From positions 25,792,001 to 25,856,000 of the forward strand of contig NC_092674.1 of assembly GCF_964355755.1 (NCBI RefSeq): 64,000 nt of DNA, written 5' to 3'. Position 1 is the stretch's first letter. Every line of letters starts with the position of its first letter. Positions 1-64,000 of this stretch are shown here, piece by piece. Under the pieces are notes generated by a model that worked only from the letters and a program-made list of their open reading frames with translations, had not been told where the DNA came from and ran no database searches. The position numbers and the translations under genes were made by a program. This stretch comes from Antedon mediterranea (taxonomy: Eukaryota > Animalia > Echinodermata).

Positions 1-39
1 TCGAGAGAAATTAAGATTTTGGATTTTTAGACCGAACTC

Positions 40-225
40 ACTATCCGATTCCCAGTGCTGTATCTCCATACTGTCTGTCTCCGAAGTAGCATAGGAATAT
101 TTTGTAAATACGTCAGCATCTCATTTATATCACATGTGGTGATAAGGGTTAGGTTACTACTAGATACACGTGAAACACATGTGGTGCTGTATTACCAAAT
201 ATTCCTACGGAAATAGATACAGTTT
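40..225 (+). repeat. Dispersed repeat (second copy at about 14908-15060)
   Basis: Both sites share cgattcccagtgctgtatctcca...gttaggttactactagatac...gtattaccaaatattccta. Confidence 0.7.
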
Positions 226-278
226 CACTATATTTTACTTACTTTATTTTAATCTATATTGTTATCGTTATTTTACAG

Positions 279-3158
279 TTAACTGCGGTAGTTGTTGTCA
301 TTGTCTACGGAGGGTTCCGTACCTGTCGTTAATAGCTGGAATAATCTTTACTGCGGCTTCAATTTATCTTGGAATTAAAATCGACGGTGCGATTGATATT
401 TACCGTAATGAGTTCAATATTTCAGACGATGAACCTGATTTGAAGGAGGATGTTACCAAAATGTAAGTAAAGATAAAGTCAGAGACAATTTAAACCATTG
501 CTCATAAAGTTCACAAGACTTTGTAAAATCTAAAACAAGTCAATTAGAACAAGCGAAACAATCATCTTCACAAATAATTCCATATCTATTCATTTAAAAC
601 AGGACTATCTAAAAGTGTTTGACTTATACTTAGTTCATTGAGACTTTGATACTTTAATCCTGATTGTAATTGTAGGCTCTACCAGACATGTTTACCACTA
701 CGCTGAAAATAATATGTGCCACTATATTTTATGATTTTTAAACATTTTGTTTTTCCTATTGTGAAGTTTACACTGTTATTGTTTAATATTAAGTTTGAGT
801 GATACACAAGGCAAATTGATGGTTACTTCCCTCATTGGTAACGTTTAAACTATTTTTACTACTACAGCCTTGATTACATCGAAGATGGAACATTATATCT
901 AATCATTGTAACTGCCGTGTTTGTGGCAATTGGTATTGTTGTGGCGTTCCTTGAGACAGGACCTACCAGAATGAAGTATTGCATCGGCAAATGGAAAAAG
1001 TGCTGCGGATTATTCTGGACCGATGTGGTAATTAATTGGTTTTTTTATATTGAATAGAGATTTTAACTGGATAGTATTTGGCAGTTTCAATCCTAAAGAA
1101 TATCAGTATCCCTTCAACTAATCTCTTCAATTATTCAATTATCAATCGAATCGACACAAATTAGAAACTTTACAAAAATAATTCAAAAAGACAGGTGCAA
1201 AAGGTCCTATAGTCCTTTTTGTCTTAATGTCTTTTTCTGAAAACAACACTTTCTAGTAAACCAAAACTTGTCTGGTTTAAGTGTATTTTAAATGTGTTTG
1301 GGGCGTTTCTTTTTTCTTTTGTGAGATGAATTTCATTTTATTTCCATTTCTATACATTTCATTACACTTCAAATCATTGTAATTGGAAGTTTCTATAGGA
1401 AACTGAAAACTTATTTGGCAATAAGAACACTATTGCCTTCATGTTGTATCAGTTTCTATATATTTCACCATACAAAAATAGCTAATCTTCTTTATTTCTA
1501 TTCGAATTAATGTATAGGCTTAGTAATTACATTCACATTTCCTCCCTGATCACAGTATATGTTTTGATTTTTAGCTGATTGGAGCCACGTTTCTGATGTT
1601 TTTAATATGGCTGTGTGCGGCTGCATGTGGAACTTTTTATGCGGCTGGTGTTTACATGTTGGACCAGTATTGCCAATCGGAAAACGGAATGACTAAAGTA
1701 GCTGTTGTTGATCTAGATGTTTACGGTGAGTATAGTCGAATTTTCCACAACATTATACAATGAAATTAAGTATACTTGCCTAAAATGAATAGATTTTAAC
1801 CATCTCTTTCCTTAGGATTTTCAATAAAGATAGAATAATTATAACCTTTTTCTAAAAGTTCCAAGTATGTTTTAATGTTGATAATCTTTCTGAGAAAAAC
1901 TAAAACTTTAGTGTTCTACTAATCTAATGTAATTATTTTCTAATCTGTTCATTGTATTTGTTTGCTTTCTCTTTCATATACAACCTTCCTTCAACGTTTC
2001 TTGACAAACCTAGATATCTACCACAAACATTACCATTCTAAATACATTTATTTTGTAGGTGAAGTTATGGGATTTGCTCAAAATCCTGATGCCATGAGTG
2101 CTAGCAGACTCTGCGATTCGGTAACTATAATATTATAATCTAATTATGTATGTAAGTTGTGTTAAATTACAATTATTTCAAATGGGATTAAGATATTATA
2201 ATAAGAAATTGTAATTATTGTGAAACGTTATGTTCATTTAAGTGTAGTACACTCATCATGTATTACAAAAGTAATTCTGAGCCCGGTCAAAAATATCGGA
2301 GGATACGCAGAATAGTTTCGTGTAGTCGCGTTGCGTTGCGTGAAAACAAAAGGTAGTAATAGTCTACCTCTAAGTGAAGAAGGTAGGATATTAGTGTTTA
2401 CGCTATAAACAAAGAATTGTGTTACGTATTATTTTGTTTAATTTGTATTTTTCTTTAAAGATGAAAGATCTGTGGAATGATAACTTGATTTGTTGCTTGG
2501 TCTCAGCAGGTGCTATCGTTATTTCACAGGTAGGTTCCTACTCATTAAAGATTGTATACCGGTACACATCGTATGTGTGTGTATAGTCTAGGTCCTAGAT
2601 CGAAATTACTAAAAGGATGAATAATTTGGCACATATATGGCGTTTCATACGTATAATACACGAGCTCGTATTTTCGTAGTATTCGGACAAAAATCGAAAC
2701 GTCGACATAAAAAAGACAACCAAAACTACAGACTTGGGGCAATAGATGAGGTGTATAGTATGATGGAAGTTTTATTCGACGTAGACTTGCCATAAGTCTC
2801 GATTTATTGTTTCTTACCTAACGTTGAACACAAAAAAAGAAACCTGACAGACCGATCAACCGATTCTGTATTTCACTTGATACTGTTCTTGGGCAACATA
2901 ACTTTTAAAGGAATTTGCAGAAATGACAAAACAGTGTTTTTAAACCAAACTATTTTAGCAGTAGAATTGGACACAGTGCCTGGGAGTATTATTGCAAATC
3001 TTTACTTTATTGTAATTTAATTAAAGTAATGTTTTTTTTATCAATGCTTCTAGGTGCTTTTCTTAGCAAGTCACGTGGCCAACCACAGCTACCTGAGACT
3101 TCTTAAGCCATCGGAAACACTAGAAGGTTTGGACGGTACTGCGATGTCTAAAATGTAA
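279..3158 (+). CDS. Proteolipid protein (PLP/DM20/M6) family tetraspan protein, paralogue 1; first coding exon is upstream of the window
   Basis: Six GT-AG exons in a continuous frame: 279-462, 868-1027, 1575-1725, 2059-2120, 2461-2529, 3054-3158 (TAA). The translation has the family hallmarks CCHCLRRVPYLSLIA, FLETGPTR...CCG, four hydrophobic TM segments and FLASHVANHSYLR. Confidence 0.85.
2595..2800 (+). repeat. Dispersed repeat (second copy at about 31610-32170, interrupted by a TIR element)
   Basis: Both sites share ctaga..gaaatta.taaaa...ggcacatatggcgtttcatacgtataa...tcgaaac...acttgggg. Confidence 0.65.
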
Positions 3159-6100
3159 AGAAATGGTCAGAAGAAGCTCTACTTCAATCTTTATACGTTT
3201 CAAATTGTTTTTGCTGCTGTTGTAAATATTTTGTCGATTTACACAAGTGTGTTGTGCGCATGTGCACGGTTCGTTACGAATCTGTTTAAGATTGGTAGCT
3301 ATGTTAGTAATTTGAAACACTTAAACTATTTTTTGGGATGAAACTCAGAAACATCGCAGAGTGGAAGAAAGTTTTTAAACTAAAACTTTGTAATGTTGGT
3401 AGAATCTATAATGAAGTATTACGAATTCGATTTAAAATATATTGATTCTATGTTGGTGGTATGCCTTAACTACCTTACCGGATCTTATAGCTTTGACTAT
3501 TTGGTAAGATCTAGATAATTGAATTGAATTACGGTAGTTTTTCATTCAAGGTGCATGAATGCCACGGTTCATAAATTACGTCAATAGCAGGTCAACTGTT
3601 TTTATATTCGTATTTTCACTAAACGCTGGCCTCTGATAATGCTCTCGATGCTCAGTTGCTCAATTAAGGCCCAACAGCTTTAGACCTAACACACAGCAAA
3701 CTTCTAATTCTAGCCCAACCCCATTCTAATGAGTTCTAATCGCCCAGTTCGCTTTAACATCCTGGTGGTGCTGCGATTATTATGCCTAGAGTGTATTTTA
3801 ATGTTCACATTTATTGTTCATTAATTATTGCATGGATAGGCCTAAAACTTTACTCTTCGCTATAATCAATCTTTTAAAACTGTATTTACATTTTTACAAT
3901 TTCTATATTGTTTATATTTAGATTTTTTAAGTGACAAGACGGTGATATTATTATTGATAAATATTCAGAATTTAATTGAAATTTCGAGCTTTAAAAAAAG
4001 TGCGCAATGACGGATTTCTATATATGAGATTGATTTTTTTAAATGCTGTTTTAATGTGCCAATTTTAAATGTTTGTTGCACTTATAATGAAAGTATAGCT
4101 TATTGTTTAGAAATCTGCACGGCAAAGTCAAAATGGAGCCAATTCTCTCGGTACTGTATGTATAATTTGTTATAGTATCAGGGCAAAATTCTGTATACAG
4201 CGTTGCATTTGTAACAGGATAACACACCTGTATCATACATAATACAGGCTCAACATGTAATATTGTGTACAGAATTTGCCCGTGATACTGGACATACAGT
4301 ACAATAAGATAATCCCATGAAACTATATTAATTGTAAATATTAATGAATGTAGGCCTACTGTAAATCATGTAAGGGTCGTACTGATAAGTATATGTTAGT
4401 ATCTCATTGGCTAACATCAGACAAAGAACAATCCACATCAGCAGCGCAATTAAGTATGCTACATGTTTTTCTTAACATCAATATGGTGTGTAATGAATAA
4501 ATTATTGGCATACCAAATAAGGCTGTGCGTGTGCACGCACGCACTGTAACTCACTCATGCGCATCGGGCATTATCTTTAGCAAAATTTTGGCTATTTATA
4601 CTTGCATCGTGTTAGTATTTGTAACGAGTATTGTACTACTGTCTTGGAATGAGAAGAATATTACAATTCAGGTTATATGTGACATAGTATTAAATTGCAG
4701 TATGTCTAATTTGAAAGGTGTGTGTTACACAATGTTGTATTAAATATTCAGCTATTTGCACGATTAGAATAATCCGTACATTACACTTTAATCGCATAAA
4801 TATATATTATATATAACAATTAAATTTATAAATACAAAATCCTATATTGTTAGAATTATTGTATAATTAAATATTAACATTGTATTTGATTTAGCTAATC
4901 AATGACCACCCGGTAGTAGGGTAAAACTAAATTTAAATAGATTAATTAATCAAAATACATTAGTTATTAATAATTCTTATATTAGCACGTACGGGAAAAA
5001 AAAATTAGATTTATTATGCACTGTGGGTGTCCAGCGGGGTAGGGTGGAGGAAGATACAAACATAACAGGCGCTATATTGAAGTTGAATTTCTTCTGTTTT
5101 AAGATGTTACAAGCCTCGCATTTAAGATGATTTCCAAATTAAGGACCGTCCATAACAACTTATATAAATTAAAGTAATTCTGATGGGTCGAGTTGCTTCA
5201 CAAACTACTTCATTGAAGTGTCTAGATATGACATTGAACTCGACTTTTAACTATTTTTTATCCTGCCAGTCACATCGTAGCCGAGATCTCTTCCACCTCT
5301 CCCTTGCTGGACACGCCTAGTATTTACAGTATTACAAATTGCTGGACAATGAAAACGGTTTTTAAAATGATAAATATTTTTGAATAAGGCAATACTAATT
5401 GTATTAGGGATTCTTTTATATTATAAGATAAACATTTTAATATCAAATTATATATTCATTCGACGAATCGAATTACACGGTACAATTTTTATAGGGAATT
5501 TATAGTAATAAACTTTTTAGGAAATGTAAAAGAAACAGATCGCCATGGAAATTCAGAAAACTAAAATAAAGTGTTTGTAAATATTTCATATAACAATGGC
5601 TGTATTCTTAATATTGTTATTAAAACTATTTATTGTTCAAAATGATGTTAGTTGCATGTATTTTGTTTGTTTTTTTGGTGACATCATGAAGATTAATGAT
5701 TTGCCCGGTAATAAGCCGAACCTCTTTTTGTTTATTCATAAGGATATCAATTGAAATAGTTCACTATAATATATCTATGGTTTAAGACAATAATAGAGGT
5801 GTGATGGCGCTAGTTACAATCCGTTATGCGTGATCAATTAATAGAATTACGTACCCAGATATAAATACCGAAACGCGGGATTCATTGCAGGTACGGAAGA
5901 CCAGTGTACGTTATGCTAATGGTAACAAGCCAGGTACTGTGTATGTTGTAAATAAAGTACGAATAAATTTAGCCAATTTTCGTTATTTTGTAGGCCTACT
6001 ACTTGTCAGAAGCTTATTGATGCGATGGCTTCACTAACCATTGGTAAACGATCTTCCTATATCATTGTTTTGAGGATAGTGGCGAAAATTTTGAAATATA

Positions 6101-6693
6101 ACTTGCGTTTGAAATATAAATAATTATACCTGGAAGAGCTTTTGCTATACATTGAGACGACACTGTTGCATAGGAAAAATGCAAGTTTTAACTCTGAGGT
6201 CTAAATTTGAAAGCACTATTTTGTGACGACGACGCCTATTCGATAGCGCGACCTATTTTGAAAGGGGGCGCTCGGTCGAAATTGTCTGTATTTTTGCAAA
6301 CTGTTAGGAATAGCCTACTCGTAGAAATACTATGATACGATAATGATACTTTGTATTCTTGGTCTTAGTTTCCCTGTATAATTAGATACAGAGATCTACA
6401 TTTGCATTTAGATTAAAAATGCAACATCAAGGTGCCTTCAGTCGACAGAAAATGACGTCAGTCAGAGTTAACGACTCGTTTCACAAAGAAAATCTGAATA
6501 GTTATAATTATTCATTAGATAAAAAAGCAATTAAACTATAATGACATTTCTTTGCATAATCTGTTTTAAATTGCTTGATTGTCGGCAAAATAACATAGGT
6601 GTAGGTCGATATAGGTAAGTCAACTCTTTGAACATTACATTGCGTCTATAAATATTATTATAATTATGAATATATATTATTCTTTTTTGACTT

Positions 6694-6987
6694 TAGAGAG
6701 GACAGTAGAACAAGGGGCCATCAATTCAAATTAAGAAAGCCAAGAGCCCGACTGAAAATCAGAAGCCACTCCTTTTCATGTAGAATCGTCAACACATGGA
6801 ACAATCTATACCACACTACAGTACAAGCAGAAAACATAAATGCATTCAAGGATCAACTAAACAAAGACAGAGCAATGGGAGATAAATTTTGCTACCAATT
6901 CTAGATAAATACAGAAGAAATGGAGGACGTTTAAAAGGCATTTGCCTTAATCAAGAGCCCGAAGATTCAAGTAAGATTCAAGTAAGA
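6694..6987 (+). mobile_element. 3' fragment of a CR1/L2-clade LINE
   Basis: Translates DSRTRGHQFKLRKPRARLKIRSHSFSCRIVNTWNNL...AENINAFKDQLNK, which matches the C-terminal RTRGH...WN.L...FK motif of CR1-type ORF2. It ends in a short tandem tail (gattcaagtaa)x2. Confidence 0.8.
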
Positions 6988-7144
6988 AGATATTCCAATA
7001 CGAGGGCCATGATTTTTTTATCCTTCGTTCATCTTATCATCATCTGTTTTTTTTTTAAATTCCCTTAATCCTACTTTTTACTGGGTTATGGAAGGGGAGT
7101 GGGTGGGTTTGGTGTTGGGGAACAATATGATAGTATATATCAAT

Positions 7145-7245
7145 ATGTTAGTGTTTACCGACCAACTGACCGACAGACCGACCAACCGATCGACCAACCG
7201 ACCGACATAGTGAGCTGTAGAGTCGGGTTTGCACGCGAATAAAAA
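7145..7245 (-). mobile_element. Helentron/DINE-like short interspersed element (related copies at 47035-47135 and 51225-51325)
   Basis: cgactcta.ag.tcactatgtcggtc followed by a GTCK/GTYG microsatellite; the related copies end in gccttgtt/accttgtt. Confidence 0.5.
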
Positions 7246-8817
7246 AAAACAAAAACAAATCGTTTTATTTTCTACTTTCACATCTAGGCCTAAATGCATA
7301 TCCTCCAAATCTATATCCTATACCATTGCCACTGATAAATTCAACGAAATTATGTTCAAATATAGGCCTCTTCAAATGTAGAACGACGTGACATAAGATT
7401 CAAATCATCATATGTAATATTAAGTCCATGTAATTACTTTCGACTGCGATAATCAATCAACTAACCCTAGGCTAGTATTGAGATACGCTACTTTATGCTA
7501 AACTATATGCGCGTACATAATGAAAGATTCAACCTGGTAGAATCATGATTCTATCACGAAGAAACATTGAAGCTCTAGTGTCTCCACTATCAAACTAGTT
7601 TTGTGTGATGTGCTTAAATATGGTAGTGACGCATTTAGCCATTAGGGCATAACCTTTAACGCTGAACAGTGCATTACAGTATGATTAGCTGACAATCTAG
7701 AGTAGGGATGTTAACCACTTAATTAGCGAGTTTATTCAACTCAATTATTATATCACACCTAATAATACAGTTACCATGGGGATGGACAAATTATAACCTA
7801 TTAATTAATAGGTAAACAAATTAATATGCACTATACCAATTCGTCAAGTCTTCCATATGACCTTATGCAAGACTATCATTAATGATAATGAATATTTCAT
7901 TTTGATATAAATAATTATCATTGATAACTAAAATAGACTTATTGTTTGTAATTATTAATAGGCCTAAACATATGCTTTCTGTCAGTGTCAGACGAGCCGA
8001 ATGACTCATTTCAAATTCTACATTGTGTTACGTATTAATATTTTATTCCATTTATTCCATTTATTCCATTCATTATTATTTATTCAATAAATATCGAAGA
8101 TGAAGATACCAGCACGTTGGATTCTACCGCGCTTTTTCTCGTTGTCTGATTCGAAACATGCATATCGCAAAATATGGTTGTCACCAAATGGAAATGAATT
8201 ATGCACTGCGTGATGGTGAATGTGCCACGGAGATAAAACGACACGATATTTCAGAGCACTGACAGTTGCCAGTGAATCTACACAATCCGACTCATTTAAT
8301 ATATATTGTGTATTCATTATACAGTTCGAGAACAATTTAGCAGAGTCGGATCAAATCGAACGGTTTAAGGTCACAAATGTATTATATATTTCCAAAAGGA
8401 CTGATCATGCGCAAACAACAAGCAGACGACGTGTGCTGCAAAATTCATTGTTGATGTTCATTGAGCAGCTTCATCACCTACTGAATTTCTATTCAAGTAT
8501 TACGATTAACAGATTGTACACAATAATATTATCGCATTATAAAATAGCGTTTGTAACGGGTTAAACATCAGACGCGGTTTGGGATGGATTACCCCTTCTG
8601 ACAGCTCAGAAGATGACACAACCGCAAAATTATCCAAGCTGAACGGCTGTTATATTACCTTGGGATTTTACCGCATGACAATATAAGTTGACAGTGGTGG
8701 GACAAAAGTAGCCTATTTTACAGCACTCTACCGTATTAACTATACTATTTTAAATGTCAGGTCGTGTGCTTTCGGATTGAATATATTGTATAGTACCTAA
8801 ACATTACACTAGCCAGA

Positions 8818-11800
8818 ATGAGAGGTAAGTTTGCCACTTTTTACTACATTATTACTGACATTATTTTATATCGTGGATACAATTTACACCTCCTCGTTAG
8901 GTATGGGCCTCATCCCGTTTCCAGCAGTGTGTTATAGTTTGTGTGTAGGTCTTTTCGCAACATGGGGCATAGGCTACCCAGATCATAGGTGTTTGTATAA
9001 ATTATGTTTTGGAACCACATGTGACTATTATGTATGGATACAGTGAATTGCATGACATGATAATAAAATAGGATAGAATATTGTAAATGGAAGAATGTTA
9101 CTTTAATGAAGAAGTACTGTTATATTATACAACTTATGGTAAAATATAAATTATGAGTATACAACTCTAACAAAAACTTCCGTACACTAAATTGACTACT
9201 AGATGAATTATTTCAACTCACACACACCCCAGAAAGGAATACGGAAGCGCATATTATTATATGCAGGTTTTTAAACTATTTTAAAAGGTGATAAGACCAT
9301 CACAATTCCTAAGTAGAATACTAAAGTGTGGTGGCCATGATTAGAAAATGTGACAATTGGAAAAAGCATGAGATAATATTAAAAAGGATGACAATCAGCT
9401 GTTAAGTGTGACATTCGCAGTGACCATGATATTATTCTCAGGACACAATCACAATATCCGAGTGACCATCATACAACGGAGTGACCATCAGAATGTATGT
9501 AAGAGTGACAATCTATACCGAAAATTGAATTGACTGAAATCGTTATAAATAGGAGTTTTAATCAAGATAAGAAGAAATTACAATAAGTACGTGTAATCAT
9601 TTAAAAAATGAATGGATATTAATTAAAAAATATAATTAAATTGTCTTTTTCATTAGTTTACGTTTCTACGGGATTAATATAAAAAAAGATTAAATTGTAT
9701 TCAATTAAGTGGCAGGATGGTAAAGGATGTAATTAATATTTTGGTAATAAAAGGTGTCTGTCAATGTGGGATCATTTCCTTCTGCATTTCCTGGATAGCC
9801 TACGAGACTCAATGAATAGTATACATTTGTCATAGTACGTTTTTATATTAATTATGAATCATTGTTGAGTTATTTCAGGTAGTTTCCCTTTCGAATTCCT
9901 CTTTTTACTATAAAGGTGTAATTCTTTAGTTTAAACGATGACGTAATGGTTGTTATCTCACTGATATACAACAATCAATTCTAAAGTTTCCATTGACCCG
10001 GTTTTATTAATAGGCCTACTTGCATCAGGACACCCATTAGGGCAATCTTTCCCATGAAACGAACGATTGGCGATATAAGCAATTAGTAGGCCTAATCAAT
10101 GCCAGCCCCAAAACGACACTATTTTAAAGGTGTCCAGTGCCGGATCCAGGATTTTGAAATAGCTCGTGGGGAAAGGGCCTACAAATGGTGAAATTAAGTC
10201 CTTAAAAGGCCTCCTTGAATCCGCTCGTATGTCCCTTATTCTATTCTATACAGTATTAATTCTAAAGTTATTTAACAGATATGGAATGGGATTTAGAAAT
10301 ATACAATTTATATCCAATAGGCCTAATGATTCTAGAATTCGAAATAAGATGCGGTATTTTAAGATATCAAAATACAAATACACAATTTATTTGATAATAT
10401 TCTAAAAAATTACTATCAAAAAAGTTAATTTTTAAATGAACATTTTTTACGCTAAAAATATGAATAATCTAAGTGGGAATCGTAAAGAGCAAATTATGCT
10501 CACTAATATTGACACATTCCCCGAGTATAGGCATCTTGTGTTATATTTACATTCCAATCCTCTCGTTACGGTGCTCCATGCCTACATAACCGATGAGATA
10601 CACAGAAAACATTCATTTATAGCTCACCATGAAAGTGCATATTTATTATTTTGACCTTTTGTCACTTGAGACGTTTCATAGCAAGTTGTAGATTATTTTT
10701 ATCGTGATATTTCTCAGTTTGCCACGCCTCCCATGTTTTATCGTATCTTAAAGGGTGACTCCGGGTTTAAACAATTTCACAACTCCCATTTAGCATATAG
10801 GCCTAGAAGATATTGATATATTTTGTAACAATAATTTGAATCGCCGTGCTCCATTAGCAAAACGATATTGTACCAATCGTCAGCATCTTGCGCGTAATAG
10901 GCCTATTAGGTTGGCCTAGGCCTATCTTAAAGCACTGAATGCATTGAAGCATTATTTGATGGCGAATTGCACATCACACAGCTGGATTTAAGTTTGCACC
11001 AGCTGCTATCTGACATTCTATAAAATTAGCGATATAAGACTCATTATAAATATTAATAATGAGACACCAGCTGGCTTTGTAAACATTATGGAAGGCGCGT
11101 CTATAGTAGGCCTACATCACATAAGTTATTATTTCGAGCACATTTCCACCAAGAAGAAATGTAAGGGCAATATAATGATCGTATAGACCCCCCTAATTAA
11201 CGTTTAGGTTTTAAGTTTTATTTTATTTGTTGTCTTTTCATAAATAAATACAAAATTAGATAACATACGGTATTGACTTATGGCACGCCACGTGGGTAAT
11301 AAGTACTGGCAACAAGGTTCACTTCTAGGAGCAAAAAGCAATCAGGATACTTTACCAATCAGGTTAGTTTTATTCATGACGTACTAAAAATGTAAAATAA
11401 CAGAATTTTGAACATTTATTATCCCATCCCTGATTATAACAAAACACTTGTTTCCGATGGTTTCTATTCCTGTGTTTTCAATTATTATACCAGTTGGGAA
11501 TATAGCAAATCTGCACTAGTCTGGTTCTGTTCTGATCATTGTCTGCAAACTCTCAAAAGGGCGGGATTAAGACGGTTAACATTGAGGATGAAAGGCCAAG
11601 TGCCCACATATTTCCGCCGTTGGGTTTAACGTCGGTAGATATAGACTTGAATCATTTTCAAACAAAACAAAGGGTACAGAACAGCAATAGTACTATAGGA
11701 TGATCGTAGGTTAGTTTAGAAAAAAGGGGAACATATGCATTTTGGTTCCCTAGGTGGAAAAGGTGGAAAGCTCAGGTTGAAAACAATACCGTAGCAAACT

Positions 11801-14800
11801 TCATTTTCAAAATTAAAGCTCTCAGACAGACATAACAGGAAAAACAAGCCAAACTACGAAAAGCATAACTAGTAATTATATTGTAGGGGCCTACATAATT
11901 TGATGCGAATTGAACTTCTGTAAAGCTCTTTCCACACTTTATGTGACAACAACATAATGTGATATATTATATGGACGTGATTACGTCACTACTATATTTG
12001 GGCATATCACTCTACCATATTTGGCTGCATCATACTTTTTTGTCAGTGTAGACATGGGTTGTATGTAAACGGAATTTTAAACTATGTCTACACTGACAAA
12101 AAAGTCATCATCATTATTCATACGCCTAAATACCCATTAAATCGGTCATATAGTATGCCTATATAACCTGATCTAAACCTTACTAAATAAATACATTATA
12201 GTAAAACCCCTATTAAGGGGACATATTCAGTACCCCAAATCGTCTTCTTAATAAGGGTGTCCTCTAAAATAGGAATTTCCAAAACGAGGGGTTCTACTGT
12301 GTAATAATACATATACTGTATATATATTTCAAATTTATATATATAATTCAAAAATTCCATTTACAGAAACAGGCACTTAGCACTGAGCGTTAAGTGATGC
12401 GGTCGATGATAACACGTCGAGAGAACGACTTTTATACTTGATACCCATGATTTATGGATTGTTTTGACCTATATTGTATACAGTGTTTTAATTACTGCAT
12501 AATATAACACTATACACAGATGTTGACATAAAAGCTATTAGCTTTAAACATTATATATTTTACGTTTTCCAACTGTAGTTTTCTCGGTGATACGATTTAT
12601 ATGAATATGAAATATTATGGTGAGTAACTCTATTAGCAGGATGTCGATTATGTGAGTAATTTAGAAATTATTATGATTTTAAACCAAATATGATATGATC
12701 TAGGTCATATATTAATATCTACGACGTGACGTAACTGTCAAGTAAACGCTACAAATGAACAAAAGAGACAGAAAACGGAACTAAATGCGTAATTCACAAC
12801 CAGAAACGATACACTGAAAGTCGCAAAATACATATGTAGGCCCTCAATGATGCTTCACGTTCACACCGAAAGGTTTCCCTGAGGTCATGATGACTTTAAA
12901 TAGAACGGCAGTATATGCTGTAATTAGATTATGAACGGCTTTCGGAATATTCAATATCTTCCCCCTGTTTTATGAATCGAATCAACCTTAGCTGCAGAGT
13001 ACACACAAACGTGTTAGCTGACTCAACTGACTACTTTGCTTTGCAAACCGAAGGAAATAAGACTGTTGGTCGTCTGCAGAGCTCATTAACATATTAATTA
13101 TTTACTAGTTTTTGGATATGACGAATTGAAGTTGTGGATTCTATTCTCTGAATTTTGACTGCGATTTGATTTTAGGATATTATTATTTGAAAAGTTGTGA
13201 GACTATTTAAGGGACTATAATGCCTCAAAAAGACAGTAGAAGATCGAAACATTACTATTATTATGATGCAGATGAAAAAGGTAAGAATCGATATCGGTTA
13301 TTAGACAGGTCACATACAGAATGAGGTCAGGTGAAAAAGCACCCCCACTCTCATGAGTCTTCAGCACTTGTTACTTGTTATTGAAATACTCCAAAACAAC
13401 CCCTCCCTTCACACAAACAACAACTCGCATGTGTATAAACTATCGTCATAATTGTAGGGCCTTATTAAGTTTTTAAATTTCTTACGACATGTGGTAGCAT
13501 TGCATAAGAATTCACATGACAAAGGTACAATACTAATTTAGATAATAGGTCTAATGTCATTTCAATTACGGTAATGGCCGTTTTAACTGTTATTACAATA
13601 CGTTAATGCGTTACGTTACGCTTATGATTTCGAACTTGAAATACGCTATTGGATGATCTTACGGTATCAAATGATATAGGCATAGGCCTATGTTTTTACA
13701 ACATTGCAAACCGTGCAATTTGTAGTCTGTCGTCGTCGTTTATACAATACTGGTTTTCCGTTTATTACGTTACGTTACCGTCTACACTGGAATTATAACG
13801 TTTTACATTAATCTAACCTCACACATAACTTCAATTTAACGTTCTGTTAATTAAATAAGCGACGTATTCGATTCATATTGATTGTGTGTGATTTCTATAC
13901 GATCGATGCGTCTGTTTCTTTGTCCTTTACCTAGGCCTATATAGTGACATGTGCTGGATCGTAGCCAGAGAGAACAACATGTTTGACAACAAACATAATA
14001 GACTGGCGTTTGTTTGTAATTTGATGAAATATATAATGTGAATAATATGAGTCAACAGTCTTCATGTTTCCTGCGTTTATGTTTTGTTTATTTTTAAATA
14101 TCATGAATTTTTATATTGCAGTAAATATTTAACATTTGTTTTTGTTTTTATTTTGTTTTTGTTTCACGCCCCTCCCCACCCCTTTCTACGTCATGGAACA
14201 ATCCCCCTTGGGCTTCACGAGGGTTCTTTTTGTATTGTTTTACCGAATAAACATTTTTTTTTAATTTGAACAAAATATTGAAATAATTGTAGTTTTGTTA
14301 TCAAACGGTACCGTTATTGCATAGGAATGGGTTTTGGTCAAATAAAGAAATACTGTATTGTAGGCTTAATTGTTCTTTAATGTTTTAACTATACATTAGA
14401 AATATACGTCACATCAAGGCCTCAATATAAAAAGGACCTGCGGCCTCATTGACCGAACAACACATCTACAGCAATATTTAGAAACAAATAGTTGGTAGTA
14501 ATTTGTGTATCAGATACTGTTATACATCAAATAAAAGATGTAGGGTTATCGTTTACGTTATATTTTTATATTTATGTTTAATGTATTTTAATTTAAATTA
14601 TTTTTTGTTGGCAGGTTGTTCGAGTATTCGGTTCGCAAGATGTGTCCGTCGCATTCCGTTCGTCTCTGTGTTTGCCTTTTTATTGTACGTTGCTGGACTT
14701 GTTATATTTGTGAAAAGCTTACTTAACGTACTGGATGATTTCGAAGTAATGTTTAACGGAACAATAGCCAGTGAGGACATACAGACAGCGTAAGTATTAG

Positions 14801-17800
14801 CAGAAACACGTTTAGTTCTGCATGACTTTCTCAAGCAAAGAAGATTGGAAAATCCCAATCATTTCTGCTCCAAAGTAAAGACGCCAATTGGAGACTGGCT
14901 TTAAGCTGCACTCGATTCCCAGTGCTGTATCTCCACATACTATCTATATCAAAAGAATATTTTGTTAAGAGTTAGGTTACTACTAGATACATGTGGAACT
15001 CATGTGTATTACCAAATATTCCTATGATACTGGGGAAATAGATATAGTACCGAGAATCGGCTGGTTTAAGAAGACATTAATTGTGGAACTAATTACGTCT
15101 AGTTTATTGTGTTTACAATGATTCTAAAGAGAGACCGAAACTGATACAAGCAAAATAGTCAGATCCGGTTTTGATGAGTTATGTAAAACTGTAATTTTTC
15201 GGAAAATAGAGATTAATTGTTAATAGAGATATCGCTTTAAACTATCTTAATAGCGATATCCAAGATTTCCTACTTTAAAACTAAGATTATGTATGACAGA
15301 TTGGCACGTCATAATAATAATAGACATAATATAATAATAATTACTGAATTAATGAGGATACAGGTATTATATTTATATGAACTGATCATCAATTGGAATA
15401 AGGTAATGTATTTGTTTTTGATGAATGGAAATTTTTGAAAACTTTTGATCTTTCCGTTAAACCGGACCTTTAAAGGTTATGCAATGTATGGTTTTAACAT
15501 TACATTAATTAATCAATAGAAACATTATCGTAGAAGAGTGCAATATGAATAATTCACAATAGATTTGAATAGGAATTAGCAGTTTTTGATAAATTACTGT
15601 CCTTTTGACTCGACTCGCAGACACAGCGACAACGCTTGCTGTACTCTCTTCAATCAATAATGTTCTTACACGAATGCTACGCAGAAAGAAATTAATCAAA
15701 ATAAATATAGGCATACACGTTAATGTGTTAAATAAGGATATATATTGTGAGAGTCTATTCTTCTAATGCTATAACATTTTGTACGATACAAATCAGCGCG
15801 CTCCTAATTTACATACGGTACACGCATGCGCACACAATTAACGATAGACTTTCCAAGAAAAGTTAAAATTATGATAATGTGTATACAGCATGTGTCTATA
15901 CACTAGAAACTGAAACATTAATGTAGCCAATGTTCTTACATTATCCATGACGTCATTAGTTGACATACGCTGCTAATAAACTGAACAACAACTTTCAACA
16001 ATGTCGATTAATTGCAATATTATTTATGACAAAAGATAAAAATTTGAACTGCAATAACAAGATTATTATCAAAACACACAATAAAACAAATCTAAACAAA
16101 CACGAGCACACGACAATTAATCCTTATCACTACCAATTTTAAAATCTTCAGTTATTTTAAAGATTATCGTGTCTGTTTGCCGAGCGTTCAAAGAAAATAT
16201 TGTTAATAAACTTTGTTGAAATGGTGCTATAAAAATGGACTATTGATTCATTCATGATGGATATTCCTTTGATTGTGGTGCTTTACTTAAACAATAAATC
16301 CTGTAAATTTCGGCAAGAATGGCATCTTAGAACAACATTGAGAGAGAGAGAAACATGTACAATGAGATAAAACAGGCATTAAGTCAATGCAGGTTATAGG
16401 TCTAAAGCAAAAAAAAAAGTTCGTTCACGTCCGGGATTTGATTTTTTTTTCTTTTGATTAGGGGATTTACTATTAACTACCGTGATTTACCAACATGAGT
16501 TAAAAGTTCAGCTGTCACTTTGAAGATCACAAACAGGACATTTTGATGAAAAATTAGTGATATCCTTCAATTTATTTTTTAACCATTAAAAAAGAATAGA
16601 AAATAGTTTTAAAAGGCCAACATTTAATCAGCTAAAATGTTTTACCTAATATCTTTTCTCCAGAATTTAATGAGGGAGGGGACGTTATCCTATTGTTTTT
16701 ATTTGGCCTAATATCTTTTCCATTTTTGTACAAACATGCATTGGGTTTCTCCAAAATTTGACAAGAGACAGAATGTAGAACTTAACCCTTTCTTTAAAAT
16801 CTGGCTAGATATCCTATCTTCTTTATACAAACCTACAATAGGGTTATTAGGAAAAATATTTACATTTTGTAGAGGAAGGGAACAAGGTTTTTTTTTAATT
16901 TAAATTAAAAATATTTTGTTCATTTCTTTACAAACATCCAAAAGGTTTCTACGAAAGCCGGTCGTGATACAAGTTGTCATTTTGATTTAATTAACATCAC
17001 GTTCGTGACTGCAAATTCTGCAACTTTTTCCTGCAGACTTCCGTTACGATTTAAATGTTGATGGATAATAACTTAAATATGCCCATTTTGACTTCTAATA
17101 TGTGATATTATAAGTACCATTAGACTACCGTATCAAAAGTAACATGGATATCATTAAACATGAAACTAATATTTTTTAATATAAACATCATGAAAGGAAC
17201 AAAATATTTGTTTTTTTTTTCATTTAATTTAAAGTAAACGTTCATTTTCTTCTTTAGTATTAAACAGTACATAAGTAATTAATAATTAATACTTCAATAA
17301 GGCATACAGAAGGGACCAAAGGACCAAAACGGTGATGATGATAAGTTTGAGAATTTAAGCAATTGTTTCTAAAACTTGTAAATACTCCAGAAATATTTGA
17401 ATAAAATACGATTACTTTTTATTATTCAATTCAATTCATTTTGCAAAGATAAAACACACACATCAAAAATTTACATTGAAATATCTGTAGAATAATATGT
17501 CTGGATTGTAGTAGAGTGTTCCAATCTTATTTGACATAATAGATTATAGAATATAGACAATTACTTCATTAATATCAATTTATGTTCCATAAAATTGAGT
17601 CGGCATTAGTCAAAAGAAAACCAAGTTATTGTTCGCCGTATTTTTAATTAAAAGCACATAAAAACCATTACAAGTTACTTTATTTGTACTATGCCGATTG
17701 AGGTCATGTACTCTTATATAGTGAAACTGTTCAAGCCAAATGTCTGTCTAATAGCATAATAACGGATGTTTAAGATACATTATCATGCAAAAACAGGAAA

Positions 17801-20800
17801 GAAATCAATATTTTTAGGAACTAAGTTTGTTATGCTGCAATGTTGGAAATTTCAAATGCAGTAAATGTAATGTATCGATGCAACTTACAGAGGTTAGAGT
17901 GGGGAGAGTAATCGGTGGGGAGGGTACGGTAGTCGGTGGGGAGGGTACGGTAGTCGGTGGGGAGGGTAATCTGTGGGGAGAGAAATCGGTGGGGAGGGTA
18001 CGTTAATCGATGGGGAGGGTAATCAGTGGGGGAGAGTAATCAGTGGGGGAGAGTAATCAGTGGGGGAGGAGAGTAATCGGTGGGGGAGAGTAATCGATGG
18101 GGAAGGTACGGTAGTCGCTGAGGAGGGTAATCGGTGCAAAGGTTGAGATGTGATGATCATAGAAAATCCTGTCATCTTGTATTGTATTTAATATTGGTAA
18201 AGACTCATGGACATTTCCAAAAGAGTGCCTCAAGATTCGAACCCATGACCTCAAGAACATCAGGAACGATAATACTAAAATTGCACTTGTGCAGACATTC
18301 TTATTCTAAGTTATTACAACGTTTTTAATATATTCAAAAGGCTAGGCAGTTTCTATAAAATACAAACATTCTTCATGCCAATAAGTGCTATCCTTAATCC
18401 GAAACTGTCACGTATGTTTCTCTCTTTCTTTATCAAACAGAATTGATAGTGTAAATGACGTCATCATTTACGTCACAGCAGGAATGAGCGCATTTGGTTT
18501 GATACTGATAATAGTTTCAATCTTGGAAACAGGTCCGACAAGAAATCGAACGTGCAGGGGGAAGCTTTCAAGATACTGTGGCGTTGGAACAACAGGATTT
18601 GTAAGTTTTTAGTAAAACATGGATTGTTTCATTATTTGCGGAAAGTGGGATTAAACCATAAGGTGGATACAAAATGGAAAACTTTGGTGTAATTAAGAAT
18701 TTAACTACAACTACCACTCAAATCTTATGATTGTCGGCAACGAAAGTGAACATTTTAAAATGAGCATGAGCAATTTCATTATCGATTAATATTTGGAAAC
18801 AGAAAGTATTTAAACAGTTGAACAATTGCACGATTACAGAAAATGTTATGTCAAATAGCTATAATAAATCACATGACATTACATTTATATTTGCAGTCAA
18901 TTCACGGTCACTTTTACAGTTACATTATTACATTTAGAGTCACATTATTACATTTTACAGTCACATTATTATATTTTACAGTCACCTTATTACATTTGAC
19001 AGTCACATTATTACATTTTACAGTCACATTATTACATTTTACAGTCACATTATTACATTTAGAGTCACATATTACATTTTACAGTCACATTATTATATTT
19101 TACAGTCACCTTATTACATTTTACAGTCACCTTATTACATTTTACAGTCAAATAATTACATTTTACAGTCAAATAATTACATTTTACAGTCACATAATTA
19201 CATTTTACAGTCACATAATTACATTTTACAGTCACATGATTACATTTTACAGTCACATGATTACATCTTACAGTCACATGATTACATTTTACAGTCACAT
19301 GATTACATCTTACATTCACATTATTACATTTACAGTCACATGATTACATTTACAGTCACATTATTACATTTTACAGTCACATTATTACATTTACAGTCAC
19401 ATATTACATTTAGAGTCACATGATTACATTTACAGTTTATAATTACATTTACAGTTACATAATTTAATCACATTATTATTATTAAATTTACATTATTACA
19501 TTTAAATTCACATTATTACATTTACATTATTACATTTAAAGTCACATTACTACATTTAAAGTCACATTATTAAATTTACATTATTACATGTAAAGTCACA
19601 TTATTACAGTCACATTATTACATTTAAAGTCACATCATTACAGTCACATTATTACATTTACAGTCACATTACATTTACAGTCACATTATTACATTTACAG
19701 TCACATACATTTACAGTCACATTATTACATTTACAGTCACATTATTACATTTTACAGTCACATTATTACATATACAGTCACATTATTACATTTACAGTCA
19801 CATTACATTTACAGTCACATTACATTTACAGTCACATACATTTACAGTCACATACATTTACAGTCACATACATTTACAGTCACATACATTTACAGTCACA
19901 TTATTATATTTACAGTCACATTATTACATGTACAGTCACATTATTACATTTACAGTCACATATTACATTTACAGTCACATACACTTACAATCACATTATT
20001 ACATTTACAGTCACATAGGCCTACAGCCTCACATATTTACAGTCGCATTTACAGTCACATTTGCAGTCTCAATCCCATTTACATTTAGGAACATATATTT
20101 ACAATTAGAATCACATTTACATTACAGTCACATATCCAGACATATATATTGATAATTGGCTTATGTACTCATCTTTTAAAATCTCCTCGTGTCATTTACC
20201 TCAAATCTATGATTAGCATTCTCCAAATCAATAATGTTTAACTAGTACTTGGTTTTAATCTAGCCTATCATAATAACTTTACAGATTGCAAAGTCTAGTG
20301 AATATTTTCCTTAAAACGGCGGGAAAAATGTAACATAAATTAATGGTTACGCGTGCGGTTCATTGAAAAATCGAACTAATCTCTTTATCTTATTTATCAT
20401 TTAGTAATAATGTTTATTTTAAACATAGTGTAAAGCTCTGTCTACACTATCAAACTAGTTAGACAAAAAAAAGTGGGATGTGCCTAAATATTGCAGTGAT
20501 GTGCCCAAATATGGTAGTGGTATTACATCATTGTGTCCATATATGGGCACATTACATTGTGTTGATAGTGTAGACAGGGCTTTACATCGACTGTTTGTTA
20601 CTTTGGTGAAAACGATATAATGTAGATTCCATCATTCGGGATACACCAACCCCCTCCTCCCCCTCCCCCCACATATTAAGAGGATACCTCCCCCCCACAT
20701 ATTAAGAGGATACTTTCCTTTGAAGCGAACTAACATGACCAACGCAATTCAGGCGAAACCCCTATTCAGGGAAACCCCCTATTTTAAGGGGACATTTATA

Positions 20801-23800
20801 TTCGAACTCAATATAGTCGCATTACTAATAATATTCGATAAACCTTATTACAATTCAGTGTATGATTTTGATTGAAATTCATTATCGGAATCAAAGTTAA
20901 TCCGTGTTATTACGCTATTCGTAATTTTCGTCTTTCGCCTTTCGTGTTGTTGTCCGGTAATTCATTATTTAAGCACATACTCGAGACACTTCGTGTCTAA
21001 AGCGATATAATTAATTGCGCTAATAAAAGTTGGTGTTTAATTCAATGCGACTTGCAGTACATGAACTTTTAAACATGAATCGCGTGCCTGGAAATGAATT
21101 ATTGGCATACCCACAATGCATTTCATTAAACAAAAATATGGCATCGCTCGATGGCATTACAATCGACGCGCCGATAATTCGTTTGTCGATTTTGGCCTAG
21201 AACTTTAGCTAAAGTTACTCCCAATCCATGATCAAAGATTTAGGCACAATAATTCACCAGCCCAAACCACTCAATAGTGGTACAGTTTTAAGTAAGCAAT
21301 TGTATTGTTCTAAATTTACAAATAGTATTATCAATTCAATCTAACAACATGAGTTCCAGAGATCAAAAGGTTTATCTGTGGCTGCGACATGATCAGTCTC
21401 CACGCCCCTTAACAGAATATAGTACAATAATGTTGGTATTTCTCGCAACCAGGTATAAGATCAAAAGAATATTACGAGTTTCTATCTTCGTAAGGCGAAC
21501 TCAGTGTTAGATTGCAGTGGCATTATGAAAGGAGCCTCACAATAATAAACTAAAAGTACACTAAACCAAACATTTCTAAAGATATTATGTATTATTAAAG
21601 GTTAATTTCACTTTTACTTCGGAAAAAATAATTTATTTGAGGATCACGTTAAACATAACCTTGTTTGATAATTACATTATTTTTTTCAGCTTGCTTTTAT
21701 AACATTCGTTTTATGCGTGGCATGGACCGTAATATCAGTCCTGTTTTGTTTCCCAACAACAATGGTTATTATGTTGAATGGATTTTGCAACAACGTTGAA
21801 ACATTTCAGAATTCTTGCTTAGATCTTACGTCATATGGTAAGTTGCCTTTGTGCACCCTTTGTGGTAGACTACTTTATTTGTAATTTCGCAGTAAACATA
21901 CTCAAACGGGTACGTATGTAACAATGGGGAAAAAAGACTATTAAAAAAAATGATCATTATAAACACTGCTAGTTTTGATGCTCCATATGAGGGACTGTGG
22001 GAAGCAGCGCATTATGTGTCTTACGACTACAGACAAACTTGACTCTGTAAAACTCGTGTAATGTAAATATCTATTGCTGAATATAGTTGTTTACTGGCAA
22101 AATGTACGCTTTTTTACAGGTTTTTCACAAGAAGAATCGAATGCGACAAGAGTGATCTGTGGACCACAGCTCGAGGACTTCTGTATGAGAGTAAGTTATT
22201 CAATAATCGTTAGACGAGTGTACGATTAAATTAATATTATAAGAACATTTTAAGAGAAGAACATGATTTGACAAGAAATGACGCTGATAGATATAGCATA
22301 CGGCATATACGCATTCCCGCATCGCGGTGTAACTCTGAAAATGTTATATTATTATTAATATTATTTATTGTGCATTTTATTTTTAAGGCCGATGAAGTAT
22401 TTGACTCAACCGCTCTATCAATTGCATCTTGTGTAGGAATAACCATCTCATTAGTAAGTTTATAGTTACATGCTTTGTATCAATTAATTAAGTTAGTTAA
22501 AACGGTTCGATAAGTAGATATGTCTAATTCAATTACACTGGTTGGTTTATAATAGAATCATGCCGTTGGTGAAGAATTAAAGGGCAAGGTAGATAATATT
22601 GATGTGGAATAAAAGTCAGTTTATGCTACAACGTATATTATAATTTTTTTGCTAATGATAAGGTTGATGGAAATGATGAAGATGAAATTTTATGCTGATC
22701 ACACCTTTGATTTAGAATGTAGCGTGATGATAATATGTTTGTATTTTATTTTATTTATTACATTTCTGCCATATACAATACAAAAAAAAGATAAAACAAA
22801 ATACAAAAGGCAAGGAAAGTCCAAACAGGTGTTAAATACCTATGCTATGCTGGTCAACCCTGAACGGTGCACAGAAAAAAAGAAACATTCAGGATTTCTA
22901 GTTAAAGATCAACTAGACATAATGATTTCTAGTTGAAGATAATGATAATTATAAAATATAATATTTTGTATTTAAAGACAATGTTCTCTAACGTGAATTT
23001 TCTGTACTTAGTACATACATACATTTTGTTAAAAATATACTTATCATTTTAACTTTCCACAAAAAGTGGGTCAATACAACAAGTACCATTTTTTCGTTCA
23101 CACTAATAGCTTTTAGCTGAGACATTTGATCTCATCTTAAATTCACCTAATGGATTGATATGTTGAAACTATTTATACACGTCCACCCAGACAAACTGGT
23201 CGATATTGTCATTTTAATTAAGATCTACATGGCTTATATATAAAACGGTTCATCAGCTTCCCTCCATTTTAATACAATTTAAATATCAAAAATTTCTTTT
23301 ATTTGCCATTTTAATCAATATACACTGTTTCATCAATTGCTCTCTATTTTGATACGATTTTACGTCGTTCATTGAAATTTATGTGATATCTAATTAATTT
23401 CTATAACATATTTGGTTGACAAAGTTTCTTTCTTCTTTCCATTTGATACGATTTAAATATTATTAATATTAATATTATTTTATTAGCCGTTTTAATTATT
23501 ATTGCACTGTTTTATCAATTGCTCTTCATTGTTATACGAGTTTACGGACATTGATGGTACATGTGGTATCTAATCAATTTCTTTGAAACATTTGGTTGAC
23601 AAAGTTTCATCAATATTTCTCAATTTTTACGGACATTTACGGTTTAATTTGGTATTGAATATCAATGTCTATGAACCATTTGGCTTATATGACAAAGTTT
23701 ATTCAAGTCATTTAATCTCGATTTTGTTACAGCCCTTAATTTTAATTACTCTCTTCCAATTACGCTATAAAACTTTTTGATGACGACGTTTCATCAACTT

Positions 23801-24654
23801 CTCTCCATTTTGATACGATTTTACATACTTCATTGAATTTGTTCATCACACTATTATTAATTTTCGATATTAATAACGTTTAGGTGTGTTTAATCAACTC
23901 CTTTCCATTTATTGAGGAAATATCAACATTATTTGTCCTTAAGGTGTTTTCCATCACACTCATTTTAATGAAAGTTTATTGAAACCTTTCTTTTATATCT
24001 TAGCTTATTTATATTACAAATGTGACAGATAATGATTGTTTATTAACATCTCTCAATTCTAATGTTCATTGACGATAAGATCGATATTTTCACTCTAAGT
24101 TTCTTTCGATTTGAATTAGTGAGATTATAGAAAGATTTACTATATGCCATGAAATGGTTTTAGCTGATACGCTTTTCCCACTATGTATTTCAATGTCTTC
24201 TTTTTTTCGTTAATAGTATCACTGATATAATATATATATTTACCAAAATAGTGTCATTTAAAAAATGAAACGTCTTTCAGTTTTGTTTTTCTTTTTTTTC
24301 TGTCAATCATTTCTCTGTTTTATCAAAGTCACGTGTCATTTAAAGATATTTTTGAACAAAATAATGTGATTAACTTTCCTTAGGTATCTGTTTGATATAA
24401 ATCTTCTTTTTGTTGTATCATGGCGGAATGGTTTCCTCCAGGTTGAATGCTACATTATTGGATTACTGAATTTACATTTTTTACTGAATTCCCAGGTTAT
24501 ATTTTTGATTGCGTTAGCCGCAAACTATGCGTACGTACGGACTTACGGAAAATTGCAAGGAATACGGAAAACTGGCAACACAAACGAAAACCACGGAACG
24601 TACACGAATGAAGATTTATTTATGAATCCCGAAACAAGAACGACTGATTTGTAG
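8818..24654 (+). CDS. Proteolipid protein (PLP/DM20/M6) family tetraspan protein, paralogue 2 (about 261-279 aa depending on first exon)
   Basis: The first exon is either 8818-8824 (ATG AGA G|gtaagt) or 13220-13280 (MPQKDSRRSKHYYYYDADEK G|gtaaga). Then 14615-14789, 18441-18600, 21690-21837, 22120-22190, 22388-22453, 24496-24654 (TAG). All phases are compatible. Motifs: ARCVRRIPFVSVFA, ILETGPTR...CG, FC...SCLDLTSYG, ICGPQLEDFC, LAANYAYVR. Intron phases match paralogue 1. Confidence 0.88.
11923..12058. mobile_element. MITE family A copy (degenerate)
   Basis: aaagctct..cacact...catcac...agtgtagac matches the intact copies at 20432 and 33542. Confidence 0.6.
17893..18135 (+). repeat. G-rich minisatellite (ggtggggagggta[atc/cggtagtc] units, about 16-21 bp)
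   Basis: Directly visible tandem units inside an intron of PLP paralogue 2. Confidence 0.9.
18870..20130 (+). repeat. Minisatellite with a ~20-21 bp unit (tttacagtcacattattacat), about 1.25 kb
   Basis: Dozens of directly visible tandem units; the source of the spurious ORFs 18843-19343, 19065-19319 and 19928-20152. Confidence 0.95.
20432..20583. mobile_element. MITE family A (PIF/Harbinger-like)
   Basis: TIR aagctctgtctacactatcaa...ttgatagtgtagacagggctt, flanked by TAA/TTA, with an internal gatgtgcccaaatatggtagtg palindromic core. Confidence 0.8.
22745..22882 (-). repeat. Dispersed retroelement-like tail (inverted copy at about 59205-59335)
   Basis: tttctgccata.ac...aaaacaa..a.aaaag.caaggaaag.ccaa.caggtg.taaa..cctatgcta..tggtcaaccc is shared between the two sites in opposite orientation. 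Confidence 0.65.
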
Positions 24655-25198
24655 AAAAAGAAAAAAAAAACATTTTAAAAAAACAATGTAAATACTCTTT
24701 GGAAATTTCTTACAAAAGTACTTAACCGCAATATGGCTGAATGAACGATTGGCAATTTTTAAATATCCCAAGAATATTGCACAACTTTATTTCTGACGTG
24801 GCACAAATTAGCATTTTGGCTTGCGATTCGACTGACTACGTCATTTTATGGACACGAATTTGTGAAGAACTTTATTATCTACAACAAATATTGCTGAGAT
24901 CGCATTTACCCACCAAGGGAACACTATGGATTAGATTTGTAACTGACGGTAAGGGAATCGATCTTCTCTACTCAACTGACATATGACGTTTTGCTGCAAA
25001 TGATAAGCAGATACGCCATCTTGAATCGATTATTTAAACACAAGAGTATTAATGTTCATAAAACGAATTATGTTACCGAAGACAAAGAAACTTCACCGAT
25101 TTATACTCGAGTCTACTTAGGACAAGGGATAAATGATCTAGAATCATCCTTTTAGATTCAAATTATACTAATTCTTAATGAAATTGCTTTAATATAAT

Positions 25199-25351
25199 GC
25201 TTGGTTCCCACTAGAGGCACAACACAAGCGCGTATCGCAACGTAAGTGAGTTGACCAATAACAAGCTATGGATTATTCGCACTGTCGCTTGTCATTGGTC
25301 AAACACGCTTGCGTTGCGCTTACGTCCTTGCGTTGCGTTGGGAACCAAGCC
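25199..25351. mobile_element. MITE family B (second copy at 61925-62089)
   Basis: TIR gcttggttccca...tgggaaccaagc with internal inverted ttgcgttgcg and tgaccaat/attggtca arms. Confidence 0.8.
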
Positions 25352-27869
25352 CTACATACGTAATACTGCACTGTTCTATTTTCCATAATGGTTTAACCCA
25401 ATTTCAAAATACACAGGGCGTATTCATCACTTTGTAATTACTAATAACCTATAATTAATGTACCTTAGATTAGATTTAGATTTGCTAACATGTTAATTCC
25501 TTCTAATTTCAGTATCGGAACGAGTTGGCTTTTAAAAGTTTAATTACATAACTTACAATAGAAAGATATTTATGTTTTAATTATGATTTATTGACGATTA
25601 TAGATGTTTATTAAAATATTTAAGTTTTTCTTTCAATCCTATGTGTTATTTTTTACAATATGTATTTACAATTCAAAATCTTGCCAATTTAATTAACTAC
25701 TAAAAAGTCCTGTATTAAATATAGAGACGAGGGGACAAGTTCGAGACTCAACAAAGTTTCCCCTTAATAGAGGTGTCCCAACGAAGGGGTGCCACTGTAT
25801 CATATACTTGCCATTGGGGATTTTTTTTAATGTATTTATTCTGACACAAGTCATTTTTATATAAAATTGTTTTACATAATGTAACATAACTTTTATTCTT
25901 AAAATGCTGTTTTATTAAGTTATTTAAAAACACGAAGAGACTGTATGTTTTGATTATTTATTAAGAAATGTAATATTGTACTAAAGTGAAATTAACTTGA
26001 TAGGTAGATTTTTACAATTTATGCGCGCATGATTTTTCAAGCCATTTTTTAGTAGTTGGAAATGACCTGGGTGACCTTTACTATTACTTCCGTTATTGCC
26101 TAAAAGTTCTTCCAGCAACATTCTCCACGAATACTTATTTTATAATCGTCTCGATAAATATTATCAGGCAACGGCCAAAAAGAAATGACAGACAAATGAA
26201 AACAGAATTTCCTTTCTTAATCAAAATGTCTTCCTTTGAAGGATGACGTCACAAGTCCTGGTCATAGTGACGTATGTTAATTGAATGAACAGGCCAATGT
26301 TTGTATCGGTGTTTTTGCACATTTGTCATTAGAGACATTACCCCAGTGTCTTGGGTTTTTCTTCCCATTTGCAAACTTATTGGCCACAAATAGTTCTACT
26401 CATAGACTTAAGAATATTTTTGGATCGTCATCATATTTTAAACGCGTTCAACCCCAAACAAATTAAAAGCAAAACATTGTCAGCGCACAACTAAAAAAAA
26501 CGTGTGAGTTGTGTAGGCCTAAACGAACGCATTCGTATGGAATGCCACTGGTGCAACTATTTACACTATCCGTAACAATATATTTTGTATAAAGTAATAT
26601 ATAGCCGTGCTGGTGTGGACTTCCGATTCTGAACTTATTTTAAGCACAACTCTAAAGTCGACTTTGGCCTGTTGTGTCACTCGCATGCGGTCGACTAGAC
26701 AACTTCATGTCCATAAAGTTTAAATAGACATTTCCGTGCACGCCTTTGCCACGTTTTCATTTTCCGTTTTTCGGTTATAATTTCTTCATGTAAAATATGT
26801 ACAATATTTAGTTTTACTTTTTTTATGAATAGATAAAAAGTGCATGTTGAATCTCAAAAATACGTAACAACTGCAACTGTACAAACTTTCCCACCTCTTA
26901 GAATGTTCAAGTTTAAACTATATGTATACATTCATGTAAGTTATAATTATTTTACCTCGTTTTTTTTGTGGATATATTGAATTTCTACGTACGAGCAGAT
27001 TTTGTGCATGACTGACTGCTTTTCTTGCAGTTGGTAAGCTATTTACACGGCAATAAACATTTGACTATAGGCAAGCATTTCAAGTGTGATTTATTAAAGC
27101 GTTTATTATTACTACGTAAAACGCGTTGGTATTCCAGGCACGTCAAACGCTTTCTCGTATATAACTATGCATTAAGTATCGTAAATGATCGAATAAAGCG
27201 CCTGTGTCGAATAAATACCGCGTCGAATTTGTCTTTTTTTACGCGTCTCTGCAGATTTTGTTTAGAGTTGTTGAGAAAATATAGCAGTATGAATAGTCGA
27301 ACGTGTAGACGGTTCAAATAGATCATGGACCTACTGTGGCTACTAAACCTAAATTGCACACAATGTTTATAGTTAGAACTGTTATAGGCCACATATAAAT
27401 ATAATATTGAATGGGTCTTTAAGTGGAAGGGACCTTTACTTAGCCTTAATTAAATCTAAACATACCTGATGTTAATTATTGATGGTTCAGAATTACCAAG
27501 AGGCAAATGCATAACATATTAATGATGAAATCACGGTCCGTTGCGCATCAGCTGCTGCGTATGCGGCCGGCTGTATCAACATTTCTTAGTTTTGTTGAAA
27601 CTGTATCCATTGCATTTACATGCACCTGGGAACGCCAGTTTCATAAATTTTCATCTAAAGGCACTATGTACCATGCATTACGTCCACGGTAAATCTAGAA
27701 ACTTTGCGTAGACGTGACGTCATTTATAGGTCTATACAGTACAATTTATTTCAAACAGTATATTAGACATTTAAACAAAACAATACGATTTAGCCCTACC
27801 AAAAGTATGAGCTAGCTATTCTCATTGAGAAAAATCAATCCCTCTCTCATCACTCTCACAGAAGGCTAT

Positions 27870-28765
27870 ATACGTATCGACGTCATCATCATTACGTCAC
27901 TATCACCATCAGTCCACTGTCACTCTTTATCGTCTTCATTCTTATTATCGATGTAATTTTCATAAGAAACGGCTGTACCTATCAACGTAATCATCATTAC
28001 GTCACTATCACCATCAGTCCACTGTCTTTATTCTCATTATATGTCTTTTTCATCAGGAACGTCTATACTTATCAACGTCATCATCATTACGTCACTATCA
28101 CCATCAGTCCACTGTCTTTATTTTATTTTATTTAATCGAAACCAACAGCGATAATTACCGCCACTAACAGGTTTGATACAAACAAAGCCAGGACTGTTTA
28201 AAGCACCTTGATTGGTCCTAACATTGATCAAGGGCTTCTCTCGTCCAGTGCCCACCTTGACCAGAGGTCTGAGGCAGATACTAGATGCAGGGGCTGCCAT
28301 AAGAGTCAGCAGTGCTGATTTCAAATGCCTAACGGGACCCCAGCTCCGTATACAGCACTCGTTATTGCCAGATGGTCTCCCATCCAAGCTCTAACCAGGC
28401 CCAACGTCTCTTAACTTCGTTGATCTGACGAGAACCGGTGTTTCAACGTGGTAAATCTTCTTCATTCTCATCATCGATGTCATTTTTATCAGAAACGGCT
28501 AGACTCACAACGTCATCATTATTACGTCACTATCACCATCAGTCCACTGTCTTTATCTTCTTCATTCTCATCATCGATTTCATTTTCATCAGGAACGGCT
28601 AGACTTATCAACGTCATCATCATTACGTCACTATCACCATCATTCCACTGTCTTTATCGTCTTCATTCCCATCATCGATGTCATTTTCATCAGAAACGGA
28701 TATACTTATCAACGTCATCATTATCAACATCAGTCCATCGTCTTCATTCTCATCATCGATATCAT
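27870..28765 (+). repeat. Tandem array of ~100-bp units (acgtcatcatcattacgtcactatcaccatcagtccactgtc...) interrupted by a 5S-derived SINE
   Basis: Units are visible at about 27880, 27984, 28075, 28510, 28611 and 28712. Confidence 0.85.
28118..28453 (-). mobile_element. 5S rRNA-derived SINE (SINE3 type), copy 1
   Basis: The reverse strand of 28349-28453 is a diverged 5S rRNA (taccacgttgaaacaccggttctcgtcagatcaacgaagttaag...gggcctggttagagcttggatgggagacc...gtgctgta). It is followed by a ~220-bp non-5S body and a (taaaa)n tail. The body is shared with 43108-43368. Confidence 0.85.
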
Positions 28766-29167
28766 TTCGACAACAATACCCGTATGATAACGCGGGAAAA
28801 TTAAAACGAAGGTAGATCATGCGCACATTTCGATAACGCCACTTTCCGAAATGTCATAATCGCGGAAGTTACATCAACTGCACGGACAAAATAAAATGTT
28901 TTAAAACTATTGTTTATTTACAAAGCGTTCAAAATGTACATAACGGCTACTAGTACTATTTCTGTTCTGTGTTTATCTATAATAAGCACACGCTGTTTTT
29001 ATTTACAGTTGTCCACATTTTAAATAATAAAATAGTACTGCTGTCATTTTACGATGAAATATTATAAACAATGTATGTGAGATATCTGAATATGGGATAT
29101 TAAATTACAGATAAATATTGCCAATACTTGTGTATAATCATCCTTTTCCGCGTTAAATTACAGAAAC

Positions 29168-29495
29168 TAGAAATAATATACACGAAACAGATCAGGGTTA
29201 CACATATTTCGTGCACAATTCACGTGAAATATTATTTATCCAGTCAATTATGTCGGTGATGACGTGCCGAAGGTGATAGATATGGAAGGCAAGAAGTACA
29301 TATAACATAGTTAAATATTAAAAACTTGAGAAATAATATACACGAAACAGATCAGTAGGAAGGTTTACACATATTTCGTGCACAAATCACGTGGCGCAAA
29401 CCCTAAGAATGATTAATATATCCAGTCATATTTTCGTAGCAATTATATCGGTGATGACGTGCCATAGGTGAAGAAGTCAAGAAGGCAAGAAGTAA
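29168..29495 (+). repeat. Local tandem duplication with a ~160-bp unit
   Basis: agaaataatatacacgaaacagatcag...cacatatttcgtgcacaa...tcggtgatgacgtgcc...gaaggcaagaagta occurs twice. Confidence 0.85.
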
Positions 29496-31667
29496 AAGAG
29501 AATTTTGTAGAATTTGGAATATAGTTTAAAATGTTTCAAACAATATTATAAACTGTATAACATAGTTAAATATTAAATCTGTTACAGAAAAGATATTACG
29601 ATTATTAAAATATATTACACTCGAACATAAACTAAATTCCGGGCCTTCTGCATCTAGCCTACAATAGCACATACATAAAATACTAATTTTCTGAGATGTA
29701 TAATAACCACTGGCATTATTAAACGTAAAATGTGTTTTATTTTCAAGGTGCACTTATGACCAGTATTAAAATAATAATTTACGATTATGACTATTAAAAA
29801 AAATGAAAATGGAATCAAGAATATTTCAGGAATGTTTACTTGGGAATGTTAGTAAAACTGTGAATAAATTAACATGAATTGACACATTTTAATTTTGAAT
29901 TTACATTCACAAAATATTACATTATACTATTACAGATAAAATATACAAAACAGGTTTAGGTTAGGTTTTTACTAATAATTATGGTAATGTTCTTTTTTAA
30001 AGGTAATCTTCTTGCATATAAACTGATGTTAAACATATTGTAACCATTTTATAATAAAGTTAAACATTATTATTAATTGCATATTAGTACTTGCACTTGA
30101 CCGTATGTTTAATCTATTTATATCATCCTTTGTATGACTGACTGTCCATTTAAGTTGACCATTGATGGTACACCATTTCTGATTGGTTAATCTGACTATA
30201 ATTAGATACATCCTACCAATCAGCAAAAGGGTCACTTGTATCCGATACACCTCCAATACTATAAAAATAAATAACTACAAATGTAAAGAATTAATATTAA
30301 TATTTATAGAACAGTATATCAGGGAGAGTTAACCGAGACTTGAACTTTTACTTTATATGCAGGTACACAACCATTAGACCACTGACACAGGCACATCCAG
30401 ATGTAGACCCACCCACCCCCGCCTCCCACCAAAAAAAAAAATAAAATTGGAATGCAACATATAGGAAATAAGCTAAGTTTCATCACTTCATTTTACAATT
30501 TTTAGACACTCAAATAATTTACTCTTTCCTCATCCTTCGGATGGGAGATACAGATTTGGTTACATACACTGTGTCTTGTACCGAAGAGGTCACCCAGCAG
30601 TATTAAAACCTCAAAGTTTATACTATAACTTTGAGGTTTTAATACTTCATATGAATATGACCATGAAGAAGTATTTATTAAAAAATTTAATTAAGTAGCG
30701 GGAAATTATCAATAAAATCAAAATGAACTGACAACAGACTTTTACAAAGGGTGTGTTTTCCTGGATGGGGATTGGGTTGTACTGTCTAATACTTTGATGT
30801 GTTTCCCATGATACTACATGAGTAATACACCACCATTAGTTACTCTAGACAATTACAACAGACAATGCCCTATTCAAAAGATCGTTTCCTCAATTATGAA
30901 ACACTTGTCGATCTATTAATAGTTCATTACTACATCTCACATTAATGCTGAAAGGACTTCAACATAATATTATTGCTCTAATAGTACTTCACAATTGAGT
31001 TTATGAAAAGTATTTTCATGTTGCTTTCCCACGAAGTTTTTTAAAGCTTTAATTTATAAATTTACACATTTTTTTTCACCCCTCATTAGAAAAATGTAGT
31101 GATAATCAGTGAGTGGCCACAAAAAGTTTAACACAATTCTATTTTGAGAATTGAGGGGGCATGGTACAATCAATCTTTGACCGTACGCTGCAATCGCGTC
31201 TAAAATAAAAACACTAATTAAAACACGTTTGTAATCTTAATTAATTTTTATCACTAACAATTAACTTCTAACAATATTTACATCATTTTAAATCTGTAGT
31301 TTCCCCTTTAAGTTCTGACTATTAATAGTTCATTACCACTTGCACTCAATTCTTAATAGGACTTTAATATTTAATGTAATCGACATTAATGTTTCATGAA
31401 ACCTAAAAAAAGCACATATTATTAATGAAGCTGATATTAAAAATTTAATATCTAGAACAACAACATTTTGTAGTCCCAGTTTTTAGCCAATGTATCGTAT
31501 GGTTCATAAACAGAAGCATGCTTCTCTTAAATACAAAACACTTGTATGTCAACGCAAGCACTAAGATGATGTTTGATATTATAAATGTTCTACCTTCTAA
31601 TTTCCGTTCTAGACTGAAATTAGTAAAAAGATAATAGTGTGGCACATATGGCGTTTCATACGTATAA

Positions 31668-32005
31668 TGCACTTGTCAATTGTATGACCCACTATACGAC
31701 CCCCGGGAGAGGTGCGTCATTTGTCCGATGTGCGTCATACTTTTGAATACCATGACGCACCCGTGCGTCAAAAAGGTGACTTACCTTTAGGTGACCATGA
31801 CGCACCCATTTTGACGCACTGTGACCATGTTGTTTATGATATGGTGGGTGGTAAAGTGACGGACATTGACACACCTTGTTCATTGATGTGACGTACCATC
31901 TAGGTTTTTTGACGCACCCCTGCGTCAGTAATTATTTGTAAATGACGCACCCATGACGCACCTCTCCCGGGGGTCGTATAGTGGGTCATACAATTGACAA
32001 GTGCA
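31668..32005. mobile_element. Young non-autonomous TIR element with TAA target duplication (PIF/Harbinger-like)
   Basis: A perfect ~50-bp TIR tgcacttgtcaattgtatgacccactatacgacccccgggagaggtgcgtcat and its inverse, with TAA on both sides. The empty site cgtataatac is seen in the host-repeat copy at about 2650. Confidence 0.9.
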
Positions 32006-32866
32006 TAATACTTTACTCTCACAAAAGTCGAAACACGGCCTGGTGGACTAACAAAAATACTTGGGGAAAGTCCAGAATTTGTTTCATATGGCATTTCGCA
32101 AGACAAAATTCGAAACGAAGAATGGTTAACTAACATAAAAAAGATAATACAGACATGTGGCAAGTCTAGAATTTGTTTTGTTTGTTTTTGGTTAATTAAA
32201 TCTCTCTGAAAGCAAAAAATGGGGTATATTAACTGACTGAATTGTATTGTACTTGGAATTAAATAAAATAATAAATATATAACTAAATAGTTAATCCCAC
32301 TCGAACCCAGAAATGAGAAATTGCAACCAAGTATGTAAACAACCAATCTACAATACCTAATAATGTCAATATTTCAACTGACCATATTTAAGCACATGAC
32401 TACCATATTTGGGTACATCACTTTTTTTCAAACTAGTTTGATAGTGTAGAGAGAACTTTAGAAATCATAACAGGAAATTAAAAAATAAATGAATCAAATC
32501 ATGCAGTAACCGATTAGGCGTAGTCGTTTGGTTTGAAACCAATGACTAGATAAAAAGATGAATTGTAATGTAGAAACAATTACAAGGAAGCTGTTAAAAG
32601 TTGTAATTAATTAATTAATTATGTACTGCTGGTAATTAATATCCAACATCCTCAAAAACCAATTAACAGATGAGAAAAATAAAGTCTACAAAATTACATG
32701 TTTTATGTTAAATAATAAGTATTAATGTTTGGGCATCAGCAAATCCTAGTAATGTGGCCGAGAAAGGACTCGAACAAATGACCATGGGATAGCATTTTTA
32801 ACAAAACTACGAGAATAGATTAGACACAGCCAAAAGTAATAAAATAGAGAGAAAAAAACATCTTAC

Positions 32867-35800
32867 CTCTTGACATCAGCAACCTCAACATAATCAGGAC
32901 TGCCTAAATCAAATGTTCCAAGTTTTTGAAGTGATGTTTTATTCTTAAAAAATTAAATAAATTAAAATAGCAAATGTTAGTGAAGATTAATGATATTGTA
33001 AAAGATGGACATTTTTCTTTACCTTTTATTGGTGCAAGTTGACAATATTTTTTCTACTTTTTTTTATTAGCCATTTTAGGCACAAAAATCATTTTTTCAA
33101 CCTTTTATAGGCATTTCTGTTAATAGTGGTTTAAAAAAAAATCTTAACAAATAATAACGAGAGGCAAGCATGATTTAACGTTTTGATCACGAATGATGAT
33201 CATCAAATAAAGATCGCAAAACGTTGGATCATGGCTTGTCTCTCGTTATTTGATGTCAGTTTTATACTATGTTATTAAAACATAATCAGTTCATCTATTG
33301 GTTCTTAACAACAAATGCTTGGATTTGCTTTAACAAACAACAACAACATACCTGCTTGCTGTCTTGTTTTTCTTGTACCATCTTCATATACTTCTGCATT
33401 ATTGGATCTATTTTACCATCATCTTCGTTTTCTTCTTTTACATCACTCTCTTTTCCATCTAATCTATCCTTCTTATCATTATCAACTTCTCTGCTTTGTT
33501 CACCAGCTTTCTGTGATGCCTACGAAATGTGATACATCTATAAAGCTCTGTCTACACTATCTAACTAGTTTGACAAAAGAGTGTGATGTGCCCAAATATG
33601 GTAGTGATATGACATCATCATGTCCATATATGGGCACATCACATTGTTTTATCACATAAAGTTTGATAGTGTAGATAAGGCTTTAGAGAATACATTTTGT
33701 TGAAAGGAAAATAATTTAATATCTCATAATTATATGCATTTGGTTTTGTTTTCCTATTTGACAAGGTGCTTTTTAGTGACCTCTGTGACCAAGCCCTCTG
33801 ATTTTCTCATACCTCTTGTTTCTCAAGTTCTTCCAGCATTTTCTTCTCTCGTTCCCTTGCTTCTTGTTCTTTTTTCTGTCGCTCTTCCATTCTTTGTATC
33901 CGACGTTCCTCCCATTCTTTTTCATCTTGTTTTCTTTTCTCTTCATCTTTTGCAAGTTGTTCAGCTAATACAAAAAAAAGCATATTGTTAATATTTATAA
34001 CACAATAAATGTCAGTGTTGGTTTTTAACATGAACAAAGATCAAATAGGGTAATGATATGCCAAAAGGTGGTATTGATATGCCCAAATATGGTAGTGGTA
34101 TGACATCATCATGTCCATATATGGGCACATCACACTTTTGTTGCCAAATAAACGTTGATAGCAAGCTCTTCTGTAGTTACATTTCTTCCATGAAGAATCC
34201 AAAGAGATTGACTGATCAAAAGAAGGTGTTTTCCAAGCCCCATCTAGAGATGGTACACTGACTTCAGCTACTGGTTGGTGATTCGAAGGTTTATTCCAGG
34301 CACCATCCAAAGATGGCATATTGACATCTGATGATTGGCCAATAAAGTTGCTAGCTCCATCCAACAGAGGAATAGTGCCATTTGCAACATCTTCTGGATT
34401 CGTCATAGCTCTGTCTAGAGATGGCATGGTGACTTCTGCTGCAGAATGCTGATCAGAAGATTTTTTCCAAGCTCTATCCAGAGATGGTGAATGTAATGCT
34501 ATAGACAACAAAAATAAAGTATGCAATTACTGTAAGAATATTATCAGTATAATAGAACTTGGATAAGGACTATAAACTGTAGGTCCAGTGTACACATCTA
34601 GCTCGTGTGCACTTTAAAGAACCTAGTACATCTTTCGAGATGAGTAAAGGTTTACCCCGGTGTACTAGTACATCACAGCCACTGATCATAACTGGGCCCT
34701 CTGGGAGACTAGTCTTTGACTGAAGACGTCACCCTGTTCTGAATATTGTACTAAGATTTACCAAGAGTCCTCAACATTTCTTTAGAAAACTTACCATTGA
34801 TTGGATCAGAATATTCTTCAACATTAGACAGATGACTTCCAGGATCGCTGTGTCTAGTATCTTCCCTTCTTAGAGCATTGCCATTCTGTACGAATCCAGA
34901 TGAAACTGGTGCATGGTCATCCTCAACTTCTCCATTAATGGTTGGAAGACTTTGAATGTCATGAACTTGAGGAGTGTCTTGAGCAGCCCGATACACTTGA
35001 TGAAAATCTTCAGTGACCCTGCGACCTTGTGGTAAATTTGGGATGCTGTTGCGGCCTTGTAACAGGCCTGTTGTGATCTGGTCAAGCGGTTGAGAAGTAA
35101 TGCCAAGATCCACACCAGATGATGGCATTTCTGGCATCCTTTGATTCCGGTAGCTTGTACCAGTTGATGACTGATGTTGTGATGGTATACCACTGTTTGA
35201 AGGATCAGTTCTACTGCAGAAACAAACAAAAATAACTAATCCTTAATTAAAAATAGAAAATAATTGATGATGCAATTTGATACCCCAACATGTAATTTGA
35301 CATCACAACATGCAATTTGACATCACAACATGCAATTTGACATCACAACATTCAATTTGATATCCCAACATGTAATTTGATATCCCAACATGCAATTTGA
35401 TATCCCAACATGCAATTGATATCCCAATATGTAATTTGATATCCCAACATGCAATTTGATATCCCAACATGCAATTTGACATCCCAAAATGCAATTTGAT
35501 ATCCTAAAATGCAATTCGGATCAGATCCTGCAATTCTACATACCAACATTTAATTTGACCAATCCAGATATGCAATTTGACATGCCAACATGCAATTTGA
35601 CATCCCAAAATGCAATTTGACATCCCAACATGCAATTTGCAATCCCAACATGCAATGTGACATCCCAACATGCAATGTGACATCCCAACATGCAATGTGA
35701 CATCCCAACAACATGCAATCAAACGCTCTATCATCTACACCACTACAAGCACTCACCCAACAGGGTAGATGCCACTGTGACCACCTGCATTCCAACGGAG

Positions 35801-38800
35801 ATCACTAATACTGTATGTATTAGAAGACACTGCTGGCAGTTGAGAGGTAGAAGTTACAACTCCAGATCTTCGCTGACGGCCTCCAAAGGTAGTCAGGTTA
35901 TCATTTGATAATTCTGTGATGTTAAAGCATGATTATTTATTGGAAAAGTATACAAACATTATCAAAAGCTATCTATATTTTAGGCACACTGGCAATGACT
36001 TCAAACTCACTCCCCTCAAGAAGCGCACAAGATAATTGTTTGTTAGGAGAGGAGTTGAATATGAGGAGTTTATGAGAAAACATATGACATGATTTGAACC
36101 CCAGGACTGAAGTATCAGTAGCGAAGCACCCAAACCCTCAAGTTACAACTTGACATTAACAGGAAGAACATGCAATTCCTCTATAATCTAATTAAAGCAT
36201 TTAGTGGACCCTGGGGAAAATACGGTGTTCTATACCAAAGGGCCCGTCATATCTTGCATAGTACGATAAACACATACCTGTTTTAAGTTCTGGTCTATGC
36301 CTTGATGTCATTGAACCTCGTGTTGGAGACAGGATGCTACTTATAATGCGTTTTGGAGAGTTTAAAGCATTTGGATTTGACAGTTTGTGTTGAAAGTTTT
36401 TGTATGACTGTTCTAAATTCTATATCAAATAATAAAAATAATATGATAAAAGTTATTATTACAAATCGTCCATAAATTACCTTAACAGGTCAAAGTTTAC
36501 AATAAAACATTGAATTTAACATTTACGTTACATTTCTGGGGAGAACACATCATAAAAATAGACATTTTCTTAAGCTCTGTCTACATTATCAAACTAGTTT
36601 TTAAATAAAAGTGTGATGTGCCCAAATATGGTTTTGATACGCCCAAATATGGTAGTAATATGACATCATCATGTCCATATATGGGAACACCACAATTTTT
36701 GTCACATAAAGTTTGATAGTGTGGACAGAGCTTTAATGTTAAAATATGTAAAGAAAATTATGATTGAATTTTATATGTAATGAAAATTGAACATATGACT
36801 TACCTCTGCTTCCCGATCCAACGAGCGGAAGCGTTCTCTGGTGTTTTCCAGGAACGCCAACGATGTATCTGGTGTTGGACTTTGTTCCCAAGCTAAAGAG
36901 GTTTCAAATTGATCAAGGTGTTCTAGTATTGGTTCATGTCCAGCTGAGGCTGTTCTGATTGGTAAATAAACATCTTCATCGTGATGGCCAGAGGTCAATG
37001 AATTTGAATGTATATTGGGGCCAGTTGATGCAATGTCATGTACAGGGACATCCCTATTTAGAAAAAGAATATTTTTTTTTTGTTGTATACCATTTTGATC
37101 AATAGTTCTATTTGAAAACCTGCATGTCACAACGATCTCTAGAAGGAATCGAACCAGTGACTTTTAGCCTACAGGTTTAGAGCTTTAACCATCCATCCAG
37201 CTATTGCTGATCATTAGGGACCTTCAGACAAACATATACACAAAATACTCTACATAAACAAAGTCTTATTACAAGTCTTTGAGAGAGGAGTAATTTGGTC
37301 CTTAGAAAAAATCCTGACATTTGATGGGACTTCAACCCAGGACCCTTGGAGTGGTAGCCAAGCATCATAACCACCAAGCCACAACTCCATTCTTGATAGA
37401 ATACAATATACAATATACTGTCTATATCATCATGAGATTGTTAATGTAATTATTGACTGTAATAGTATTATTATAACACTATTTAATATAATTTCAATGA
37501 AATCTCAATTCATTTGGAAAAAACCAAGTAGAAATCCTCATTTGTATTGGGAAACCCTAGCAAGGAGACACTCTCCTATGAATCGATGTTTTAACATTAC
37601 GACCAACTTTATATATATATATATATATATATCTATACAGCTCCATTAAGAAGGCATTTTGCTGGGTCCTGATGATGTTCTAATTGAGTTTAACTTACTT
37701 GAAATGGCTACTTTTATTTGGTTTTCTGTAAACTTCATTACTTAGAGCAGTTCGCGTTTCCTGTAGAGCAGTTCTGACTTCTTGCAATTCACGATTCATC
37801 TCCTTCATTTGGAGAGTTTGCTCATCCAACTGTCTTTGAAGTTCACGACTTCTATTAACCTGTTCAAAATAATATCAATGCCCAAGAATTCTGTTAATGA
37901 AAATAACATTCTGTACCTAAAGCCAGGCTTATTTGACACAGAACTCAACTAAAAGGAAATGGTTGCTCAAGAACGGTTACTGTATGTCGATTTTTTGAGC
38001 TACTGAAAGGAACTTGTGTGCAAGTGCTTATGTCGACACTGGTACCGATTGTAACTAGACGTGGATATGATACTGCATACGGACGCAATACATTTGTATA
38101 GGAACCAGTGTGTGCGCAAGCATTTGTATGGTTACGTGGTTATATCAAAATGATTGCTATAGTTCTGTGTAGACATAATCCCGGCTCAACCAATGCTAAA
38201 AGTTTAAATTTGTTATCATAGCAAGCTTTTCAGTACCACGCAAGTTTTATATGGCAAATAAACATTACACCATGTGTTTTCCAAAAAGGAAATAACATAC
38301 AGTTAAGAAAGACTATGTTGTTACACCTCACTAGTCTTTACTTCCTTTTATGGAAACACATGTTGTACTGTAAACTTTACTATACTTTTGTTAAGTTGCC
38401 TTTCATATTATTCAGAGTAAGGACGCATACCAACTGCTTTGCAAGATTTAAAAGGTGGATGGATACAAAACTCCTATTTAAACTACCCTGTTTATTTTAA
38501 TATGATTTTCTATAACATTATAAATACATAGAGAAAGATGATATTGTGTTTAAATATAAAATGATGTGTGTATCATCATCATGTTTTTATGGTCACATCA
38601 CATTATTTTATCAGATAAAGTTTCATAAAAAGTTTACCCAGAAAGAAAATAAACATCTTACTTTACCTCAGACTGAAGTTTTGAATTAAGCTGAGCTTCT
38701 CTGCTTTCCATAAGTGCCTTCTCCTGTTTTATTCTATCCCTAGCCCGATGCAGTTCTGCTTTCATACTAACAACTTCATGCGAAGGTTGCGAGGCTTGCA

Positions 38801-41800
38801 TCGATAGTAGCTGCATTCGTTCATCTTGTCCTTTTATACACGGTAAATAAAATGTTAAGAAAAAAACATAATGCTTGATAATTGAAAGTAATTATCGCTA
38901 TGGAAACTAAGTAAACAAATTAATTTTCCTTTTCAATCTTCAACAAGAACATTTTTGTTAAATAATGAAACTACAATTATTTCACAATGCGTGTATTAAA
39001 ACTTAATTTAATTTCTCCATTTGGCTTATTTTGAATGACCTCAGTATAAGTACCTGTATGTATTTCTTGGTAATTAAGCATACGAATGGGTATAAATTGG
39101 CCATCGCAATTCTATAACCTTATGCAATGAGTTTATTCTAAAGACATTATTAAATGAATTTAAATGGAAAATTTAAGAGAAAATCATCAAAAATAAACTT
39201 ACGAGCTAATTCTGTTTTGTATTCATTGCTGCTTTCTGCAAGACGCCTTTAAAATTGAAAATAATAGATCAGTTACCATGAAATAAAGGTCAACTTTATA
39301 AAACTTTGTCAAGTCGATAATTTTGCTTAAGTCAGTTTTCAAAATAACTTAAGCAAATAAAAAAAAAAGAAGATATTTAATAAAAAAAAAACGATTAAAT
39401 ACTAATAATGTATTTGAAACACAAAAAATGAAGGTTAAAATATTCTAAATTTAAATTGGCCATATCAAAGTAATATTAAAGTTATTCACTTTAAGTCGAA
39501 AATTTGAGCCAAAAACAACAAGTTTACGTAATTAACAGGTAAATTAATTTGATTAGATTTCGTCTGGAAAATCGTCGCGAGCAAAAGTAAACAAAGATTT
39601 CAAACCACGAATATGCATTATGCATGATGCTAATTAGGATTGTTCACAACTCGTCATGGTTGAGAAGGTGTTTTCACACAGATCGCGAGAAAGTTTTATG
39701 ATTATGCATACAAAGTGGCCAAACAAGCGCGTTGCATTATGAAATATTTTTTGATCAAAAACTTAGATTTTTTTTTTCAACTAATTTTTGGTGAAAGTAC
39801 TATTATGATACTTCAAAATGACCCACTTTTTTTTCGAAATATTAAAAAAAATAATTTGGGGAATTAGTCAAAGGGACAATACATCTACTTAAGCTTCTTC
39901 TTAACTATATTTACGTATAAAGTAAAATGAATGTTCTACAAATACCTGCCAGTCCTTTTTTTACTCAGACTTGCTAAGTTTTTAACTTTTAAAATAATTT
40001 AAATATTAAAAAAACACATTAAGACTAAGAATGATTACATTTTAGTGTTTTCTAATTCCCTCCTCATCACTGCATTATTTTCCTTTAATTGCTGGTAGTC
40101 TACCATATCTCTCAGTTTCTCTTGCAATAATTCATTGTTTTTATTTGATGAAATCAATTCATTCTTTGCACCTTGGTAGTTGTTCTAGAAATGAATTAAA
40201 AATATTTGATAAAGTTAGCTAAATGACAAACAATTTCATGCTAAAATGTATCATTTGTGATGCTGGTCAGTGGGAATAAAAACAAAAAGCTAACACAGTT
40301 ACAGTTTAGAACCACTTATTTGGGAACCCCTATTTAGTGGACACTTCTACAGTACTACTAAATATATGTTTTAACACTTAAGCTCTGTCTACACTATCAA
40401 ACTAGTTTGACAAAAAAAGTGAGATGTGCCTAAATATGGTAGTGATATGATGTCAACTTGTCCATATATGGGCGCATTTTTTGTCACATAAAGTTTGACA
40501 GTGCAGGTCAACTCTATTTTAAAACTCTAATATCGAACATAGAGTCTTTTAATCTAAAACCATACAACGACAAGACATCCACTGGTTCAGTTCAAAACCA
40601 TTTTAAGGTAAAATTTTTAATTAATTATTTTCTATCCACTCTACCATTTTCATATAAAGATACCATGGAACCACGTCAGGTCAAGTTCAATATTGAATAT
40701 CGAAACGTGGCAGGCTATAGGCACTTGACCTTTGACAAGATCGCCTAAAATTTATAATTTAAAACTACGATACTTAGTATTGTATATTCAGGAATAGCTG
40801 CTCCATAGTCTCTTTGCTTTTCTTCCTTATATCTTATTCTTATTAACTCAAAATTATTTTTACTATTACATTACTATTTAAATGCCTAGTGTGTAAACAT
40901 TATTGACATAATTTCAATAAACATCCACATACAGTACAACTCTTCTTAACAAAATTTTTTCAATCTTCTATCAACTAAAAGTCGTAGTTAGTCATGTCTC
41001 GGGTCACATTCTATGGTCACCGTACAGATAGGCTACTACATCAGTACTTCTATGAATGGATGACTAGTTGGTGACAATAATGCTAGTTGGTCATACCCAG
41101 TACCGTTTTGATTTTACGATCATTCGGGAAACCGCCTCACAACGTTTAAAGCGGACCTTAGTTGGGTCCTAAAGTGTCCCCTAATTAGGGGTTCTACTAC
41201 ATTTACAATATATTTAGATTTATTGGAGTGATAAAATAAGTAATTTTCAGACCTGTATTTCTTCAATTCTTTGCTGTTTGTCTTTCAACTGCTGTTTAAT
41301 TTCTTTGTTCATCTCGCTTTCTTCGTTTAATTTTCTCGCCTCGTCTACAAATTAAATTAAAATATTGTCAAGGTCAGGGCTTAGCTGTTTCAAATTATTT
41401 TCTTCAATATCAATCACTTATTATTATCACGGAATATTATAGATTTTAAATTTGTATTACCATTACTGCTCGTCTATGTAAATTGGCCCTTAGGGTGTGA
41501 AATAAGTGTTGAACTACAGTATCTTTTGCATTGTAATTTTAGGTAGAAAGGGCATGACCCATCTATGGTAATAATAGACTAGTCTTACCTCGTACATGTC
41601 TCTCACGTCTCTCTACATCTTCAAGTCGATCCATGTACTCTTTCCTCTTTTTTAAATCATATCTGAAATGATTTGATTTATAATATAAAAGCTCTATAAA
41701 TAATAATAAGGTATTTCTTATTTTGTAAATTTACATTACTAGATGGTACGCTCGCTTCGCTCGCGTACCATCTAGGTCGTGCCCACAGATGGTTCTCGAA

Positions 41801-43776
41801 TACACAGTAATTTCTCCAAATTTTTGAATTTGTGTTTTGTATGTAACATTAGGGTTGAGGGATGGGAAAGCGGATAGGTACAAAGAGGAACAATTTTTAA
41901 ATATATTTTTTTCATGTTTTATAGGCCTATAAATAATATACCTCTAAATACAGTAAAACATTTGCGATTTAATACTTTGTTAAAACTGTCACTGTCATAA
42001 TCGATTGAAATATTAAAGTAGGAAAATGCGAAGCCTCCTCGCATTTTTGTGGCGGGTATTTTTCAAGATGGACATCCATTAGACAGTGTATACCACGATC
42101 GGAAAACACCCCTATTTGGGGCAAATCGTTGAACCTAAATTCGTTTTAATCGTCAATAACTAATTATCTAACTTAATTTAATTAGTAAACAGGGTTACAT
42201 CAGGTGGTTAAAATCAGTACCGAAAGTACGAACCAACTTTATATACCATCGAGTAAAAATTCTAGAAGTAAGGCGCGATTTACCGAATGTTGCCCTTACG
42301 TAAATTTATATATAGATACTATATAAATTATATTAGTATAATGACAAAATACTGGAGATACTTATTATTATTATTATTTATAAAGCTCTTATATAGTGTA
42401 TAAGAATATGTAAATTTACAGTGTTATAACTGTAACCACTATGACGCATATTTAACACGACAGATTTTGTAAGGAAGAGAGGACCTTAAGAGAAAGATGG
42501 AGTTCGATCCAGAAGCAACAAAGAAAAAGTGAAACAAGGATGCCGAAGATTGATGTATTTTGACCCATCCATTTACTGTATTTTTGCCATTCTTTATTGA
42601 ACTACTTTAATATGTGTACAGTAGTTACAACACACACATTTAAGTAGAAAGTGTTATATAAACATTGACACATTAAAGTACAAATAATTTGGAAAACAAA
42701 GCTTACTGAGTTAATTGTTCTTTTAAACGTTGTTTGTAAGTTTCTTCTATGTTATGTACTGCCGTTTCCCGCAACTTTAAATTCTCCTCAACTGCAATTC
42801 GTTTGTCTTCTTCCAACTTGGCAGCTCTGCATAATAAAAGAAATAAGTTACGAAAACAAAAGTTACATTTGCCAACGTAAACTGAAACCGTTTTTCAACA
42901 AATAGTTTTTTTTAAAGTTTATTTTGTAACCTTTTATTGATCTCCGACTCTCTTCTGACCTCTGCTTCCTTTGACCTTAACATCTGAAGTTCCTCAAGTA
43001 AGCTTTGTCTTTGTGAATGCATTTCTTTCTGAACAATCTAAACATCAAAACGATTTGTAATCAATTTTCGAGGCAGTATGGTATATAAAGTACATACCAC
43101 CAATTAAGTCTATATGGCCTTATTACGTTGAAACACTGGTTTTCGTTTCACCGAAGTTAACCAACTTTGGGCCTGTTTAGAGCTTCAATTGGAATAGCGT
43201 GTGCTGTATATGGGGAGCAGGGGCATTTGAAATCAGCACTTCTGACTCATATGGCAGCCCCCCCATCTAGTATCTACCTTGGACGTATTGGCTCATCCCT
43301 TTCCTCTGGTCAAGGTGGGCACTGCATGAGAGAAGCCATTGATCAATGATAGGACCAACCAAGGAAGCGTTCCACTGAACTACAAAACCACAGGACCAAA
43401 AAAAAAGTGTCCCTTTAATATTGGTTGGGTGCAGTGTTAAGACATATATACACTACAGTATTGTTTCTCATTTGTTTTACAGGAAAGTGTTGCCCTGAAC
43501 CTCTAAAAGGGATCTTTATCTTTAATGCAATGCTAAGACATATACAGTATTGGTTCTCGTTCGTTTTAAAGGAAGTTTCCACTTAATAGAATTCTCTTCC
43601 TGAATAGAGGTCTCCTGATGGAGGGGTTACACTGTAATGGATCTTATACCTGCTGTTGCTGCTGAAGTCTTTCTGTTGCATTGCGTTCCCTTTCTTCTAG
43701 TGCTTTGCATTTCATTCCGTACAACTGTTCAAGCTACAAAGAAACCACTTTTTATTATTAATAATAATAATGGTAG

Positions 43777-43807
<31 letters not shown>

Positions 43808-46471
43808 TTTCTAAACCGCTTTACACACAAAAATCATCCATAAAAAGTAAACAAACAAAAAGAAGATAAACAGAGGAACCATATCCACTTGAGTGAAAAT
43901 GCATCTGTCTATTAATTATATTTGGTTGAAATTTAGTGCAGGACAAAAGTATATTAATTAGGGGTGGGGCATGATAGGGGCGGCACGCTCTCTCTTTTGA
44001 CAGCTAAAATCAAATTATGAACTACTTTTGTTTTTTTATCAAGAATAATATTATAGCCTATTAGCTCTCCAGTAGCGTATCCAGGATTTTTCCAAGGGCT
44101 AAATATTGTGAAAAGAAGTGCTGAGCTTAATTTTATGTCCCATCTTTTGAATTACAATTTGCAAAATGCAGGGGGCCCGGGCCGGCTGTCCGCAAACCCC
44201 CTGGATCCACCCCCTCCCCTCTGTTTATTTCTTTCTGGTATCAGTCATAAAAAGACAATTGGGATCTTACTTCTTTTCTTGATGAATCTAGCTTCACTCT
44301 AAACTTCTCACGTTCTTCCATTTCAATGTTACGACATTCATTTTCCTTGAATCTTGTAATCTGAAAATTTACAATATCTGATTATTAATTATTATTGATA
44401 TTATTATTACATTATGGTTTATATATTTTATTGGAAAATAAAAACTGAAACTGAATATCTGCATTTGATAATAAAACAAATTCAGGTTTTAAAAAAAATG
44501 TTGTAATCTGAAAATTTGATTCTTAATTAATTATTAATAATATTATATTTATTGATTGATATTATCATTACATTATGGTTTATATCTGTATTTGAATATA
44601 AAGCAAATTCAGATTAAAAAAATTAATTTTTAATAAATATACAACATTTTTGCAAATCCCTGCATTTTAGCTGACCTCAAGGTTAAGTTGTTCCTTTGAC
44701 CTTGTTTCAATTTCTCGTTGGAATGACAGCATCTTCTCAGTGATGACATTTGACCCTTGGAAATCTTCTCCTTGGGCTCGGCTCCGGAACTCTCTGTCAA
44801 CATCTTCAAGTTTATCAACTGAAAAAAAATAATTTTATTCAACATTTAGTTGGCTTACCTAATGAAGAATGTGAAGAAGGAACAGCTTGTACACCTTTTT
44901 GCTCTCTGACCCTCCAGAGTGGCTATTGACTATTTCATTATTCAAAATGTGCTGTTTCATTGTGTCACTTATATCATTTTTATAGATACTGTACAGTAAA
45001 TCCATAAAAGGTAATAATATGTCCATATTTAGTTTGCTTACCTAATGAAGAATGTGAAGAAAGGTCAGCTGTACACCTTTGCACTCTGACCCTAAACAGT
45101 GGCTATTGGGTATTTCATTAAAATGTGCTGTTTACATTGTGTCAATTATATCAACACATACTGTACAGTAAATCCGTAAAAGGTAATAACATGTCCATAT
45201 TTAGTTGGCTTACCTAATGAAGAATGTGAAGAAAGGTCAGCTTGTACACCTTTGCACTCTGACCCTCCAGAGTGGCTATTGGCTATTTCACATAATAGTT
45301 CCCAAAGAAAACCTGTGCAGTAAACAAAGCCACATTGAATAACAATAACTAATAAGGAATTAATGAAAATAAAAAGGATGAACTGATTATTGAATCCCAT
45401 TATGCATTGCTTTTTTAATTAAGTCTTGAAATAACATTAAAAAAACAAACCTTTTGAATGGTAAGTTGGCTGTGATGAGGCCTGCAACAAAATAATAATG
45501 AATAATTGTTGCATTGCCATACGTAGTGCACTATGTATTAGGAAACAAAATTTGACTATCAAATATTGGTAAATAGAGCTAAAATATGACTTACTATTTT
45601 TCTGTACAACTTAGAATCTGGATTTATTTTAAGTAACTGAAGAAGATCTTTTGTAGAAAAAAGCTGTAAAGAAAAAACTTTATTTATTTATTTTTTAAAA
45701 TTTATTATTTACACTATGTATTATGTCGGTGATTTTACATTTAATAATTAAATTAACAAATTCTAACAATGCTCACCTTGTCAGAAGCGGCACAACTCTC
45801 AGGCAAGAACACTGCTAATGAATATTCATACTGGCACCTTCGAAGGTGATCAGCAACAAGACTGTTAGATGCCCGATGAAGAAGTGAATTTTCTTCTTGA
45901 AGAGGCACTGTAGATTTAGAGAAATCTTGATTGAGGGCCGAGTTCCTGAGCTCAACTACTAACTTGCTTCTCAGTTGTGACTGAAAAGAAAGTTATTAAA
46001 GATCAAAGTTGAAAAGGAGGTCAAGGGTGAAAAGGAGGTTAAAGTTGAAATGGACGTCAAAGAAGCTACTCAAGAGTAGATGGTAACCACTTGTCACTTT
46101 TGTGATTTAAAGTTACTGTCATATTAGGGTCTAGGTCTAATACATTTATGAATCAGTATAGAACTGGCACAAAGTTCTGTTTTAATTTATTTTTTCAATT
46201 TTTTATCTGACAAGAGGACCAATTAAAGTGTGTTAGACAGCGGTTCTTTTTCAAATGATATTCTAGCTTGGCAGGGGGAGCTAAAGGATTCAAAAGTTGC
46301 GGGAATTAGGCAAATCACATGATTATGATAATGCATAATTATGAATTTATTTACTTTGACTTTTAAAAAAAGCATATTATTTACCTTTAGATTTTGAATC
46401 ACACCTCTTTCCTTGAATGATTGATAAAGCTTAGTTTTAAACTCATCTGAAGTAAATTCAGCTTCCTCCAT
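32867..46471 (-). CDS. OFD1: OFD1 centriolar/ciliary protein (LisH plus coiled coils), about 1130 aa traced; terminal exon unresolved
   Basis: 24 phase-consistent GT-AG coding exons (high to low): 46471-46385, 45980-45777, 45663-45595, 45481-45451, 45312-45214, 44818-44676, 44360-44271, 43733-43650, 43037-42931, 42826-42707, 41662-41589, 41344-41253, 40184-40039, 39246-39203, 38830-38667, 37859-37699, 37053-36804, 36419-36278, 35913-35757, 35213-34795, 34498-34181, 33964-33813, 33519-33352, 32943-32867. The N-terminus KLYQSFKERGVIQNLKSQLRSKLVVEL...ASNSLVADHLRRCQYEYSLAVFLPES and the C-terminal DPIMQKYMKMVQE match OFD1. Confidence 0.93.
33150..33252. mobile_element. Short palindromic MITE-like element
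   Basis: Inverted arms aataacgagaggcaagc.atgat..aacgtttt and aaaacgtt..atcatggcttgtctctcgttatt. Confidence 0.6.
33542..33683. mobile_element. MITE family A, intact copy (further copies or fragments at 7571-7630, 32380-32459, 34045-34170, 36572-36734, 38530-38625, 40380-40510)
   Basis: TIR aagctctgtctacactatc...gatagtgtagataaggctt with the conserved core gtgatgtgcccaaatatggtagtgatatgacatcatcatgtccatatatgggcacatcac. Confidence 0.85.
34555..34750 (+). mobile_element. 5'-truncated Deu/Nin-domain SINE
   Basis: ggataaggactataaac.gtaggtccagtgtacac...ttaaagaacc...gagta..ggtttaccccggtg is shared with 54577-54935. Confidence 0.7.
35268..35718 (+). repeat. 20-bp minisatellite (tgcaatttgacatcccaaca)n in an OFD1 intron
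   Basis: Directly visible tandem units; the source of several spurious ORFs at 35303-35795. Confidence 0.95.
37315..37390 (-). mobile_element. Degenerate tRNA-derived SINE head
   Basis: The reverse strand has an A-box-like tggcttggtggtta and a B-box-like gggttgaagtccc, but no intact cloverleaf. Similar remnants lie at about 36085-36140 and 37145-37200. Confidence 0.45.
41739..42316 (-). mobile_element. Non-autonomous Helitron
   Basis: The minus strand starts A|TCtatatata and ends CTAG|T, with a GC-rich sub-terminal hairpin (ctagatggtacgc...gcgtaccatctag) and no target duplication. Confidence 0.75.
43108..43368 (+). mobile_element. 5S rRNA-derived SINE, copy 2 (more diverged)
   Basis: The 5S-like head gtcta.atggcc.tattacgttgaaacactggttttcgt...accgaagttaa...gggcctgtttagagctt is followed by the body ggcatttgaaatcagcact.ctgactc.tatggcagcccc...ctctggtcaaggtgggcactg...ttgatcaatg.taggaccaa, shared with copy 1. 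Confidence 0.8.
44845..45295 (-). repeat. Triplication of the 3' part of OFD1 coding exon 5 plus its donor site (~175-bp unit)
   Basis: cttacctaatgaagaatgtgaagaa...gtacaccttt..ctctgaccct...gtggctattg occurs at about 44855, 45037 and 45209. Only the last copy has the upstream cag acceptor and an open frame. Confidence 0.85.
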
Positions 46472-46869
46472 TTTAGGTAATAATATACTGTAAATTCAAA
46501 GCATTAAATAGTTACTGGATAGGCCTACTGACACTTACTTAATTTTTCTCTTAAAAAAGTAAAAAGAATTGTCATTGAAATCAACAAGATTTCATACTTT
46601 AAAAAAAGTTGACAACCTTGTTTTATCCTTATTTAACAGTCTGACCAGTGTACCAGTTTTTCTACCAAATTTATATTAAAATACTAGACTAGGCCCAGTA
46701 GGGGCCTATCAGCTAGATCGGGCCCAGGAAGGTAGGGTATTGGGCAGCCTCGTCGGCGTGTTCGGATTGATAGGCCTAGCCTAGGCTAGGTTCGTCAATT
46801 CATCCTATAATACAGTCTAATTCTTATGACGGCTCTAATTGAATATATTTCCGGATCTAATATCCTTAC

Positions 46870-47010
46870 CTTTTAGATCACAACTATACTTTGCATTTTC
46901 TCTATTATCAAAGAAGCGAAGAAACAACAACAGGGAGGCACAGAGATAATATCAAAGATATATTTTTCAAAACAATGTTTACGGAAAACGAATCTCCCCA
47001 ATAGGCGGCG
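46870..47010 (-). promoter_or_regulatory. Probable OFD1 non-coding first exon and promoter
   Basis: Donor aag|gtaagg at 46870 pairs with acceptor tttacag| at 46487, just before the ATG. A GC-richer patch (ggcggcgcta) lies near 47005. Confidence 0.5.
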
Positions 47011-47560
47011 CTATTCAAAATATCAAAAGATGTTATTTTTAGTGCGACTCTATAGTTCACTATGTCGGTCTGTCTGTCTGTCGGTCCGGTATCACTATGC
47101 GTTTTAGCACGCGACTTATGGCTGTTGGCCTTGTTGTTTGTACACCGTGCTTTTTTTTTTATTTTTGGTGGATGCACTCAATTATTTTTATAATAAATAC
47201 ACACAGCAGTATTTTAAATAGAAAATAATAGATTAATTTAAATAATAGAAACATTTAATTTATAACACAAATTCAGAATGTATAAAAAAAGAAAAAAAAA
47301 ACAGTACTAAAGTTCAATAAAACAATTTATTTTCACATTTTATGTAAACTGTTACCCAGTTGAAGTATAGTACTAAAATTATTATAAAGTTAGCAAAATT
47401 GTACTTTCTTTGTTTTTATTTTTGAGCAGTCTTTTGTTTTTAAAGCGAACACAGCAACTTTAAATATAACAAGTCTGTTGGATATCTAGATCTTCTTCAA
47501 TAAACAATTGTATTTGGTTTTCATTTTTTATTATTCTTTTAAAACTGTGAAAGTTTTACT

Positions 47561-48505
47561 TTAGAATTCTAACCATTCATTCATGTAAACACAGTTTGAT
47601 GGGGAAATAGCGCCACCTTCATGGCATTGATCAAATACGGGGCAAACTCCGCATGGTACACGCACAAGTCCAGTCGGTTCTATTAGCTTCCCAACGGCCC
47701 GATACAACTTGACCTCACCAGCGTCGGATGACCCTCCTTGCCCGGCCATTATTGTCATTTCGACACTTCCATCGAAGATTAAAGTGTTTAAAATTGTCTC
47801 TATATCATCTACAGAAAGTTCTACTTTACTTATTCCCAACTCGGAAATGTACTTCCAAACTTCTTTTGACGATGCAAATGATTTTAGTTGAACACTTAGA
47901 GGTTCCAGTTGCATTTTTTTTGCAAGTTCAACTTTTTGACTCAAAAATTTCAAACACTGCTGGTTTAAAACATCGACAAATTCTGCTTCAAAGTCTTGAT
48001 CACTGTACCACGCGCCACCCGTTACGCTGCGGTCAGGCTGTATGTTATACAACATGTAAACTTTCTTCTTTGAGGCGCCAACTGATTTCACCGCTTTGAT
48101 TAGTTTTCGTGTTTCTAAGTTTTTCAGGATTTTATTCACTTGAGTTTGAAGAATATTACTGCGATATCGGATGTCGCGTATCCAAATTCCTTTATTTCCA
48201 GATTCTTCAATTATTTGATATACCAGTTTTTCTTGGTTATCTGCACCTTTAATTTTAGCAGACGATGTTGGATCTTTAGCCCTGTACATTAACTCTGTAC
48301 TTGTCTTGACTAGGTCGATTTTACCCGTGGAAAGCAGCCTGTTGATGGCCGAAACACGTTGCTGAGCACCCACGTCTGGTAGGTGCTTCTGAATAACGGA
48401 GTCGGCTACACCTTTTGAGTTTTGCCTACAAAGTTCCATAATTCTAACTTCAAGCTCCATGACGTCAGTAGGTTCTTGTTTTACTGAAGTACTTGAAGAA
48501 GCCAT
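47561..48505 (-). CDS. POLR3F: DNA-directed RNA polymerase III subunit RPC6 (RPC39/C34), single coding exon, 314 aa
   Basis: Complete ORF with the hallmarks GNKGIWIRDIR, LKNLETRKLIKAVKSV...KKKVYMLY, SVTGGAWYSDQDFEAEFV and the C-terminal Fe-S motif PCGVCPVFDQC...ISPSNCVYM..WL. Confidence 0.96.
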   Translation of the reverse strand: MASSSTSVKQEPTDVMELEVRIMELCRQNSKGVADSVIQKHLPDVGAQQRVSAINRLLSTGKIDLVKTSTELMYRAKDPTSSAKIKGADNQEKLVYQIIEESGNKGIWIRDIRYRSNILQTQVNKILKNLETRKLIKAVKSVGASKKKVYMLYNIQPDRSVTGGAWYSDQDFEAEFVDVLNQQCLKFLSQKVELAKKMQLEPLSVQLKSFASSKEVWKYISELGISKVELSVDDIETILNTLIFDGSVEMTIMAGQGGSSDAGEVKLYRAVGKLIEPTGLVRVPCGVCPVFDQCHEGGAISPSNCVYMNEWLEF

Positions 48506-49397
48506 TTTAAGGTCTCTTAAATTGATAATGGTTATTTTACAGAAGATACTGTAAATGAGCTAGCTGCTCTCTAATCTATCCTCATGTTTATAATTTTGGT
48601 CAAAGTTCATTCATTCATAAATAATCTTAGGTTGAGGGCGCTAGACATGAACACGTACTTTTAGGTTCAATGTCTAGCGCCATCACCTTAAACAAAGACA
48701 AAATTACTGAAAAATATTATTCCCCTTCACTAGGTTCTGTTTCCACGGACCAGCTTCTTAACTCGGTAGTATAACTGAATATAAAAAGTTCAAATAACGT
48801 TCAAAAGTCAGCCATAACAAATATTATCCTTTTATTTAGATTTAAATATAGTTGTCAGACCTTTTTTGTTGTAATAAAATGAATTCTCAGACGCATGGAG
48901 AAAGCGGATGTAAACAAGTTATATTGCTCAATAAAGGTACCCATACAGTTACCGTTAGCTTTTACCTTACGCCAAAAAAAGAATGCAGTCATTCCATAGA
49001 GCTGGAATTATGTCCCCAATAAAACATTTAAAATAGTACGTTTTAGTCTGATGAAGTGTTTGTGAGTGTGCCATTTGAATTTAAGAATAGCCTACAAAGG
49101 AAGTATTTAGGTTGTGAAAAACTTCAATCTGGAATGGCGCCAGTCCCCTTTAACAACAAATTCAATAATTCCATATGGATTCGTGATAGAAAACATTTTT
49201 ATACTCGAACAAACTTAAAAATATTAAATAAGATTTATGAATAATTATTATACATTGACAACTCCATAGGTTCAAACATTGTTTTATTCTACCAAATCAC
49301 AACAAATCAGATACAAAGTTGGAACAATGTGAATTCTGATTAATTATTGTCCTTTAGACGACCGGCCATTCTGTAGGCTCTCTACATCGGTATGTTT

Positions 49398-49469
49398 GGC
49401 TCGTTGGTCTAGTGGTATGATTCTCGCTTCGGGTGCGAGAGGTCCCGGGTTCAACTCCCGGACGAGCCC
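49398..49469 (+). tRNA. tRNA-Pro(CGG)
   Basis: GGCTCGTTGGTCTAGTGGTATGATTCTCGCTTCGGGTGCGAGAGGTCCCGGGTTCAACTCCCGGACGAGCCC forms a canonical cloverleaf with anticodon loop TTCGGGT; a T4 terminator follows. Confidence 0.97.
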
Positions 49470-49817
49470 ATTTTGTATCCTTTTGTTCTGTTGAAAGAGA
49501 ACATATTGTAAGTATTTTTTCCTTAATCTATAGCGTCACTGCAACTAACGGATCAGATTGTTGTAAATGGTATTATGAGAGAACTTTCTTCCTGTTTTAA
49601 AGTATTTGATGGTCTTTTCCATCTTATTTTCTTCCTTTGTTATCGTTTTATACTTATATGAGTTTATGAGTTTGCCACTGTTTGGGAGAAATTTGTAATT
49701 TCTGTCTAAACAGTTACTGAAGGCAGGACGCAGGAGGTCATATTGTCTATCTGGACGGTCACATTACTTCAAAGCATCCACATAGATTGGCGTGATGTAG
49801 GCACCTTTAGTATATAT

Positions 49818-49889
49818 GGCTCGTTGGTCTAGTGGTATGATTCTCGCTTCGGGTGCGAGAGGTCCCGGGTTCAACTCCCGGACAAGCCC
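49818..49889 (+). tRNA. tRNA-Pro(CGG), variant with an acceptor-stem mismatch
   Basis: Same as the other copies except the 3' strand is ACAAGCC instead of ACGAGCC, giving a C:A mismatch; a T6 terminator follows. Confidence 0.9.
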
Positions 49890-50208
49890 TTTTTTGTTCC
49901 GTTAACATTGACCATTATTGTAGGCCTACCAATGTGTTATCTTGGATTGATTCCAACACCCACATTATAATTCGGGTAAAAGAAAAGTGTTGGTTATTGT
50001 AAAACAAGTTAGTGGATGATCAGATGACGCACTAAAAATATCAATTTTACAAGCCTATCTATTAATTTTTTTTATTTCGTTTTCTAAATAAATAAGATTG
50101 AAAAATAACAACTCGAAACTACAACTTTGTAACGACGCTACTCCAGTATATTATTGAGTTATTTCTTTCGTTTAATCGTCTTTTTTTACAGAACACTTAA
50201 CGTCTTCC

Positions 50209-52813
50209 TTAAGCCTCATTTTTCTTTCTTTTGTGGAAAAACGAATTACAAATAGCATATATAACATAACATAATAACACACGCAAAGAAGTCACTTACT
50301 TTAGATGTTTTAATAATAACAGCTTCTTATCTTAAAACATAGATATAGGTAATATTCTATCGAATCAAAGACATAGCAATGTCCAAAAGCTCGTGAAAAG
50401 TAAGTAAACTTGATTTAATGTTATACAGAAAATTAATGTCATTTCATCTGATACATTATGATGTGAAATCTACTGTATCAAATCTACTATGCTATCATAC
50501 GCCTATTTATTACTAATTAGTTGTATTGGTTTGATAAAACGAAAAGTTCTGCGTAGTTCAATATTCGTCAAAACGTTACTGAAAAAAAATATAAGAATCA
50601 GAATAAAATTAGAGGCTAAATAGTATCGAAAGTTTTGGATACGAATTTTTTTATTCATATTATTTTAACAGTAATATAGCATGTCAACTAACTTACCATA
50701 CGCTTCTTTCGTGACATTACCAATTTCTATAACAAAAATATCGAATAAATATAATTATGTTATATAATATTGTTTGATTATTTAATTAACTCATTGTGTA
50801 CCTTGGATGAGTCGTCTACAAGAAAATAATTAAAGTCATGTGATTTGTCAATTACGTCACGTTCGTCTATCATGGCAAAATAGAGATTTTTCTTAGTATA
50901 AATATGTATCCTGCATTAGTTTAATTGTGTACTTTCTTTTAACAGTATAATAAGATTCTGAATCTTCTGATTAAAGACTTACCTTTTCATATAGTCATCT
51001 TTTTTTCCAACGTTACCAAAATCTGTAACAAATGCATCGAAAGATGTTAATAATAAATTTTCTTTTTTTGTGATTTTAATACATGACACCTTTTCTTCAA
51101 TAAATTCTAAATCAAGTTAATCGACGTAAACAACTTACCAATGGCTTCTTCTCTAATTTTACCAGAAGCTGTTGACAAAATAAAACAATTACAATATCAA
51201 TTCTAGTCTAGATTCAGACAGCCTAGACAATATGTCGGTCGGTTGGTTGGTTAGTTGGTCGGTCGGTAAAAACTAAAACTAAAATTTACGCACGCGGATG
51301 CAGTCATGTATATGACCTTGTTACAGCAATATTATTCATATTAGTTAATTAGTTATTTTATGAGACTTACCTTTAGCTTCTCTCTCCATTCTACCAGAAG
51401 CTGATGACAAATGAAATGTATTAATAGATTAAGTTTAGTCGACGGTGTTTAAAAGTTGTTTTCGTATTATATAAAGAAAATACTTTAAGTTAAATCTGCA
51501 GAGTCATGAGTTTGTATTGCACGATGACCTAAAGTATGAAATAATATTCAAAGATTTGCATCGCGAATTAAAAATATTATAGTAAGAGTCAGGTTTGCTG
51601 TACACCTTTGTTGCTGAAACGGAAATAATACAGTTTGAGGATGTCTCAACTTCACTACCTTTTCGAGAACATGGTGTAGTACTTCAAACTTAATAGTTTA
51701 ATTTCAAATTACAAACATACCATGAAGCATGTTCCCCTTGTTTATCTGCGGAGTGTTATCTATGAATTTAATGAAAATAATATAATTATACGGATACGAT
51801 ACTGATACGATACAAAATTATAAAGGGGTTAAAATTAAACTACAACAGCTTTTCATTGTGGCCACCTCAGCACTCTCTGTACATGTACTTTTGCCATGAA
51901 CATGTTCACTAACCCCATCCATTGCTGTGTCGTGTGATTATTATAACTAACAATGAAAGAAATTCCTCTTTTTGAATTTAACTATTATTATTATTATTGT
52001 ATAACAATGTCTGGCTCATTTGAGTTACAGAAAAATACTTTGCTTAAGCTTCCTCCGCCCAGCATTTTTGATGAATATTGTTTGGATTGTAATAATGATT
52101 TTGATTAAACAAACGAAACGATATAGATAGATATTCTGATTGTTGTAACAAAGAGGCCACTTTATGGTAGAATGGTTTATCGGTATTCAAAAAAATAGTT
52201 TGAACTTTCGGCTCCAACTGCTGATTTTTTTTAATGAGTTTGGCTTTCATTGCGTGAGATTCACTAAAGAGTAACTTATTCAGAGATAGTTTTATATTTA
52301 TACTTACCTACTTTTCCCATAAGCAAGGCGTCAGTGGTTAAGGTGCCGACTGTAAAGTCTGGTGTTAAACGAAAGAAATGAGACAGAGAGACAACCATGT
52401 AAGTTACGATTAGTACAAGTGTTTAATGGCAAAACAACACGTCCTTTATATACAGTAATACCTAGCACGCCACCACTCAGGTGTGTATGCAAATTGGGGT
52501 CTAGCGCCACCATATTACATCCCTCTTATCGACAAAAATAGAAAGTTTTTTTTTAGATTTTTTAGAATATAAACATTTAGAATATATAACAACATCCCCT
52601 TCACAGCAAACTTGAAACTACTAGCAAAATATCATACAGTCAAAAAAAAAACCAGAATTACCACGAGGACTTGCAGACTAAAATTGATAGAGGTCTATTT
52701 TATAAATATTTATTTATTAACTAAACATAAAAACAATAGTCCATATATGCCTATACTTTACACGCCTTTAATCAGAATTAATTGAACTTTACTTACCGCC
52801 GAGAAGAGATCAT
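50209..52813 (-). pseudogene. Micro-exon secreted-peptide gene, copy A (signal-peptide exon interrupted by a ~300-bp insertion)
   Basis: Exons: 52813-52797, [52677-52652 + 52349-52308], 51759-51721, 51400-51371, 51168-51139, 51022-50983, 50815-50802, 50726-50697, 50330-50300, 50227-50209 (TAA). They read MISSRRLQVLVVIL//GTLTTDALLMGKV-DNTPQINKGNMLH-ASGRMEREAK-ASGKIREEAI-DFGNVGKKDDYMKR-RLIQ-EIGNVTKEAY-DKKLLLLKHLK-KKNEA*. Splice phases all join except across the insertion. Confidence 0.62.
52348..52651. mobile_element. Insertion with 7-bp TIR (GACTGTA...TACAGTC) plus an A10 run in the copy A signal exon
   Basis: Absent from the matching exon of copy B (57736-57806), which is contiguous there. 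Confidence 0.7.
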
Positions 52814-53638
52814 AATGCCAACTAAGTGTGTACAAGTTAATACAACTAAATCTGAAGTAATATTTAAACAAATGCGTCACAAATGTAACTGTTAGTATAG
52901 TCTATATAAAGTTAATATACAGAATATTCTATTTTAAAATAAGGGGTTAGAATATCTATATATATATATAGCCATTTAAGATTCAGTTTTGGTGTTTAAA
53001 GCTCAATTGTAAGTTATATTATCTTGCAATTGCCCAGAGGCGATGGAGGTATAATTTACGACACTTGTACCTTTTCAATTATGGTATATTAAATGATAAC
53101 GTTACTTTCCATTTCTTCTTTCTGAATTTGTTATGGACTAATCTATTCAGATAATTTTCACAATTGCATTTTCTCTCCATTAAATAAAATAATCAATCGC
53201 ATCTACTGAATGCAGTGCTTTTATTCATTCTTTTATTCAGCTTAGCCTACCGTGTCCATGGCTCTTCTTTAAGATTTTAAGAGAAACAATAAACAAATAT
53301 CAAAAGGGAATTATTTGTCCAATGCTACTGGATCTAAAATAAAAACCATACCATCAACTTGTTGTAAGCTATATATTCTACACTAGCAAAGTAGAACAAA
53401 CTGTTGTTTGCCATTATGATAATGTGCATGTTTTGTGTTTGATAGGCCTATATTTAAGTAAATTACTAGTTGTCTATTTGGAGGAAACTCAAGCAAACTC
53501 GAGCAAACTTTGTCATTAACACGTTTCCCAAAGTTTGCTAGTGTAGACCAGTTGTACACTACAGTATACAATCAAATAGTCTCGAAACTCTAGCATGATT
53601 GTTAGATGGACATTGTGTAGGCTACCCATGATATAATT

Positions 53639-53710
53639 GGCTCGTTGGTCTAGTGGTATGATTCTCGCTTCGGGTGCGAGAGGTCCCGGGTTCAACTCCC
53701 GGACGAGCCC
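53639..53710 (+). tRNA. tRNA-Pro(CGG)
   Basis: Identical to 49398-49469; a T9 terminator follows. Confidence 0.97.
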
Positions 53711-54576
53711 CTTTTTTTTTGTCCTTCTTGTTTTGTTAAAAGAGAATATATTGTAACAAAGTATTTTTGCCTTAACCTAACAGCGTCATTGCAACTAACG
53801 GAATAGAAGTATGTCGACTTGTAAGCGGTATTATGAGAGGACTCTTGTTCCTGTTTTAAAGTATTTTATGGTCTTTTCCATCTTATTTACTTCATTTGTT
53901 TTCGTTTTATACAGTACATTACCGTCATTTTCACGCTAGCTTTTCTTCCTCCGTGTGAGGCTACTTTGGGAAACGATAATAACTATACCCGACTGTTTGT
54001 AGCCTAGATATGACACAGGACACTAACACGATAAATCGCGGTTCCCAATTGGACGCATGACGCAACGACAGGTACGACGAAAGTAAGTTAACTAATTACA
54101 AACAGTATTTTGGATGATCTATCGCGTCGTGATTGGTCAAATTACTTTTTCCCTGCGCTGCAAAATAGGAGGACAAAATAACACAGAAGCAAAGAAGTCA
54201 CTTACTATAGATGTTTAATAAAATAAAAGCTTCTGAGCTTAAAACATAGAATATTAATAATTATCTATGAAATAAAGTGTCCGAAAGCATGTCAAAAATA
54301 ATTTTTTTTCAGTATAATTCAGTTTTAAAATTCATTACATAGCTTGATAATCTATAGAGTACACTTTACTAAAACAAATCCATACATAATAATCATACGC
54401 CTATTTCTATTACTAATTCAATGTTATTATATTGGTTGGATAAAAGGAAAGTTCTGCGGAGTTCAATATTCGTCAGAATAATCACTGAAAAAAAAAGAAG
54501 AAAAGAAATAGAGGTTAAATTTATAATATCGAAAGTTATCAAAATTGTTTCTATTCATTAATCGTTTAACATTAAC

Positions 54577-54935
54577 AGCGAGTCATATGGCCGAGCGGTT
54601 AAGGCAGGGGCGCCGTTTACCGTATCTAAAGAGCCAACAACAACATCGGCAAGGGTTCGAGGCCGACTCGCTCCTAGTTCTGGTGGTGGAACAAGTCTTC
54701 TCGGATAAGGACTATAAACCGTAGGTCCAGTGTACACAGTTATAACCTGTGTGTACTTTAAAGAACCCAGTTCATTATTCGAAAAAGAGTAGGGGGTTAC
54801 CCCGGTGAACTGGTTCACACAATAGCCCCTGTATCAGGAGGATTACCACCTATCTGATAGGACAGTGATTAATTCACTATTGGTAATCCTTGGCCACATT
54901 GCCTAAAGACATAAAATAAAATAAAAATAAATAAA
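54577..54935 (+). mobile_element. Full-length tRNA-derived SINE with a Deu/Nin-like central domain
   Basis: A box tggccgagcggttaagg, B box ggttcgaggcc, central cggataaggactataaaccgtaggtcc...ttaaagaaccc...aagagtagggggttaccccggtg, and a (taaaa)n tail. It is absent from the matching position in cassette copy A. Confidence 0.8.
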
Positions 54936-55094
54936 TAACAGTAGGCCTATAACATATTATGTGAAGCAACCATAGAAGAGGAAAAAATAGGCACAGCCTA
55001 CCCGCTTTTCTTTTGCGACGTTACCAATATCTGTAAAACACATTTAAATAACATGTTATCACAATAACTGTTTGTAAACTTTGTATTGTATACA

Positions 55095-57979
55095 TTAGAC
55101 GACTTGTCTACAAGAAATTAATTGAGTATTGTGATTTGTCAATTACATCACGTGACTCAATTCCCAGTAAATCGTCTACCTGCCTATTGTGTAGTATTTA
55201 GTTAGTTGCTGAAGAAGATTTTTATCATTTCATTATTTATATATTCGGTCTATTTCAGTATAAACATAACAAAAAAAAACCTGAAATTGGGGAGACCAGG
55301 GTCAACCTAAGTGAATTAATCACTGTAGCTGAGCCGGTTAACCCAACACCAAAGTCAGGTCTTAGAGCTGCAGCATCAGCATCAGATAAGGATCGAAAAT
55401 TTCACATGGAATTATTGGTAGTTTGAGGTAATAAACATCATTTAAAATGATGTCTTTCTTGAATTGATTCTGAATCTTATGGTTTATAAGACTTACCCGT
55501 CAGCTTCTTTCGCAACGTTACCAAAATCTGTAACAAAACATCGAAAGATGTTAATGTCAATAATAACTGCAGTGCATGAATCTCATGTTCATTGTGATTT
55601 TTTTATTTAACAGATTCTGAAATATATATATATATTATTCGGCGTATAAAACTTACCATTGGCTTCTTTCTCAACTCTACCAAGAGGAGCTGCAGGTGGT
55701 AAAAATGATATTTTTGGCCATTAAAAAAACCCCTGTACTAAATACAATCATTATTGGTATAACGAATTTAAAATACTAAAACCTAAAAAAGACTATTACT
55801 ACAGACTTTGAGCAAGTATACACCGGTGGTATAAAATAATAATCTGAATATTATATTAGGCACTCTTCACCAAAAAAAAGTCTCATAAAAATCAAAGTTG
55901 GTCGATTCCTTACTATAGAGACTATGCTCTACTAATGCATTATAATAGATAGATTAGGCCTTATCTATATTTTTTTCCAAATTATCATCAATATATTTTC
56001 GTCAGTGATTAATATTTCATAAGTTTTAAAGATTATTATTAGTTTAGACGAGACTTACATTTAGCTTCTCTCTCAATTCTACCAGAAGCTGATGACAAAA
56101 TGAACACAGAATAATTAGTTTAGTAGCCCTATTTTCACTGCGGTGTTTAAGTATATCGTAGGCCTACACAAAATATTGCTTTAGATACATTTATGGTAAA
56201 TCTGCATATTCATGAATCTGTATTGACGGCCTATATATTTTTGTAAGATTAACTAGTTCTTCCCACTTTATTTATATTTCTGGCTCTTTAATTTTGAATC
56301 AATTAGATACTATAGTATTGTTAACTCTTCCTCTCTGTCAACTTATCGCAAAAAAAAAAAATTAAAAATCATTTTTATCATTGTACTCAAACTAGACCTT
56401 CAAACTGTTTTTGTCATGACATTTTTTATTTTATATATATAATTATTTACAAATGTACTTGCGTGACAAGAAATCTCTTCTTGGAAGATCCTCTATTAAT
56501 GGTATTTTTGTATTTTCTCATTATAAATTATCATTTTTTTTTATTGTATTGCTTTTAATAGAAACTAATAAATGTTGAGAAACAAAGATTTAGCAGAAGA
56601 AGAATTTTAATTAATTAATTTAAGTTTGCGGTACACAATTGTTGCTAAAACGGAAATAATGACGTTCAAGAGAGGATGTCTCAACTTTACTATGATCCTT
56701 TCGGAAACATCTTATACTTTATAGATTATAAATTTCTAATTTCCAAAAGTATTCAAACATACCATGAAGCATATTCCCCTTGTTTATTTGTGGTCTGTTA
56801 TCTGTGAAGGTAATACAATAAAAACAATATTTATACAGATACGATACTGATTTTAAAATAAAACCCGTAAAATCAAAATTACTAAAAGTGTTAACATTAA
56901 AATAAAACGTTAGTTTGGATCAGGGAAGAGTGAAATTACTCTAAAGGGTCGTTCACACCTGTTCCGGCACGGTTCCGGTCCGGCGAATCGAACATCAATG
57001 TTTCATTTTTACGCGGCTATGCGCCAATCGATATGTGCGTAGCCGCGTGAAAACGAAACATTGACGTTCGATTAAATTTTCCGGCGCCGGACCGGAACCG
57101 TGCCGGAACAGGTGTGAAAGACCCTTAATTCTAATTCTATTTTCAGTCTTCCCTGGTTTTATTTGGACAATTAGACAACAACGACCTCTCAGCACCCTCT
57201 GTACTTCTGTTGTTCACCAATACCATCCATTGCTGTGTTGCGTGATTTAGTCAACAATGAAAGAAATTCCTCTTTTTGAATTTAACCATGGAGCTATACA
57301 ATTTTATAGCTCCATGATTTAACTATTATCGAGGTATTATTATTATTGTATGACAATGGCTCGTTTGATTTACAGCAAAATACTCTGCCCAGCATTTTTC
57401 ATTGTGTGTTTTGATTGTAATTATGATTTTTAGAATAAATAAACGAAACGATATAGATTATATAATGGGGTTGCTTTCACATCGCGGCCCGGATTCGGTC
57501 CGGTGCCTTGAGAAAAATATCGTGGAAAATGGATTCAGTGGTAAAACGTATAAAGCAAGATTCACTCAAAATCCTTACGATTTGAATCAGTACCTGATTC
57601 GGACTCCGAATTCGGTCTAAACAAATAGTCTGACCTTTTGGCTCCGACTACTGATTTTTAACTGAGCTATATCGTTCGTAAGTTTCGTGAAATTCACAAA
57701 AAGACGTTAACAGAATAGGCCCAATTTATACTTACCTACTTTTCCAAAAAGCAAGGCGTCAGTGGTTAAGGTTCCGACCACCAGGATTACCACGAGGATT
57801 TGCATACTATAACGATAATTGATAGTTAGGTCTATTTTAGAGATATCTAGTTTCTGCTAGGTTATGGCTTGATTAATGATATGAACCATAAACAATATAG
57901 GCTATAAGACCCATAATTTACGTACCTTTAATCATAATTAATTTAACTTATAGATAGCTACTTACCGAGAAGAAATCAT
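55095..57979 (-). CDS. Micro-exon secreted-peptide gene, copy B (about 76 aa, intact signal peptide)
   Basis: Exons: 57979-57966, 57806-57736, 56801-56763, 56088-56059, 55689-55657, 55527-55497, 55107-55095 (TAA). They read MISSRMQILVVILVVGTLTTDALLFGKV-DNRPQINKGNMLH-ASGRIEREAK-SPLGRVEKEAN-DFGNVAKEAD-GQVV*. All are AG/GT bounded, phase-consistent and homologous to copy A. A candidate non-coding first-exon donor lies at about 58489. Confidence 0.68.
56946..57125. mobile_element. GC-rich palindromic MITE (Harbinger-like)
   Basis: TIR of about 40 bp, agggtc.ttcacacctgttccggcacggttccggtccggcg and its inverse, with TAA flanks; absent from copy A. Confidence 0.85.
57286..57315. mobile_element. 30-bp palindromic insertion with a 7-bp target duplication
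   Basis: atttaac[catggagctata caattt tatagctccatg]atttaac; copy A has the single empty site gaatttaactatt at about 51975. Confidence 0.75.
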
Positions 57980-58363
57980 AATGCCAAGAGTGTACAAATT
58001 AATATAACTAAATCTGAAGTAATACTAAAAACGAATGCGTCACAAACTGTAACTGTTAGTTTATATACAGTTAATATACAGAATATTCAATTTTCAAATA
58101 AGGGGCGTTGTGTTAAAATATAATAGTTTTCCCCTTTTATTATCCATTTAAGTTCACTTTTGGTGCTTAAAGCTTCATTGTAAGATACAGTATATATTAT
58201 CTTGCAATTGCCAAGTTAGAATGTTGTCAAGAACACAAATGTTTGTTACTTTGTTTTTCTTCTCATTTTGGTATGGATATTCCATTCAGATATTCCATTC
58301 ATTCAGATAATTTCCACCATTGTATTTTCTTATAATAAATCAACCAACTCTACAGTGTATCCT

Positions 58364-58364
<1 letters not shown>

Positions 58365-58417
<53 letters not shown>
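58365..58417 (+). repeat. (ATC)n microsatellite
   Basis: Directly visible; explains the poly-I and poly-S ORFs. Confidence 0.95.
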
Positions 58418-58418
<1 letters not shown>

Positions 58419-58679
58419 GTCGGCTGCGATGCAGGCGACTACAAGCTTTCTCCAGTGTATCCTTTATTCATCCTTTTAATCACCTTACCGTGTCTTCTCG
58501 GCTCTAAATTTCTCAAGGATTTTAAAAGAACCATTGAACAACCAACAAAGGAGAAAGATAGTCATTTGTTCAATGATACTAGATCTAAAATTAACAGTTA
58601 TTGGAGGCATGTTGTCTATCTGTAGGGTCATATTCGAAGCACCCACATAGATGGCCTTGGGCGCACCCTCAGTATATTT

Positions 58680-58751
58680 GGCTCGTTGGTCTAGTGGTAT
58701 GATTCTCGCTTCGGGTGCGAGAGGTCCCGGGTTCAACTCCCGGACGAGCCC
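58680..58751 (+). tRNA. tRNA-Pro(CGG)
   Basis: Identical to 49398-49469; a T4 terminator follows. Confidence 0.97.
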
Positions 58752-60639
58752 ATTTTGTATTGTTGGTATTTTGTTAAACATATAATTGTAAAATAAAATA
58801 TTACGGAAGTAAGTATTTTATTTTTCTGTCTAATTTTCTTCCTTTGTTATCGTTTTATACGGTACATTGACGTCATTTCTTAACGCTCCTTTTTCCCTCC
58901 ATGTGAGGTCCTACTGCATACGGGCAATGCATACGACCTATAACCACATTTTCATAGCCTAAGCTATGGCGTATGACACGAGTCTTTTTGATATTCGTCG
59001 CTGCAGAACAGAATCTTCTTTTCAATCATATATCCCACGTGTTACCAGAATTTGAAACAACTTATCCGTTGAAATTCGCAACTTAGATATTTCTGTTAGT
59101 TCTTTTAAAACCAAATTATTTAAATCATCTCAACATTTATTTTTTAAAGAATTTTTATAATGAAAATGTGTGTAGTTGGTCGCTTTCTTGTAGATGCTTT
59201 AATTGTAGAACGTAATTTTTTTTTCTGTCCTCTGTTCTGGGTTGACCAACTAGCATAGGGGTTTAGCACCTGATTGGTCTTTCCTTGACTTTTATACTTG
59301 TTTTGTCTTGTCTGTGTATGGCAGAAATTGAATTTAAAAAAAATTAAGTTTGGTTTCCACTTGGACGCATGACATAACGATATTATGTAAGTGAGTTCAC
59401 CAATCACAAGCAGCAGTTTGGATCAGGGTGGAAGCAGCTAGCGAGATAGTCCTAATTGACAAATTCTCGATTCCGTGTAGGCCTACCTTTTTAGTAATGC
59501 AATAATCCAACCTGTTTTCTGCAGAGGATTTTTAATTCTCTTTTATTTTCTATTTGCATTGACCTTATCATATATTGACCTTCCTATTCACTAATTCTCT
59601 GTGAACACGGCGATTTTGTTTTACCATTTTATTCACTCCAGGACGGATTATTCACCATTCAATGTAAATTATTATATTGTGTGAGGTCACTGTGACGAGC
59701 TAAAATAACAAGATTATTATCAAGGGCTAGTCAGGAATTCAAACGTGGACTCTTGGACCTTTGTTCATGCTTAGACCACACAATGTCATGTCTTATTTAT
59801 GGATTTCATTACAATGAAATAATCTCTAATAATTTCAGTTCATTTGTAGAGCCTTAAGGACAACTCCGACAACGTCGTACTACGAGGCCCAGCGAGTCGT
59901 CTCATCGGTAGAAATTAAAAATGTTTAAAGTTCTCGCGACGACCTAAAAACTACGCTCGGCGCTATCGCTGGGCCTCGATCGTCGGTACGATGCTGTCTG
60001 AGTTGGCATTTAAGTGTTCACAATGAACGTGAAAAGTTCCTTGAGATTCGATTCGAACCTGGACTTTTCACCATCATATTATTACTAGATAGACAAACAC
60101 CCGCCATAGCATTGCTTATACCAGGGCAGAGCGCCATCACTCTTTCCTGCCTATGAACTTCTACAAATAGTGCGAACGATCATAAGGCAGATGTTAAATC
60201 AAGGAATTATTCTATTGGTCGAAAATAATAAACTTGATTGAATATTGGCGCTATCAGTGGAGCGTCAACATAGAAACTACAAAAACGAAACAGTCCAGAG
60301 CAGGACTGCCACGATAATATAATTTAAACATAGAATGGTAAATGTTAAGAATCATTAAAACATATTAAAATAAAAAATATACAGCCAAGATATGAAAACA
60401 ATAACACAAGAGAAAAATTAAAATAAGTTAGTAATAAATATATGTAAAAAATAAAAATACTCTTTTTTAAAAATGTTTATAGTTTCTTCCAAGCTGCGTC
60501 TGAGTAGCAAATACTGAATATGGTGAGATAATAAGCGTTTCGATTGCCTTTATTTGTATTGTATCATGAGAACTTGACAAGCGTGAGTGAAACACCTGTC
60601 AATATTGGCGCTTTGAGCATTTCATATGTAGCATTCTGG

Positions 60640-61081
60640 ATTTAACCAATCAGAGACGAGAGAGGTCATAATATTAAATTATTCACAGAAGAAACATGGC
60701 ATCAACCTTTGATGACGGATGATAGGCTAATAATAATAGGCCTATACTTTTGAGTAATACATATGAAGTGTGCAAAATAGAAGATGGTGAAATGAATCAG
60801 AAATTATAACCGTTCATCATTAGTTCTAGGCATTCCACGAGTAAAGTACCGCGTAGAGGCCTACCTACAAAGGCCTAGCCTAGGCTACTAGTACTACACT
60901 AACCTAGCCTAGGTTAGGTAGAACCCTCGGCGCGAGAGGAAATTGAAGCCTGGTCCATTTGGCAGTGGTGGTGTTGGCCTAGAGACTAGAGAAGCCTAGC
61001 AAACTCGCGGATGATGTGTGGCTCACATTATCTAATAATTAGCCTATGATATGGCAGAAACTAGGTTTACCTAGCCTACTG
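60640..61081 (+). promoter_or_regulatory. Possible promoter and first exon of a + strand gene running out of the window
   Basis: CCAATCAG at about 60646, a GC-richer TAGGCCTA/TAGCCTA-dense patch, and a strong donor ctg|gtaagt at 61081/61082. Confidence 0.35.
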
Positions 61082-61924
61082 GTAAGTTATTTATACAAAT
61101 AGTAAGTAAGTTATTTATTTATCAATCGGTAATTAAATTATTTTAATGACTGGAGTTTGACATTGATTTTATTTTATACTATTAATTGTCTGTTCTTGAG
61201 ACTGTCGGTCATCTTAAATCTAATCTTTCTCCGTACATTCTGTTTTTTTTTCATATATATTCTTTGATTATAAATATAATAGTGATATTACTGTAGGCCT
61301 AGTAGTAGTAGGCCTACGGGAACACAGCCTTATTGCTTGATTTATTTTAAAAAGGTTAGATCCGGGTTTAAATGTATACAATTATTGGACGTTCTCGTAA
61401 TAAATAATTAGCGCCTTTTAAAAGGGTGGTGCGCCCTCTGTAACACATTTGTAATGTTTCTAAAGACGTTATATAAGATAATAATCATCATACATGGAGG
61501 AATTACAATATGATCTGTCTTGCTTTCGCCTAGTTCGCCCTCTAGTTCTTTTTTTAGGTGTAGGCCCACATAAGTTTAAGGGCGACAATTATACCTATGC
61601 ATTTTCTACCCCATTCTATTGCATAATCCAGAAAAAGAACTCACTCGTCTTGAAAACATTATCAAAATGTTGAGCCTACAACATTGTACACTGGAAAATT
61701 GCTAGTAGGCGTAGTAGTAGCCTTAAGTAAGAATCATTGCAATGAAATAATTGTAATCAAATCGTGGTCCTTCGCCGTAGCTAACGCAAGCTGTACAAAA
61801 GATACACTCATGTGCAGTACGATATATTTTGTTTTATTCGACAAAATGTAGAGGATGGCATGAACAGGCCCATGTATATCTGACACTTCGACGGACACGA
61901 GTTATCGTGCGCCGACGAGCATTA

Positions 61925-62089
61925 AGCTTGGTTCCCACTAGAACGTAACGCAAGGCAAGCGTTTTAACCAATGACAAGCGAAGTTATAGACAGTTAGCAA
62001 TCACAAGCGAATACGCCATCGCTTGTGATTGGTCAATTCACTTGCGTTGCGTTACGTCCTTGCGTTGCGTTGCTAGTGGGAACCACGCT
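61925..62089. mobile_element. MITE family B, copy 2
   Basis: TIR agcttggttcccactag...ctagtgggaaccacgct with TAA/TTA flanks. Confidence 0.8.
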
Positions 62090-62497
62090 TTAGTTGTTGA
62101 TAGATACACACTGGCGCATGATCATTACTAATATTAATGTAATAAATAAACCCTCTTTATCCAATTTACATCCATTGACTTTAATAGGTCTCCGAAGATA
62201 TTAATGGACATGTTTTTTTCTATCATCATCAGCGGCGAGTTTTGACACAAGATTCTTGTTAAAAAAACACAGCATTGATTAAAAAAACATAACATGTTCT
62301 ATCATAAAAGGGCCGCTGCTTTCAGTCTATGTCGTGTCGAGACCTAGTTATTCTAATTATTATCCACTCATCACATTATCAGTATGCAGGCCTATGATAC
62401 GTATGTTTTCATTAGGCCCATCCTACGAAGAGACAGCTAACGTATTTGAAGTAAACTTGAATTATTTTGTCTATTTCTAAATGATCAATAATGTCAT

Positions 62498-63529
62498 TTG
62501 TTAAATAATACGAACCAAAGTGACTGTTTCTTTTCGTAGAATTAAAATACGGGTCGATTATTATAAATTTTTTTCAAAAACATCGAGGTCGATACATTTA
62601 TTATTGATTTTCAACCAAATTGCCGAAGGATATCCACAGTAATAACGCCGCTCTATAATTGCATGTCAGTTTATTATTGCCTGTTTTGGTACTAGAACGA
62701 TGCCCGTGTGTTGCGGTCACTTCGTGGTGTCAAAGGTGTGGGTATAGTTGGTAGGCTATAGTGTTCATTTTGTATGAATTGGTGGCGGCCAGAAGTCTCA
62801 TACTTCAGTAAAAATCAAGTCCAGGATTGAACCAAGCCCAGGATTGTGATCTAAAATCGGCCTTCACTTTGCTTTGATCCATTTCCCACTGCTTTGCCAC
62901 ATGTCCAAAATGTTGATCCGATGGTTACTAGGGTGCGGCTGCTCCACCAGGGCTGTGACACAATATCCAGAGATGTTAACATTCAATACGACCAGAAATG
63001 TCTGTACTTTAAGGTTAATTCTCCTTCGTAAAAGTTCATTATGATTAATACATAATAATACAGGATTGTTATTATTTTTAATTAATGATTTAATGATGAT
63101 TTTATTTTATTCGGAAAATCATTAAAATACACGAAAACAATACAACGTTATAACATTAACTCTGACAGTGACATAAATGGATTTTTTAGGATTTTAGTTA
63201 TTTTTCCCAGTTTGGTCATTAATTTTTTAAAGCAGATTGTTAAATAATACGAACCAAAGTGACGGTTTCTTTTCGTAGAACAAATACGGGTCGATTTTTT
63301 TTACCTTTATTATTAATTTTTAAAAAGCATCGAGATTGATACATTTATTATTGAGTTTCAAACAAATTGCCGAAGGGTATCCACAGTAATAACGCCGCTC
63401 TATAATTGCATGTCAGGTTATTATTGCCTGTTTTGGTACTAGAACGATACCCGTGTGTTGCGGTCATTTCGTGGTGTCGAAGGTGTGGGTTGAGTTGGTA
63501 GGCTATAGCGTTTTGTATGGATTGGTGGC
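62498..63529 (+). repeat. Direct duplication of about 290 bp (62498-62787 and 63238-63529)
   Basis: ttgttaaataatacgaaccaaagtgac...attggtggc is nearly identical in the two copies, which are separated by about 450 bp. Confidence 0.9.
62901..63013 (+). other. Candidate coding exon (MSKMLIRWLLGCGCSTRAVTQYPEMLTFNTTRNVCTL)
   Basis: Kozak-like gccacATG, an open frame to aag|gttaat, and an upstream acceptor cttcag| at about 62808; no recognisable domain. Confidence 0.25.
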
Positions 63530-64000
63530 AGATTAAAAACTCAATTATGAAATTATATGTATATTGAAATTTGGGGCTGAAACGTCAGCGCAATGAAAAA
63601 AAACATCTTCATAGAAAAATGATTATAATTATACGGATTAAAAGTTGTACAATGACACATGTGATCTATTTTGTATAAAAGGTTGTCGTAATATTGCCAA
63701 AGGTTATAATATGTTATTGTAATATAAAATGTATACTTTTAAAAATCCATGTCAGGTTCATTAATTTCAAAATAATTTATAAGACCTCATTGCGTGTATT
63801 TTCAAGTTTCAAGTTTATTGTTTCACAAAATACAATACAATACAATATGAACAGAAGCATAAATTAATAAATACAATTGTGTGAGGAGGACGCATTAAGC
63901 CAAGGCTTTAAGTTTGGTCCTCCAGATTTTCATCCCAAATGAATAATTCTAATCTTCTTATGAAAACAATAATAGTAATTAGTAAAGTCAGGTTTACGGC

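What the first reader, a model, noticed from the sequence alone, without database searches (positions are those of the whole stretch)
50209..58600. Hidden micro-exon gene family encoding a secreted peptide built from exon-sized 10-aa modules
Seen: two paralogous minus-strand genes made almost entirely of 14-71 nt exons, which the ORF track misses. A signal-peptide exon (MQILVVILVVGTLTTDA) is followed by a 39-nt exon and a series of mostly phase-1/phase-1 exons of about 30-40 nt. Each encodes a variant of one module, [ADE]-x-G-[RKN]-[IVM]-x-[KRE]-E-A-x: ASGRMEREAK, ASGKIREEAI, DFGNVAKEAD, EIGNVTKEAY, SPLGRVEKEAN. Copy A continues through basic sites (KK, KRR) to a cationic/hydrophobic tail DKKLLLLKHLKKKNEA. 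Splice sites are conserved in both copies. Established: symmetric micro-exons allow combinatorial skipping, as in the micro-exon genes (MEGs) of Schistosoma. Inference: a lineage-specific variable secreted peptide or precursor (defence, adhesion, gamete or neuropeptide role). I do not recognise the family.
Basis: partly seen in the sequence, partly recalled or inferred. Interest (0 to 1): 0.85.

Follow-up and report, generated by a model that had tools for sequence, protein, structure and literature searches.

The report
Feather-star micro-exon secreted peptide genes
A feather star has two neighbouring spliced genes built mostly from 30-40-base exons that likely encode small secreted peptides of no known family, predicted to fold on membranes as possible defence or mucus effectors, with a gene layout best known from parasitic flatworms.

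Summary
The genes are real. Contigs of one run (X1) join the predicted micro-exons at GT-AG introns; two DNA runs show none of these joints. The neighbouring POLR3F places the window in a crinoid. Two tandem copies, bounded by tRNA-Pro genes, each predict a 22-23-residue signal peptide and a 53-55-residue, cysteine-free, charged peptide; exons 1-4 show dN/dS 0.28. Combinatorial skipping of symmetric exons was not seen. No homologue or paper was found, but only unspliced frames were searched. Function is inferred: likely a disordered peptide that forms an amphipathic helix on membranes (supported for copy B, not copy A). It works like a schistosome micro-exon gene but is not a member. The scan noted a similar layout once before, in a cephalopod; this family not.

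The parts
57966..57979 (-). Copy B exon 1 coding part (ATG, 14 nt, phase 2)
   Evidence: Conserved ATG and GTAAGT donor in both copies; not covered by X1 contigs
57736..57806 (-). Copy B exon 2, signal-peptide core and first 6 mature residues (71 nt)
   Evidence: B-type loose end of X1 contigs matches 57779-57803; hydropathy peak 3.67, Thr/Ala at -3/-1
56763..56801 (-). Copy B exon 3 (39 nt, symmetric)
   Evidence: 34/39 identical to copy A; both X1 contigs cover the homologous exon
56059..56088 (-). Copy B exon 4, module with R-x-x-R motif (30 nt, symmetric)
   Evidence: 28/30 identical to copy A; spliced in X1
55657..55689 (-). Copy B exon 5, module (33 nt, symmetric)
   Evidence: Splice signals; inclusion inferred from the length of the 402-nt contig
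55497..55527 (-). Copy B exon 6, module (31 nt, phase 1 to 2)
55094..55107 (-). Copy B candidate exon 7 (14 nt), holds an in-frame stop; probably skipped or vestigial
   Evidence: 9/14 identical to copy A
55002..55030 (-). Copy B exon 8 (29 nt), module copy read in the shifted frame; stop ends at 55021
54200..54484 (-). Copy B terminal exon (3' UTR) with ATTAAA at 54214-54219; 3' end approximate
   Evidence: X1 contig (record 1) runs unspliced from the acceptor to about 54305; ATTAAA and GT-rich downstream stretch
52797..52813 (-). Copy A exon 1 coding part (ATG, 17 nt, phase 2)
   Evidence: not covered by X1 contigs
52308..52677 (-). Copy A exon 2 (signal peptide), split in this assembly by an insert
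   Evidence: Insert-free allele joins 52651 to 52350 in DNA runs X2 and X5 and keeps the frame
52351..52650 (.). 300-bp repeat fragment with an A-run at one end, inserted in copy A exon 2; polymorphic
   Evidence: Depth 3900-5300 against about 270 in X2; matches the first 290 nt of a 4141-nt X1 contig; absent from X2/X5 contigs that bridge the site
51721..51759 (-). Copy A exon 3 (39 nt, symmetric)
   Evidence: Both flanking joints in X1
51371..51400 (-). Copy A exon 4, module with R-x-x-R motif (30 nt, symmetric)
   Evidence: Both flanking joints in X1
51139..51168 (-). Copy A exon 5, module (30 nt, symmetric), a duplicate of exon 4
   Evidence: Both flanking joints in X1; similarity to exon 4 and its acceptor
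50983..51022 (-). Copy A exon 6, module (40 nt, phase 1 to 2)
   Evidence: Joints to exon 5 and to exon 8 in X1
50802..50815 (-). Copy A candidate exon 7 (14 nt); would restore the module frame if included
   Evidence: Skipped in the X1 contig; translation
50697..50726 (-). Copy A exon 8 (30 nt), module copy read in the shifted frame; stop ends at 50717
   Evidence: Joint 50727-50985 in X1
50295..50578 (-).
   Evidence: Homologous to the terminal exon used by the B-type contig; no A-type contig seen over it
53639..53711 (+). tRNA-Pro(CGG) between the two copies, one boundary of the duplicated unit
58680..58751 (+). tRNA-Pro(CGG) upstream of copy B, the other boundary of the duplicated unit

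Best explanation
Two tandem feather-star genes are spliced from 30-40-base exons and likely encode 75- and 78-residue secreted precursors whose mature 53-55-residue peptides are predicted to be disordered in water and would fold into an amphipathic helix on membranes or other lipid surfaces, likely acting as secreted defence or mucus effectors.
For: Six X1 joints absent from DNA runs, with depth bins matching exon lengths exactly in 6 of 6 bins checked. The 402-nt B-type contig fits exons 2-3-4-5-6-8 plus terminal exon within 1 nt, the only one of 16 exon subsets that fits. Exons 1-4: 51 codons, pS 0.18, pN 0.056, dN/dS 0.28, Fisher p 0.036, no indel in exons 2-4. One hydrophobic stretch only, at the N-terminus; no cysteine; both mature peptides fall on the disordered side of the charge-hydropathy line. 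Copy B's 31-residue module core has a helical moment reached by 14 and 8 of 5000 shuffles on two scales, peaking at 100-103 degrees. Schistosome MEG products offer the working analogy: small, disordered, some folding on membranes or binding liposomes through amphipathic helices (PMC10526429, PMC4671649; passages).
Against: Copy A's core has no significant moment (1684 and 1149 of 5000 shuffles; 1005 of 2000). Net charge is only about +1 (B) and +3 (A) and mean hydrophobicity is low, unlike classical cationic antimicrobial peptides (recalled). No tissue, stage or activity data. Only one RNA-like run, listed as a guess by the tool, and only contigs; reads were laid on copy A alone, so copy B's exons 5-8 are inferred. 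Exon 1 is uncovered. dN/dS is not significant in the signal (p 0.12) or mature (p 0.054) part alone. No SignalP was run.
Confidence: 0.45

Rival explanations
1. The product is a precursor cut by a proprotein convertase at the R-x-x-R motif in exon 4 (followed by a Glu-Ala dipeptide) into two or more signalling peptides (pheromone, sperm-activating or neuropeptide-like).
For: R-x-x-R at mature position 23-26 in both copies, in the best-conserved exon (28/30 nt); repeated decapeptide-like modules ending in x-Glu-Ala-x; similar G/R-x-W C-terminus in both copies.
Against: Copy B has no dibasic site and neither product ends in Gly; crinoid neuropeptide precursors were defined by dibasic sites and often C-terminal Gly (PMC9793003 section 36); 0 hits for 5 motifs in its 7 supplementary files.
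Confidence: 0.2
2. The peptide is a structural secretion (larval attachment glue, mucus scaffold, biomineral or egg-coat matrix protein) that self-associates through its alternating-charge modules, evolving by exon duplication as vertebrate SCPP genes do.
For: Signal exon followed by short symmetric exons encoding disordered modules is the SCPP pattern (PMC9122587, PMC3632108; passages); balanced K/R and D/E content (9/8 and 11/8).
Against: Only 53-55 residues with three to four modules; introns are phase 1, not phase 0; not acidic, not Pro/Gln-rich, no cysteine.
Confidence: 0.2
3. One reading: the symmetric exons are skipped combinatorially to give a pool of variant peptides, and exons 6, 7 and 8 switch between alternative C-termini, as an immune or recognition diversity system.
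For: Exons 3-5 are symmetric; skipping exon 6 or including exon 7 gives open alternative products; exon 8 keeps an open module frame; a null allele of copy A segregates.
Against: One isoform per copy in X1; no joint skipping a symmetric exon among the 6 X1 joints (contigs drop rare variants, so weak). Symmetric exons make up only 42-45% of the coding sequence. Purifying, not positive, selection on exons 1-4. Exon 8 in its module frame is no better conserved than introns.
Confidence: 0.12
4. Artefact, non-coding RNA or decayed pseudogenes: the exon pattern is incidental or no protein is made.
For: Copy A's signal exon is broken in this assembly; no annotated protein with this N-terminus exists although the neighbouring POLR3F is on record; alignable intron blocks are 79-90% identical, close to the exons.
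Against: Precise GT-AG joints in X1, an intact allele of copy A, synonymous bias and no indels in exons 2-4.
Confidence: 0.03

Closest known systems
Schistosome micro-exon genes (MEGs), especially the small amphipathic group MEG-9/12/26/27/28 (PMC4350168, PMC4671649, PMC10526429; passages read)
   Same: Signal peptide in a longer 5' exon, a central coding part of very short exons, small (about 6 kDa mature) disordered product, tandem paralogues, predicted amphipathic helix (copy B).
   Different: Free-living echinoderm, whereas MEGs 'appear to be restricted to platyhelminths' (PMC4350168); no sequence link found; exons are copies of one module; fewer symmetric exons (3 of 6 short coding exons per copy, against 79% in MEG-26 to -32); purifying selection instead of high dN/dS; no isoform pool seen.
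Vertebrate SCPP genes (PMC9122587, PMC3632108; passages read)
   Same: Family held together by exon layout: signal exon plus short symmetric exons encoding disordered modules, grown by exon and gene duplication.
   Different: Phase-1 rather than phase-0 introns; not acidic or Pro/Gln-rich; no link to SPARC-like genes seen; echinoderm.
Predicted crinoid neuropeptide precursors PCNP1-20 (PMC9793003; abstract, section 36 and supplement search)
   Same: Short crinoid secreted precursors of no known family.
   Different: No motif match in 7 supplementary files; dibasic sites absent in copy B; no C-terminal amidation Gly.
Small amphipathic-repeat proteins such as exchangeable apolipoproteins, group 3 LEA proteins and synucleins (recalled, not tested)
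   Same: About 10-11-residue charged repeats punctuated by Gly or Pro that fold on lipid; similar size to the small apolipoproteins.
   Different: No Pfam, PDB or database hit supports homology (unspliced frames only); modules here map one-to-one to exons.

Membership tests
Schistosome MEG | Most coding sequence in very small exons (under 36 bp) | tested here: inconclusive
   69-70% of the coding sequence lies in exons of 40 nt or less; exon 3 (39 nt) and copy A exon 6 (40 nt) exceed the 36-bp bound given in PMC4671649
Schistosome MEG | Micro-exons mostly symmetric | tested here: not met
   3 symmetric exons per copy, 42-45% of the coding sequence; exon 6 shifts frame in both copies
Schistosome MEG | N-terminal signal peptide | tested here: met
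   Single N-terminal hydropathy peak 3.6-3.7 and Thr/Ala at -3/-1; simple scales, no SignalP
Schistosome MEG | Pool of isoforms by skipping of symmetric exons | tested here: inconclusive
   One isoform per copy in contigs of one run; contigs drop rare variants
Schistosome MEG | Platyhelminth origin or sequence homology to a MEG family | tested here: not met
   Host is a crinoid; no protein hit, unspliced frames only
Schistosome MEG | Raised dN/dS in the mature part | tested here: not met
   dN/dS 0.30 over 29 mature codons of exons 2-4; exons 5, 6 too short to tell; paralogue comparison, not orthologues
Neuropeptide precursor (crinoid PCNP criteria) | Peptides bounded by dibasic sites, often with C-terminal Gly | tested here: not met
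   No dibasic site in copy B, two in copy A near the C-terminus, no terminal Gly; criteria
SCPP | Phase-0 introns, acidic or Pro/Gln-rich product with S-x-E sites, origin from SPARC-like gene | tested here: not met
Cationic amphipathic antimicrobial peptide | Net positive charge, amphipathic helix, killing activity | tested here: inconclusive
   Charge +0.9 and +2.9; helix moment significant in B only; activity not testable here

The most novel reading that the evidence does not exclude
A free-living echinoderm has independently evolved a MEG-like diversity system: one module exon multiplied, symmetric exons skipped combinatorially, a frame-shifting exon trio (6, 7, 8) toggling alternative C-termini, and presence/absence alleles of whole copies, yielding a variable pool of membrane-active secreted peptides, the first such peptide family known from crinoids.
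Probability: 0.12. Interest if true: 0.75.

Novelty: new variant of a known kind. Interest (0 to 1): 0.45.

Why it matters
It is an expressed, apparently unannotated secreted-peptide family in a chromosome-scale, annotated crinoid genome, missed because of its tiny exons. It shows the micro-exon gene layout outside parasitic flatworms, supporting the view that it is a recurrent way to build fast-changing secreted peptides rather than a parasite speciality. Crinoid peptide effectors are little studied; the two mature peptides (about 6 kDa, no cysteines) can be synthesised and assayed directly. Without a function or shown isoform pool it remains a well-supported orphan gene pair.

Tried and rejected
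No whole genome is held for the window, so further paralogues outside it were not sought. No run is on record as an RNA holder; X1 is a guessed RNA run. Homology: signal-exon frame, proteins of 71-2000 aa: 25 candidates, 0 at E<=10; 26-86 aa: 0 candidates; 0 of 1.84 billion at E<=0.001; a local test showed the same query finds the predicted products only at E about 1e-4, so only near-identical N-termini were detectable; 4 exon-bearing frames: 0 Pfam families at cut-off, 1 weak match in mostly intronic sequence; PDB: 2 chance matches at E 0.3-0.5, then 0; Atlas: no usable hit. All queries were unspliced frames; the spliced products were not searched or folded. A module profile scored the products too weakly to be useful (26 and 12 bits). 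Literature: 0 papers for crinoid + micro-exon, micro-exon genes + secreted + echinoderm, four exon motifs; 1 unrelated paper; searches listed nothing on this family; one search was uninformative; the original MEG paper (PMC2909574) is not held. Rejected: (a) the basic tail as coding: shifted by 1 nt between copies, 25/32 identity like its surroundings, downstream of the terminal-exon acceptor, holds ATTAAA, and the final short exon has no counterpart in copy B; lack of X1 cover over it is not counted as evidence; (b) my own early idea of complementary decay (B broken at the 3' end, A at the 5' end, fused into one transcript): both copies proved complete, though a B-to-A read-through is not excluded because both X1 loose ends were B-type; (c) an upstream exon at about 58488-58584: AG/GT present in both copies but 78% identity, background level, no shared ATG; (d) positive selection on exon 5 (pN 0.38, pS 0.17, p 0.63; exons probably not orthologous). 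The whole-copy alignment misaligned after the insert and was not used; only its per-exon comparisons were.


Full report
Setting. The window is 29-39% GC animal DNA. An intronless POLR3F/RPC6 gene at 47564-48505 (Pfam Rpc34) is on record from a 31.9-Mb contig and is 90% identical to the protein of the feather star Anneissia japonica, with all other listed hits at 71% or less. The organism is therefore a crinoid. No whole genome is held.

Anatomy. Self-BLAST shows collinear blocks between about 50270-53340 (copy A) and 54170-58590 (copy B), continuing into four tRNA-Pro(CGG) genes on the + strand. The repeated unit is tRNA-Pro plus gene; the 0.35-kb stretch between the two left-hand tRNAs matches the start and the end of that unit (83% and 89% in ungapped columns) and looks like a third unit that lost its gene. 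Unequal crossing-over between tRNA copies is my inference for the origin. Each copy has candidate exons of 14/17, 71, 39, 30, 33/30, 31/40, 14 and 29/30 nt, internal ones with AG acceptors, all with GT donors. The cassette pattern is far above chance (10 in the locus, mean 0.6 in 300 shuffles), with the caveat that the search pattern was drawn from these exons.

Expression and splicing. One search found 5 runs of the same organism: X1 (RNA by guess, share 0.09) and X2-X5 (share 0.72-0.76). X1, X2 and X5 were laid on copy A (49950-53590) at 80% likeness. Of 11 listed joints, 6 are in X1 and none of those in X2 or X5, so they are not present as intron-less DNA in these runs. An A-type contig (depth 161) joins exons 2-3-4-5-6 at four exact introns and joins exon 6 directly to exon 8, skipping the 14-nt exon 7, with one substituted base. 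A B-type contig (depth 577, 402 nt) joins exons 2-3-4 and then reaches a terminal exon homologous to 50570-50494 with B's indels and 87 further B-type bases. Depth in 6 of 6 bins checked equals contig depth times exon length. Contig depth is not a measure of expression. Exon 1 was not covered.

Products. With exon 7 skipped, exon 6 (1 more than a multiple of three in both copies) shifts the frame and both genes stop 10 nt into exon 8, ending G/R-x-W: 75 residues for B, 78 for A. The stop lies 19-20 nt before the last junction. The 'tail exon' lies inside the probable terminal exon, differs by 1 nt between the copies, and holds an ATTAAA in both followed by a GT/T-rich stretch, after which the A/B similarity ends: most likely the poly(A) site. 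Including exon 7 would give a 93-residue product in A and a stop in B; it may be a minor or decayed exon.

Copy A's insert. In the window, 300 bp (52351-52650) split the signal exon. Contigs of X2 and X5 bridge the site without it, and that allele keeps the frame. The insert is a repeat fragment (about 15-20 times single-locus depth in X2). An X2 contig ends exactly at the site, as a fork between alleles would cause; heterozygosity is inferred. Both X1 loose ends at this point carry B-type letters, which could be allelic variation or conversion in X1's animal, an assembly chimera, or B-to-A read-through; unresolved.

Selection. Exons 1-4 (51 codons, A's extra codon left out): pS 0.18, pN 0.056, dN/dS 0.28, p 0.036; signal part p 0.12, mature part p 0.054. 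Exons 2-4 are 86-93% identical without indels, exons 7, 8 and the tail 64-78%, alignable intron blocks 66-87% with gaps counted and 79-90% without. A's exon 5 resembles exon 4 more than B's exon 5, so modules have turned over since the gene duplicated.

Peptide properties. A single hydrophobic stretch at the N-terminus and Thr/Ala at -3/-1 predict a 22-23-residue signal; the mature peptides are 53 and 55 residues, 5.9 and 6.3 kDa, cysteine-free, net charge +0.9 and +2.9, on the disordered side of the charge-hydropathy line. B's module core is amphipathic at the helical angle (14 and 8 of 5000 shuffles), A's is not (1684 and 1149 of 5000). Both keep an R-x-x-R motif in exon 4; B has no dibasic site; neither ends in Gly.

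Mechanism. I commit to a secreted peptide that folds on lipid surfaces and serves in defence or mucus (0.45 overall; gene reality about 0.95, secretion about 0.85, this function about 0.5 given secretion). Rivals are a convertase-cut signalling precursor (0.2), a structural or adhesive secretion (0.2), a MEG-like isoform pool (0.12) and artefact (0.03). Only the splicing, the stops and the sequence features are shown; the function is analogy.

Comparison. MEGs have most coding sequence in very small symmetric exons, a signal peptide, isoform pools and high dN/dS, and 'appear to be restricted to platyhelminths' (PMC4350168, passages); micro-exons are under 36 bp and 79% symmetric in MEG-26 to -32, and a group of small MEG peptides is predicted amphipathic (PMC4671649, passages); MEG-14 folds on anionic membranes and MEG-24/-27 bind liposomes (PMC10526429, passages). 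This locus works like that small group in layout and predicted physics but fails the symmetry, selection and lineage tests, so it is not filed as a MEG. SCPP genes share the exon-duplication logic but are phase 0 and acidic (PMC9122587, PMC3632108, passages). The crinoid neuropeptide survey (PMC9793003: abstract, section 36, search of 7 supplementary files with long cells cut at 400 characters and one file store unavailable) shows no match; its figures were not visible. The original MEG paper was not available. Protein searches found nothing but used unspliced frames and had low reach. Paper searches naming this family found nothing. The scan's index held nothing near, by sequence or for crinoids; it holds an unchecked note on a micro-exon surface-protein gene in a cephalopod.

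Verdict. A real, expressed, apparently undescribed pair of micro-exon genes for small secreted peptides in a crinoid, shorter and simpler than first read; new variant of a known kind of gene design; interest 0.45.

Noticed in passing
window 47564-48505 (-): Intronless POLR3F/RPC6 gene, 314 aa, 90% identical to Anneissia japonica; lies beside a cluster of four tRNA-Pro(CGG) genes.
   Followed up: yes
window 49398-49889: Two tRNA-Pro genes 420 bp apart; the stretch between them matches the start and the end of the gene-bearing unit and looks like a third unit that lost its gene.
   Followed up: partly
window 51401-51720: Two alleles of copy A intron 3 in X2 and X5; one differs from the window by 24 letters and 16 gap positions in 339 bases, and the 22 differences listed are all intronic.
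   Followed up: partly
window 164-466 and 14482-14793 (+): Two related Cys-rich hydrophobic ORF pieces with a shared block (140-223 vs 14963-15048), resembling proteolipid/M6-type tetraspan exons (recalled); no Pfam hit on these pieces.
   Followed up: partly
window 34041-37163 (-): Three ORFs of 130-163 aa that look like exons of one larger gene, flanked by a small repeat family; no Pfam family at cut-off.
   Followed up: partly
window 56945-57125: Palindromic element with long inverted ends in copy B intron 2, absent from copy A; MITE-like by eye.
   Followed up: no
window 18876-20135, 27869-28767, 35270-35719, 44824-45290: Low-complexity tandem arrays that produce spurious ORFs.
   Followed up: no
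window 62498-62786 and 63237-63529: 290-bp direct repeat, 88% identical.
   Followed up: no
window 57980-58089 and 52814-52933 (-): The 110 bases before the start codon are 92% identical in ungapped columns between the copies; copy B has a TATA-like box 88 bases upstream.
   Followed up: partly
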